Assembly: GCF_011386835.1 (NCBI RefSeq)
Contig: NC_088792.1
Coordinates: 287,246,463-287,310,000 of the forward strand
From: Chrysemys picta bellii
Lineage: Eukaryota
Direction of reading: 5' to 3'
Length of the DNA stretch: 63,538 bases
Program-made: the position numbers and the translations under genes
The notes under the pieces: generated by a model
What the model was told of the DNA's origin: nothing
What the model saw: only the letters and a program-made list of their open reading frames with translations
Database searches by the model: none
Shown here: piece by piece, positions 1 through 63,538 of the stretch
Layout: each line of letters begins with the position of its first letter
How positions within the stretch are numbered: the first letter of the stretch is position 1

Positions 1-399
1 GTTCTGGTGAGTTATCCTCCCTCCTGTCTAGTCTATTCCTGGGTCAGAAGGCTATCTGTGAACCGTGTCTGTTTACTTACAGACTTAGGATAGGTGGCTG
101 TAATAGTATGTGAGGGAAGGCATCTCTGCTTTTCTAAGCCAAGTCCCTGTTTGTGTACTGCAAGACTTTATCCGAGAGTAACCATTGGATTCCCTAGCTT
201 CCCCCACTGCACTACAAGGGAACGATTGTCATTGGGTATCTCTGATAGGGTATGTCCCGCTGTGCTCACTGGTCTTGTGACTTCTCCATATCAGGGACCA
301 GCTCATTTTGTTAATAATTCACATTGGACTAGAGCTGGATGAACGCTGCAGGGTCAGTTCACTGTGGGGCTCACCAGTTAAACTCCACAGTTCAGAGAA

Positions 400-715
400 T
401 CCTAGAAATGTAGGGCTGGAAGGGTCCTAGAAAGATCATCCCGTCTGGCACTATACTTAAACCGTCCCTGACAGCTCTTGGTCTAATGGGTTCTTAACAA
501 CCTCCAATGGTGGATTCCACAACCTCCCTTTGAGGCCTATTCCAGAGCTTCTCTATCTTTATAGTTGGAAAGTTTTTCCTAAGATCTAACCTAAATCTCC
601 TGTGCTGCAGATTAAGCTGATTCCTACTTCTCCTACTTCCAGTGCACATGGAGAACAGTTGATCAGGGTCCTCTTTGTAACAGTCCTTAACATATCTGAA
701 CACGGTTTGAACATA
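400..715 (-). mobile_element. CR1 LINE 3' fragment (degraded)
   Basis: The minus-strand frame reads like the CR1 ORF2 C-terminus (RFRLDLRKNFPTIKIEKLWNRPQREVVES). 'agggctggaagggtcc' is a typical CR1 3' motif. Confidence 0.65.
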
Positions 716-2134
716 TCTGAGGTCTGGCTAAGATAAAGAGGCCCCTGGAGGAGGGGAAGCAGGTTACAGGGGTATGTGTGCAGCTTTCTTGGGGTGCCCA
801 GGCTCTGAGTCACCTTGTTACCCATCTGGCGAGAGGAAGATTTTCTCAGGGAGCTGATATCTAGTCAAGCATAACATCACCGGTCTGTTAGCCATCCTAC
901 CAATCTCCACAGGGCTCTGCCGCCCCTTCCTCTGCCTTGCACGGTAACAGTAGTTGCACCGCAGCCCCCAACCCCTCTGAAAGTGTCCCCCAGTAGCATC
1001 GGGTTACTGTCACAGGACACTCTCAGAAATTACCAGGGAACAGAATCCAAACAGCTTGATTGGTACAGCTCAAGATCAGATTGTTTATAACCTCGCAGCA
1101 ATGAGATATATGTATAGTGGAACAATCCTACATTTATTATCAAAGATTAAGATTTAAGAGGTACTGAGTCAGGATAATGGAAACAGAACTGGTTACATAT
1201 CAAATGAAAATCATAACATGCTTCTTAGAGTCTAAATTTTACATTAACAGGCTAAAATCAATTATTACAGCAGTTTTTCACCTAAAGCAATCTCCCAGCA
1301 TCATCATTAACCAACATGCCTGGGATCTAACTTTCCTGAGGAAGGAAAAAGGCTTTTTCATGCTGTTACCAGATGTGCCCATCACTTTGGGTAGGCTCAT
1401 TGATTAGGGTGACTCTTCTGGGGGAGGGGGTCTGTAATTCTATCAATGTGCTGCTTGTGTCACTTGTGTGTTCATACGGAGCTCTACTCCTTCTTTCTAC
1501 AAGTCCCCTCCCAATGGAGCTATCCTGCAGGACCTAGGTTCCCCAGGGCTGGGTTCCTCCAGCCCTAGAACTAGAGCGTCCCCTACCACATTGGCTGGGA
1601 GAGTGCATGCAGTGAGCGGTGAGTCTGAATGCTGAGCTGGTGTCTGCCCCAGGGAGAACGCCCCCTACCGCCTGGGCTGGGAGAGCACATGCAATGAGTG
1701 GCGAGTCTGACAGCCCCAGCTGGCATGCACCCTGGGCTGGGACGCCCCCATCCCCAGAGTACCCGGGCTGCTCTCAATCCAACACCTGCAGCCAGGAAGG
1801 GGTTGAAGTCAGGTCACCCCAGGTGAAAACCTGAGTCCCATGGAGGGGTCAGAGGCAGCTGGTCAGGTCTCGCCTGGCCCCTCTGGAAACAGCACAGCTG
1901 CTGGCCTGGACAGCGCCCGCCCAGAGCGCTGGGATGCCTGAGTCATTTTTGCTGCAGGAAGGGCATGGACGAGGCTGAGAGTAACAGGGGTGCCCATTAC
2001 CCTGGCGCAGAAAGGGTTAAACACAGCAGGGACTGTTGGTCCCAGCTGTGCCCTGGGCTAGGCGGAGAAACTGGGGTTCCCCAGCCAGGATTTCCCAGCA
2101 CCCCCCTCTTCCCCCCAGCACAGGCCTCACTCTC

Positions 2135-2266
2135 CTGTACAAGGCCCGTTTGGCCTCCACTGCCATCCAGTCGATGGCAAAGTCCATCTGGGGCATGAAT
2201 GGGGACATGCGGACGGCCACAGTATGGGCAACACTCAGCACCACGCTGGGCTGTTCCCGCACGATC
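2135..2266 (-). pseudogene. PNPLA6: PNPLA6-like exon (cNMP-binding region, ..[44 protein letters not shown]); donor GT mutated to GA
   Basis: Translation closely matches PNPLA6/NTE as I recall it ([44 protein letters not shown]). There is a CAG acceptor at 2269-2267 and the exon is 132 nt. After TAC AG the minus strand reads gagagt instead of gtgagt. Confidence 0.75.
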
Positions 2267-2454
2267 CTGGGGAGAGAGCGGGCAGCTCGTCAGTGCACAG
2301 GTGGCCCCGTTGCTGCCAGTGCGCTGCTGACTGCAGCCGCCCCATCCCTGAGTCACCCACCTCCTCTGGAACAGAGCCAGCCAAGAAAACATGGCACCAG
2401 GACAGATCACAGCCCAGGGCAGGAGAATCCAGGCCCATGCAACAGGTGCACGAT

Positions 2455-2665
2455 TGGAGGACTGGGACATGGGGCCTTTCCCCTCTAGGGGGAGGCAGCT
2501 CCAATCCAGCCCAGGGCAGGGGACTGGCTGGTTTATGGGGGTGGGGAATGGGACACGGTGCCTTTCCCCTCTAGGGGGAGGCAGCTCCAATCCAGCCCAG
2601 GGCAGGGGACTGGCTGGTTTATGGGGGTGGGGAATGGGACACGGTGCCTTTCCCCTCTAGGGAGC
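2455..2665 (+). repeat. ~88-bp tandem repeat, about 2.4 copies (intronic)
   Basis: The unit 'cctttcccctctagggggaggcagctccaatccagcccagggcaggggactggctggtttatgggggtggggaatgggacacggtg' recurs at about 2475, 2561 and 2649. Confidence 0.85.
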
Positions 2666-2765
2666 ACTGGCCCCAATCTGACCCAGGTCACCAGTCTAGA
2701 TAGAAGTGGGGTGGGAAGTGGGCAGACCCTGCCCACAGGATGTGGAGGGGAAGGGGGACACCAAC

Positions 2766-2971
2766 TCGTAGAAGTCCGACGTGGAGATCTTGAGGAAGGT
2801 GCAGTCACGGTTGGCTTTGATGGTGAAGATGAGGGGCTCCCCGGTCAGCACAGCCAGCTGGCCCACCATCTCGCCGAGCTGTGTCAGGAAGAGGCACACA
2901 TCCTCCGCCTTGTCGATCAGGTGCTGGTAGACGTGTAGGCAGCCCCACAGCACGAAGTGAAGGCTGACGTC
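2766..2971 (-). pseudogene. PNPLA6: PNPLA6-like exon ([68 protein letters not shown])
   Basis: Strong recalled similarity to the PNPLA6 cNMP domain 2/3 exon. The exon is 206 nt with a pyrimidine tract and AG acceptor and a weak GTTGGT donor, and it is phase-compatible with the 2135-2266 exon. Confidence 0.8.
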
Positions 2972-5900
2972 CTCTTGAGCGGTGGGGCGGAGGAAAGAGA
3001 GGAACGTCAGCCCCAGCACCAGGGTGAGGGGCAGGCCTGCCCCCAAGGTGCGCACCCACAGATAGGCGGCCAGGAGACCTGGGGGACAGCCGACAGCACC
3101 GGCTGAGCCTGAACTCTCTGGAGCACCCCACTAACCTCGGCAGAGCCACAGCCCAGCATAAATTGCCCCAGTTCCATGGAAACCAACCCCTCCCCATTCC
3201 AGCTGTGCAGGGGTTGAATGTTTCCTAGGCCTGAGTCCCAGCACCCGGGGGGAGGGAACGGGGGATTCCTGGTAGAGTCCACTCCGCAGGGACCAATGCA
3301 CCGGAGACGCTCACACCGGCGGGTTTATGAGGCAGCTGGAAGCCAGCGTGGGAAGAGCTCAGGTCACCATAAGCGTTAAAGCACAGGCAGGTCCCATCAG
3401 CCCAGAGCAATGCCCTGCCAGCTGTCTCTGACGCCCTTCCTTAGGCCAAGCAGTGAGAGCTCCCAGCCGCTCCCAGAAGAGCTCTTTTCCCCCCAGCTCC
3501 CACCCCGCAGTCCTTTGGTCCCGAACCAGGGTCTCTGCTCAGATCCCGGCTGAGAGGCGATGGGGCATTGGTTGCCAGTTGTCAATGTGCTGGTGACCGG
3601 GGTTTTCCATTGATATGGGTCAGCTTCAGCCAGTCCTTTCTAATGACCACTTCACTCCGCTCAGACAGTGAGGACAAACTGTCAAACCCAGTACCTCATC
3701 TGGGAAGAAGGTTCCCATGGGAGATGGGGGATTCGTGGAGCTGGAACGTGACCTGGATGCTGGATTTAACATTCCCAAGTCAGAGGGGAGGGGTATCCTC
3801 CTGGGGCAAGTGGGGGTCCTGGGGAGGACTCTGACTGGGATGCCAGCCAAGGTGCCCTGCACTAGGGAAGTGTCCCCAGCGCCCAGGAAATGGTGCTGGT
3901 GGGGAGGGTCTCTTCAGGTCCTTGCCCAGTCAGTGGACAACACCAGCCGGGGGAGCTCTCTGAACATGGGTGGCAGGGGTGGAACAATGGGGTTGAGAGG
4001 CTGGGAACTCGCTCACTCCAGTGACTGCCAGGCTGCAGAGGACAAACTGCCAGGGGCCCCAGCAAGGAACTGGACAGCACCTACCTCCTGCTCGTCCTGA
4101 GGCTCAGACTCACTCTGCCCCATGTCTGCTGCTGGCCCCGCTCCCAGGCCCCTCCCAGAAAGGTGCCTGAGAACAAGCAGAGACGTTTGTGCTGTGCCCT
4201 TTGGGGGAAGCCAGGGTTGACCGTGCACAGCTCCCATGACCCCCTAGCACCATAGATCTCCTTACTCACCCTCCCAATAGTTTCCCTCCCTCACAGAGGG
4301 CCCCATTCCCCCCAACCCCACCTCCCCAAGACAGCACCCTCCCAGCCAGCCTGTTACTTCCTGCTGGTTCCTGGCTGGGAGAGCAGGTCACAGGGCAACA
4401 TGGGGCTGGCCCTTCCCTCCCTGATCCTCACCCTACTGCCCTTGACCTGAACTGCAGACACACCTGGGAAGCAGCTGGTCCTGTGGGGCTCCCCACCAGT
4501 GCTAGCCCCACTGCTGGGGGAAGGAGTGTTGCTGCTTGACCATCTGTCAAAGGAGAAAGGTCCCAGGCAGAGTCCAGACCCTGCCCACTCACCTCCTGAG
4601 CCAGTGGTGTCCCTGCCCCATTCCAGGGCAGATGGGCCCTCTGCACCTGTCCTCCAAGTCACCTCCTTGTCTATCACCAGACACAGGCACCATGACTCAG
4701 ACCCCAAGCCCCTGCCAGCCAGTGCAGAGTGTGGGGTGTGGAGGAGAGAGTCCCAGTTCACACTGTGGAAGTGGGCAATTTCCAGTTCAGGACAGGGCTG
4801 GGCACTGGGGGTCAGGCCTGGCCTGAGACCAAGGGCTGCTTCCCAGCATGGGCAGACTGGTACACATGAGTTAGCCTGGTTCCAATAGCAGCGGGGCCAT
4901 GGCAGATTGTTGACTCCCACCTGAGGATGTTCCCTGGGGGTGGGCAGGATTGTACTCTGGCGGCCACCCGCACACTGGGGCCACACTGCTACTGTTAGCG
5001 CACTAGCTTGAATAAAACTGTGCCTCTGTCCACCTGGCTAGGGAGCAACCTCCTAGCTGCTGTGTAGATAGACCGGGGTGACCAACCTGAGCCTGAGAAG
5101 GAGCCAGAATTTACCAATGTGCATTGCCAAAGAGCCACAGTAACACATCAGCAGCCCCCCGTCAGCTCCCCGCACTCGCCAGCAGCACCGCGGATCAGCG
5201 CCTAACTCTCCATCCCTGCGCCTCCCACCAGCCGCGAACAGCTGTTTTGTGGTGTGCAGAAGGCTTGGGGGGAGGGGAGGAGGAGGAGCAAGGGCACGGC
5301 CGACTCCGGGGAAGAGGCGGGGGTCTTGGGGGAAGGAGTGGAGTGGGGCTGAGGCTTGGGACAGAGCCAGGGGTTGAGCAGTGAGCACCCTGTAGCACAC
5401 TGGAAAGTTGGTGCCTGTAGCTTCAGCCCTGGAGTGTTTCTAGTGTAGACATACCTTGATGAGACTCAGGCCTTTTAGAAGTACAATAGAAGGGTTAGAA
5501 CAGTTCTGGAGAAGGGAAACTTCTCGAGTATTGATGTAACAACAGTCATCTTGGTTATCACCAAGGATCAAACCCAGGACCTTGTAACTGTATGACCCAC
5601 TACTGTTTGAGCTAAGGGACGAACTCCCATAGGTAGGAGCTGTAGCAGAACGAGACCCGTGGTGGACCAGCCCCTAGAGGACACATAACACACACTGATC
5701 AATGAGATAGACAGAGAAAGCTTAAGTGAGTATTAACCAGGTGATGTGTGGACACACACCAGGCTTTTAGGGCCGAATGTATTGCTGACTGATGACAGGC
5801 TCAGTTGAAAGTTGTCAGATAGACGGGGCTTAAGGGATCAATGGAGTTAAAGGAAGAAAACACCTGCTGGGTTTCAGTAGATCATCAACTTTGTATTCTG

Positions 5901-7842
5901 GTAGGAAGAAAGGACGGCCCTTGTGGCTAAAATGCTAGGCTAGGACTCCAGTGATCAAGCTTCCATTCCCAGCTCTGTTCTAGAGTCCCTGTGTGTGTGA
6001 CCTTAGGTGTGTCACTTAGGCCAAGGTTTTCAAAATTGCCTTGTGATTTTGGTTGCCTAACCTGAGACCTTAAAGGGGCCTGATGTTCAGAGGGTGAGTG
6101 CTCAGCACTTTTGAAAGTCAGGGCCCTTCTAAGAGGTCTCAAATCACGAGAGACTTTAGAAAACCTTAGCCCTGCAGATGTTGACCTGCTGTAATTGTCC
6201 TGCCTCTCTTTCTGTTGCTAGATGTTACATTTAAATACCAGACTGAGACCCCACAGATAAAAGAGCAGTTGGAGATGCGTAAAGATGTCTTTCTGCAGGT
6301 ACATGGAAGGGGTTTATTTGGGCTTTGAGGGTTTTCACACAGAACACACAGAAAACTCTAAGCCTGAGGATTCTCAGCTTATCCAGGGTTTACCACTGAC
6401 TTCAGTGGGAGCAGAATCAGTCCAACACAAAGTGTTTTTGAAAATTCGACCGTATCATGCTTAGGTGTGTGACGCCCCCACTGTACATCAGAGTTCTGCA
6501 GTTAAGGCACCAGCCGGAGATCCAGGAAGTCAGATTTCAGAGTAGCAGCCGTATTAGTCTGTATCCCCAAAAAGAACAGGAGTACTTGTGGCACCTTAGA
6601 GACTAACAAAGGTATTTGTGCATCAGCTTTCAGAGTTCGGCTCCCATCTCTACCCCAAACTCAGTGTGACTTTGGGCAAATTGCTCAGTCTCTCTGTGCA
6701 CCGGCCCAGGGCCCCCCAAAGCTCTAATCCGCTTCTGCTTGAGACAAGAGCAAGGCTGGCTGGCTTTCCGCTCGGAAAGAAAACCCTTCGCTCTGGTCTA
6801 TGCCGTCTGTCCTGGGCTGGGCGAAAAATGAGCATGAGAATTTTTCAAAGTCTCCTTTAAAGGACCCCAAAAAAGGGAGGCAGGGGGAGGCATCCGTCAT
6901 CTCCTAATTTTTTTTTTCATTGACCAATTCAAACCATTACCGAGAGCAGGGATCTCTGTCCCCTCTCCCTGGCCTTCCATCCAGGACAGGTGGAAGGTCC
7001 ACGGCTCCCCATAGCTGCCTGCACGACTGTTACCCCAACCCAGCTCCAGCTTTTGCCCTGGCCTGGGGCCTCAGGGACCAAAGAGCTGCAGCCGGGCCGT
7101 GGTAAGAGCAGACAGCTGTGGGGAGCCGCGGACCCTCCATCTACCCTGGGTGGGGGGCCCGGAGGGCAGGGACACAGGCTGGGGGCTGCTCTTGAGTACC
7201 CCCACCCTGCGCAGGTGGCATGTCTGCGGCTTCCCACAGGTTCCCAGGATCCCCAGGCCTCTCTTACCCTGGCCAGGCTCCAGCTTCCAGCCTGGTCAGG
7301 AGGTGGGGACTCAGCAGAAGAGGAGGGGCAAGGAGCCAGGCCCATGGCAGAAAACTGGGAAGTCCATGGCCTGTAAGGCCCCCCTGCCCAGTTCTGGCAC
7401 CTCTAGCTGTATATATTGTACAATGAAATGTAAATATAATATTTACATCCCAGCTCATTTATTTTATAATGATATGGTAAAAAGGAGAAAGAAAAGCCAT
7501 TTTTCAGTACTAGTGGGCTGTGACACTTTCGTATTTCTATGTCGCATTGTGTAAGCAAGTTGTTTTTAAGGGAGGTGACACCTGGGGGTAGCAAGACAAA
7601 TCAGTCTCCTGAAAAGGGGCCAGTGGTCTGGAAAGGTTCAGAGCCACCGTCCTGGCACACACACGGCATTCTGCTGCCACAGCCTCCTAGTGAAGTCCCT
7701 GTGTGCCTGGGAACGAAGGAAAGCGCTGGGTTTCCCCATGGGGCAGTGAGCTGTGCAGCTGGCCCTGCCAAACAGGCCTCTTCCCATAGGATTCACTGAT
7801 GAGCGATAAGGCCACGCTTTGGCTCCCCCTCGACTATCCTGT

Positions 7843-8894
7843 TGTGACAATGCGGTTCTGGCGGAACCCAACTGAGAGTGCCAACTCAGGACAAATTGCT
7901 CAAATAGGGCAGTTACAGCCCAAGGCTGGGGTTTTTTCCACCTCTAAGGCAAACCAAACCAGCCAGACTAGGAGAACTTCGGTCTCATCCCCTGGCTAAC
8001 CGCAAGTCTCACAAGCAATCTCCTTAGACACTCCAGTTTCCCAATATTATCACCAGTGCCACTCGTTATGGGGACAAATGGTTATGAAAACCAATACCCC
8101 AGTAGAAGAAAAAGGTTCTCCTGATCCCAAAGGACCAAGCCCCAGACCCAGGTCAATATACAAATCGGATCTTCCCCACAAATCACGCTGTTGCCAATCC
8201 TTCAGAATCTAAAATCTAAAGGTTTATTCATAAAAGGAAAAAGATAGAGATGAGAGTTAGAATTGGTTAAATGGAATCAATTACATACAGTAATGGCACA
8301 GTTCTTGGTTCAGGCTTGCAGCAGCGATGGAATAAACTGCAGGTTCAAATCAAGTCTCTGGAATACATCCCCCGCTGGGATGGGTCCTCAGTCCTTTGTT
8401 CAAAGCTTCAGCTTGTAGCAAAGTTCCTCCAGAGGTATGAAGCAGGATTGAAGACAAGATGGAGATGAGGCATCAGCCTTATATAGTCTTTTCCAGGTGT
8501 AAGAACAGCAAATGGAGTCTGGAGTCACATGGGCCAGTCCCTGCATACTTTGCTGAGTTACAAGGCGTATCTGCCTTCTCTCAATGGGTCCATTGTATAG
8601 CTGATGGTCCTTTAATGGGCCATCAAGCAGGCTAGGCAGAGCTAACACCATGTTGTCTGGGATGTCACCCAGCAGCATAGCCTAAGTTTGAAATACAGAC
8701 AGTATAGAGCCAATATTCCTAACTTCAACTACAAAATTGATACATACATATAGACAGCATAATTATAACCAGTAAACCATCGCCTTGTCTTAGACACCCC
8801 ATTTGACCCCCTTTACACAAGATCTGGGTGCCACTACAGGACCTTGGTTGCAACAATGATCTATATGGTCCCAGAGTATATCAATAACGTCAAA
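7843..8894 (-). repeat. 3' LTR of the Gmr1-like element
   Basis: Direct repeat of 13661-14712 (offset 5818). I saw only 4 substitutions by eye. Confidence 0.97.
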
Positions 8895-8949
8895 CCCCCA
8901 ACGCAAAATTGATGCAGGAAGGGATGTCACAAACACCACTGACTGCATC

Positions 8950-11900
8950 CTAAGAGCTCTCCACTCTGGACAATGCATCAGCTACAATATTTTCCTTTCC
9001 CCTTATGTGGACTATATCCATTTCATACTCCTGAAGGGCTAAACTCCAACGCAGCAACCTGGAGTTGTTGCCCTTGGCCCTGTGCAGCCAGACCAGAGGG
9101 GCATGATCACTCAACACAGTGAATTTTTTATTGTACAAATAGGGCTTAAGTTGCTTGACAGCCCAGACAATGGCATAACATTCCTTTTCAATGGTAGCGT
9201 AATTTTGCTCAGTGGGGGACAATTTCTTACTTAGATATGCCACGGGATGTCTCTTCCCTCCTTCCCCCTCTTGCATTAGCACTGCCCCCAGCCCAATATT
9301 GGAAGCGTCTGTACATAATAAAAAGGGTTTTTCAAAATCTGGGCTGGCCAAAACAGGCTCCTTGGCCAAAGCGCTCTTTATGCTTTGAAAACCCTGCTCA
9401 CAGGCCTCCGTCCATAGCACCCGGTCTGGTTTTTCCTTTTTCGTCAGGTCTGTGATGGGAGCAACAATGTCGCTGAATCCCTGCACAAATCTCCTGTAAT
9501 AGTTGGCCAGACCAATGAAGGATTGGACCTGCTTTTTAGTTCTAGGGGTTGGCCAGTTTTTAATGGCCTCTACCTTTACAGGCTCTGGGCGCAGTTGCCC
9601 ATTGCCCACCCTGTGCCCCAGGTAGGTCACCTCAGCAGCTCCCATTCTGCATTTAGAAACCTTAACCGTTAGATTGGCCTCCCTGAGCCGGTGCAGCACA
9701 ATCCCTATGTGGTTCAGGTGATCTTGCCATGAACTGCTGAATACGGCCAGGTCGTCTATATAGGCCCTCGCAAAAGATTCTAATCCCCGTAGGACCTCAT
9801 TTATAAGTCTCATGAACGTAGCCCCTGAATTTCGCATCCCAAAGGGCAGCACTTTGAACTCATATAGGCCCGATTCCACTATGAAAGCGGATTTTCCTTG
9901 TGCCTCGGCATCTAGGGGTATTTGCCAGTACCCCTTAGTCAGGTCCAGGGTGCTTATAAACCTTGCCCCTCCCAGCGTATCCAGTAGATCCTCTATTCTG
10001 GGTGTGGGGTAAGGGTCAGGCTGGGTGATAGCATTTAGCTTCCTGTAATCCACACAAAACCTCATGGTCTTATCCTTTTTTGGCACCATCACAATGGGAG
10101 AGGCCCAGGGGCTCTGGGATCTGGTGATTATTCCCATTGTCAACATGCTCTCCACCTCTTCCTGGATCTGTCTTTGCATCTCTCCCTTGGCCCTGTAAGC
10201 TCTGCTAGGGGCTGGGCGGGGACCCACCGTCTGAATGGAGTGTGTCATCCTATCTGTGAGCCCTGGCCTATTGGAGAATGTTTGCTTGTGGTGTTTTAAC
10301 AGCCTCAGCAGTTCCTTTCTTTGAGGGGGGGTTAAATCCTCCCCCATCTCAATGCTCTCAAGAGGCGTCTCCTCCTGGCTTTCAGCAACCATGTCAATTA
10401 AAGGGGCAGACCCTGCCTCTTCCTCAGCATAACAGATTGTGTTCACATTTACCTCCCTTGCATGGTAGGCCTTCATTCTGTTCACATGCACTGTCTGCAC
10501 ACTTCCCTGTACCTGGGGCTTCCTCACATCATAGGTAACCTCATTAATCCTTTCCACTACCTCCATGGGTCCAGACCAAACATCTTTCATTTTGTTCTTC
10601 CTGACAGGATCTAGCACCAACACCATGTCCCCTATTTCAAACGCTCTCTCTTTAGCATCTCTGTCATACCAGGCTTTCTGCGTATCCTGGCTCTCTTTCA
10701 GATTCTGCTCAACCAACTTCATCATCTCCTGCAAACTCTCCTTGAATTGAGCCACATACTCGGCCACCGGCTGCTCTGCCTCCTCCACATTACCTTCCCA
10801 CGAGTCACGAACCAAATCTAGGGGCCCCCGGACCTGCCTCCCATAGAGCAGTTCAAAGGGAGCAAACCCTGTAGACTCTTGGGGCACACTCCTGTATGCA
10901 TACAATAGATACGGCAGCATAACATCCCAGTCATTCTGGCGTCTATCCACATACATTTTCAACATAGACTTCAGGGTTCCATTGAACCTCTCCACTAGAC
11001 CATTAGTCTGGGGGTGGTAGGGAGCAGCTTTCAGGTGCTTCACCCCACATAACTCCCACAACTGTTTGAAAACCACAGACATAAAGTTAGACCCACGGTC
11101 AGACAATATTTCCTTGGGAAAACCCACTCTGCTGAAAATAGAGAACAAGGCCACTGCCACTGTCTCTGCCTCGATATTAGCCAAGGCTACAGCCTCCGGA
11201 TATCTGGTAGCAAAATCTACCAACACCAGGATGTATTTCTTCCCATTTCTGGAAGGTTTAGGGAGTGGCCCCACAATATCCACAGCTACTCTGGCAAAAG
11301 CTTCCCCAATAATGGGCAGAGGCTGGAGGGGCACCTTGCTAGGCCCCCTTAACCCCTTACGCTTCTGGCACAGCTCACAGCTCCTGCAGTAATCTCTCAC
11401 CGACCCAAAAAGGTGGGGCCAGTAGAAATTCTGCTCTAGCCTGTCACACGTTTTGCCTACACCCAGATGTCCTGCAAAGGGACTATCATGAGCCAACTTC
11501 AACAAATCATTGCGGTAACTCTCAGGTACCACAAGCTGTTTGCGAGCTGTTGCTTGGGAATTCTTCCTTCCCCTAGGTGGTTCCCTATACAACAGCCCAT
11601 CCTGCATAAAAAACCTGCCTCTCTCTTCACAGGCTGGGACCTGACTCTGAGCATCATTCCTGGCCCTCTCTAGAGATACATCACTCTGCTGAGCCACAAT
11701 GAATTCACTCTGGGTTTTGTTTGGATTCAGAATCATCTCTGATATTTCAGATAAACCCTCACCTGATCCATCTTGAGAGGCACTCTCTGTCTGTTTGCTG
11801 CCCCCCTCACTGCCATCAGTCCGGGTATCTGCCACAGCCCCAAATTCTTTCTGTGACCTGGTCACTACATTAACTTGGCCAGGCACCCCCAATATGTTAT

Positions 11901-13542
11901 TTCCTACCAACACATCAGCCGGAATCAAATCCCGGACAGCAGCCTTCACATCCCCTTTAAAGCCATCCCACTCCAGGTGGATTCTAGCCATCGGCAGGTT
12001 CACAGAATACTCGGATAACGCCACTACCGTCACATACTCCCCTGGCAGCATGTCCTCCGGCTTCACCAGATGTCCCTTGACTATAGTTACATCCGAGCCA
12101 GTGTCTCGCCATCCCGTGCATTCAACATCATTGACCTTTGCCTCCATGATAAACCTCTCACTCCCCTGCCACGCCTCAGTCCTGACATAACTGGTGAGCT
12201 TATCACCTCCTCCCATGCCACTGGAGACGATGGGGTTAACATTAGCTACTGCTGTGCTTGCACCTGAACTTAAGGTGGAGCTGTTGTGGCTTGGTTCAGC
12301 CTGAGTGCTCAGGGTAATGGAGTTGGCATTTATCGTGGCATTTGGGGTTGCTGGCTTTGGGCTGCCCTTCAGGGTCGGGCAATCTGGTCTCATGTGGCCC
12401 AGCATACCACAGTGATAGCATGTAATCTGTTCCGTCCTGGGATAAGAGTTCCTACCCTCCGGGCCCCCTTGAACTCCTCTAGAAGAGTCAGGGACAGATT
12501 TACTTTTAAATCCCTCCCTCCTCTTGAACTGGGGAGAATGGTGATTAGTTTTCCCCGGGGTTTTACACCCTTCTCGAGCCCTGTTCTGGGTATGGGCATC
12601 CGCAATCTCTGCTGCCCGTAGGACTGACTCAGGGTCCCTGTCACACACAGCTGCTCTCACATGGTCAGGCACAATATCTAAGAACTGTTCCAAAGTTATT
12701 AAATCCAGCAGTTTTTCAAAACTCCCATGCGCCTTGGCTCCCACAACCCACTTTTTAACAAAACCCATCAGCTTATGAGCACATTCTACAAAAGTACAAT
12801 CCTTAGGCATTTTAAACTCTCTAAACTTAACTCTGTAAGATTCAGGAGTAACCTTGAATCGCCTTAACACAGAATCTTTAAACTGCCCATAATCCAAGGC
12901 TTCTTGTTCCCCCAAGTCATTAAATACCTCCCTGGCTTTTCCAGTCAGTCTGGTCAGCAGGACAGGCATTCGCTGACCCTCAGGGATCTGGTACAGATTG
13001 CAGAGGCGTTCAAAGGTAGACAAAAACTCCTCTATATCCTCAGTATCGTTGTAAATGGGACACATTCTTTCCCAGTTTTTCTCATGGCGTGGGGGAAGTG
13101 GAGTACCAGGTGGGGATGACTTTCTCCGCTCTTCCAGTACTTGGAGCTGAAGTCTGGCCGTCTCCTGTTCCATCTTGTGAGTCTCCTGCTCAGCAGCGAG
13201 CAGCTCTAGACGTCCCTTACGAGCTCTCTCTTCTCTCTCATCAGCCTCCTTCTCTCTCTCACTTTCTAATTCTGCTATTTTTTGCTTCTCCAGCAATCGA
13301 AGATCTGCTAGCTTCTGTTCATGCTCAAATTGCAGTTGACTTGTCACCCTTTGCATTCTAATTTTTTCTGCCTCTTCTGCAGCCTCAGGTAAGGGCTGTG
13401 CTCTTGCCCCCTGATCACTGGCTATTAACAGATTTCTCAGTTCCTGATTTGTAGCTTTCTTTCTAAAGCTTATCCTCTTTTCTGAACACAAATTTTCCAG
13501 GGCTTTTTTGCCAAGTCCCTCATATGCTCTTTGCTCAGCCAT
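8950..13542 (-). CDS. Gag-Pol polyprotein, 1530 aa: capsid/SCAN-like, CCHC knuckle, protease, integrase, RT, RNase H
   Basis: CYHCGMLGHMRPDC (12379-12420); protease DTG (12097-12105); integrase HHCC plus DIVGP and SDRGSNF (about 11090-11500); RT LDLTKGYWQ and YIDD (about 9750-9950); RNase H DAS and ADALSR (about 8960-9320). No stops or frameshifts. Confidence 0.97.
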   Translation of the reverse strand: MAEQRAYEGLGKKALENLCSEKRISFRKKATNQELRNLLIASDQGARAQPLPEAAEEAEKIRMQRVTSQLQFEHEQKLADLRLLEKQKIAELESEREKEADEREERARKGRLELLAAEQETHKMEQETARLQLQVLEERRKSSPPGTPLPPRHEKNWERMCPIYNDTEDIEEFLSTFERLCNLYQIPEGQRMPVLLTRLTGKAREVFNDLGEQEALDYGQFKDSVLRRFKVTPESYRVKFREFKMPKDCTFVECAHKLMGFVKKWVVGAKAHGSFEKLLDLITLEQFLDIVPDHVRAAVCDRDPESVLRAAEIADAHTQNRAREGCKTPGKTNHHSPQFKRREGFKSKSVPDSSRGVQGGPEGRNSYPRTEQITCYHCGMLGHMRPDCPTLKGSPKPATPNATINANSITLSTQAEPSHNSSTLSSGASTAVANVNPIVSSGMGGGDKLTSYVRTEAWQGSERFIMEAKVNDVECTGWRDTGSDVTIVKGHLVKPEDMLPGEYVTVVALSEYSVNLPMARIHLEWDGFKGDVKAAVRDLIPADVLVGNNILGVPGQVNVVTRSQKEFGAVADTRTDGSEGGSKQTESASQDGSGEGLSEISEMILNPNKTQSEFIVAQQSDVSLERARNDAQSQVPACEERGRFFMQDGLLYREPPRGRKNSQATARKQLVVPESYRNDLLKLAHDSPFAGHLGVGKTCDRLEQNFYWPHLFGSVRDYCRSCELCQKRKGLRGPSKVPLQPLPIIGEAFARVAVDIVGPLPKPSRNGKKYILVLVDFATRYPEAVALANIEAETVAVALFSIFSRVGFPKEILSDRGSNFMSVVFKQLWELCGVKHLKAAPYHPQTNGLVERFNGTLKSMLKMYVDRRQNDWDVMLPYLLYAYRSVPQESTGFAPFELLYGRQVRGPLDLVRDSWEGNVEEAEQPVAEYVAQFKESLQEMMKLVEQNLKESQDTQKAWYDRDAKERAFEIGDMVLVLDPVRKNKMKDVWSGPMEVVERINEVTYDVRKPQVQGSVQTVHVNRMKAYHAREVNVNTICYAEEEAGSAPLIDMVAESQEETPLESIEMGEDLTPPQRKELLRLLKHHKQTFSNRPGLTDRMTHSIQTVGPRPAPSRAYRAKGEMQRQIQEEVESMLTMGIITRSQSPWASPIVMVPKKDKTMRFCVDYRKLNAITQPDPYPTPRIEDLLDTLGGARFISTLDLTKGYWQIPLDAEAQGKSAFIVESGLYEFKVLPFGMRNSGATFMRLINEVLRGLESFARAYIDDLAVFSSSWQDHLNHIGIVLHRLREANLTVKVSKCRMGAAEVTYLGHRVGNGQLRPEPVKVEAIKNWPTPRTKKQVQSFIGLANYYRRFVQGFSDIVAPITDLTKKEKPDRVLWTEACEQGFQSIKSALAKEPVLASPDFEKPFLLCTDASNIGLGAVLMQEGEGGKRHPVAYLSKKLSPTEQNYATIEKECYAIVWAVKQLKPYLYNKKFTVLSDHAPLVWLHRAKGNNSRLLRWSLALQEYEMDIVHIRGKENIVADALSRVESS

Positions 13543-13648
13543 TGCAGCAGCTCTTTAACCAACAAAACTCTCAATCCCAAAATTCAAATTTGGACAGCGT
13601 GGGGTTCTGACCCAAAGCTTAATTGACCTGGTTCTGTGGATCCAAGCA

Positions 13649-13659
13649 CGACTACGCCA
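13649..13659 (-). other. Primer-binding site complementary to the tRNA-Ser 3' end
   Basis: The minus strand reads TGGCGTAGTCG one base after the 5' LTR. This matches 11 nt of the vertebrate tRNA-Ser(AGA/TGA) 3' end (...CGACUACGCCA), recalled from memory. Confidence 0.8.
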
Positions 13660-13660
13660 C

Positions 13661-14712
13661 TGTGACAATGCGGTTCTGGCGGAACCCAACTGAGAGTGCC
13701 AACTCAGGACAAATTGCTCAAATAGGGCAGTTACAGCCCAAGGCTGGGGTTTTTTCCACCTCTAAGGCAAACCAAACCAGCCAGACTAGGAGAACTTCGG
13801 TCTCATCCCCTGGCTAACCGCAAGTCTCACAAGCAATCTCCTTAGACACTCCAGTTTCCCAATATTACCACCAGTGCCACTCGTTATGGGGACAAATGGT
13901 TATGAAAACCAATACCCCAGTAGAAGAAAAAGGTTCTCCTGATCCCAAAGGACCAAGCCCCAGACCCAGGTCAATATACAAATCGGATCTTCCCCACAAA
14001 TCACGCTGTTGCCAATCCTTCAGAATCTAAAATCTAAAGGTTTATTCATAAAAGGAAAAAGATAGAGATGAGAGTTAGAATTGGTTAAATGGAATCAATT
14101 ACATACAGTAATGGCACAGTTCTTGGTTCAGGCTTGCAGCAGCGATGGAATAAACTGCAGGTTCAAATCAAGTCTCTGGAATACATCCCCCGCTGGGATG
14201 GGTCCTCAGTCCTTTGTTCAAAGCTTCAGCTTGTAGCAAAGTTCCTCCAGAGGTATGAAGCAGGATTGAAGACAAGATGGAGATGAGGCATCAGCCTTAT
14301 ATAGTCTTTTCCAGGTGTAAGAACAGCAAATGGAGTCTGGAGTCACATGGGCCAGTCCCTGCATACTTTGCTGAGTTACAAGGCGTATCTGCCTTCTCTC
14401 AATGGGTCCATTGTATAGCTGATGGTCCTTTAATGGGCCATCAAGCAGGCTAGGCAGAGCTAACACCATGTTGTCTGGGATGTCACCCAGCAGCATAGCC
14501 TAAGTTTGAAATACAGACAGTATAGAGCCAATATTCCTAACTTCAACTACAAAATTGATACATACATATAGACAGCATAATTATAACCAGTAAACCATCG
14601 CCTTGTCTTAGACACCCCATTTGACCCCCTTTACACAAGATCTGGGTGCCACTACAGGACCTTGGTTGCAACAATGATATATAGGGTCCCAGAGTATATC
14701 AATAACGTCACA
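13661..14712 (-). repeat. 5' LTR of the Gmr1-like element
   Basis: Direct repeat of 7843-8894, upstream of the PBS and ORF on the minus strand. Confidence 0.97.
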
Positions 14713-16168
14713 CCTGTGCACTGAGCTTTGCAGAAGTTGATTTTATAGTTTACTCCCATCACAATTATTCCTCTGTGCCCCCCAGGACCCTCCCCGGTGT
14801 GCACCTGGCAAATTACAGGATGGGGTGCTAGAAACAGAGTGCTGCTAGTTGGTTCCTAGTCCCCTCCCTGACCAAGTGCCCACCCCTTTAGCCAGTGGCT
14901 CTCAAAGTGTGGGGTGCATCCCCCAGGGGAGCACAGAGGAATGTTTTGGGGGAGCACATGGCATGGCTGGAGCCAGCCTGCAGGGCAGGGCAGGGAGGGA
15001 GTGCCACACTTCCATCCCTGCTCTGTCCCCAGACCAGCTTTGCCCCTAACTGCAGCTCCACACCCCACCGCCTGCCCCAGCCCAGCTCTGTTCTCATTCC
15101 TGCTCTGCCCCCAGCCCAGCTCCGACCCCACCTCCCCCTTCAGCCCAAGCTTCACTGATGAGGAAGCCTGGGCTGTGCAGTAATGGGGGTGGGGAGGGGG
15201 GGCGTGGACAGATTAAATTTCTGGTAAGTGGGGGGAGCGACTGGAAAACTTTGAGCACCATTGACCTGACTGACACTCTCAGAACAGTGACCTGACTTTA
15301 GTCACAACTTTCTCATTATCTCAAAACCAGGACCCTACACTCAGCGTATCTGAACCTCCACCAGGGTCATGTTCCCCACTGATTTAAAGAGAAAAAGGGT
15401 TTCTATGGAGGAGGCTGAGCACTGACTTGGTCTATTTCCACAGTTAGACAAAATAGTGACTCAAAGACACTGACAGGCAGTCAACACACTGTTTATTTCC
15501 GCTCTATTTCAGTTGACATCCCAGAGGAGTCTATGATCTAAGGTAACAATGGAGAGGTAGGTTTGAAAACTCTAAAGACACGTAAAGAGGGGCTTTCGAG
15601 TCTAAAGAGGCAGAGAAGCCTCTCCAAGTACCTTTCAGGATCGTGGACCAGGTGTTGGGATCCCAGCCCCCTTCCTGACACCCTACTTCAGAACAGTGAC
15701 CGGGTTTTTGTCACAATTGTTCTTCTAATACCTCAGACTGGACCCTACAACCCACACCTCTGAACGCTCAGCAGGGTCCTGGTCCACCCCTTCACATGAA
15801 AGCGATCGCTATAAACAGGGAGGGGAACGGCCCTGGCAGAAACGAGGGGTGGGATCTCTCTCTACAGATTAAACATCAAATAGAGAATTAAAGGAACTAG
15901 AGCTCACCACGACACAAAAGTTTATACTTAAAATAAAATCCTTTAATTTGTAGTTCAGGAGAGGGATAAAATTGTACAAACCCCCAAACCCTAATACAAA
16001 GCATCGCACAGTCCCTGCTCCTCCAGGAAGACACTTAGAGCACAGAACAGCTCCTGGCAGCCCAGGAATGGGCTCCCAACATTCGCACCCAGACCAATGG
16101 CTGCGCTAGGTGGGCTGAGTGGAATCGATGGAACAGAGTCCCAGGGTTACTGGAGTCGGTGGCTGGTT

Positions 16169-16828
16169 TCAGGAATCTCTGGGGCTGGTCCCCTCGCTCT
16201 CTCCTCCTGTCTCCATCTTCTCGCTGCTCCCCGGCTCCTTTCCCTCCGTGGCCAGGTTTCCTTCTCCTGCCTTCACCCCCTGGCAGACGGTGATGGGAAC
16301 GGCTCTCCCTTCTGCAGCTGGCAGGGCCAGATGTGGCGCCTCGATGCAGAGCTGCCCATCCTGGGACAGGGAGCAGAGCACGGCCTCCACGTTCACGTCT
16401 TCCGGCAGGAGAGTTTCTCTGCGGATCTCTCTGTATTCGTGGGAGCAGACTCCAGCCTCCGACGCCGTTTTCTTCTCCTGCTTCCCCGTCACCGTCAGCT
16501 TCCTCCCGGCCACTCTCACCATCAGCTCAGCTGGGGAGAAGCCGCTCACGTCCATGGAGAGCTGGAACTTGTCCTTCCCCTGCACCTGGGATCCGGGCTC
16601 CTTCCCAGCCCCCTCCGCCAGGGACTGGCTGCTCGGCCTCGGCCTCCTCCCCTCACCCTCCCCGCAGAGAAGGGGAGAAGCCAGAAGGAGGGAGTGTCTC
16701 AGTCGCTCCATCTCCTCCAGGTGCGTCTGCACGTCCCCCACCAGCTGGGCCAAGAGGCTGTGGGGCCCCGGCCCCAGGAGCCTGGGCACTGGGGCGCTGC
16801 TGCCAAGCCACACTCGGAGCGGGAGCAT
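16169..16828 (-). CDS. HSP30: Small heat-shock protein, HSP30/HSPB9-like, copy A (219 aa, intronless)
   Basis: Alpha-crystallin domain (FQLSMDVSGFSPAELMVRV.GRKLTVTGKQE...LPEDVNVEAVLCSLSQDGQLCIEAP) followed by an LALPAAEGRAVPI C-terminal V-P-I motif. TATA and HSE lie upstream. Confidence 0.92.
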   Translation of the reverse strand: MLPLRVWLGSSAPVPRLLGPGPHSLLAQLVGDVQTHLEEMERLRHSLLLASPLLCGEGEGRRPRPSSQSLAEGAGKEPGSQVQGKDKFQLSMDVSGFSPAELMVRVAGRKLTVTGKQEKKTASEAGVCSHEYREIRRETLLPEDVNVEAVLCSLSQDGQLCIEAPHLALPAAEGRAVPITVCQGVKAGEGNLATEGKEPGSSEKMETGGESEGTSPRDS

Positions 16829-16953
16829 CCTGCCCCCCCGGGGCCTGGAGCCGCTGGGCCGAGTTCAGCTGCTGAGACGCTGCTGCTGGAGCCGCCTCTG
16901 CCTGACTCCCTGCCCGGCTGCTGCTCACTGGCTCCGGCAGCCCCCGCGCCGCC

Positions 16954-16998
16954 TTTTATAGCCTGCTCTGGCCGCGCCGGGCCCTTCGGGAACCTTCC
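16954..16998 (-). promoter_or_regulatory. Copy A promoter: TATAAAA (16954-16960) and perfect 3-unit HSE (16984-16998)
   Basis: The minus strand reads gGAAggTTCccGAAg about 24 bp upstream of TATAAAA, matching the nGAAnnTTCnnGAAn consensus. Confidence 0.88.
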
Positions 16999-18146
16999 CG
17001 CTGCTGGGGGCGGGGCCTGGCGCTGCTCGGGAGGGGCGGGGCTGCGGGCGGGGCCTGGCTCTGCTCGGGAGGGGCGGGGCTGCGGGCGGGGCCTGGCGCT
17101 GTCGGGAGGGGCGGGGCTGGGGCGGGGCCTGGCTCTGCTCGGCTGCGGGGGCCGAGCAGCTTCCAGCAGCCGCTGGCGGGCAGAGCTCCCGGATGGACTT
17201 TGCTGCATCCTTCCCGATCCCGCTGTGTTGGGGGGGTCGGGTCTCATGCCGGGGGTACGGGCTGGAGCGGGAGGGGGGGTTCAGGGCCGGGGGTACGGGC
17301 TGGAGCCGGGGAGACAGTCCCCGGGCGGGGGGGCGGGTTGGACAGTCCATGTGCGGAGCAGACACGGGAGACGGGCGAACACCCCCCACAGCGCACGTGT
17401 AATAAACAGTAACAGACACTCGTGTCCGGTCCGGGGGGGTCACACCCTGCAGCTGTCTCTGCCCCCCGCCCCCAGCGGCTCCTCCTAGGCTCTGTCCATT
17501 CACAAACACGAGGCAGGAGCTTCAGGGCACCTGAGAAACCCTCCAAGTTTGGCAGCCCCACAAACGGCAGATCGGGGGGGCACTTTATCCCAAATGTGAA
17601 TCTGGTTCCTCAAGGGCGGGGCGGAGTGGGAGCGGGAGGGAGGAGAAATATCCCGTTCGCGGGGGGCGAGGGGGAGGCTTCTGCTCGGCGCTGGTCCGGG
17701 AGCGGGGGTCTGTGCTACAGGGCTCGGAACCCCCCCCCCGCGCAGAGCCGGGCTCCAGCCTGTGCCCCGCCGCTGAACCCGCCCCCCCCCCCGCTCCAGC
17801 GCGTGCCCCCGGCATGAGACCCGACCCCCCCGCTCCAGCCCGTGCCCCCGGCATGAGACCCGACCCCCCACCCGCAACACAGCGGGATCGGGAAGGATCC
17901 AGCAAAGTCCATCCGGGAGCTCCGCCCGCCAGCGGCTGCTGGAAGCTGCTGGGCCCCCGCAGCCGAGCAGAGCCAGGCCCCGCCCCAGCCCCGCCCCTCC
18001 CGACAGCGCCAGGCCCCGCCCGCAGCCCCGCCCCTCCCGAGCAGAGCCAGGCCCCGCCCGCAGCCCCGCCCCTCCCGAGCAGCGCCAGGCCCCGCCCCCA
18101 GCCCCGCCCCTCCCGAGCAGCGCCAGGCCCCGCCCCCGCAGCAGCG

Positions 18147-18191
18147 GGAAGGTTCCCGAAGGGCCCGGCGCGGCCCCAGCAGGCTATAAAA
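18147..18191 (+). promoter_or_regulatory. Copy B promoter: perfect HSE (18147-18161) and TATAAAA (18185-18191)
   Basis: gGAAggTTCccGAAg ... gcTATAAAAgg, with many GGGCGG boxes upstream. Confidence 0.88.
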
Positions 18192-18316
18192 GGCGGCGCG
18201 GGGGCTGCCGGAGCCAGTGAGCAGCAGCCGGGCAGGGAGTCAGGCAGAGGCGGCTCCAGCAGCAGCGTCTCAGCAGCTGAACTCGGCCCAGCGGCTCCAG
18301 GCCCCGGGGGGGCAGG

Positions 18317-18967
18317 ATGCTCCCGCTCCGAGTGTGGCTTGGCAGCAGCGCCCCAGTGCCCAGGCTCCTGGGGCCGGGGCCCCACAGCCTCTTGGCCCAG
18401 CTGGTGGGGGACGTGCAGACGCACCTGGAGGAGATGGAGCGACTGAGACACTTCCTCCTTCTGGCTTCTCCCCTTCTCTGCGGGGAGGGCGAGGGGAGGA
18501 GGCCGAGGCCGAGCAGCTGGTCCCTGGCGGAGGGGGCTGGGAAGGAGCCCGGCTCCCAGGCGCAGGGGAAGGACAAGTTCCAGCTCTCCATGGACGTGAG
18601 CGGCTTCTCCCCAGCTGAGCTGATGGTGAGAGTGGACGGGAGGAAGCTGACGGTGACGGGGAAGCAGGAGAAGAAAACAGCGTCGGAGGCTGGAGTCTGC
18701 TCCCACGAATACAGGGAGATCCGCAGAGAAACTCTCCTGCCGGAAGACGTGAACGTGGAGGCCGTGCTCTGCTCCTTGTCCCAGGATGGGCAGCTCTGCA
18801 TCGAGGCGCCACATCTGGCCCTGCTAGCTGCAGAAGGGAGAGCCGTTCCCATCAGCGTCTGCCAGGGGGTGAAGGCAGGAGAAGGAAACCTGGCCACGGA
18901 GGGAAAGGAGCCGGGGAGCAGCGGGACAGGAGGAGAGAGCGAGGGGACCAGCCCCAGAGATTCCTGA
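18317..18967 (+). CDS. HSP30: Small heat-shock protein, HSP30/HSPB9-like, copy B (216 aa)
   Basis: Near-identical protein to copy A, divergently transcribed. Confidence 0.92.
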   Translation: MLPLRVWLGSSAPVPRLLGPGPHSLLAQLVGDVQTHLEEMERLRHFLLLASPLLCGEGEGRRPRPSSWSLAEGAGKEPGSQAQGKDKFQLSMDVSGFSPAELMVRVDGRKLTVTGKQEKKTASEAGVCSHEYREIRRETLLPEDVNVEAVLCSLSQDGQLCIEAPHLALLAAEGRAVPISVCQGVKAGEGNLATEGKEPGSSGTGGESEGTSPRDS

Positions 18968-19704
18968 AACCAGCCACCAACTCCAGTAACCCTGGGACTG
19001 TGTTCCATCGATTCCACTCAGCCCACCTAGCGAAGCAACTGGTCTGGGTGCGAATGTTCGGGAGCCCATTCCTGGGCTGCCAGGAGCTGTTCTGTGCTCT
19101 AAGTGTCTCCCTGGAGGAGCAGGGACTGTGCGATGCTTTGTATTAGGGTTTGGGGTTTTGTGCAATTTTATCCCTCTCCTGAATTACAAATTAAAGGATT
19201 TTATTTTAAGTACAAACTTGTGTCGTGGTGAGCTCTAGTTCCTTTAATTCTCTATTTGATGTTTAACCTGTAGAGAGAGACCCCACCCCTCGTTTCTGCC
19301 AGGGCTGTTCCCCTCCCTGTTTATAGCGATCGCTTTCATGTGAAGGGGCGGACCAGGACCCTGCTGAGAGTTCAGAGCTGTGGGTTGTAGGGTCCAGTCT
19401 GAAGTATTAGAAAATCAGTTGTGACAAAAGCCAGTCACTGTTCTGAAGGAGGCTGTCAGGAACTGAAGCGGGCTGGGAACCCAACACCTGGGCCACGATC
19501 CTGAAAGGTACTTGAAGGAATTTCTCTGCCCCTTTAGACTCTAAGGCCCCTCTTACACATCTTTAGCATTTTCAAACCTACCTCTTAGTTGTCACCTTAG
19601 ATCATAGACCCCTCTGGGATGTCAAATTAAATAGAGCTTCTTAGTGGAAATACACAGTGTGTTGACTGCCTGTCACTGTCTTTAAGTCACTATTTTATGT
19701 CTAA

Positions 19705-19989
19705 AGGTACATCTACACTACAGGGGGGAGTCGATTTAAGATACGCAAATTCAGCTACGTGAATAGCGTAGCTGAATTCGACGTATCCCGGCCGACTTAC
19801 CCCGCTGTGAGGACGGCGGCAAAATCTACCTTTGCGGCTTCCTGTCGATGGCGCTTTCTCCCACCTCCGCTGGTGGAGTAAGAGCGTCGATTCGGGGATC
19901 GATTGTCGCGTCCCAACGGGACGCGATTAATCGATCCCCGAGAGGTCGATTTCTACCCGCCGATTCAGGCGGGTAGTGTAGACCTAGCC
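19705..19989. mobile_element. Non-autonomous PIF/Harbinger-like MITE
   Basis: Imperfect 17-bp TIRs (aggtacatctacactac / gtagtgtagacctagcc) and a TAA TSD at 19702-19704 and 19990-19992. It is absent from the homologous left arm and contains internal palindromes. Confidence 0.8.
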
Positions 19990-20750
19990 TAACTCTGGAA
20001 ATAGACCAAGTCAATTCTCAGTCTCCTTCATAGAAACACTGTTTTGAAGAGAAAAGGGTATCTGAGCTGATTTCAAGGCAGTAACAGACTTTTTAGGGTC
20101 ACCACTTTGTTGCAGGTTTAGTATATTAAAATAAGTAAAAGAATGCAATGATTGTTTTCTCTTGCATTGCAATTTGATGTTCCTGTTCAAATGCTCTGTG
20201 TAAATCAGTTCTGTGTTGTGTGTGAATGAGGAATGTGTGTGTTAAGATCTAAGTGTGAAGGCCATCACCGTACCAGATGTTTTAGGGATGAACCGAAGAC
20301 AGACGCAAGACATGGCGGTTGCAACACGCCCCTATTGAAGTGTCAGAGGAGGGCAGACTGACGACTCTAAAGATGAGACAGGCACCTATCGATGAGGCCA
20401 AGATAGCTGTGATCAGAACCAGAATGGGGTAACTCCTGGAGAGACTTGATGAAAGAAGAGGATAAAGGATGAGAAAAACAATTTAAGAAAACAAGCACTC
20501 TTCAAACGACAATTGATTACAGCATGAGAGTGCAAAACTCATTGGTCCCAATGAAGGAAAATCACTATATATGTAGATAAATCTCTGTATTAAGCATCTT
20601 CACATAACTTTCATATGACTTTATATTATGCCTCTCCATATAACCTTGTATTAAGCTATTTTTATACAATTCTATCTCTAGTCCTTTGATATAGGAATTT
20701 TGTATCGGATCCCTAGGTAGAAAAACTTATAGAAAACTTTGTGTTAGGCC

Positions 20751-21850
20751 CAGGGTCGGCAACCTTTCAGAAGAGGTGCACCTAGTCTTCATTTATTCAC
20801 TCTAATTTAAGGTTTTGCGTGCCGGTAATACATGTTAACGTTTTTAGAAGGTCTCTTTCTATAATATGTAACTAAACTATTGTATGTAAAGTAAACAAGG
20901 TTTTCAAAATGTTTAAGAAGCGTCATTTAAAATTAAATTAAAATGCTGATCTTACACCAGCAGCCTGCTCAGCTCGCTGCCAGCCTGGGGTTCTGTTCAC
21001 CTAGGCCGGCAGCAGGCTGAGCAGGGCCTATGCCCGGGACCCCAGACCTGGGGGGAGGGGTTCAGGGCAGAGGGCTGGGGTGTGTGTGGGGGATCAGGGT
21101 ACAGGGCTGGGGTGTGTAGGGCTGGGTGTGTGGGGGGTTCAAGGGTCAGGTCAGAGGGCTGTGGGGGGTGCAGGGCAGAAGGCCGGGTGTGTGTTGGGGT
21201 GTGGGGGTTCAGGGCATAGGGCTGGGAGTGTGGGAGGGGTGCAGGGCAGAAGGCTGGGGTGTGTGGGGGTGTTCTGGGATCAGGGTAGAGGGCTGGGGTT
21301 TGTAGGGCAGAGGGCTGGGTGCGGGGGGGGGGTTCAAGGGTCAGGTCAGAGGGCTGTGGCGGATGCAGGGCAGAAGGCTGGGTGTGTGTGGGGGGGTCAG
21401 GGCAGAGGGATGGGGCTGTGGGGGTGCAGGGCAGAAGGCAGGAGTGTGCGGGGGGTTCAAACGTCAGAGGGCTGGGGTGCTCGGCAGGGGGCTGGAAGGG
21501 ATATGTCCTGTTCCACCCCCTTCCCCCAGGCTCTGTCCCTACCTCTCTCTGCGTCCTCTACGGAGCTGTGTGCACGCTGCCGCTCTTCCCCCTCCCCCTC
21601 GCTAGGGCCATCAACTGATTGGTGCAGGGATGGAGAGGGGGAGGGGAAGGAAAGCACCACGCTGTGGGAAGAAGCGGGGGAGGGGGGAAGCTTGGCTGCT
21701 GCAGAACCAAGCTTCTGCATCCTGCCCCTGCAGCGGAGAGTGGTGAGCGGGGTGGGGGGCTGAGTGGGGCTGGGGGCCGGGACCGCGGCAGGGAGCTGCG
21801 TGCCACTCAGAATCGGCTCCCATGCTGTGTTTGGCACGCGTGCCGTATGT
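20751..21850. mobile_element. Probable hAT-like non-autonomous DNA element with a G/T-rich tandem-repeat interior
   Basis: Begins 'cagggtcggcaacct' and ends 'gttgccaacccctg', an inverted-terminal resemblance typical of reptile hAT MITEs. The interior has degenerate 'ggggtgcagggcagaaggctg' repeats. Confidence 0.55.
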
Positions 21851-24800
21851 TGCCAACCCCTGTGTTAGGCCTTGGTATAATGTTATAGCCCCTAAGGATA
21901 GTTAAAGTAGAAGAAAAATGTCTTTTTGCTCGGAGTAGAATAAGAACTCTCTCCCCTGCCCCCCCGCCACTCCCTTAATCAATTGCCCTGTTGAATAAGT
22001 GAGGTGTGAATGAGCAAGGCATGGAAGGCAAGCACCACCAGACAGCTGCAACAGTTGGAGAGGGGATGGAAGCCAGACCCAAAAACAATAAAACTTGTCA
22101 AGTGGGCTCACTGAAGAAGAGCAGATATACTGAGGGCCTTGTGGGTTAGAAGCAAGCACCTTCTTTTGCAAACACCCTCTTTGAACAGCACTGGGACAAC
22201 ACCCAGAAAAAAAGCAGTACAAAGGACCAACAGACACAGATACAGATCTTGAATCTGGTATAGATTTGCATGAGAGGGAAGCTGCTATAAATGTGAGGTG
22301 TCTTGCAGAGGCCCCCTGGTCTCGTCTTGTCAACATGAGAGCATCGATCCGGATCGGCAGAAGCCCAGCTCCATCCCTTCCCCATCTAACTCACCTGGCC
22401 AGTGAAGTTAAGGTAACAACAAGACGGAGCATGCTTGTGTGTGAGTGTAATACAACATATGCATATGATACAGTGTGGATTTGGTACATGTATTACCAAT
22501 AAATGTGGCGCTTTGCCTTATTCCCCTGAAAAGATCCTGTGCAGTACTTTGAGTACAACATATAAACAGGGTGCCTTGCCATGAAACTGCGGGTTCATCC
22601 TCCCAAGACTTCCCTAGATTTAGTCCATAGGTTATAATCCAAATGTTTATATTCAGGGTGGTCCAGTTAGGACTGGGATATCAGTCTTACGGCTTAAGCT
22701 TCCCCTGCATGAAGCAGATCTGAGCTAAAAAGAATCAGGTCCCAAAAGCCTTTTATACAATTTCCAGGCTCTCTTTGACAGTTCGGAGACCTTTGGCAAA
22801 CAACAGGTACTTATGGAAGCTTATTTCCTAAGCATCACCGGTAGTTAGTTACACAAATTAACATAAGGCAATTTATTCATTAGGCAGTCTATCACAAACT
22901 TCAAAGAGACATATCAACAATAATATTGTTGCATTCAAGATTCACCTAAATCAGGGGTGGGCAAACTTTTTGGCCTGAGGGCCACATCAGGGTTTGGACA
23001 TTGTATGGTGTCAATGAATGCTCATGAAATTGGGGTTGGGGTGTGTGGGAGGGGGTGTGTTAGTCTGTATCAGCAAAAACAACGAGTCCTCCTTGTGGCA
23101 CCTTAGAGACTAACAAATTTATTTGGGCATAAGCTTTCGTGGGCTAGAACCCACTTGGATCATATGCAGTTCTCCTTCTAAGGTACCTCAAAGTCCAAGC
23201 CACTTTCCCAGTGGCTGGGGGGGTGTGTGTGTGACCGAGGTCCACCCTCTACTTTGGGTCCCAGTGCAGGGACCCTATAGATAGCAGCCATCCGCCATGT
23301 CCCTTTAAATAAACTGAGTTGCTGCTCTAATTAGCTGGGCCACCTCTCCGTGGCTCTCACACATTCTTCACCCTTATCTCAGGGCCTTGTCCTTGTGGAG
23401 TCCCCACACCCAGCCTGGAGCAACAGCCACTCTCCTCCAGCTCTAGCAAGGAACTGAACTTGCTCTCGCCCTGCAGCGCTTCTTATATTGACCTGCTGGG
23501 CCCCGACTGGATGCTGCTCACACAGCCGCTCCAGGCAGCTTGGAGGACCTCTCTACTGCTCTTTTTCTGGGGCGGGTTGTGGCAGGACCACAAGGCCTCC
23601 AGCAGGGGTCCTCAAAGCGTAGTCCACCCCATCAGAACCTCCAAAAGGAGAGAGACTTTTAATAGGATTTGATTACCTTGTTTCCTACAGTTACTCAGTT
23701 TGAGTTTTGCTTTCTAGTCCTTACTTGTGTTTTCATCAGTAAACTTCCAACTTTGTAATGAGTGCGTTTGGGTGTGTGCCAAGAAGCCAGGGTCGCTGTA
23801 GAAAGCCAGCGGCTCTACACACCCACCCATCCCTGAACCTTTTTATCACAGTTTCACTGTCGGACAGTGAAGGAGTTTATAACACCTTTAACTCTTTGGG
23901 GCCCTGCTATGAATACAATAGGACCAACACCATGCATCGCGTGGGGACAGGTAGGTGCCGAAGGAAGGCCTTGTCTGCAGCCAGGCAGTTGAAACTGTCA
24001 ACCAGATAGGCAGGGACGGAACAGGGGTTTAGGTGTCTGAGCAGCTGACTTGGTACCCCGGGCTGGCTGATGGGCCAGAGATCAGTGCCTCACTCCACTC
24101 CGGAGCCACAGCCTCAAACCCTCTCCCGGAGTCAGACACCTATGCCAAGTTAGCCGCCTAGGTAGCCCATGTCCTACTAGCCAAACCCACATCTCTCTCT
24201 GTGTCGCACGATTCCTGGCTCACCCTATTTTCCCATGGCCCCAGCTGTCCTTTGTGGGATGCTCTGCTGTTCCTCTGCCTAGTGGGGACCAGTCTCTGGC
24301 TCGTCTCCCGTGAGGGCTGGCAGGTACGAGGTGTTCGGCATGGTGGAGCGGCCCTACAGGATTGAACTGACTAGTTTGAGAATTCTGCTTCCGCGGCCTC
24401 TGGAGCTTCAGCCTTCGAGCAGCTCTGTAGCTGGGGAGGGCTTCAGCACCGAGCCAGCTTTGCAAATGCTGCTTGGAGGAAAGATTGGCCCCTATAGGCA
24501 CCATCACCCTGCGGGACGACGGCACCTGTATCCCCCTGCGTGGTCCAGCAAGGGTTTTTGGCACCCAGCCATCACGTCTCCTTGGCAGAGACCCCGCATC
24601 TCTCTCCCTCCTGACGGGTGACGTTCCAGGCTACACAGTTCCCTCCCGCAGCCCACCCTGACCCAAACGGCCTGCATCTGCGCTTTGCTTCCTCTTCAGA
24701 GACGGAACGCTCAGTGATTAGTTACTATCCAGCTCTTTCTGTGCAAGCACAGTCATTGTTACGGGGAAGCATTACAGAGAAAGCACATTACCAGCAATAC

Positions 24801-25506
24801 AAGAACCCACAAGTGAGGCAGGGTGACTATGCTACAAAGCTTGAAGTCAGCCCAGCTCCAGCCAAGGACTCTGCCAACTGTCAATCCTTCTAGCCCTTCC
24901 TTAAGGCTTGCCCTCCCCACTCTGAGAACTATAGTACAGACAGTCCCTGGGCCACAGAGATATGTAAACTTCGTACAATCAAAGCTCCTAAGGGTACTGC
25001 AGGGTATTACCATATATGTCAGAACCGTCTACAGGGTTACGTGCCTCTGGGCCTGGTATTTGATTCCTAGTCCCCTCTCTAATCAGGCACTCCCCCCACT
25101 TCCCCTCAATACGTCAACCCGGCCCTTTATCACAGCTGCTCTGCTCTTATCTTAGATCTGCACCCAACAATCAACAGCTCTGAACCCTCAAAACCATCAT
25201 GTTCCCTCACTTGCAGAGAGATGAGAACTGACCTGGGACAAAGGCAGTTTATTTCCAAAGGTGAAACATGAAATAGCAAATCAAGCAGACAGAGCTCACC
25301 AGACAGCACAGTTTGTCTTTACTAGAAAGGTTGATATTGAATTTTAAAAATTCAAGACAAGTATAAACATTCTATCAAAATGCATAAAAAGAGCCAAGAA
25401 AGGGAGCATCCCCCAGTCACTTCTCTTCCAGAGAGATTCTGACAGCCCAGGAATATGCTCAGGACCGTTCACACCAAGATTTGGTTACTGGAGTCGGTGG
25501 CTGGTT

Positions 25507-26163
25507 TCAGGAATCTCTGGGGCTGGTCCCCTCGCTCTCTCCTCCTGTCTCCATCTCGCTGCTCCCCGGCTCCTTTCCCTCCCTGGCCAGGTTTCCTTCT
25601 CCTGCCTTCACCCCCTGGCAGACGCTGATGGGAACGGCTCTCCCTTCTGCAGCTGGCAGGGCCAGATGTGGCGCCTCGATGCAGAGCTGCCCATCCTGGG
25701 ACAGGGAGCAGAGCACGGCCTCCACGTTCACGTCTTCCGGCAGGAGAGTTTCTCTGCGGATCTCCCTGTATTCGTGGGAGCAGACTCCAGCCTCCGACGC
25801 CGTTTTCTTCTCCTGCTTCCCCGTCACCGTCAGCTTCCTCCCGTCCACTCTCACCATCAGCTCAGCTGGGGAGAAGCCGCTCACATCCATGGAGAGCTGG
25901 AACTTGTCCTTCCCCTGTGCCTGGGAGCCGGGCTCCTTCCCAGCCCCCTCCGCCAGGGACCGGCTGCTCGGCCTCGGCCTCCTCCCCTCACCCTCCCCGC
26001 AGAGAAGGGGAGAAGCCAGAAGGAGGGAGTGTCTCAGTCGCTCCATCTCCTCCAGGTGCGTCTGCACGTCCCCCACCAGCTGGGCCAAGAGGCTGTGGGG
26101 CCCCAGCCCCAGGAGCCTGGGCACTGGGGCGCTGCTGCCAAGCCACACTCGGAGCGGGAGCAT
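25507..26163 (-). CDS. HSP30: Small heat-shock protein, HSP30/HSPB9-like, copy C (218 aa from the ATG at 26163)
   Basis: Same protein. The first true ATG is at 26163; the listed start at 26361 is a GTG in the presumed leader. Confidence 0.92.
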   Translation of the reverse strand: MLPLRVWLGSSAPVPRLLGLGPHSLLAQLVGDVQTHLEEMERLRHSLLLASPLLCGEGEGRRPRPSSRSLAEGAGKEPGSQAQGKDKFQLSMDVSGFSPAELMVRVDGRKLTVTGKQEKKTASEAGVCSHEYREIRRETLLPEDVNVEAVLCSLSQDGQLCIEAPHLALPAAEGRAVPISVCQGVKAGEGNLAREGKEPGSSEMETGGESEGTSPRDS

Positions 26164-26207
26164 CCTGCCCGGGTCCTGGAGCTGCTGCACCGAGTTCAGC
26201 TGCTGAG

Positions 26208-26220
26208 ACGACGACGACGA

Positions 26221-26315
<95 letters not shown>
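26208..26315 (-). repeat. (CAG)31 plus (CGT)5 trinucleotide tract in the 5' leader of copy C
   Basis: The plus strand has (ACG)5 at 26208-26222 and (CTG)31 at 26223-26315. The other three copies carry only about 3 CAG units here. Confidence 0.95.
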
Positions 26316-26317
<2 letters not shown>

Positions 26318-26386
26318 GATGGAGCTACCGCTGCCTGACTCCCTGCCCAGCTGCTGCTCACTGGCTCCGGCAGCCCCCGCGCCGCC

Positions 26387-26431
26387 TTTTATAGCCTGCT
26401 CGGGCCGCGCCGGGCCCGTCGGGAACCTTCC
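26387..26431 (-). promoter_or_regulatory. Copy C promoter: TATAAAA (26387-26393) and HSE with a mutated third pentamer (26417-26431)
   Basis: The minus strand reads gGAAggTTCccGACg: GAA is changed to GAC in the TATA-proximal unit. Confidence 0.85.
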
Positions 26432-26649
26432 CGCTGCTGGGGGGCGGGGCCTGGCGCTGCTGTTGAAGGGCTCTGCTCGGGAGGGGCGGGGCTGGGGGCG
26501 GGGCCTGGCTCTGCTCGGGAGGGGCGGGGTCTTGCTTGCTCGGCTGGAGGGGCCCAGCAAGTTCCAGCAGCTGCTGGCGGGCGGAGCTCCCGGGCCGGGC
26601 TTTGCTGGATCCTTCCCGATCCCGCTGTGTTTGAGGGGGCGGGGTCACG

Positions 26650-26862
26650 CCGGGGGTACGGGCTGGAGCGGGGGGGGGGGGTCAGAGCCGGGGGTACGGG
26701 CTGGAGCGGGGGGGGGGTTCAGGGCCGGGGGTACGGGCTGGAGCCGGGGGGGGTTCAGGCCGGGGGTACGGGCTGGAGCCGGGGGGGGGGCGTTCAGGCC
26801 GGGGGTACGGGCTGGAGCCGGGGGGGGGGTTCAGGGCCGGGGGTACGGGCTGGAGCCGGGGA
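26650..26862 (+). repeat. ~37-bp G-rich minisatellite, 6 copies (ccgggggtacgggctggagc+Gn)
   Basis: Units start at about 26650, 26688, 26725, 26760, 26799 and 26837. The homologous A/B spacer has only 2 units (about 17249 and 17287). Confidence 0.9.
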
Positions 26863-27609
26863 GACAGTCCCCGGGCGGGGTCTGGGCGGGGGGCGGGTTG
26901 GACAGTCCATGTGCGGAGCCGACACGGGAGACGGGCGAACACCCCCCACAGCGCACGTGTAATAAACAGTAACAGAGACTCGTGTCCGGTCCGGGGGGGT
27001 CACACCCTGCAGCTGTCTCTGCCCCCCGCCCCCAGCGGCTCCTCCGAGGCTCTGTCCATTCACTAACACGAGGCAGGAGCTTCAGGGCACCTGAGAAACC
27101 CTCCAAGTTTGGCAGCCCCACAAACGGCAGATCCCGACCCCTGCTGGGGGCAGGGGCTGGAGGGGGGGGGCACTTTATCCCAACTGTGACTCTGGTTCCT
27201 CAAGGGCGGGGCTCTAACGGGGGGGGGGGAATATCCCGTTCGCGGGGGGGGGGGGGGGAGGGGTTCTGCCCGGCGCTGGTCCGGGAGCGGGGGTCTGTGC
27301 TACCGGGCTCGGAACCCCCCGGGCAGAGCCGGGCTCCAGCCTGTGCCCCGCCGCTGAACCCGCCCCCCCCCCGCTCCAGCGCGTGCCCCCGGCATGAGAC
27401 CCGCTCCCCCCCCCCAACACAGCGGGATCGGGAAGGATCCAGCAAAGCCCGGCCCGGGAGCTCCGCCCCCTAGCGGCTGCTGGAAGCTGCTGGGCCCCCC
27501 CAGCCCCGCCCCTCCCGAGCAGCGCCAGGCCCCGCCCCCAGCCCCGCCCCTCCCGAGCAGCGCCAGCCCCCGCCCCCCGAGCAGCGCCAGGCCCCGCCCC
27601 CCAGCGGCG

Positions 27610-27654
27610 GGAAGGTTCCCGAAGCGCCCGGCGCGGCCCGAGCAGGCTATAAAA
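27610..27654 (+). promoter_or_regulatory. Copy D promoter: perfect HSE (27610-27624) and TATAAAA (27648-27654)
   Basis: gGAAggTTCccGAAg ... gcTATAAAAgg. Confidence 0.88.
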
Positions 27655-27779
27655 GGCGGCGCGGGGGCTGCCGCAGCCAGTGAGCAGCAGCCGGGCAGGG
27701 AGTCAGGCAGAGGCGGCTCCAGCAGCAGCGTCTCAGCAGCTGAACTCGGCCCAGCGGCTCCAGGCCCCGGGGGGGCAGG

Positions 27780-28436
27780 ATGCTCCCGCTCCGAGTGTGG
27801 CTTGGCAGCAGCGCCCCAGTGCCCAGGCTCCTGGGGCCGGGGCCCCACAGCCTCTTGGCCCAGCTGGTGGGGGACGTGCAGACGCACCTGGAGGAGATGG
27901 AGCGACTGAGACACTCCCTCCTTCTGGCTTCTCCCCTTCTCTGCGGGGAGGGTGAGGGGAGGAGGCCGAGGCCGAGCAGCCGGTCCCTGGCTGAGGGGGC
28001 TGGGAAGGAGCCCGGCTCCCAGGCGCAGGGGAAGGACAAGTTCCAGCTCTCCATGGACGTGAGCGGCTTCTCCCCAGCTGAGCTGATGGTGAGAGTGGAC
28101 GGGAGGAAGCTGACGGTGACGGGGAAGCAGGAGAAGAAAACGGCGTCGGAGGCTGGAGTCTGCTCCCACGAATACAGGGAGATCCGCAGAGAAACTCTCC
28201 TGCCGGAAGACGTGAACGTGGAGGCCGTGCTCTGCTCCCTGTCCCAGGATGGGCAGCTCTGCATCGAGGCGCCACATCTGGCCCTGCCAGCTGCAGAAGG
28301 GAGAGCCATTCCCATCACCGTCTGCCAGGGGGTGAAGGCAGGAGAAGGAAACCTGGCCAGGGAGGGAAAGGAACCGGGGAGCAGCGAGATGGAGACAGGA
28401 GGAGAGAGCGAGGGGACCAGCCCCAGAGATTCCTGA
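27780..28436 (+). CDS. HSP30: Small heat-shock protein, HSP30/HSPB9-like, copy D (218 aa)
   Basis: Same protein, divergent from copy C. Confidence 0.92.
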   Translation: MLPLRVWLGSSAPVPRLLGPGPHSLLAQLVGDVQTHLEEMERLRHSLLLASPLLCGEGEGRRPRPSSRSLAEGAGKEPGSQAQGKDKFQLSMDVSGFSPAELMVRVDGRKLTVTGKQEKKTASEAGVCSHEYREIRRETLLPEDVNVEAVLCSLSQDGQLCIEAPHLALPAAEGRAIPITVCQGVKAGEGNLAREGKEPGSSEMETGGESEGTSPRDS

Positions 28437-31400
28437 AACCAGCAACAAAGTTGAACAACTATGGGACTTCTCTGCATTGCGTCCACACAGCGTAGCTTGC
28501 GTAGCAGCTGATATTGATTTGAATGCTCCTGTGCCCCTTCCGGGCCTTTCAGAGTTTACTCCAGCTGTGCTGGAACAGTTTGTATAGTGGGGGTATTAAG
28601 AGCCATTGAATCAAACTGTAACCCCTTTACGCCAGGAGGTGAAGCCGCGTCCCTAGTTCCAGCACGTCTGATTTACTCCATGTGATTCACCCTGTGAGAA
28701 GTGACTGATACACCTTTCCTGGTTGCTCAGTGTTGGTGTCTGATGTACATAACATTACTGGTCGTGATTGTGAAAAATATTAATTTCGTAACTGTCAATA
28801 GCAGCTGGTTTGCTGGATGCTGTTTGTGTCTGTGTAACTGCTGCCAATAAACCCACCTCTTCGGCCTTTTCTCATCACCCTTTTCAGTCCACCTTCCAAA
28901 CTGAACAGTGTGGGCTTGGGTGGGGGTGGGAGAGTCAGGGACCTGTTTGATGTTGCACACGACTGAGGATAGGTCCATTTCATAGCTCACTGGAGCAGGT
29001 GCAACAGCTGCTAGCGCAGGCTCTCCCAGCACAGGGTGTTACTTAACGGAATAGTTGGTGAGAGAGGGTTTGATAGGCAAACAGGAGTTACTGTCCCGCA
29101 TCCTTCTTCAGCTGCCCGCTCCACTGGAGGGCTCAGCGTCCTGGAAAGTAAAGGGAAATAACTACATGAAGCGAAGCAGGAGACCTACTGCTACGGTAGG
29201 AGCTTAAGCAATAGGCTCAGTGAATGGGAGAGAGCAGGGAGGATGGTTAGAAATTGGGGCTTCCTCACTCTTCCCCCCCCGTGCAACTTACCTACCCCAT
29301 CCTGCTGCCCTGAGGCCACGTGCATCCAGAGGGCAGCATGAGGGAAGGAAGGGGTGGAATTTTTTCGGCTGTCCCAGTATAACTCCAGCTGGTAGTGGCT
29401 GGAAAAGAATGGTCCCTTACCCTACAGCAACGGTGGCTCTTTGAGATGGTGTGGGCATTGCGGATCCCACTGTGAGGGGGGGGGGGTGGCGCATGAGCCC
29501 GATGTACATCAGCCAGGAGTGTTTCTCAATAGCTGTTGTGCTGAACTGAGAAACGTCTCATTCATTTTCATGAATGAAGAGGCGTGACTCAGTTTCCCTT
29601 TTTTGTCGTGTGTTACCTGCTGGGTCAGAAAGGGTTAACTTTTTTCTTGAAAGGAGACAAAGCAATGCAGTGATTTGCAGGGGGTGGGTGGGATGGATGA
29701 ACCAGCAGGAAGTAACAGCACTAGAGAGGACTTACTGCAGATGGCTAGATGGGTCACCAAGCCAGCGGGGGCAGGGAATTGTATATGCTGGTTTGGACAG
29801 GGTTCAAGAGGCCCAGCAGATTAAGTTTGGAGAAGTGTATAAAGTGGGCAACCTATGATAGCAGGGTTTGTGGGGGGAGGTGCCATTCTCACTTGGTCCA
29901 AACACTGACACACATAAGCCAAGGGGTCAGATCCTGCTGGAAGGTTGAGGGACGGACCCCTGCTGAAGATGGATGACATGCTAATACAGGCAGGCGTAGA
30001 GGCTGTTTAGTGTTTTATTAGCTGTTTTCTCTTCATGTTTTTGTTCTGAATAAATCCTTTCCTTTATGAAGCCTGGCTAGACAACGGATCACCCAGTCAT
30101 AGCACCAGGCAGAGACAGGACAGCAAGTGCTAAGCCTCACTAAGTTGATCACAGTGAGTCCCAAGAGAAAATTACAGCCTAAAGCCCTGGTGTCGAGGGA
30201 GAGGCGTGTGATTTCCCACCCAGAAAAAGGTGATGGCTACAGGCCTGAGATCTGAGCAGGGGGCCTTCAAGGAAGCTATGAAAGGATCAGGGGTGCAGTT
30301 AACCCTGGAACTGTGATCGGGACTTTTGTGTCCCCCTGGGCCAGAGGGCCCCTCCCCACCCTTTCTGCCTGCAGTCCTCCTTGTCCCCAGTCCTGCTGGG
30401 GAGCGGGGTCGGGGGCTTCCCCGATCCCTGACAGGAGCACTGGGCGGGCAGAGCGGGACAGCCCCAGCACCCCTGACCCTGCTCCCCAACAGGAGCGCCA
30501 GGTAGGTGGGTGGAGCAGGTCGGGGCACGTCCATTTTTCCAGGACCCCCCCAATTGGCTGGGGCCCCCCAATTGTCCTGTTGTCCAAGTGGCTAATCCAC
30601 CACTGAGGTGATAGCGATGTCCATCCAGGCCACACATGCCCCCGTGCCTCCTCATGCTCCCACAAGAGGGCATAACGGGCAGGGCGGCCAGACCTCCCTC
30701 AGTTCCCTCACAATTCAAAGCCCATGTTGCCAAGGTCTCCAAATGGAGGCCGGGTTGGGGGATCCCCATGGACTACAACATCCCGGAGAACCACAGTTGC
30801 TGTGGGGCGAGTAGCAGTTCCCTGTTGCCGTATGTGTCCGTGTGGCTTCTGATCGAGGCGACCGGAAAGTAGCATCCTCACTGGATGGTGGGCGGGAGGC
30901 GTTTCAGCTGTCAGTCAAACAGGGATCGAAGTACTGCTCTCCCGGACCGTGCTGCTCTCCTGCCCTTGGCATCTGACCTGGCTACCACGTCTACAGCATA
31001 ACGTTGAACAACAGGCAGTGAAGTGCTCCACAGTGCAGCTAGCAGAGACTCGCACCTACCTGATGCAGGCAAGAGATGCTGCTGCTGGAGCGCACCTTGT
31101 CACTCAGAGGGGGAGGCTTGGCAGCTATCTGATAGCAGGGGAAATGCCCCATGAGATCGACTTAGAGAGGCTCAGTGATGAGATGGCTTGGCCAGAAATG
31201 GCCACAAAGAGGCAGGGAGACAGCCTGAAGAAGGGCGTGGTGAAGTTAAGGAAACAGAGCAAACTCTGGCCATGTTCAAAGTACATAGCTTCTTTTCTCC
31301 TAGCGTTGAATGCTGCTTCAAGATTGGCAGGCAGGGTAATTGCTCAGTTGACGGGGGGAGCTCGGTGGTTTGAGCATGGGCCTGCTAAACCCAGGTTTGT

Positions 31401-33370
31401 GAGTTCAATCCTTGAGGGGGCGATTTGGGGCAAAAATCTTCTGGGATTGGTCCTACTTTGAGCAGGGGATTGGACTAGATGACCTCCTGAGGTCCCTTCC
31501 TATCCTGATATTCTAGGATTCTATAAAGCTAGAATTCAATTGTATGAGTGCGTGACATGCCAATATTGCTAGAAGATGGACCTTGAGAGTTAAAATGTTA
31601 ATTCAGCATGGTTTAGATGGGCATCTCAACCAGTCCCTGCGGTGTCTGTGACAAGGGTCAGCACGGAATGGGGGATAAGAGAACAGCCTCCCTTTTTGTA
31701 CAGTCTCTGGGTCTAGCCACTACATGAGCTTTCACAGGGTTTGAGGTGGGCCTCTGACGCTCTTGTTTGTGTGACATGAGCATGGGAAGCACACAGTAAG
31801 AGCCACATGTGAAGTCTGGCAAGCGGTATCACATATGTACACACCAGCATGCGGCCTAAGTCCCAGACTCGTACACACCATTGTTGGATTTAATTTTCGG
31901 GAGTTTGCGATTGGAGAGGCTAGAACCTGGCCCTGGGAGGTATGCTCCTGCCAATCGGGAGTGGATCATCGCTCATGCTGAGTCCTGCTTAGAAGAGGGA
32001 GAGGACATAGGCTGTGGTCTCCTGGGACCTGCCTCTGACCAGCAAGTCAGCAAGATGGGGATTTTCTACCTCCTTAAACGCACAACCAGGCATTTGGTGA
32101 ATACTTTCAATGCCATGCAGTGTGTGAAGGGCAGAACCCTGCTCCGGTAAGGGTTGGGCCTCACTGTGAATCTGAGGCACTTTCTGGAGGGGCCGGTTGA
32201 TGGCTATGTGGAAGTACTAGCAGATCGGACACTCACCAAGTTCTATCTCACTGCCATGGGCGATAAGAGAGAACAGAGGGAGGGTTGGGGCCGTTCCACC
32301 CTTTATGCCCTCGTTCAAGAGCATGCGGTCTGGGGCGCACCCATGGCCCCAACGGACTGCCGGTCTCATCCACATGAGGCGCTGTCGCACCTACAACAGC
32401 TCCCCAAGCATAGAACCCCCAGTGGCCACCTCCACCCCCCCATGGAAAAGGAGGCGGCAAAACACAATTAGGAAGGAGATTTTATTTTCCAGTGGCTGAG
32501 TGCATTGTAAACAGTGAAGAGTCAAACAGGAACCTGTGACCCTAACAGCCAACTGGCAAAGGGTGCACCCAACACAGTGTTGTCAGAATATTTAGCCAAG
32601 CTGTGCCTCGTAAGGTATCATATGAGAAGTGGTGACATGCTGGCCACTGAACCAAAGTGTAAACCCTGGAGATGATGGAAACCATTTCAAGCCAGAGGGG
32701 GGGTGCTGCAGCCCCTGCACTTGTGTGTAAAGAGGTATGTACATGTGCTGGAAACATTATCCTAACACAGGGTCAGACCAAGCAATCTGAGTAGAGCAAA
32801 TAAACACGTTTGTCCTAGACAAGGGAATGTGGATGTACCCGTCTGCCAGGGTTAAGTTCATAAGCCAGAGACAAGGAAAGTACATCTACAGTAAACACCG
32901 TGATCAAACCAATCGAAAGAGCTAATTCACAAGAGACTGAGGAAGGCAGCATGGCATCTGCCCACCAGCAGGGGAGACTAACGTTATCTAGGGATACACT
33001 TCAAACGACACATTTCAAAGGGCTACCAGACTATAAGGGGAGAGAACCCTTCGTTATCCAGCACTTAGGGCATGTCTACATGGTCATTCAACAGGCTAAG
33101 GGGCTGTTTAATTGCAGTGCAGACGTTCAGGCTCTGGCTGGGGCCCTGCAAGCAGGGAGGGTCCTAGAGCTCAGGCTCCAGCCCGAACATCTACACCACA
33201 ATTAAACAGCCTCTTAGCCCAAGCCTCATATGCCAAGTGGAGACACCCTCAGGGATATAGGGGTCAGCACCCTCTGCTTCTGTGAATGTTGGACCCTCTA
33301 GCCCAGTGGTGGTCGATCCTAGAGGCTCTCCCAGTCGATTGCCATCTCCGGTGGTGCAGCGTGGCTGCTG

Positions 33371-33915
33371 CTAAGGCAGGCTCCCTGCTAGGGTTACCAT
33401 ATTCAAACATTTAAAAACGAGGACACTCCACGGGGCCCCGGTCCCGCCCCAACTCCGCCCCTTCCCCGCCCCCACCCCAACCGCACCCCTTCTCCGCCCC
33501 CATTCCAACCCCTTCCCCAAAGTCCCTGCCCCAACTCTGCCCCCTCCTCTGAGCACCCCGCATTCCCCCTCCTCCCTCCCGCTCTGATCTTGGTTGGGGG
33601 TTGCTAAGTGCTTCCCTGCTCCCCACTCGCCCCACAGCCCCTGCAGCCTCTATGCCCTTGCCTGCCCTGCTCCTCCTCACCCTGCAGCCTCTGCACCCCC
33701 CCACCCCTGCAGCCTCTGTGCCCCCTGCTCCCCACTCGCCCTGCAGCCTCTGCACCCCCTGCCTGCCCTGCTCCTCCTCACCCTGCAGCCTCTGCACCCC
33801 CCAGCCCCTGCAGCCTCTGTGCCCCCTGCTCCCCACTCGCCCTGCAGCCTTGTGTTTCTGAAGACCCTGCAAGACCTCTCCTGGGATCTGCAGACAAAGC
33901 GGGATTGGGAGAAAT
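33371..33915. mobile_element. Non-autonomous DNA element with a pyrimidine-rich tandem interior
   Basis: Starts 'tagggttaccatattc' and contains about 60-90-bp repeats of 'ccctgcagcctctg...ccccactcgc'. The boundaries are approximate. Confidence 0.45.
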
Positions 33916-35689
33916 AACGGGTTTGAGTCATACTCAAAGATCCATCTGTAAGAGGTCGGTTTGTATTCTTAAACTTACAACTGAAGATTAAACTGCTGTT
34001 CCTGCAAGGCGCTCTGTGCAGAACCCCACTGGGAGCCCCCTGGCCACAGCTCATTTCAGGATTAGATCATAAATTTCCCCAGTTTAGATGCAGCCCATGG
34101 GGTTTCTTGTACCTCCTCTGAAGCAGCTGACACTGGCCACCATTGGCCAGGATACAGAACAAGTCCTGATCCGATACAATTACTGAGAGCCTACAAATTA
34201 GCTATAAGCCAAAGAGAATTAATAGCCCTAGACTTTAAGCAGAGAATTTCCTAATCAATGTCTGTGATGAGAGTTTGATTCTGCTTAGGATGAATCTGCT
34301 GTTTCTTAAACAACTCTGTTCATGACGCATGAGCCCAGAATAGAATCCAGCTCATTCTCCCATAGCTGGGATGGCTCTGCACTACAAACACCCCCTTATT
34401 TTAGGCATTAAAGTCAGAAGGTGCGACTCCAAAGACACGCAGTGATCAGGTCTATTGAGGAAAGTGCCGTTTTCACAGAAAAACTCTGGGAGGGACAACA
34501 TAAGGAGATAATGCCTTTCCAAAACACACGGTAGAGACGGCAGAAGAACAGCACCCGAGGACAGCTGCAGATCCCAACACTTAAGCCCCACTGTTAGTAG
34601 AGTAAAACTAGGCAGAGCCTTGCTGGATCTCTGCCCCCATCAACGCCTCCCCTTGCATTTCAAATTGGATCAGAAAAATCTCCTTCCCGTCTGCGCAGGT
34701 CCTGTTTGGGGATGTTTGCCATACCTGTTGGAGCTGGACTGCCCTGTAGCTATTGCCCTGCACAGCAAAACCATCATTCAAAAAGGATTAGACAATTAAA
34801 CAGAAACGCCCAGGCCCTAATAGTGGCCAGGTCTTTGTGCAGGTTAATTTGGGCTTGCATAGGTGCAGTTTGCTGCTGGCCGGGACGATGCAGGCAGGGC
34901 AGCTCACCGGCTGGATCGACGCAGGTCACTGAGGAGAAAGTGCAGCTTCTCGGTCACAGCAACCTGCGAACAGAGGGGGAGACGGGAGGAAACCGGTCAG
35001 TGGTTTGATGTAAGATGCCGCTCTTATTCTCCCATCACAGACTGTGAGGGAAGGAGCCTTGTATGATTGGGATGAAGGCTCCCGACTTGTCAGAGGCCCC
35101 AGACGATGGGCAGAGAAGAACAGAAGGAAAAGGTCGGATATCTAATCAGAACGGGCGCCTCCATGGTGGCTCTCATCACAAAGCAATGAACACACTCTAG
35201 CCAGGAAACATTTCATCCCCCAGCGAAATGCAGCCACCTCTGCAGTGGAACGGGAAAGCCATTTAACAGCACATAGCAGTGCTGTGCAGAAGAAATCCTG
35301 CACGAGCTGAAACTGCAAAGCGTGTTTAGGGAGACAGAATGGAGAATGCAGCCAGGATTAACTCCTGCAAAAAGTGCCAGGGGGTCTTTAATGATCACAG
35401 GTTGTCAGGACCTCAGTTTTACTTCCCCTCTGAAAGATGCCACCGCAGAGGCACACCGCCCAGGGGTGCATCCTTGAACGGGGGCAGCACATCGCCCCCT
35501 AGTGCTGCAAGAGGGCATTACAGAAAGCACTGACAGGAGAGAACATCTACTCAGCCACACACGTCGCTCCCTGACACGTAGCCCTCTTGAGTATTGCGCG
35601 GACAGCAGGGTCAGAAGGAAGAGCACCACCTGGAGCCCCTGGGTGCTCCTTGGAAGTACTCATCAGGCCTGTCCCTGCAAGGCGTGATC

Positions 35690-35860
35690 CCAGGTCGAGG
35701 TGGAAGAGCTCAGCTCAAGGACGCCCTGCCGTTGGCGATGGCCTCTGCACAGCCAGTTGGCTCACGTACCTGGTAAGGCTCCGGGTCCTGGAGTCTCTTG
35801 TGCGCAGGGCTGAGCATGCTCAAAGAGGCGTGCGCGTGGCTCTTGATTTCCAGCAGGCCG
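35690..35860 (-). CDS. NAPRT: NAPRT 3' exon(s) (..LLEIKSHAHASLSMLSPAHKRLQDPEPYQV..; LSLSCCPALSSLNRL..)
   Basis: Resembles the NAPRT C-terminus 'L.E.R..AQ.SLS.LSPEHRRL..P..YQV'. Exon limits are uncertain. Confidence 0.6.
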
Positions 35861-37274
35861 GGAAGAACCTGGCAAACCTGCTTGGAAGGGGGGAGGAGGA
35901 CAGAAGGACGAAGGTTTGTATTAGAAGCAAGAGCTGGGCCTGAGCAGGACAGGGGTCTGGATCGAAGATGAGGCTGAGTTTGGGGGAGTTCAGAGCTGGG
36001 GTTTGCTTCTCCCCACATCTAAGATTGACTGTTACGACACTGCAATGGCACGATAAGAAGCGGTAAGTGTAAAGCGCCTCGTACACATTAATCCTCAAAG
36101 CCCTTCTCCCCCAAGAAGGTATTATCCCCACTGAGGGGGGAAACTGAGGCCCAGCGAAGGGAAGTGACTTGCCCAAGGTCACCCAGCAAGCCAGAGGCAG
36201 AGCAGAAGAGAGAACCCAGGACTAAACCTACCAACAGCATAGATGCCGCGGAAAGTGAGTCATGAACAAACCCCCTAAGCTGTGCTGCTAATGAGAAAGT
36301 CCTAGCTGGGGGATCCCACTGAGCCACTTTTGCCTGGCTGCTATCCTCCCACAAACGAGAGGTCACCTGCCTTCCCCCAAACATGTGCTGCCTTCCAAAC
36401 CAGAGCATGGGATCTGCTGTGAAGAAGGCCCTACCCACAGCTCAGTAGGGGCCAGTCAGCTCAGTTTGCCTGCAAGGCTCTCAACAGCCAGAAAACGAAT
36501 ACACACAAGATTCAAACATATTCGCAGTTCCCCAGGGCACCTGATTCCTGATCAGCAGAACCACTTCCCGCTGGGAACCGCCTGGGTGCTGCCAGAGGCG
36601 CAGCTCACGAGCCAGGAGGAGAGTGGACTGAGCTGTTGACTTTCCTGCACTCTCCCTTTCATCCAGGTGACTCCCAAAGGCCTATTCGGATGTTTACTCT
36701 CTGTAGGAACTCCATAGACAGCTTCCCATCCAAAAGCAGCCACTTCTGGGGCGGAAGGTGGCAGCTGTCTGACTGCGCAAAGCAACACTACCCAACAGCG
36801 TAGGGCAGGAAGCGATAATTACACTCAGTTGAAAATGGAGAGGTGGGGGGTCTAGGTGAAGGTAATGTGAACACCCAGGTTTAACCCCTGGACTCCTGCA
36901 ATTTGTGCCAAGCGGACAGTACCGTGGTTTTCTCCCCCCTCTGACAGATGATACAGCACCCCTAATATCTTGCTGGGGCAGTACTGATTTGAAGGAAACC
37001 GCGCCACCACCCTGCACTACTCTAAGACTTCTCTAGAGGTTTCTCATTCAAGTACTGGCCTAAGAGGCAGCCTGCTTAGCACCAGAGTGTCAATGGGATC
37101 ACAGCTGGAGGAGTCACGGCGGCAGGGGAGCCAAGGAATCAGCTAGGCCGAGAGAAACGCTTGCAACATGGTCAAAGAAGCAGCAGCCCAGAGGCTTGCA
37201 AGGAGGGAGGGGCGCATGCCTTTTCTGACCTGTCCATCTTTAAAGTAAGTGCGGTGCAGGATTTCCACGGCCGT

Positions 37275-37376
37275 GGGAGTCACCCTCCTGGCCTCCTCAC
37301 TCCTTCCCAGCAAGCGGACAGCCACCTCCTGCCCTGCCCTGGGTGGGGGCTCCTCCTCCAATGCCATGAGATCCAT
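37275..37376 (-). CDS. NAPRT: NAPRT exon (MDLMALEEEPPPRAGQEVAVRLLGRSEEARRVTPTAVEILHRTYFKDGQ)
   Basis: Resembles the NAPRT 'MD.L.L.EEP.P.AGQEL.V......E...V.P..VE.L.......GQ' motif. The lower boundary is probably about 37228. Confidence 0.75.
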
Positions 37377-38489
37377 AAAGGCAAGACCTGCCAGGAATCG
37401 GAGGCAGACGTTAGCCGCCCGGGTTAGGGGTGGGAGCGCGCTGGGGTTCAGAGCAATGCTGCCCCTCGTCGGGGAGCTGTGCCAGTTTAGATCCAGACCG
37501 AGACCGTGGCTTCATCAGCCGGTGCCCACAGTCTGAATGTGAGCCAATCTCCCTGGCAGGCGCACGGCTGAGCCGTGGGGGAGAGAGGTTATAAGCAGGG
37601 GATGTTGCAGGATCTCCTCATTCAGGTGGGGGGAGGAAGGGGGCTACATTGCTGCAAAGGTCAATGGTCCCAGCTCTGGGAGGCAGAACACGCGCCGGGA
37701 ACAGCAGCTTTTCCGGACGAGCCTCTGGGGATCCCACACCTACAGCTGCCCTCGGCCACAGGCTCCGGGAACACCTGGTGCTTTTAGAAACTGAGCAAAC
37801 AGCAAAGACAGGGGCTGCTCAGCCCAGGGGGCAGGGAGAGAGGAGGGGGTGCTGCGAAGCCAGAGGACTTTACCCTGGCCCGCGGAGTGCTGGGAGAAAT
37901 CCCAGCGCAGCAGAATTCCCCTAGGGAACGGGAGCCCCAGCCCCAAGGCCAGAGGGAAACACGCAGGCGTCTAGGTTAGATCTGGGCTGCGACAGGGAAA
38001 CACTGAGCTCAGGAGCTGTTCCACTTTGGTCGACGTCCCTGGAGGCTGATGTTCTTAGGCACAGCCTGGCTAGCAAGGCAGGTTTCCCTGCAGCACCGTA
38101 CTCTCAGCCCTGAGCAGGGAAGACCCACATCCAGGGGGAAGGGCCAGTCGATCCTGGGCATTCCGCTGGGACTGCCAGCAAGGGGGCTAGTATGGTTGAT
38201 GGGGAGTTTTAAAGAGACCCTTTCATTAGTTGCCAATTCGGTTCCACGTGGTAACGGCCAGACTCAAACCAGGGACCCAAAGCGATGGCCACCTATCCCA
38301 GCTCCAATCCTGCCCCCCTAAATCCGGAGCCAGGACTCGGGCGTGCGAGCTGTGTATGTTTAAGACACGGTGTCTCAGGTCTCTGGGGGAGCAATCTTTA
38401 TACAGCCAGGCCTGTATTCCCAGGATGTTGTTCTCATTTTGCAGGGCGAGCACTGGGTCAATGTCTCACCAGTGGCATCAGAGAGCCTG

Positions 38490-38575
38490 TACACCACCTT
38501 GCTCCCCGGGATGGTCATCTTCTCTTCGTCTTCAGTCAGCTTCAGCTTGGGGCAGCCGTGCACCTTCACCAGCTA
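38490..38575 (-). CDS. NAPRT: NAPRT exon ([30 protein letters not shown])
   Basis: Matches the NAPRT 'LV.V.G.PRMKL.ED.EK.T.PG.K...RL' motif. Boundaries are approximate. Confidence 0.85.
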
Positions 38576-39792
38576 CAGGAGGAAAGAGCAAAGATGAAAA
38601 GCTCCTCAGTGCCTACCACACTTGTACGCAGGGCCGTCCCTACCTACGGTGGTGCCCTACACTGCTTCCCCTGTGGGGGGGCACGCTCAAGGGCTGCAGG
38701 GCTGTGGGGGCAGGAGCTGTGGGGGGCAGCAGCAGGGTAGGGAGGGGCCCAGGGCAACATGGGGGATTAGTGGGGGGCCTGGTGCCGGCAGCAGGAGTCG
38801 GGCCTGCCCCCCCGCACTCACCGATGGCAGCGGGAAGCAGAGCGACCCGACCCCAGCCTGCTCCGCTCCCCCAGCTCCCAGCCCTGTCGCTTGGAGGAAG
38901 GGGTCAGGCCCGCCCCCGCACTCACCAGCGGCAGCCCAAGTCCAGTGCAATACAGAAGCAAACAGGATAAGAGGCAAAATGTAAACGAGAATTTATAAAT
39001 GGTTTCAGCTTTAATCACCTAGTGTTAATGACAGAACAGAGGTGTGTGTGTATATACAGATATATATATTCTCAGTTTACCCTAGCATAACTCCACTGCC
39101 TTGGGCATAAACTGGCTATGAATAAACTGAGGCTGGAAATGAAAAGAAAGTTTCTAATCTTCAGAGGAGTGAGGCTTTGGAACAGCCTGCCAACAGGAGT
39201 AACGGGGCCAAGAACCTAACTGCTTTTAAGATGGAGATTGATAGATTTGTGAACAGGATTATCTGAGAGGGTTGCCTGTGATAGCAGGGAGCTGGACCCA
39301 GTGATCAGGAGGGACCTTTCAGGCCGATGCACTATGGTCTTTACTCTGGATTTAAACCCATGTAAATGAGAGGAGAATCAGGCCCATGATTTTTAACCTG
39401 GCAGTGTCTCTTTAGTCGCGTCAACAGGATATCCACCAAAATAATTCCAGCGAATCACAACACTGAACTCACACAGAGCTTTTCATCCAAACATCTACAG
39501 CCGCTGATACTATCACACTTTGCATACTTTGCATACAGTGAGCCAATGGCAAAATTAGGAGGAGAGCCCAGCTCTGACGCCCAGTTCCCCTTTCTAAGCT
39601 CTGGGCCACGGGGCCTCTTTCCAGTCCCTATTAACGAACGTGGAAGAGGAGTCAAGCTATTTGAGAAAACGGCAACACCCCCCTCGATCACCCAATAAAC
39701 CCAGACAAGCATTGCAGCCTTAATGGTTGTTAATCATTGTTGCTAGTTTCGTCAAGAAGCTGCAGGTTGGTGCAATTGCTAGGTTTGCACTG

Positions 39793-39794
<2 letters not shown>

Positions 39795-39839
<45 letters not shown>

Positions 39840-39851
39840 GAGAGAGAGAGA
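39795..39851 (+). repeat. Compound microsatellite (GT)n(AT)n(AG)n
   Basis: Seen directly in the sequence. Confidence 0.9.
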
Positions 39852-41375
39852 GTAACAGAGCTGTGGATGGGCTCCTGTTGGACTATCCCAGCCAGGAGGT
39901 TACCTTGTAAACACAGCCCAGAGAGGGCTGCAGCGGGCACGTCACCAGATTGGTCCCAATTCCGATCATGTCAATTTCATTCCCCTAGAAGAGGAGACAG
40001 ATGACAAGGAGTTGCTATTACCCTTATTACTTGTTGGCTGCATCGCGGCAGTGTCTAGCAGCCTCAGTCCTGCCTGGCCCAGGACCCCACTGCGCTAGGT
40101 GCTGTACTAACTTGCCCTGAAGAGATTACAACCTCTGCCCCTTGCTAGCACCTTCCCTCTGAGGATCTCGAGTTCTTTACAGACATCAGCCAAGCCCCAC
40201 GACACCCCTGGGCAGGGGGAGTTCAATGCTAAAGGCCACACAATGAGTCAGTGGCAGAGCTGGGAGTCAAACCCAGGAGTCCCAGACCCCCCTGCCCTGC
40301 TCTAACCACTGGACAATTCTTTCTCCCTTGTGCTGTATGAAGAGCCTCCCTCCACCAGCTGGCATGGGGCTGGGACACGGCTCACAAAGGTAGCACCCAA
40401 TAGCGAAAGCTCCCCGCTGAGGAAAACCCCTCGGATGAAGGGGACAGAACCCCCATCATCTTCCTGCCCAAGTCCTGGACCAGCCACCTCTGCCCTCCCT
40501 TCTGTGATCACAGGGTCTCTGGCTGTTCCCCATCTTTGGGAACATGGTCATTGAATAGGAACACGGTATGTCTGGCCCCAGAGGGCTCCCCATTGGGTTC
40601 CCAGAAGGGCACAGGCAGGAATAGCGGTTCCCACTTGGGAGCAGAGCCTTGGGCCACTAGCCTGGTAGTCGTGGAGAGTGGCAAAGCCTGACGCTCCAGA
40701 GGATGGCAGACTCCCACCCCAAAGCCGCTGCTGGCCAATGGGGAACGTCCTGCAATCTACTGATGCCCCGAACCAAGAGGCCTGATTAATCTCTCTTCCC
40801 TTGCATAGCTCCAAGTTCTTCCCTGATGGTGGGGAAGGCCACAGGCTGGTCGCAATCAGGGAGCAGCACATGCCCACCTGGACAGCTCATGGGAACACGC
40901 AGATTAAGGGTTTGTCTGCCTGTAGGTAACCAGGTGCCCAAGTGTTTGTCCACCTGCCCGGCTAAGAACCCTCCCGTTCCCCCGTGTCTGAAGGCAGCAG
41001 ATTCAGTCTCTTCGCTCCTCAGGCTTGTCTACACACACAGTTATTCCAGAATAGCGATTCCGGATTAACACCACGTGTGGATGCTCTTATTCCAAGCGCC
41101 TTATTCCAAATTAGCTGAATCCATTTGTCAAATGGATTAAATTAATTCAGAATAAGAGCAACTACACATGGAGTTAATCAGGAATAGTTAATCCACTTAA
41201 ATTCACACCCTGCCTTAGTCCAGATTAATGGTCATGTGTAGACAAGCCCCTAGACAGTTTCCCAAACAAGCTGTAGCTTGAACCACCACCTCCAAGAGGC
41301 CGGTTAGAACTAGGACCATCTTACCTCCTGCATTAACTCCTCCAGGTTCCTTTCACTGATGTCATTGCTCACAGC

Positions 41376-41470
41376 AATGGGGATGGTCGCAAACCAGGGA
41401 ACCTGGAAGCTGGACACAATGGAAGTGAGTCGCTATAAACGGCTGCAGGATTCTTACAAGGGACAGGTGC
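41376..41470 (-). CDS. NAPRT: NAPRT exon 8 (..FQVPWFATIPIAVSNDISE..)
   Basis: The minus strand 'ttccaggttccctggtttgcgaccatccccattgctgtgagcaatgacatcagtgaa' translates to FQVPWFATIPIAVSNDISE, matching the NAPRT 'FQVPW.....I.VSN.I.E' motif. Boundaries are approximate. Confidence 0.75.
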
Positions 41471-42257
41471 CCCAGCATTGAGCTTACGGCACAGGTTGGT
41501 TGAAGCTTTGCTAGATCTGAATCCCGGAGGGTGGATGAGTGTGTGTGTCCCCATCGCGGCTCTCAGCCCAGCCAGAAATCTGGACAGTTTGCTCAGTTTA
41601 TAAAAGTGCCCCCCCCCCCCCCCCCCGCAACCTGGGCACCCTGGAAACTGCCCCAGGGATCTGAGAGTCAAGCTGGGCTCTTTTGGGTTTGTGCAGCATC
41701 ACCAATCACAAAGAAGCTGCAGGCCAAATTTTGCTTTCAGTGGCATCTGCGCAACCCCATCGTCTTTCATGGGGTCCCACTGAGGGTGGAGAACTTGACT
41801 CCGTGACCGGGAATCAGTGAACAATTCTTAGTGAAACATAAGCCATAAGGGAATCCAGCTCCCTTGTTCCTGCAGTGCCATCATCATCAGCCTAATCTTT
41901 TATTACTAGGTTTGGTAACTTCCAAATCTCCTGGATGCTTTTAAAACATAAGAGAAAGGCGCTGTCTCTGCCGTGCAGCGCTTATAAACTATGGCTGGGC
42001 TGGGCGCGGTAAGGCAGTTAGGGGGTCCAATTCTTGAAAATCCAGCCCAGAAGACAGACAGACCGACCGACCGACCCTCCTTTTGGTTGGGTAAGATCTG
42101 ACTGCTCAGCTGACTCTTACACATGGCGAATAAGGAGGGGCCATCGTCCAGGGTCAGTAACTGCCCCCACATAGGAGGCCCCCGTGCAAAGTCTAGGTAA
42201 AGGACTCTGCGTCCCAGCAGAGGGGTAATAGCGTCTGCTTAGCAGCATGGCACTCAC

Positions 42258-42397
42258 TCAGCACTGCAGGTCCGGAGCACCTGGCGAATCTCCCTCGCCT
42301 GCTTGCCGAGGTCTCCGCTGTCCACGCGAATCCCTACCGTGCGGTATCCCAGCTGGTTCAACGCCAGCGCCACGGCGCAGAAGTTTGGGATGCCACT
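42258..42397 (-). CDS. NAPRT: NAPRT exon 7 ([47 protein letters not shown])
   Basis: Contains the conserved SG.PNF.AVALAL..LGYR.VG.R.DSGDL motif, with a gtgagt donor. Confidence 0.92.
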
Positions 42398-42968
42398 CCT
42401 GCCAACAGTAAGGAGGAGGATGGGTCTGGCTGGCAAAAAGGCCTGGGAACGCCGCCCTCTGTGACACGGAGCGGCAGAGATGGGCCAAGCAGGCTGTGTT
42501 CAGGTCAGGGGCAGGAGGCGATTCGAGGTTCCACATCCAGGTCAAGGCAAGGACAAAGAGGAGAGCAGGAGAGAGGGATTCCCCGGGGCAGTCAGTACCA
42601 GAGGCTCTGCAGCATCGTCAGAGCTGTCCTATCCCCAGCGTGTGGGAATGGAGGACCGCCCGCCATGCACAAGACACGGAACACACGGGAGGGGTCCCAG
42701 CTGGGTTCTAAGACATCGTCTCAGAGATCCTGCATTTAACCAGCTGCCCTGGCATTGCTCCCCCCTGCCGGCTTCTTAACCCCACATACACTTTAGATAT
42801 AAACCCACAGCCCATTTGGACCCAATCTGACCCTGTTCACCATCTCTGCTCCCGCAGTCGATGGGACATCACTTACATCGGTCACCGTGGAATCCAGGTG
42901 CCGTGCAACAATCACGAAGCATCGAGCATGCTCGGAAAAGGCCACCGCCGCCCCTCGGCTCCTCACCC

Positions 42969-43160
42969 CATGATGGAGTAAGTGTCCACCAGCCCTTGGA
43001 AGTTGTGGGGGAAGGCGATGGCGTACGACACGAAGGCAGCCAGCTCCCCGTGGTTCACTCTGTCGTGGGGGACCCGCAGCGTCTGGCACACTCGCCTCAG
43101 CCACGACTCAGCAAGGGGCAGGAAATCCACCGGCTCATCTCCGTCCAGGGGCTTCAGGGT
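42969..43160 (-). CDS. NAPRT: NAPRT exon 6 (TLKPLDGDEPVDFLPLAESWLRRVCQTLRVPHDRVNHGELAAFVSYAIAFPHNFQGLVDTYSIM)
   Basis: Contains the conserved H.GE.AAFV.YA.AFP..FQGL.DTYS motif, with a donor near 42968. Confidence 0.9.
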
Positions 43161-43799
43161 CTGCATGGGAAACATGGTACCAATCGCATCATCTACAATG
43201 CCCGCTTTCGGTAGGGCCTGTAAAAACACATCTCGAGATTCCTCAGCCCCCTGCTGGCTCTGAAGCAGCAGCTCCGTAGAGATAATTCCTAAATGCAGGC
43301 AATAATGATGCCCAAAGACCATTCAGCTATGTCCAAGTGCCCAAACTGAGGGGGCTGGTGGCCGCTGCCAGGAGCCCAGGGGGTGTTCCTGAGCTGCGTG
43401 AAGCTAGCAAGACTGTGACCACTGTCGGTTTTTCAAGCCACAGGTGGTGCCCCAGGGACACTACAAATCCCAGCATGCAATGCTCCGAGGAGGCAGCGGG
43501 ATGGTGCTCTGCAAGGGTCTAGTGTGCTCCGATGACATGCCCATCACCCGAGCAACGATAGCGGTGCATTCCCATAGCACGCGTCAGGGTAGCATCTAGG
43601 CACAAACACCACGGTTAGGCGGACAACTACGGGGAGCAGGATGGAACCATCCGGGTGGGGAGAACTGAAGCTGAATAGCTCCTAAGAGAAGGGGTGAGAG
43701 CCCCAGACTACAGCACAGGCCTCCGCCCCCTCTCATCGCCGTGCGAAGTTATTAAACGAATCCATCCTCACCCCCTGCCCCCCCCGGCAGGGACACGAA

Positions 43800-43917
43800 C
43801 CCGGGGCTGCACCTCCGCCAGCGACGAGAAGGACATGATGTAGGAATGGGCCACGGTTCCCCGCACCGGAACCCCGTACAGCTTCCCTGCCAGCACGTTG
43901 CTGGTCCAATCGAAGCC
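43800..43917 (-). CDS. NAPRT: NAPRT exon 5 ([39 protein letters not shown])
   Basis: Contains the conserved GFD..SNVLAG.L.G.PV.GT.AHS motif. Confidence 0.92.
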
Positions 43918-44041
43918 TGGAACGGAGAGATCGGGGGCACGTGGGCGAGGGGAACTCAGCCCGAACGGGAGCAAAGGGGACAGGGAATGCCCTGCTGCGA
44001 GGAGCTGGCACGCCGACCTGGCTCCTGGGCTAAGCTCACCC

Positions 44042-44172
44042 CCTATGTAGGAGTACTTGGATGCAGAAAGGCCCCCATCCGGGCCCTGGGCACGTCGCAG
44101 CCCCAACTCCAGCAGCTTCTTGTCTGGGCCAGCGAGCATGCGGAACCGGGCAGCGTTAGTGGCCACAAGGCT
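44042..44172 (-). CDS. NAPRT: NAPRT exon 4 ([44 protein letters not shown])
   Basis: Contains the conserved ATNAAR.R..AG and [20 protein letters not shown] motifs, with a gtgagc donor. Confidence 0.92.
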
Positions 44173-45022
44173 GGAAAAGGAAAAACCCAAATATTCCCTG
44201 AACGCCGACCCTGGCTGGACACCAAGCAAGGCCCAGGAAGGGTCAGGCCCCACGCCCATGAGCTCCCTGCTGACAGGGGCAGATGACACAGGGACACATG
44301 CTGGGAGGCTCAGAGGGCGGATCAGTTTGACCAGACCATGTGGGAGCCAGAGGGCCGTGACTGGAGCTGCGGACGGATCAGGTTGGAGGATCTGAGTTAC
44401 AGGGGGAGTAATGTGGAGCCAAGCACCAGGCAGCCCACCTGGGGGTCAGGACGAGGAGGGTGCGGTGGGGGAGAGGGACAGGGCTCCAGCTGTCAGGGGC
44501 GGGGAGGGCGAGATGGATGAGGAGACCCGAGGGGACACACGGGAGACTTTGGAGCACCACAGCCAATGGGAGCGGGAAGAGCAGAGACGCAGCCGGGGAT
44601 CAGCGCACAGACACCTGCGCCGCCCTTGTGCGGGGCAGGAAATGTTCACAAGTGGCTGGAACCCTTCATCTAACACCCAGCATGTGCCGCCCCCAAGGGA
44701 CCCCCACCGAGTGCATCGCCCCAGTGCCCAGGGGCCCCAGCAGCCCCACCCAGCACATGCCACCCCGGGGGGCCCTACAGCCCCACCCAGCACGTGCCGC
44801 TCCAGGGGCTCCTGCAGACCCAGGGGCTCCTGCAGCTCCACCCAGCACATGCCGCACCCAAGGGACCCTACAGCCCCCACTGCATTGCCCCAGTGCCCAG
44901 GGGACCCTACAGCCCCCACCCAGCGTGTGTCGCGGCAGGGCCCTGGGGACCCTACAACAAACCAGCAGGTGCCGCCCTGGGGATGCTACACTCACAAAGT
45001 TGTGTGTCCCGGGGCCTCTCAC

Positions 45023-45107
45023 CTGGCGTAGTTGACCAGACACAGCAGCGTGGTCTCCAGGATCTGCACCACCAGCAGCGGCCCCTTCACTTGCAATAGC
45101 GGAACCT
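45023..45107 (-). CDS. NAPRT: NAPRT exon 3 (VPLLQVKGPLLVVQILETTLLCLVNYA)
   Basis: Matches the NAPRT VPLLQV.GPLL.VQLLET.LL.LV.YAS motif, with a CAG acceptor and a gtgaga donor. Confidence 0.85.
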
Positions 45108-47029
45108 GCAGGGGAAGAGCCGTGGGAAAAGGGGGGTTCGCCCCAGCTCATCTCTCTTCCTCACCCCACCCCCGCTCCCTGGCCCGGTGCCTCAAAGCCG
45201 CACCCGGCCCCCACTCTCGCGGGACTCGCCGCCACGTCCTCACCATGCCGGCAAAGCCGCCGGAGCGATGCGCTGCAAGCAGCACGTCACTGGGTTCCAA
45301 GCAATGGGCCCCATCCCGGGCTAGGACTGGGCCGTGTCACACACCCGGGCTCCGTGGCTGCCCCGCCTCTCTAGCACAGCTGACTCCATCACCATCCTCA
45401 GTCAGCCTGGCGCAGAACCTGACCCACAACTTCGCCTCCTCCCTTATCCCTCCCCTCCGTGCCTTCAATGTCTCCCGCCTTTCCCCTCTTCTCTCCCACC
45501 TCAATTGCCGCGGCCTCCCTGACGCCCACCCCGGCCCTTGCTGGCCCACACAAGCCCCCGTGGCTGCAATCGCCTTGGAATTTCTCTAGCATTTCTCCTG
45601 CAGGGGCTTTCAGTTTTTAGCTGTAGTGCTGCGTGCGATACAGGACCCTTAGCTGGAGATACCAGCTCTTCTACAGAACTTTTTGCCTGTCAATCAGAAA
45701 GCCCTTTACAAAGGAGGTCAGTGAATTCTTAGATGTTACTCCAGCTGGGCTTCTAAGACCTCAGGAGCCTTGGGGTCTCCTCTCTACCAGATGGAGTCCC
45801 AGTACAAGGGGGAACATCTGGCTGGAGACAAAGGAAGGGCCCCCCCACTTATTAAGTCTGGTTTTACTCAGTTCTCCCTAGAACTGATCGCACAAGCTGG
45901 AATCCCGGGCTCTCCAGGAACGGGTGGACATCCTCAAATGGTCTGCAGAGATGCCTTTCTGTGACCTGGGGTAACTCCGTCTCTCACGAACATTGAGTCC
46001 TCAGCTCCTGCCGAACAAAGTCTGGAGACCTTTAACTACCAGGCTCCCACCTTGAATATTCCTGTGTAGCTATATATGGGCTAGTCCATCAATCATTCTG
46101 TATTTCCCTTCTCTTTCTGTAGCTCCTCCTTCTAGGGACTTTTCTCTGACTATTTTCGGAAGCCAGAAGCCTCCATCCTCTCCAGACTAGCGCCTTCCTT
46201 TCCTACAGAGCAGATAAGAGTCTTTTAATAAGACTCTGGTATTTGGAGGGAAATGGCCTTGCTTTATTTACTTAAGAACACTCCACTCAGTGCACGCCTT
46301 AGTTTGCAGGACAAGTTCATCCTTCTGGTCTTGAAGAAACCAGTGTGAACTAAACCCAAAGTCAAGCCGGTTTCAGCTAACGCAGCCAGAATCTGATTGA
46401 ACTCTCATTGCACCAGCTCTCACTCTTTTCCACTGGTGCGATGCACACGTGCCTACAGACTGAGACATTCAAACAGCGGCTGCATCCACACCCCGCCCAC
46501 TGCAGAGGAAACTGCAAGTCCAGCACAAAGGGGCAGGACAGTCTAGTAGGAGAATCACAGGATTTGGAGTCAGGACTCCTGGGTTCTGTTCTCAGCTCTG
46601 AGCCCTGGGTGAACAATCAAACTTACAGGTGAGAGATGGGAATGGAAGAGAAGCCAGGCGAAATGTATTGGTTGAGCCACCCACATTATATAACAATAGT
46701 AACCAGCCTGTATATCGCACCTTTTACCAATAGATCTTAAAGTGCTTTACAAAGGATGTCAGTATCATTATCCCCATTGCACAGATGGGGATACTGAGGC
46801 ACGGAGGGGTCACGTGACTTGCCCAGGCAGGCCAGTGGCAGAGCCAGGAATAGAATCCAGATCTCTCCAATTTCAGTCCAATGCTCTATCCACTAGGCCA
46901 CCCTGACTCAGGAATGATTCACAGAGACTGCCTGAGAGTTCTCAGCCTACTTTACACCGAATTGCGCGGCTGCTATGACTAACGCCCACCGTGGCGAAGA
47001 CGATGGAGCCCTCCGGCACAGAGGAGACG

Positions 47030-47140
47030 GTGACTTCGGAGGCGTCCACGGTGCGCAGGTAATCGAAGAAAGCCTTCTCCATAGTGCTGGGCAGGACCGA
47101 CTGCAGGTACTCGATTTCTGGAAAGCAGCCAGAGATCGCT
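47030..47140 (-). CDS. NAPRT: NAPRT exon 2 (..DVEYLQSVLPSTMEKAFFDYLRTVDASEVTV..)
   Basis: The minus-strand translation fits the NAPRT 'yl.svLP......FF.yL...D.S.V.v' motif. Boundaries are approximate. Confidence 0.7.
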
Positions 47141-47759
47141 GTTCACAGAGGAGCACCCTCGTGCCCTGGGAGAGGTGTCCCAGCGGCAGACGGGGCGGTG
47201 GGTTTAGATGATGTCACTACCAAGGTCTCCCTGAGGGCAGGCAGGGGATTTTTTCCCAACCCCCATGTTGTTCACTAGCCCTCTACGGTCCCATCTGCCC
47301 TGCGAGAACCACCCCACTGCAGCTCCACTGTGCTCCCGCCTGGGTAGCCACAGTCCCGAGTCCGGCTGCCTCCCCGTTGTGCTGGGCTGAGGCATGACTG
47401 GAGAGGAGAGTTCACACCGCCGGTCCCAGGTCCACAGAGCAGACCAAGCACCACACCGGAGCAGATGGGACCGAGCAGCTGGTCAGAGCACCCACGACGG
47501 CACCGTGCTGGCAGTGACTGTGCTCAGACCTGGCTGTGGGCAGGGAAATTCTGATCCCAAAGCAGGGCCTCGGCGAGAAGACCATGCGGCGGGAGGATGG
47601 ACATAACGCCCAGTGATGGCTGAGGCAGAACAACGGCCAGAGCAGGGCTCCGGCTAGCTCATTAGCTCGTCTCCAACAGCAGCCCCAGCCCCAGCTGCTT
47701 CGGTGGAAAGTATAAACCACCCCACAACGGTTGCGTCTGACCGGAGATGACCCTTAGAA

Positions 47760-50007
47760 CATAAGAACGGCCATACTGGGTCAGAGCAAAGGTCCATCGA
47801 GCCCAGTATCCTGTCTGCCGACAGTGCCCAATGCCAGGTGCCCCAAAGGGAATGAGCAGACAGGTTATCATCAAGTGATCCATCCCATCGCCCATTCCCA
47901 GCTTCTGGCAAACAGAGGCTAGGGACACCATTCCAGCCCATCCTGGCTAATAGCCATTGATGGACCTATCCTCCATGAATCTATCTAGCGCCCTTTTGAA
48001 CACCGTTAGAGTGTTGGCCTTCAAAACACCCTCTGGCAAGGAGTTCCAGAGGTTGACAGTGCGTTGCGTGAAAAAAAATACTTTCCTGCATTTGTTTTAA
48101 ATCTGCTATTAATTTCATTTGGTGGCCCCTTGTTCTTGTATTATGAGAAGGAGTAAATAACACTTCCTTATTTACTTTCTCCACACCACTCATGATTTTA
48201 TAGACCTCTATCATATCCCCCCTTAGTCGCCTCTTTTCCAGCTGAAAAGTCCCAGTCTTATTAATCTCTCCTCATACGGAAGCCGTTCCATACCCCTAAT
48301 AATTTTTGTTGCCCTTTTCTGAACCTTTTCCAATTCCAATATATCTTTTTTGAGATGGGGTGCCACATCTGCACGCAGTATTCAAGGTGTGGGCGTACCA
48401 TGGATTTATATAGAGGCAGTATGATCTTTTCTGTCTTATTATCTATCCCTTTCTTGATGATTCCCAACATTCTGTTTGCTTTTTTGACTACTGCTGCACA
48501 TTGAGTGGATGATTTCAGAGAACTATCCACAATGACTCCAAGATCTTTCTTGAGTGGTAACAGCTAATTTAGATCCCATCATTTTATATGTATAGTTGGG
48601 ATTATGTTTTCCATGTGCATTACTTTGCATATCTCAACATTAAATTTCATCTGCCATTTTGTTGCCCAGTCACCCAGTTTTGTGAGATCCTTTTGTAGCT
48701 CTTGCAGTCTGCCTGTGACTTAACTATCTTGAGTAGTTTTGTATCATCTGCAAATTTTGCCACCACACTGTTTACCCCTTTTTCCAGATCATTTATGAAT
48801 ACGTTGGATAGGACTGGGCCCAGTACAGACCCCCTGGGGGACACCCTATTTACCTCTCTCCATTCTGAAAACTGACCATTTATTCCTACCCTTTGTTTCC
48901 TATCTTTTAACCAGTTACCGATCCATGAGAGGACCTTCCCTCTTATCCCATGACTGCTTACTTTGCTTAAGAGCCTTTGGTGAGGGACCTTGTCAAAGGT
49001 TTTCTGAAAATCTAAATACACTATATCCACTGGATCTCCTTTGTCCGCATGCTTGTTGACCCCCTCAAAGAATTCTAGTAGATTGGTGAGGCATAATTTC
49101 CCTTTAAAAAAACCATGTTGACTATTTCCCAACAAATTATGTTCATCTATGTGTCTGACATTTTTGTTCTTTACGATAGTTTCAACCAATTTGCCCGGTA
49201 GTGAAGTGAGGCTTACTAGACCGTAGTTGCCAGGATCAACTCTGGAGCCCTTTTTAAAAAATGGCGTCACATTAGCTGTCCTCCAGTCATTCGGTACAGA
49301 AGCTGATTTAAATGATAAGTTACAGATGACAGTTAGTAGTCCTGCAATTTCACATTTGAGTTCCTTCAGCACTCTTGGGTTAATACCATCAGGTCCTGGA
49401 GACTTATTACTGTTTAACGTAAGAACATAAGAATGGCTGTACTGGGTCAGACCAAAGGTCCATCCAGCCCAGTATCCTGTCTGCTGACGGTGACAAATGC
49501 CAGGTGCCCCAGAAGGAGTGAACCTAACAGGTAATGATCAAGTGATCTCTCTCCTGCCATCCATCTCCATCTTCTGACAAACAGAGGCTAGGGACACCAG
49601 TCCTCACCCATCCTGGCTAACAGCCATTAATGGACTTAACCTCCATGAATTTATCTAGTTCTCTTTCAAACCCTGTTATAGTCCTAGCCTTCACAACCTC
49701 CTCAGGCAAGGAGTTCCACAGGTTGACTGTGCGCTGTGTGAAAAAGAACTTCCTTTTATTTGTTTTAAACTCGCTGCCCATTTCATTTGGTGGCCCCTAG
49801 TTCTTATATTATGGGAACAAGTAAATAACTTTCCTTATTCACTTTCTCCATACCACTCATGATTTTATTTACTTCTGTCATATCCCCCCTTAGTCTCCTC
49901 TTTTCCAAGCTGAAAAGTCCTAGCCCCTTTAATCTCTCTTTATATGGGACCCGTTCCAAACCCCTAATCATTTTAGTTACCCTTCTCTGAACCTTTTCTA
50001 ATGTCAG

Positions 50008-50060
<53 letters not shown>

Positions 50061-51720
50061 GGAGACCACATCTGTACGCAGTATTCAAGATGTGGGCGTA
50101 CCATGGATTTATATAAGGGCAATAATATATTCTCAATCTTATTCTCTATTCCTTTTTTAATGATTCCTAACATCCTGTTTGCTTTTTTGACTGCCGCTGC
50201 ACACTGCGTGGACGACTTCAGAGAACTATCCACGATGACTCCAAGATTTCTTTTCTGATTAGTTGTAGCTAAATTAGCCCCCATCGTATTGTATGTATAG
50301 TTGGGGTTATTTTTTCCAATGTGCATTACTTTACATTTATCCACACTGAATTTCATCTGCCATTTTGTTGCCCAATCATTTAGTTTTGTGAGATCTAGTT
50401 TATCAATTTGTTTAAAAAACCCCTCTAATGACACCTCAATTTGGGACAGTTCCTCAGATCTGTCGCCCAAAAAGAATGGCTCAGGTTTGGGAATCTCCCT
50501 CACATCCTCAACAGTGAAGACCGATGCACAGAATTCATGTAGTTTCTCCGCAATGACCTTATCGTCTTTGAGTGCTCCTTTAGCATCTCGATGGCCCCAC
50601 TGGTTGGTTAGCAGGGTTCCTGCTTCTGATCTATTTAAAAAACATTTTGCACTTACTTTTTGAGTCTTTGGCTAGCTGTTCTTCAAATTCTTTTTTGGCC
50701 TTCCTAATTATATTTTTACATTTCATTTGCCAGAGTTTATACTCCTTTCTATTTTCCTCATTAGGATTTAACTTCCACTTTTTAAAGGATGCCTTTTTGC
50801 CTCTTACTGCTTCTTTTACTTTGTTTAGCCATGGTGGCTCTTTTTTGGTTCTCTTACTGTGTTTCTTAAATTGGGGTATGCATTTAAGTTGAGCCTCTAT
50901 TATGGTGTCTTTCAAAAATTTCCATGCAGCTTGCAGGGATTTTACTTTTGGCGCTGAACCTTTTAATTTCTGTTTCACTAACCTCCTCATTTTTGTGTAG
51001 TTCCCCTTTCTGAAATGAAATGCTACAGTGTTGAGCCGCTGAGGTGTTTTCCCTGCCACAGGGATGTTAAATTTAATTATATTATGGTCACTATTACCAA
51101 GCAGTCCAGCTATATTCACCTCTTGGACCTGATCCTGTGCTGCACTTAGGACTAAATCGAGAATTGCCTCTCCCCTTGTGGGTTCCAGGACCAGCTGCTC
51201 CAAGAAGCAGTTATTTAAGGTGTCAAGAAATTTTATCTCAGCATCCCGTCCTGAGGTGATAGGTACCCAGTCACTATGGGGAGAGTTGAAATCCCCCATT
51301 ATTATTATTGAGTTTTTTATTTTAATAGCCTCTCTAATCTCCCTGAGCATTTCAGAGTCACTATCACCATCCTGGTCAGGTGGTCTGTAATATAGCCCGA
51401 CTGCAATATTCTTATTTTTCAAGCATGGAATTACTATCCATACAGATTCTATAGTACAATTTAGTTCATTTAAGATTATTACTTCATTTGATTCTACGCT
51501 TTCTTTCACATCTAGTGCCACTCCCCCACCAGCACGACCTGTTCTGTCCTTCCAGTATATTTTGTACCCTGGTATTAATGTGTCCCATTGATTATCCTCA
51601 TTCCATCAGGTTTCTGTGATGCCTATTATATCAATATCCTCATTGAATATGAGGCACTCTAGTTCACCCATCTTATTATTTAGACTTCTAGCATTGGTAT
51701 ATAAGCACTTTAAAAACTCG
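47760..51720 (-). mobile_element. Nested and fragmented CR1 LINE copies in NAPRT intron 1
   Basis: Endonuclease-region ORF (50631-51521: GLYYRPPDQD, IMGDFN, SDHNII), RT-region ORF (48647-49372: QHGF, YLDFQKTFDKVPH, KFADDTKL) and several 3' ends ([15 protein letters not shown]). Frameshifted. Confidence 0.9.
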
Positions 51721-52972
51721 TCACTTTTTGGCTGTCCCCTAACAGGGTCATCTATACCCCAAACGAGAGACACTCGGCTTTAACTGTAATCAGCTTTATC
51801 TGCCAATTGGAAGCACGCAGGAGCCAGGGAGAATAAACACTTTGCCTCTCTGTAGCCACTTCCTTCCCAGGATCTCTAACTGCTCTAGAACCACCCTGGA
51901 AGGCAGGGGAGAATCCTGGGGAAACTGAGGCACGGGGCAGGGACATGACTTGACCAGGATAACTCAGGGGATCAGTGGCAGAGCCAAGAGTAGCACAGAG
52001 CTCTCGACTCCCCGTCTTGTGCTCTAACCACTAAGCCACCCACCCTCTGAACCAAGGACCTCATGATGCCAGCTGGCAGAGGGCACAGGGGTAGATAAAG
52101 GTTACAGCGATTCTCTTGGTCTGGTGTTTACACCTTAGTTCACCAAGGAGCGTCAGGTAAGATCTCTACTGAAAGCCTGCATCTCACACTGGTCATCACA
52201 ATCCTTGCCAGAAGAGGCTTGAAATGACCCCAAATGACGTTTTGTTTTCATACACAAGTAGTGTTTTCCTAACTCTGCAGTGCAGAACATATGGTGATTT
52301 GGATTGGACAGCGGGCGGGAGAGATCCATTAGGAGAAGGTTTGGGTAAAGGTTTCCCAAGCACAAAAAGGAACTAGATCAGCTGTTTATTTGTGAAGTCC
52401 CTTGATTTGGGGTAGCTGATGACGGAGACGAAGCCACACAGGAGAGACAAAGCTGCCGAGCTGGGGTGATAGTTAACAAGTGATAACCCAAGTCACAGAA
52501 AGACAGAGTTGTGATTACTGCTACTGACTGGCTATTAATTGAGCAAACACTGGCCTCACTGAAAGTCCAGGAGAGATTTGCTATCAGCCTGGAAGGAAGC
52601 CAAGATTTCATCCCCTCCCCTCCTCATTCCCCTGTTTGCCTTATCCCCCATGATGCCCTGTTTTTATAGAAACAGACTGTCACTTGCTACATGTTCATGA
52701 GGTGCTCTTTGCAATAAAGTCCTGTCCTGGAGCTTCTGTGATAAATAATAATAATGGCACAGCTTAGAGACAGAGGGAGCAGGCAAAGAAAGAAATCTGG
52801 GCTGTGAGGAGTTAGAGAGAGTGAATACTGAGATCTGGTCTACACAGGTTGGCGCTCAGGGGTGGGAAAAGTCCATGCTCCAGGTTTGCTGCTTCTGTCG
52901 ACCTTGCTCCGTTCACTCGGGAAGGTGGAGTTCTTACACTGACGGAAAAACACCTTCTATTGCTGCAGTCAT

Positions 52973-53285
52973 AGAATATCAGGGTTGGAAGGGACCTCAG
53001 GAGGTCATCTAGTCCAACCCCCTGCTCAAAGCAGGACCAACCCCAACTAAATCATCCCAGCCAAGGCTTTGTCAAGCCGGGCCTTAAAAACCTCTAAGGA
53101 AGGAGATTCCACCACCTCCCTAGGTAAACATTCCAGTGCTTCACCGCCCTCCTAGTGAAATAGTGTTTCCTAATATCCAACCTAGACCTCCCTCACTGCA
53201 ACTTGAGACCATTGCTCCTTGTTCTGCCATCTGCCACCACTGAGAACAGCCCAGCTCCATCCTCTTTGGAACCCCCTTTCTGTCT
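52973..53285. mobile_element. CR1 3'-end fragment
   Basis: 'tcatagaatatcagggttggaagggacctcaggaggtcatctagtccaacccc' is the canonical CR1 3' region, present here as its reverse complement. Confidence 0.75.
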
Positions 53286-53989
53286 GCACTATGGGATTAT
53301 GCCAGCATAGCGACGCACCGTATCTCTGCTACAGTGCAGACCTGGCCTCAGAGTCAGGGAAGAGGGAGTTTACAGGGTGGGCAGCGTAGGAAGGTGGCAC
53401 TGACACATCACAGGGAGGAGTGACCTTATAACAACCTAGAAACCTAGACAGAGGGCCCCATGCTCCCCCACTCCCTAGGCAAGCAACACTCGGAGACATG
53501 GTACAGTGTTTCTAGTAATGCCCTCCTCCCGGTAGGGACCCTGCCTGGGGCAGGTGAGGGGAATGCAAGGGTTGTGACCTCGATTTGTGCCACACAGGTG
53601 GAAGCCCAGGGAGTTTGTAGCCCACCCACCACATGAGGCAAAACCTGTCCCGGCCATTTCCCCAGCACCAATCCCCCGGCACTGACGTTCAGCTCCTAAC
53701 ACTCCCCTAAACCACCCACCCCCCGCCTGCCCCACCCAACACCCACCTGCCCCTAACGCTTCCCTGCCCCACCCACCCCCTGCCTGCCTCTAACGCTTCC
53801 CTGACCTACCCATCCCCTACCTGCCCCACCCACCCCCTGCCTGCTCCAATGCCCCATGGCCCGGTCCCTTTTGCTCATTGGCACTAACCCCAACCTTGCC
53901 TGCCACCTGCCCCTGCCCCTACAACTCTCAGGCACTGATGTCCAGCTCCTAACACTAACACCCCCTCCTCCACCTGCCCCGAATGCTCC

Positions 53990-54905
53990 CTGGCACTGCC
54001 TGCTACCCAGCCCTGCCCCTACTCAGAGGTGGTGCTAGCCCACTGGGGGCCCTAAGCAGGAATAATTTTGTGGGGGGCCCCCGGGGAACCCCCTCACACA
54101 ACACACACTAAAAAAGCAAATAAAGTGCTGCCTTGAACTGCTCAGGGCCCTACGTCTTAGTCTGCTTATGCCTAGCGCCAGCTCTGTCCCTGCTGCTCCC
54201 TGGCATTGACCCCTCCCCTGCCTGCCCCCAGGGCTCCCTGTCACTGCCCCCAGTGCCCCCCCACCCGCTCCCTGGCACTGCCGCCAATGATCCCGGACAG
54301 TGCCCTCCCCCCCATACCCAGGCACTCCCTGGCATGGCCCCATATCCTGCCTGCCTCCCCCCCACACTCCCTAGCACTGTCCCCACTCTGCCTGCCCCCC
54401 CTCCCTGTACCGGCCCCGGCCCCATATGCTGCCTGCCCCCCCCCGCTCCCTGGCACTGCCGCCAATGATCCCGGACAGTGCCCTCCCCCCCATGCCCTAG
54501 CACTCCTCCCCACCCCCCCACACTCCCTGGCATGGCCCCATATCCTGCCTGCCTCCCCCCCCCACGCTCCCTAGCACTGTCCCCACCATGCCTGCCCCCC
54601 CTCCCTGGCCCGGCCCCAGCCCCATATGCTGCCTACCCCCCCCCCCCGCTCCCTGGCCCAGCCCCATATGCTGCCTGCCCCCCCGCTCCCTGGCCCAGCC
54701 CCATATGCTGCCTGCCCCCCCCGCTCCCTGGCCCAGCCCCGGCCCCGGCCCCATATGCTGCCCCCCCCCCCGGCCCAGCCCCATATGCTGCCCCCCCCCC
54801 CCCTGGCCCAGCCCCATATGCTGCCCCCCCCCCGGCCCAGCCCCATATGCTGCCCCCCCCGCTCCCTGGCCCAGCCCCATATGCTGCCCCCCCCCCGCTC
54901 CCTGG
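53990..54905 (+). repeat. C-rich degenerate tandem repeats immediately 3' of NAPRT exon 1
   Basis: Repeated 'ggcccagccccatatgctg(C)n' (about 28-33 bp) and 'ggcactgccgccaatgatcccggacagtgccc' units. Confidence 0.85.
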
Positions 54906-54910
54906 CCCTA

Positions 54911-55111
54911 CCCGGCTCGCGGAGGCGGAAGGCCCGCAGGAAGGCCAGGCACTCGCCCAGCCCCGCGCTCAGGGCGAAGCCCCCCCGAAAGGGGCAGCGG
55001 CGGAAGAAGAGCTCGAACTCGGCCGGCTCCCGCTGCCGCCCGGCCCGCCAGTAGCCATAGGCCATGGTGAACTGGTAGAGGTCGGTGAGCAGCGCCAGCG
55101 AGTCCCGCCGC
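54911..55111 (-). CDS. NAPRT: NAPRT exon 1 ([70 protein letters not shown])
   Basis: Contains the LLTDLYQ.TMA.GYW and FELFFRR.PF.G.FAL.AGL signature of eukaryotic nicotinate phosphoribosyltransferase. The ATG is at about 55111 and a gta donor lies near 54910. CCAAT on the minus strand upstream (about 55210), within a GC-rich island. Confidence 0.9.
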
Positions 55112-56599
55112 CCCGGCTCCATCCCGGCCCCAGCCCCCGGGGAGCCTCGCCCGGGCGGGGCGGGCGCCAGCTGTAGCGCCACGTGGGGGCCGAGGGGCGC
55201 TGCAGCCAATGGGAGCCCCCTCCGCCCGCAAGGGCGCCTGGGAGTTGTAGTCCGAGCGGGGCCGCAGGACACACGGGGCAGGGGCAGCCCGCCCGTTGCC
55301 CATCACTGGGTGGCCCCACCCAGGGGCCTGGGGCCCTGATTCTGTGTAACCCTTCCCAGCTGGGCTCGGCTGCAGTGACCTCCTCCCCCAGGCCGGCTGC
55401 ACGTGGATTCTGTGCCCACCCTTCTAGGGCTTGGCTCAGGGATCAGGTCCCTAAAGGTATTTGGGCTCCAAACTTCCATGGAAATCAATGGAGCCTAAAG
55501 AGGGTGACCAGGTGCCTGCTTTTCAACTGGAAAGTCCGGTCAAAAAGGGGATCCGAGTGTCCAGTCAGATCTATTGACCGGACACCCATAGTCCAGTTAC
55601 TGTGGGTGGGGGAGGCAGGGAGGTGCTAGGCTATCCCCCTTGTCAGCCCCTACTCAGCCAGGGCTGCCTCCTACCTGCATCAGGTGGCTGCAGCTCCCTG
55701 CTCTGCAGAGGGAGACAGGGGAGAGGAGGGAAAGAGGAGTGATTGTTGGGCAGGGCCTTTGGAGAAGAGGGAGGGGAGGGGTGAGGCCTGGGGGGAAGGG
55801 GTGGGTCCTCAGGGAGAAGAGGTTCCAGCACTCTTGCTGGAGTGTCCCGTTTTTAAATATTACAAAGTTGGCAACCCTAAGCCTAAATACTTTTAGGAAT
55901 CTGGGCCCAGGTGCTTCCCTCCCATAAGGCTCAAACAGCAATTTACCAGGCACAGTGCACTGGACTTACACTTCTGTTATAACTTAGAAGTTCTTACACC
56001 GCATTCATCATTGTAATAGCAGGGTGCCTTCCAGTCGCGCATTAAGCCACCTAACAGCTACCACCTGTAGTTTGTTCCTGAGCTTTGAAATTCAAGTCCT
56101 CGGTTCCCCAGAGCCAGGTAAATATTATCTGCATTGTACAGGTGAGGAAACAAGTGAACTGCCTTATGCAATATAGGGAGTACAGGAGATACGAGAGACT
56201 GAATTCACTGCTATATAACTATTAAAGTTAGTAGAATGGCACCTGCTCATGGCAGCTGTACAGGTATATAATTCTTCTAAGACCCTAGCAAGAACAAAGA
56301 GCAAAACTAGCCAAAGTTCTACTAAATATAGCACAAGAAATCTTTACCTTGTTTTCTAATCATACAAAGGAGATGTTCTTGTTTAATCAGAACAGATCAA
56401 GTTTATTAATTTTATTTAACTAGTCTCTGCAAATCATTAAAATTGCTACTTCTGAGGTTTCAGCCAATCATTTACCTTGGTTGGGAATTTCTACAAAGGA
56501 AAAAACCCAAGCTTTACAGGATCATACCATTCCAAAAGCAATCCTGTTAGGCATACATGCTGCACTGTTCAACAGATCTTCACACATAAGGCTAGAACT

Positions 56600-58020
56600 T
56601 CTAGCCTAGATGATACCATTGAACAGAAGAACAGCCATACTGGGTCAGACCAATTGTCCAGTTAGCCCAGTAGCTTGTCTTGACTGCAGCTGGTGCCAGA
56701 TACTTCAGAGGGAATGAACAGAACAGGGTAATTTCTAGTGATCCATCCCCCATCATCCACTCCCAGCTTCTGCCGATTGGTTTATTGACACCCAGTGATG
56801 AGGTTGCATTCCTGACCATCTTGGCTAACAGGTTTTGATGGACCCATTGTCCCTGAACTTGCCCAGTTCTATTCTGACCCATTTATACTTCAAGAAAGGA
56901 ATTAGAGTTTACAGAGGATAGGTCCATTAATTGAGATCATCTAGTAGTCCAGCCTCCAGCATAACAAGCCATAAGACTTCCCTGAACTAACCCATTTGAA
57001 CACGAGTATTTTTTACAAAAACATCCAATTGTAATTTTAAAATGTTCACCGGGGAGACCATCCTGAGCCTGGGTAAGGTTTTTCCAAAGGTTAATTACCC
57101 TCACCTGACCTGTTAAACATTTACACCTTATTTCCAGTCTGAGTTTGTCTAGTTTCAGCTTCATAGAAATGTAGGACTACAAGGGACAATGAGAAGTTGA
57201 AGTCCAGCCTCCCAGTGCTGAGGCAGTACCAAATAAACCCAGATTAATCCTGACACGTGTTTGTCCAACCGGTTCTTAAAACATCCAACAGGGATCCCCC
57301 ATTCTCCACTGGAAGCCATTGGAGATTAATTACCCTCATTGTTAGAATTTTTTCCCCCAATAGCTAACCTAAATCTTCCTTGCTGCAAATTAAGCCCATT
57401 ACTTGTGGTCCTACCTCCAGTGGACATGGAGAACAATTGATCCCTGTCCTCTGTAGAACAGCCCTGAACATAGTTGAAGACTGTTTTCAGGTCCCCCCTC
57501 AGTCATCTTTTCTAAACATGCCCAGTTTTTTTTACGCTTTCTTCATAGCTCAGGTTTTCTAAACCTCTTATCATTTTTGTCGCTCTCCTCTGGACTCTCT
57601 CTAATTTGTCCACATCTTGAAGGGTGCTACTCAGAATTAGAGACAGTGCTCCAGCTGCGGCCTCATCAGTGCTGAGCAGAGCAGAACAATTACCTCCCAT
57701 GTTTTACATACAACACTCCTCTTACTATGCCCCAGGATCTTAGCCTTTTTTGCAACTGGATCACCTGTTGATGTGTATTCTGGTTGTGATCCATTACAAC
57801 CCCCGTCTCCTTTTCAGCAGTGCTACCGCCTAGCCAGTTATTCCCCATTGGGTAGTTGCACGTTTGATTTTCCTTCCTAAGTGAAGTACTTGGCACTTGT
57901 CTTCATTGAATTTCATCTGGTTGATTTCAGATCAATTCTCCAATTTGCCAAGCTAATTTTGAATTCTGATCTTACCCTCCAAAGTGCTCGCAGCACTTCT
58001 CAGCTTGGCATCATCTGCAG
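56600..58020. mobile_element. Degraded CR1 fragments
   Basis: CR1-like ORF2 residues ([28 protein letters not shown]) in broken frames. Confidence 0.7.
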
Positions 58021-58879
58021 GTGTTATAAGCCCGCAGAGCTTTGTTTCAGAAGATGGAGTGCATCTACTTTTACACTTGGATATAAGAGCACCAAAGGAG
58101 TCCCTGCAAGGGAGTGTTTACTGTCACCACGAGGCCCTGCAGGAGCTGAGACCCATCGACTGAAGTGTACCTGCCTCTTATCGTCACTGCATTCTGACCC
58201 CATCCTACATGTTAGTCCCACCTCTGCTGCTTCCCAGAGCTCTCCCTGCACCTAGGTCTCTTTTCTGAGCCTTCCCTGAAACTCCTGTGCCAGAGCTCAA
58301 TAAGGAGCATTTAGTACTTAGAGACTAGTAGCAGAGGGGTAGCCGTGTTAGTCTGGAGCTGTAAAAAGCAACAGTCTCCCCTGTGGCACCTTATAGACTA
58401 ACAGACGTATTGGAGCATGAGCTTTCGTGATGAAGTGGGTATTCACCCACGAAAGCTCATGCTCCAATACGTCTGTTAGTCTGTAAGGTGCTACAGGACT
58501 CTGTCGCTTGTTACTTCGAGACTGTCATTCATTCAGTGGATCATGATGATACCTGCTGAGTAACACAAATGTATCAATCATTGATCAGATAGGTTTCCAC
58601 AACTGGATTTCAGTTCGCAATTACTTCCTGACCTAAGAGAGTCAAGGGCATCAACACGCCCTTCCCGAAGCGTCCCTCCACAGCTAACTTTGCTCTCAAA
58701 TACACAAGCTCTCCAGCAAAAGCAAACATGAAGCCCAGAGGTGTTGAACACCCCCATTCCCACATTGAAATCAATAGATGCAAGTGCTTGGCAATTCAAT
58801 TCAATACAGAAGCTATATAATTTCCCAAGAGCCCCACACACCTCCATGGCAAGATCAACATGAAGCGCTCATTTAGGTA

Positions 58880-61200
58880 ACAGAGAAACTACATTTATGA
58901 AGTTTGCGGACAATACCAAGCTGGGAGGGGTTGCAAGTGCTTTGGAGGACAGGATTAGAATTCAAAATGGTCTTGATAAACTGGAGAAATGGTCTGAAGT
59001 AAGTAGGATGCATTTCTCCATACTGAATTTCAAAGTACTGTACTTAGGAAGGAACAATCAATTGCAGATATAAAATGGGAAATGACTGCCTAGGAAGGAG
59101 TACTGCAGAAAAAGATCTGAGTGTTATAGTGGATTATCAACTACATATGAATCAATAAAAAAAGAACAGGAGTACTTGTGGCACCTTAGAGACTAACAAA
59201 TTTATTAGAGCATAAGCTTTCGTGGACTACAGCCCACTTCATCGGATGCATAGAAAGCTTATGCTCTAATAAATTTGTTAGTCTCTAAGGTGCCACAAGT
59301 ACTCCTGTTCTTTTTGCGGATACAGACTAACACGGTTACCACTCTGAAACCTGTCATATGAATCAATGTAACACTGTTGCAAAAAAAGGAGACATCATTC
59401 TGGGATGTATTAGCAGGAGTGTTATAAACAAGACATGAGAAGTAATTCTTCCGCTCTACTCAGCCCTGACAAGGCCTCAGCTGGAGTATTGCGTCTAGTT
59501 CTGGGCACCGCGCTTTGGGAAAGATGTGAACAAACGGAAAAAGTCCAGAGACCAGCAACAAAAATGATTAAAGGTCTAGAAAAACCTATGAGGAAAGACT
59601 GAAAATATTTGGTTTGTCTAGTCTGGAAAAGAGAAAACGGAGGGGGGAACGTGGTAAGTCTTTTCATAAAAGGCTGTTATAAAGAGATGAGTGATAAATT
59701 GCTCTCCTTAATCACTGAGGACAGAACAAGAAGTAATGGGCTTAAACTAGTGCAGGGGAGACTTAGATTAGACATTAGGAAAAAATCCTTCCTAACTGTA
59801 AGGGAAGTTAAGCACTGGAACAAGTTACCTAGGGAGGTTGTGGAATCTCCATCATTGGAGGGTTTTTAAGAACCAGTTAAACACCTGTTAGGAATGGTCT
59901 AAATAATACTTAATCCTGCCTCAGTGCAGAGGACTGGACTAGATGACCTATCAAGGTCCCTTCCAGACCTACATTTCTACAAAATCCTTTTGGTTCCGCT
60001 GTCAGTACACTAGCCTAGTATGGACGCAGGGGTAAGTTAACTGCACAGGAATTATGAGGAGGTCCCAAGAGAAGTCTTTTAAGAGGAGTTTTTTTAATAT
60101 AGCAGCACTGCTTCTAGGTTAGGCTATTTCAACTGATAACATTACTTCTCAATAAGAATGGCTATACTGGGTCAGACCAAAGGTCCATCTAGCCTGGTAT
60201 CCTGTCTTCTGACAGTGGCCAATGCCAGGTGTCCCAGAAGGAATGAACAGAACAGGTAATCGTCAAGGGATCCATCCCCTGTCACCCATTCCCAGCTTCT
60301 GGCAAACAGAGGCTAGACACCCCATCTCTGCCCATCCTGTTTAATAGCCATTGATGGATCTATCCTCCATGAATTTTATCTAGTTCTTTTTTGAGCCCTG
60401 TTATAGTCTTGGCCTTCACAACATCCTCTGGCAAAGAGTTCCACAGATTGACTGTGCATTGTGTGAAGAAATACTTCCTTTTGTTTTAAACCTGCTGCCT
60501 ATTAATTTCATTTGGTGACCCCGTTCTTGTGTTATGAGAAGTAAATAACACTTCCTTATTTACTTTCTCCACACCAGTCATGATTTTATAGACTTCAATC
60601 ATATCCCTCCTTAGTCGTCTCTTTTCCAAGCTGCAAAGTCCCAGTTTTATTAGTCTCTCCTCATACAGAAGCCATTCTATACCCCTAATCATTTTTGTTG
60701 CCTTTTCTGAACCTTTTTCAATTCCAATATATCTTTTTTGAGATGAGGCGACCACATCTGCACAGTATTCAAGATGTGGGTGTACCATGGATTTATAGAG
60801 GCAATATCATCTTTTCTGTCTTATTATCTATCCCTTTCTTAATGATTCCCAACATTCTGTTCACTTTTTTTGACTGCCGCTGCACATTGAGTGGATGTTT
60901 TCAGAGAACTATCCACAATGATTCCAAGATCTTTCTTGAGTGGTAACAGCAAATTTAGACCCCATCATTTTATATGTATAGTTGGGATTATGTTTTCCAA
61001 TGGTGACATGTACCCAGTCACTATGGGGATAGTTGAAATCCCTCATTAGTGAGCTTTTTCTTTTAACAGCCTCTCTAATCTCCCTGATCATTTCAGTCAC
61101 TATCACCATCCTGGTCAGGTGGTTGGTAGTATATCCCTATTGCTATATTCTTATTCTTCAAGCATGGAATTACTATCCATAGAGATTCTATGATACAGTT
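58880..61200. mobile_element. CR1 fragments in both orientations, interrupted by a palindromic short element
   Basis: Plus-strand frames KFADNTKLGG and RTRSNGLKLVQGRLRLDIRKK; minus-strand frame MVHPHLEYC..EKRRLRRDMIEVYKIM. Confidence 0.8.
59160..59315. repeat. Near-perfect ~75-bp-arm palindromic short element
   Basis: 'aaaaagaacaggagtacttgtggcaccttagagactaacaaatttattagagcataagcttt' ... 'aaagcttatgctctaataaatttgttagtctctaaggtgccacaagtactcctgttcttttt'. Confidence 0.9.
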
Positions 61201-62504
61201 TGGTGATTGAAAGCAATATCAGCGTGTGAATACAGACACTAAGAGTCAGCCCCCAGATACCGGAGTCTATGCTCCTGTCACACACAGTCCAATTAGAGTC
61301 ATACTCGGAGTGTAATGCCAGAAGGGATCATTGGTCTAGGTCATCTAGTCTGATCTCCGGTATCTCATAGGCCACCAACACCACTCAGCATCTACACACT
61401 AACCACAACAACTGAAACTAGACCAAAGCCCACAGGAGCATGTGAGCAAGAACCAGTCGGTTGTGCACTCAGGGAGAGAGTGCTCACTGCCACCTCAGAG
61501 CCCTGGCCCTCCCTGCCCAATGTCCCATCTCCAGCTGTGGCCATCCCTGATGCTTCAGAGGAAGGAGATAAGGGGAGGTGTGCCTTCCTGACCCCTGCAG
61601 GTGGCAGGCAAATTCAAAGGACAGTTTCATGTTAAAGATCATTTGATTTTTTTAAAAACCATGATTAAAGCAGCTAATGTGAATAAAGGCAGCTACTTTT
61701 TAAAGTCACTTAACAATCCAGCAACACTTCTGAATTTAGAGCTGTTTTTAGCAGCTCTAAATAAATGAAACCTAAAATCTCTTCACTATTTCATGGCCAA
61801 GGCTCAGCACAATGAAATTTAACAGTTATAAATCCAGATGTTTCAGGAAGATACAAATTACGAGTCTTACATTGTGACCTAATGTTTGTACACTCGGTTT
61901 AAGACTAAGGGAAACAATGGGGTCCTAACCCCTGCTTGGGTGAAGTGGAAGCATAAAATACAGCCAAGTAGGATATATTTGTGGCTATTCACTCTGGGCT
62001 ATTTTATAGGACCCCTTGTCATACCAGCTTGTCAATGACATTGGGATGATAGTTGGCTTTCCCGTTTTGCAGTTTTGTAAGCAATATGCACAAGAGACTC
62101 CTGGGATGTTGGCTACCACCTTCTGATCCACTGTGCAACTGGCACACATTCCAAGGAAAGACACCCCACACCATCTGCACTCAAAATCTTGACCTTTTTA
62201 TTAGTTACAGTTCCAGAAAGGATAAACGTCAGCTCTTAGATCTTGTTGAAAGCCGCTATGTCGACACTCTGCACCTGAAATAGAACAAGAAATGCTGTTA
62301 AAGATCAGAAAATACGTTCCAGAGATTTAAGATGTACAGAACGCACACTTACTGGGGTGGTCTCTTGACAGAAGACGTTTGCCCTAACCACCTCAAAGTT
62401 TATAAAGCACAATCCTTTATTAAAAGACCATTTTTTATAAGTCAACAATTAGTCCTGCGAATGGTCATATTTTAAGATTGGGAGCTTATATAACTGGTAA
62501 TGGC

Positions 62505-62680
62505 AATCAGGAGGGATAGCTCAGTGGTTTGAGCATTGCCTGCTAAACCCAGGGTTGAGAGTTCAATCCTTGAGGGGGCCACTTAGGGATCTGGGGCAAA
62601 ATCAGTACTTGGTCCTGCTAATGAAGGCAGGGGACTGAACTCGATGACCTTTCAAGGTCCCTTCCAGTTCTAGGAGATAA
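62505..62680 (+). mobile_element. tRNA-derived SINE with a CR1-like 3' tail
   Basis: Head 'gggatagctcagtggtttgagcattggcctgctaaacccagggttg..agttcaatccttgagggggcc' and tail 'gatgacct..caaggtcccttccagttcta', followed by an (ATT)n tract. A similar copy lies at about 31355-31525. Confidence 0.7.
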
Positions 62681-63538
62681 GATATCTCCATTATTATTAA
62701 TTATTATTATTATTATTTATTTATTTTTTTTTTTAGGATCAGAACCCCATTGTGCTGGGGCTTGTACAAACGGCAAGAAAAAGTTCCCACCCCAAAGAGC
62801 TTACAAATTAAAACTGGTTTCAGACTCACCCTATAGAAAGGGGAGAAGTTCCATTTTTAATTATGGTCTGTGGGCCAGGATAGAATTTAGAACTGCATGT
62901 GCTTTCCTGAATCCACAGCAACTTCCCACTGACGTGAAAGGTTAGTTTGCACAGATCAAAGGGAGGAGAGAGTTAATTTACTACAGAAAGGCTATGTTAA
63001 TATTTGTCAATGCGCCTTGTCACCTTCAGAACCACTCAGTGGGGAAAAAACTAGCCTTCAGGATTGCCACTATTTCTGCTCTTTGTTTCTCTCCTTGTCC
63101 CCATCCTTGGGAGTCTCCTCTCTTCCCCACACAATAAGTCCCAATTCCACCTCTGCTGTAGACGTCACTCCACCCCACATCCATGTCCCAGCCCAGCCGC
63201 TAAAACAATCAGCAGCAAAACAGTGAACTGCTGTCCCTGAAGCACCCGGAACTAGGCACCCCAGTGAGTACAAGGGCAAGGGCGGTTCACACCTCAAAGC
63301 GATTGCTTCAGGCTGTTTGCAGGCTCTGGGACAGCATCCTTATGCTCGCCATGGTTTCAAGGTTATCGTCACAAACATGGGGACTAAAAACTCAAGTCCC
63401 CGCCCACCCTTGAAAGTTTAGATGATGCAGAATCTGAATATACTGTAGGCTGCAAACACATGAAGTGGATCAAAATCTGGGGTGTGGGTTTAAGGGCCCA
63501 GGTGTTTGAAAGCACTGCAAGGCACCAGGGGAGGACTT

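What the first reader, a model, noticed from the sequence alone, without database searches (positions are those of the whole stretch)
15399..28445. Four HSP30 genes as two head-to-head pairs with sharply bounded sequence homogenisation
Seen: the cassette from one stop codon to the other (about 16144-18980 versus 25482-28445), including the bidirectional spacer, is nearly identical between the pairs. Similarity drops to a faint trace about 10-25 bp past the stops of C and D. Established: inverted-pair hsp70 genes in Drosophila evolve by gene conversion, and Xenopus has an hsp30 cluster. Inference: old duplicates kept uniform by ongoing conversion limited to CDS and promoter, with copy-specific 3' UTRs. 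I am not aware of a description of this architecture for amniote HSP30/HSPB9-like genes.
Basis: partly seen in the sequence, partly recalled or inferred. Interest (0 to 1): 0.72.

Follow-up and report, generated by a model that had tools for sequence, protein, structure and literature searches.

The report
Turtle HSP30 gene pairs evolving in concert
Four small heat-shock (HSP30) genes of an emydid turtle sit in two head-to-head pairs, and their coding and promoter DNA has been copied between positions for over 100 million years while the DNA just past each stop codon kept its own identity; this is a clean new case of a well-known process, gene conversion.

Summary
The window carries four intronless HSP20-domain genes: A 16169-16828(-), B 18317-18967(+), C 25507-26163(-) and D 27780-28436(+). 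The stop-to-stop cassettes 16145-18974 and 25483-28443 are 96% identical, and the coding sequences 98-99%.

Against A/B, identity collapses 24 nt past the stop of C and 7 nt past the stop of D. The "faint trace" beyond is real old homology: 64-72% identity, z 9-35.

- Three 3' flank types are shared across species. The C type and the D type (next to NAPRT) reach Chelonia; type 1 (A/B) also reaches Emydura.
- The coding sequences instead group by species or lineage. AU tests reject positional clades (p 2e-6 to 2e-44).
- Synonymous sites are homogenised too: dS 0.006-0.03 within species against 0.14-0.17 between positional orthologues.

Three corrections apply.
- A and B do not have copy-specific flanks. 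Pair 1 is a palindrome (15444-19704) with flank arms 91-93% alike.
- "Ongoing" conversion is not shown. The last sweep is about as old as the split from Chrysemys and Malaclemys.
- Flank partners differ among species, so crossovers inside the cassettes also occur.

Scan note s1-312479 reports a related HSP30 palindrome cluster 165 kb upstream in the same genome. This is a known kind of process in a new family and lineage.

The parts
15444..16168 (-). 3' flank of gene A, 'type 1'; left arm of the pair-1 palindrome outside the gene
   Evidence: Inverted match 15444-17142 vs 19704-18000, 94%. Flank-only identity to the B flank is 91-93%. Orthologous type-1 flanks occur in Chrysemys, Emys, Chelonia and Emydura.
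16145..18974 (.). Homogenised stop-to-stop cassette 1 (A, spacer, B)
   Evidence: 96.0% identical to 25483-28443 over 2660 aligned columns.
16169..16828 (-). HSP30 gene A, 219 aa, intronless
   Evidence: ORF. Pfam HSP20 E 1.2e-16.
16829..18316 (.). Bidirectional spacer 1, 74% G+C, 131 CpG. It holds the A promoter (HSE 16985-16997, TATA 16955-16960), the B promoter (HSE 18148-18160, TATA 18185-18190) and 38-nt GC-box repeats at 17003-17142 and 17963-18135.
   Evidence: Motif scans. TRF.
18317..18967 (+). HSP30 gene B, 216 aa, with a 9-nt deletion near the C-terminus
   Evidence: ORF. Pfam HSP20 E 3e-16. C-terminal comparison.
18968..19704 (+). 3' flank of gene B, 'type 1' inverted; right arm of the palindrome outside the gene
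   Evidence: In the flank tree it groups with Chrysemys B-type arms, apart from the A-type arms.
22436..25482 (-). Copy-specific 3' flank of gene C ('C type')
   Evidence: Collinear with the flank of C-position copies in Malaclemys (94.7-95.6%), Chrysemys (97.6%), Emys (94.8%), Gopherus (83-90%) and Chelonia (80-86%).
25483..28443 (.). Homogenised stop-to-stop cassette 2 (C, spacer, D)
   Evidence: Independent contigs branch at 25483 and 28443.
25507..26163 (-). HSP30 gene C, 218 aa from the conserved ATG. The ORF stays open upstream through the repeat to 26361.
26222..26315 (-). (CAG)31 on the gene strand, in the 5' leader of C, followed by (CGT)5
   Evidence: TRF period 3, 31.3 copies, 100% matches. 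Leader alignment. The leader is longer than in non-C copies in Malaclemys and Chrysemys C-position copies too.
26164..27779 (.). Bidirectional spacer 2, 74% G+C. It holds the C promoter (HSE 26418-26430 with the third unit GAC instead of GAA, TATA 26388-26393), the D promoter (HSE 27611-27623, TATA 27648-27653) and 38-nt repeats at 26635-26861.
   Evidence: The HSE change is shared with the Chrysemys L011 C-position copy.
27780..28436 (+). HSP30 gene D, 218 aa
   Evidence: ORF. Pfam HSP20 E 5.6e-17. 98% identical to Malaclemys HSP30C-like.
28444..31186 (+). Copy-specific 3' flank of gene D ('D type'), running on into NAPRT
   Evidence: Collinear with Malaclemys (94%), Emys L012 (92.6-95%) and Chelonia L007 (82-92%). 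In Emys and Chelonia it continues into the called NAPRTase gene.

Best explanation
The locus holds four heat-inducible, intronless small heat-shock protein genes of the vertebrate HSP30 family. They lie in two divergent pairs. Each gene has its own HSE-TATA core promoter at the edge of a shared 1.5-1.6 kb GC-rich spacer.

The gene positions are old: their 3' flanks are positional orthologues across cryptodiran turtles, and one flank type also reaches a pleurodire. The stop-to-stop cassette (CDS, promoter, spacer) has been overwritten repeatedly by non-allelic gene conversion. This happens both between inverted partners and between the two directly repeated pairs. As a result the copies of one species resemble each other more than they resemble their positional orthologues.

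Tracts stop where usable homology stops. That is 7 nt past the stop at D, in every species examined. At C it was about +85 to +95 ancestrally, and is +24 in deirochelyines because of a shared 49-nt deletion.

The same cassettes also serve as substrates for crossovers. These have re-partnered flanks, built palindromes (pair 1 here), made tandem duplicates and left truncated copies in different lineages.

Conversion is episodic. In the window's lineage the last complete homogenisation is roughly as old as the split from Chrysemys and Malaclemys.

Shown: the anatomy, flank orthology, species-wise CDS clustering, synonymous homogenisation and the boundaries. Inferred: conversion as the molecular process, homology-limited tract ends, NAHR as the cause of the rearrangements, and heat inducibility from the HSE.
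For: Family and promoters:
- Pfam HSP20 in all four genes.
- Best hits are turtle 'HSP30C-like' proteins.
- A three-unit HSE lies at -169 and TATAAA at -132 in A, B and D and in other emydid copies; Emydura keeps the HSE at about -161 to -164.

Flank orthology:
- The D-type flank runs into NAPRT in the window, Emys and Chelonia.
- The C-type flank is shared by six species.
- The type-1 flank is shared down to Emydura.

CDS by species:
- Chelonia copies are 98.9-99.7% alike but about 89% to emydid copies. Emys copies are 97.9% alike against 95.4-96.8% to the others.
- In the 29-CDS tree Carettochelys, Emydura and Chelonia each form a clade at 100/100, the deirochelyines at 100/94 and Emys at 87/54.
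- AU tests reject the D, C and type-1 positional clades (p 2e-6, 2e-44, 3e-5).

Synonymous sites: dS is 0.025-0.032 within the window and 0.006-0.017 within Chelonia. Between positional orthologues of the two it is 0.14-0.17.

CDS against flank:
- Flank K is 0.35-0.48 between flank types, against CDS K of 0.015-0.02.
- The same contrast holds inside the palindrome: A-B CDS K 0.020 against flank K 0.075. The flank arms group by position with Chrysemys arms.

Boundaries:
- Identity drops within 25 nt of the stop in the window, Emys, Chelonia and Malaclemys.
- The 3' UTR alignment shows that type-1 and C-type copies of Chelonia share species-specific changes up to about +95, while D-type copies differ from +8 in all species.

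Composition: GC3 is 80% against 40-50% G+C in the flanks, as expected under long-term biased conversion.

Rearrangements differ by species:
- Window: type1.type1 and C.D.
- Emys and Chelonia: truncated type-1 copy paired with D, and a separate pair holding C.
- Gopherus: C fragment paired with a type-1-flanked gene.
- Chrysemys L003: C-position pseudogene paired with a type-1-flanked gene; L011: intact C-position gene paired with one.
- Malaclemys: the C-D unit is duplicated in tandem and B is absent.
- Emydura: the pair is duplicated in tandem.
Against: - No individual conversion tract is resolved in the window. Differences among the four copies are nearly all singletons (2 informative sites), and a simple longest-run test was weak.
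- Within deirochelyines the CDS tree is unresolved, and some position-specific states persist across species: the C-copy HSE change and CAG leader, and nt 460 in B-position copies. Recent conversion in this lineage is therefore not demonstrated.
- Type-1 flanks exist in several paralogous copies in Chrysemys, spread over three loci in about 300 kb. The same genome as the window reportedly has another cluster 165 kb upstream. Orthology of type-1 positions is thus less secure than for C and D, and unseen copies may be donors.
- The long-range order of such repeats depends on the correctness of each assembly.
Confidence: 0.85

Rival explanations
1. Homogenisation comes mainly from repeated crossovers rather than from short-tract gene conversion. 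On this view, cycles of unequal exchange, duplication and deletion, together with inversions between copies, replace whole gene copies.
For: Copy number and arrangement differ among species. Tandem duplicates that include their flanks exist in Malaclemys (C-D unit, flanks 100% alike for 300+ nt) and Emydura. Truncated copies occur in Emys, Chelonia and Gopherus. Flank partners have been swapped.
Against: Crossovers move flanks together with genes. Yet the C-type and D-type flanks stay in place while the genes between them become species-specific. Inverted partners cannot be homogenised by unequal exchange. An inversion crossover only swaps segments and does not make the copies alike. The break at +7 of D is the same in all species.
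Confidence: 0.2
2. Birth and death without conversion. Each lineage recently re-duplicated one HSP30 gene, so within-species similarity reflects young duplicates rather than homogenised old ones.
For: Lineage-specific duplications do occur (Malaclemys, Emydura, the Chrysemys loci). Within deirochelyines the copies are about equally similar within and between species.
Against: Young duplicates would carry young flanks. Instead three flank types, each 18-25% diverged between Chelonia and the window, are attached to genes that are 99% alike within each species. A duplication would have to end within 7-24 nt of both stop codons and land in the old positions, which amounts to conversion. The flanks of different types are still alignable at 64-72%, which shows that the original duplication included them.
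Confidence: 0.06
3. Purifying selection on protein and promoter alone keeps the copies alike.
For: The genes are intact and the HSE and TATA are conserved.
Against: Synonymous sites are as homogenised as replacement sites (dS 0.006-0.03 within species against 0.14-0.17 between). The protein is not strongly constrained between lineages (dN/dS 0.6-0.9). Paralogues share species-specific substitutions. The non-coding, non-palindromic spacer centre 17293-17573 is 98-99% alike between pairs but is not conserved in Chelonia.
Confidence: 0.01
4. Assembly artefact: mis-assembled or falsely duplicated repeats create the apparent pairs and sharp boundaries.
For: The region is repeat-rich and 70-74% G+C. 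Short-read contigs break inside it. The many Chrysemys loci could partly be false duplications.
Against: The C-flank to gene junction is covered without differences by contigs from three runs of two coded organisms. Contigs also span the gene-D to flank junction, and the graphs branch exactly at 25483 and 28443. The C.D-NAPRT layout recurs in Malaclemys, and head-to-head pairs recur in seven turtle assemblies. The four copies differ by private substitutions and indels.
Confidence: 0.03

Closest known systems
Drosophila melanogaster hsp70 genes at 87A (divergent pair) and 87C, concerted evolution by gene conversion
   Same: These are heat-shock genes in an inverted pair plus further copies. The coding and 5' regions are homogenised within a species while the flanks diverge, and the copies group by species rather than by position.
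   Different: A different protein family (Hsp70, not an alpha-crystallin sHSP). Here two pairs share a whole 1.5 kb spacer as one directly repeated cassette. The tract ends sit 7-24 nt past the stop, and the D-side end is unchanged between lineages that I recall as separated for about 100 My or more.
Caenorhabditis elegans hsp-16 loci: divergent sHSP gene pairs with a shared HSE region, one pair duplicated as a 1.9-kb inverted module (Russnak and Candido 1985; from memory)
   Same: The genes are alpha-crystallin-domain sHSPs arranged head to head around a bidirectional heat-shock promoter. The pair module is duplicated, with identity that ends abruptly. Conversion against recent duplication was discussed for that locus.
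   Different: The nematode genes have an intron, the spacer is a few hundred bp, and the module copies are inverted rather than direct. No cross-species flank-versus-CDS test of the kind run here is known to me.
Mammalian HSPA1A/HSPA1B, gene conversion confined to the coding region with raised GC3 (Kudla et al. 2004; from memory)
   Same: The conversion tract coincides with the CDS, the UTRs and flanks are copy-specific, and the converted part has high GC3 (80% here).
   Different: There are two genes, not divergent pairs, and the promoter is not part of one shared homogenised spacer.
Xenopus laevis hsp30 gene family (Bienz 1984; Krone et al. 1992; from memory) and bird HSP25/HSP30C-like
   Same: They belong to the same protein family by best hits (frog HSP30C-like 38-46% identical). 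They are intronless, HSE-driven, clustered and multi-copy.
   Different: I could not establish a head-to-head, stop-to-stop homogenised layout for frogs. The one gecko locus fetched has two genes in tandem, not head to head. No paper in the searchable library describes the turtle arrangement.
Arm-to-arm gene conversion in large palindromes, such as primate sex-chromosome palindromes (Rozen et al. 2003; from memory)
   Same: Pair 1 is a palindrome of about 4.3 kb whose arms are kept alike.
   Different: Only the inner part of the arms (gene and promoter, 98-100%) is homogenised. The outer 730 nt are 91-93% alike and group by position across species.

Membership tests
HSP20 / alpha-crystallin small heat-shock proteins (Pfam PF00011) | Alpha-crystallin domain scoring above the Pfam gathering threshold | tested here: met
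   All four ORFs score 59.8-62.2 bits against a cut-off of 20.8, covering profile positions 3/4 to 101/102 of 102.
Vertebrate HSP30 (HSP30C-like) subfamily | Closest named relatives are HSP30 proteins of reptiles and amphibians | tested here: met
   51 hits. Turtle HSP30C-like proteins are 76-98% identical, gecko, snake and frog HSP30C-like 38-46%.
Vertebrate HSP30 (HSP30C-like) subfamily | Intronless gene with a heat-shock element and a TATA box upstream | tested here: met
   Uninterrupted ORFs of 216-219 aa. A three-unit HSE lies at -169 and TATAAA at -132 in A, B and D. In C the third HSE unit is changed.
Vertebrate HSP30 (HSP30C-like) subfamily | Heat-inducible transcription | not testable with these tools
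   Only assembled contigs were available. One RNA-library contig carries a C-type (CAG)n(CGT)n leader joined to the CDS, but DNA carry-over cannot be excluded.
Concerted evolution by non-allelic gene conversion | Paralogues within a species are more alike than positional orthologues between species | tested here: met
   Identity matrix. Trees with species clades, and AU rejection of positional clades.
Concerted evolution by non-allelic gene conversion | Independent evidence that the positions predate the species split (orthologous flanks) | tested here: met
   The C-type and D-type flanks are collinear over 1.7-3 kb from the window to Chelonia, and the D flank runs into NAPRT. The type-1 flank reaches Emydura. 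Type-1 orthology is weaker because Chrysemys has several paralogous copies.
Concerted evolution by non-allelic gene conversion | Homogenisation includes synonymous and non-coding sites, so it is not due to selection | tested here: met
   dS values. The spacer centre is 98-99% alike between pairs.
Concerted evolution by non-allelic gene conversion | Discrete tracts detectable statistically (GENECONV-type test) | tested here: inconclusive
   A home-made longest-run permutation test gave p 0.0002 for A-D and B-D and 0.009 for A-C. The other pairs gave p 0.017 to 0.73. Singletons interrupt the runs, and GENECONV itself was not available.
Concerted evolution by non-allelic gene conversion | Conversion still active in the present lineage | tested here: inconclusive
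   Paralogue dS is about equal to orthologue dS to Chrysemys and Malaclemys. Position-specific states are retained across species. The EK-codon indel sits at different positions in Emys and the window, which suggests exchange after their split.

The most novel reading that the evidence does not exclude
The HSP30 stop-to-stop cassette may be a very long-lived, self-homogenising module, dating to crown turtles (about 200 My from memory). Its conversion limits would be effectively frozen, +7 at the NAPRT-side copy in every lineage. Its recombination activity would also drive the local genome architecture: repeated palindrome formation with whichever flank lies next to the partner (type 1 here, C-type in Chelonia), re-partnering of flanks by inversion, and seeding of the 100-kb-scale duplications seen in Chrysemys and reported upstream in this genome. 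Biased conversion would push GC3 to 80%. That would make the locus a natural system for measuring how conversion-tract boundaries persist over deep time.
Probability: 0.4. Interest if true: 0.55.

Novelty: new member of a known kind. Interest (0 to 1): 0.38.

Why it matters
Concerted evolution of heat-shock genes is a textbook process, so the mechanism is not new. What this locus adds is an unusually clean vertebrate case.

- The test is decisive because three distinguishable flank types mark the positions.
- The converted unit is a whole bidirectional cassette.
- The 3' limits can be followed base by base across species. From memory, these span about 100-200 My of turtle evolution.

It also has practical consequences.
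- Turtle HSP30C-like genes cannot be treated as one-to-one orthologues in expression or selection studies.
- Only the 3' UTRs of C and D are copy-specific tags.
- Short-read assemblies will collapse or mis-join this region.
- HSP30 transcripts are reported as temperature-responsive in a turtle sex-determination study (PMC11025153). Knowing which copies carry an intact HSE therefore has some practical value.

Tried and rejected
- **Longest-run test.** A Sawyer-type permutation test on the four window copies was uneven: p was 0.0002 to 0.009 for A-D, B-D and A-C, and 0.017 to 0.73 for the other pairs. Almost every difference is a singleton that breaks the runs. I relied instead on CDS-versus-flank contrasts and cross-species trees.
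- **EK codon as a positional marker.** I first read the extra AGA (EK) codon near the 3' end as a positional marker of type-1 copies. More loci showed it at a D-position copy in Emys and a C-position copy in Chrysemys, so it is not a positional marker.
- **L002 as the orthologue of pair 1.** I first took Chrysemys L002 for the orthologue of pair 1. Later loci showed that Chrysemys has three HSP30 loci and that L011 is the best counterpart of window B to C. Type-1 orthology is therefore stated cautiously.
- **Selected element in the D 3' UTR.** I looked for one that could explain the +7 limit. Conservation against Chelonia is a flat 80-88%, with no peak.
- **Rfam.** Nothing was found in 14000-30000.
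- **Literature.** Four full-text searches found no description of a turtle or amniote HSP30 cluster architecture. PMC5101479 on chicken HSP25 holds nothing on synteny or duplication.
- **Expression.** The runs were available only as contigs, so level, strand and transcript ends could not be read.
- **RNA-mediated copying.** Rejected, because the promoter and spacer are homogenised and most of the 3' UTR is not.

Full report
**What is there**

Window 14-30 kb holds exactly four ORFs related to small heat-shock proteins (tblastn):
- A: 16169-16828(-), 219 aa.
- B: 18317-18967(+), 216 aa.
- C: 25507-26163(-), 218 aa from the conserved ATG.
- D: 27780-28436(+), 218 aa.

All four are uninterrupted and carry a full Pfam HSP20 domain (E 6e-17 to 3e-16). 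The nearest database proteins are 'heat shock protein 30C-like' of emydid turtles: Malaclemys 97-98% and Chrysemys 94-96%. Other turtles follow at 76-82%, and geckos, snakes and frogs at 38-46%. The window therefore comes from an emydid (deirochelyine-like) turtle.

A/B and C/D are head-to-head pairs around spacers of 1488 and 1616 nt (74% G+C, about 130 CpG each). Each gene has a three-unit heat-shock element 169 nt and a TATAAA 132 nt before its ATG. Arrays of 38-nt GC-box repeats lie further in. Copy C differs: its third HSE unit reads GAC instead of GAA, and its leader holds (CAG)31(CGT)5. Rfam finds nothing in the region.

**Check of the observation**

The global alignment gives 96.0% identity over 2660 columns plus 471 gap columns from repeat-number differences. 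Coding sequences and proximal promoters are 98-100% alike, and parts of the spacer centre 83-93%.

In 50-nt windows identity falls from 98-100% to 15-60% directly after the stop in every comparison between A/B, C and D. The four flanks start with the same 7 nt. A and C share 24 nt.

The contrast is far beyond chance:

| Pair | CDS K | Flank K |
|---|---|---|
| A-C | 0.015 | 0.39 |
| A-D | 0.014 | 0.48 |

Fisher p ranges from 1e-20 to 1e-40 across the four A/B-versus-C/D pairs.

The 'faint trace' is real homology. A/B vs C is 70-72% over about 310 nt (z 26-35), and A/B vs D is 64-67% over 90 nt (z 9-13), against shuffled controls.

Contigs of independent public runs (two coded organisms) cover the C flank into the gene without a difference. 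They branch exactly at 25483 and 28443, with loose ends that read the A/B-type continuation. The boundaries are therefore not an artefact of this assembly.

The finding's text does not state that A and B share their 3' flanks. The ranges 15444-17142 and 19704-18000 are an inverted repeat of 94%, and its flank part is 91-93% alike over about 730 nt. Pair 1 is a 4.3-kb palindrome. Pair 2 is palindromic only from the stops to a few hundred nt upstream of the ATGs.

**Test of conversion against recent duplication**

I fetched the DNA around HSP30 genes of eight other species and typed the 3' flank of every copy against the window. Three flank types recur.

- **D type.** It is collinear for 1.7-3 kb or more in Malaclemys, Emys (L012) and Chelonia. 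In Emys and Chelonia it leads into the called NAPRTase gene, as it does in the window (28444 to about 37400).
- **C type.** It is collinear in Malaclemys, Chrysemys, Emys, Gopherus and Chelonia (80-98%).
- **Type 1 (A/B).** It is found in Chrysemys, Emys, Gopherus and Chelonia. It also occurs next to the minus-strand genes of the pleurodire Emydura, at 78-80%.

The positions therefore predate the split of emydids from sea turtles, and for type 1 the split of the two turtle suborders. From memory these splits are roughly 100 and 200 My old.

The coding sequences tell the opposite story.
- The three Chelonia copies are 98.9-99.7% alike but about 89% to any emydid copy.
- Emys copies at C-type and D-type flanks are 97.9% alike, against 95.4-96.8% to deirochelyine copies.
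- In a maximum-likelihood tree of 29 coding sequences, Carettochelys, Emydura and Chelonia each form a clade (100/100). All 16 deirochelyine copies form one clade (100/94). The four Emys copies, from three flank types, group together (87/54).
- AU tests reject trees that hold the D-position, C-position or type-1 copies together (p 2e-6, 2e-44, 3e-5).

Selection cannot explain the pattern. dS is 0.025-0.032 among the window copies and 0.006-0.017 among Chelonia copies, but 0.14-0.17 between positional orthologues of the two. dN/dS between lineages is 0.6-0.9.

The flanks of different types are still alignable, with K of 0.35-0.48. That is about twice the orthologous flank divergence between the window and Chelonia (K 0.21-0.25). 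The original duplication therefore included the flanks and is older than that split.

**Where the tracts end**

An alignment of the first 230 nt after the stop in 16 copies shows the following.
- D-type copies depart from all others at +8 in every species, Chelonia included.
- C-type copies of Emys, Gopherus and Chelonia follow the type-1 sequence to about +85 to +95.
- Within Chelonia, the C-type and type-1 copies share species-specific changes over that stretch. Concerted evolution therefore reached into the proximal 3' UTR there.
- The C copies of the window, Malaclemys and Chrysemys share a 49-nt deletion (+25 to +73). That deletion is why the break in the window lies at +24.

The same abrupt fall within 25 nt of the stop is seen between unlike flank types in Emys, Chelonia and Malaclemys. 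I infer that tracts end where homology is already lost, and that these limits are stable over very long times. I found no conservation peak in the D 3' UTR that would point to selection for a copy-specific element.

Even inside the palindrome the homogenised zone is limited. A-B divergence is K 0.020 in the CDS and 0.075 in the flank. The flank arms group by position with Chrysemys arms: the A-type arm at 100/99 and the B-type arm at 77/92.

G+C is 66% in the CDS, with GC3 at 80%, and 74% in the spacers, against 40-50% in the flanks. This fits long-term GC-biased conversion but does not prove it.

**Is it ongoing?**

Not demonstrably in this lineage.
- Among the four window copies almost all differences are private: A 5, B 7, C 3, D 3, with 2 informative sites.
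- Paralogue dS equals orthologue dS to Chrysemys and Malaclemys (0.025-0.038).
- Inside the deirochelyine clade the tree is unresolved.
- Some states follow position across species. The HSE GAA>GAC change is shared by window C and the Chrysemys L011 C-position copy. The C-position leader is lengthened in all three species. Nt 460 is T in window B and Chr_3, a Chrysemys copy with a B-type flank.
- In the other direction, an extra AGA codon near the 3' end sits in type-1 copies here, in the D-position copy of Emys and in a C-position copy of Chrysemys. This points to exchange after those lineages split.

The picture is of episodic sweeps, the last complete one near the base of the deirochelyines.

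**Crossovers as well as conversion**

Which flank types are partnered differs by species.

| Species (locus) | Arrangement |
|---|---|
| Window | type1.type1 and C.D |
| Emys, Chelonia | A truncated type-1 copy paired with D next to NAPRT. A separate pair holds C, with a partner whose flank is D-type (an inverted duplicate) in Emys and C-type (a palindrome) in Chelonia |
| Gopherus | C fragment paired with a type-1-flanked gene |
| Chrysemys L003 | C-position pseudogene (frameshift) paired with a type-1-flanked gene |
| Chrysemys L011 | Intact C-position gene paired with a type-1-flanked gene |
| Chrysemys L002 | A palindrome with type-1 arms over 6 kb |
| Malaclemys | B absent, and the C-D unit with flanks present twice in tandem |
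| Emydura | The pair duplicated in tandem |

The flanks stay attached to gene 3' ends, so the breakpoints lie inside the cassettes. The window layout can be derived from the Emys/Chelonia layout by one inversion between inverted copies followed by arm duplication and deletion. That derivation is an inference, and it depends on the assemblies being right.

Chrysemys has at least three HSP30 loci within about 300 kb. Scan note s1-312479 reports another HSP30 palindrome cluster 165 kb upstream in the window's own genome. I could not read that cluster, so donors outside the window are possible.

**Comparison with what is known**

The process is the classical concerted evolution of heat-shock genes. 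The closest cases, all cited from memory, are:
- Drosophila hsp70.
- The divergent hsp-16 pairs of C. elegans, with their sharply bounded duplicated module.
- CDS-limited, GC-raising conversion of mammalian HSPA1A/B.

By family the genes are HSP30. The one gecko locus fetched has two genes in tandem rather than head to head.

Full-text searches found no description of this architecture in turtles or other amniotes. HSP30C appears only as a temperature- or heat-responsive transcript in Mauremys and chicken.

**Expression**

Only assembled contigs were available. One RNA-library contig joins a (CAG)n(CGT)n leader of the C type to the coding sequence, and others cover CDS parts. This is compatible with transcription, but DNA carry-over is not excluded.

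**Verdict**

It needs correcting on the A/B flanks and on 'ongoing', and it needs the crossover-driven rearrangements added.
- It is a new, well-resolved member of a known kind of system.

Noticed in passing
window 26164-26431: Copy C has (CAG)31(CGT)5 in its 5' leader, with the ORF staying open through it. The third HSE unit is GAC instead of GAA. The HSE change is shared with the Chrysemys L011 C-position copy. The leader is also lengthened in Malaclemys and Chrysemys C-position copies, so both are old position-specific traits. In Chrysemys L003 the C-position copy is frameshifted, and in Gopherus it is a fragment.
   Followed up: partly
window 7843-14712: This stretch is absent from the otherwise collinear type-1 flanks of Chrysemys, Emys and Chelonia. 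It is therefore an insertion in the window's lineage, and it contains the retrotransposon noted by the scan at 8950-13542.
   Followed up: partly
window 21053-21479: A G-rich minisatellite with units of about 32 and 61 nt (5-9 copies, 64-89% matches) lies between the two gene pairs.
   Followed up: no
window 22558-23985: About 1.4 kb is present in the window and in Chrysemys L011 but absent from the paralogous Chrysemys L003 copy of the same interval. This is an indel between large duplicated segments.
   Followed up: no
window ~31500-37400: This stretch is collinear with the called NAPRTase gene of Emys (L012) and Chelonia (L007). NAPRT is the conserved right-hand neighbour of the HSP30 cluster.
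   Followed up: partly
L002, L003, L011 (Chrysemys CM062319.1, 286.90-287.22 Mb): Chrysemys carries at least eight intact HSP30 genes plus a pseudogene in three loci spread over about 300 kb. Copies of the window's left flank longer than 6-10 kb occur there in both orientations. These are either large segmental duplications or partly false duplications in that assembly.
   Followed up: partly
L001/L004 (Malaclemys CM051159.1, 4.10-4.13 Mb): The A-position gene is followed by the spacer and then directly by sequence matching window 20771 onward. Gene B and its flank are therefore missing. A CAP-Gly plus UCH (CYLD-like) gene lies beyond gene A.
   Followed up: no
window 17293-17573 vs 26888-27133: The non-palindromic centre of the spacer is 98-99% alike between the two pairs. 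It is only 87-92% alike to Malaclemys, Chrysemys and Emys, and it was not found in Chelonia. It seems to be carried along with the cassette rather than conserved for itself.
   Followed up: partly
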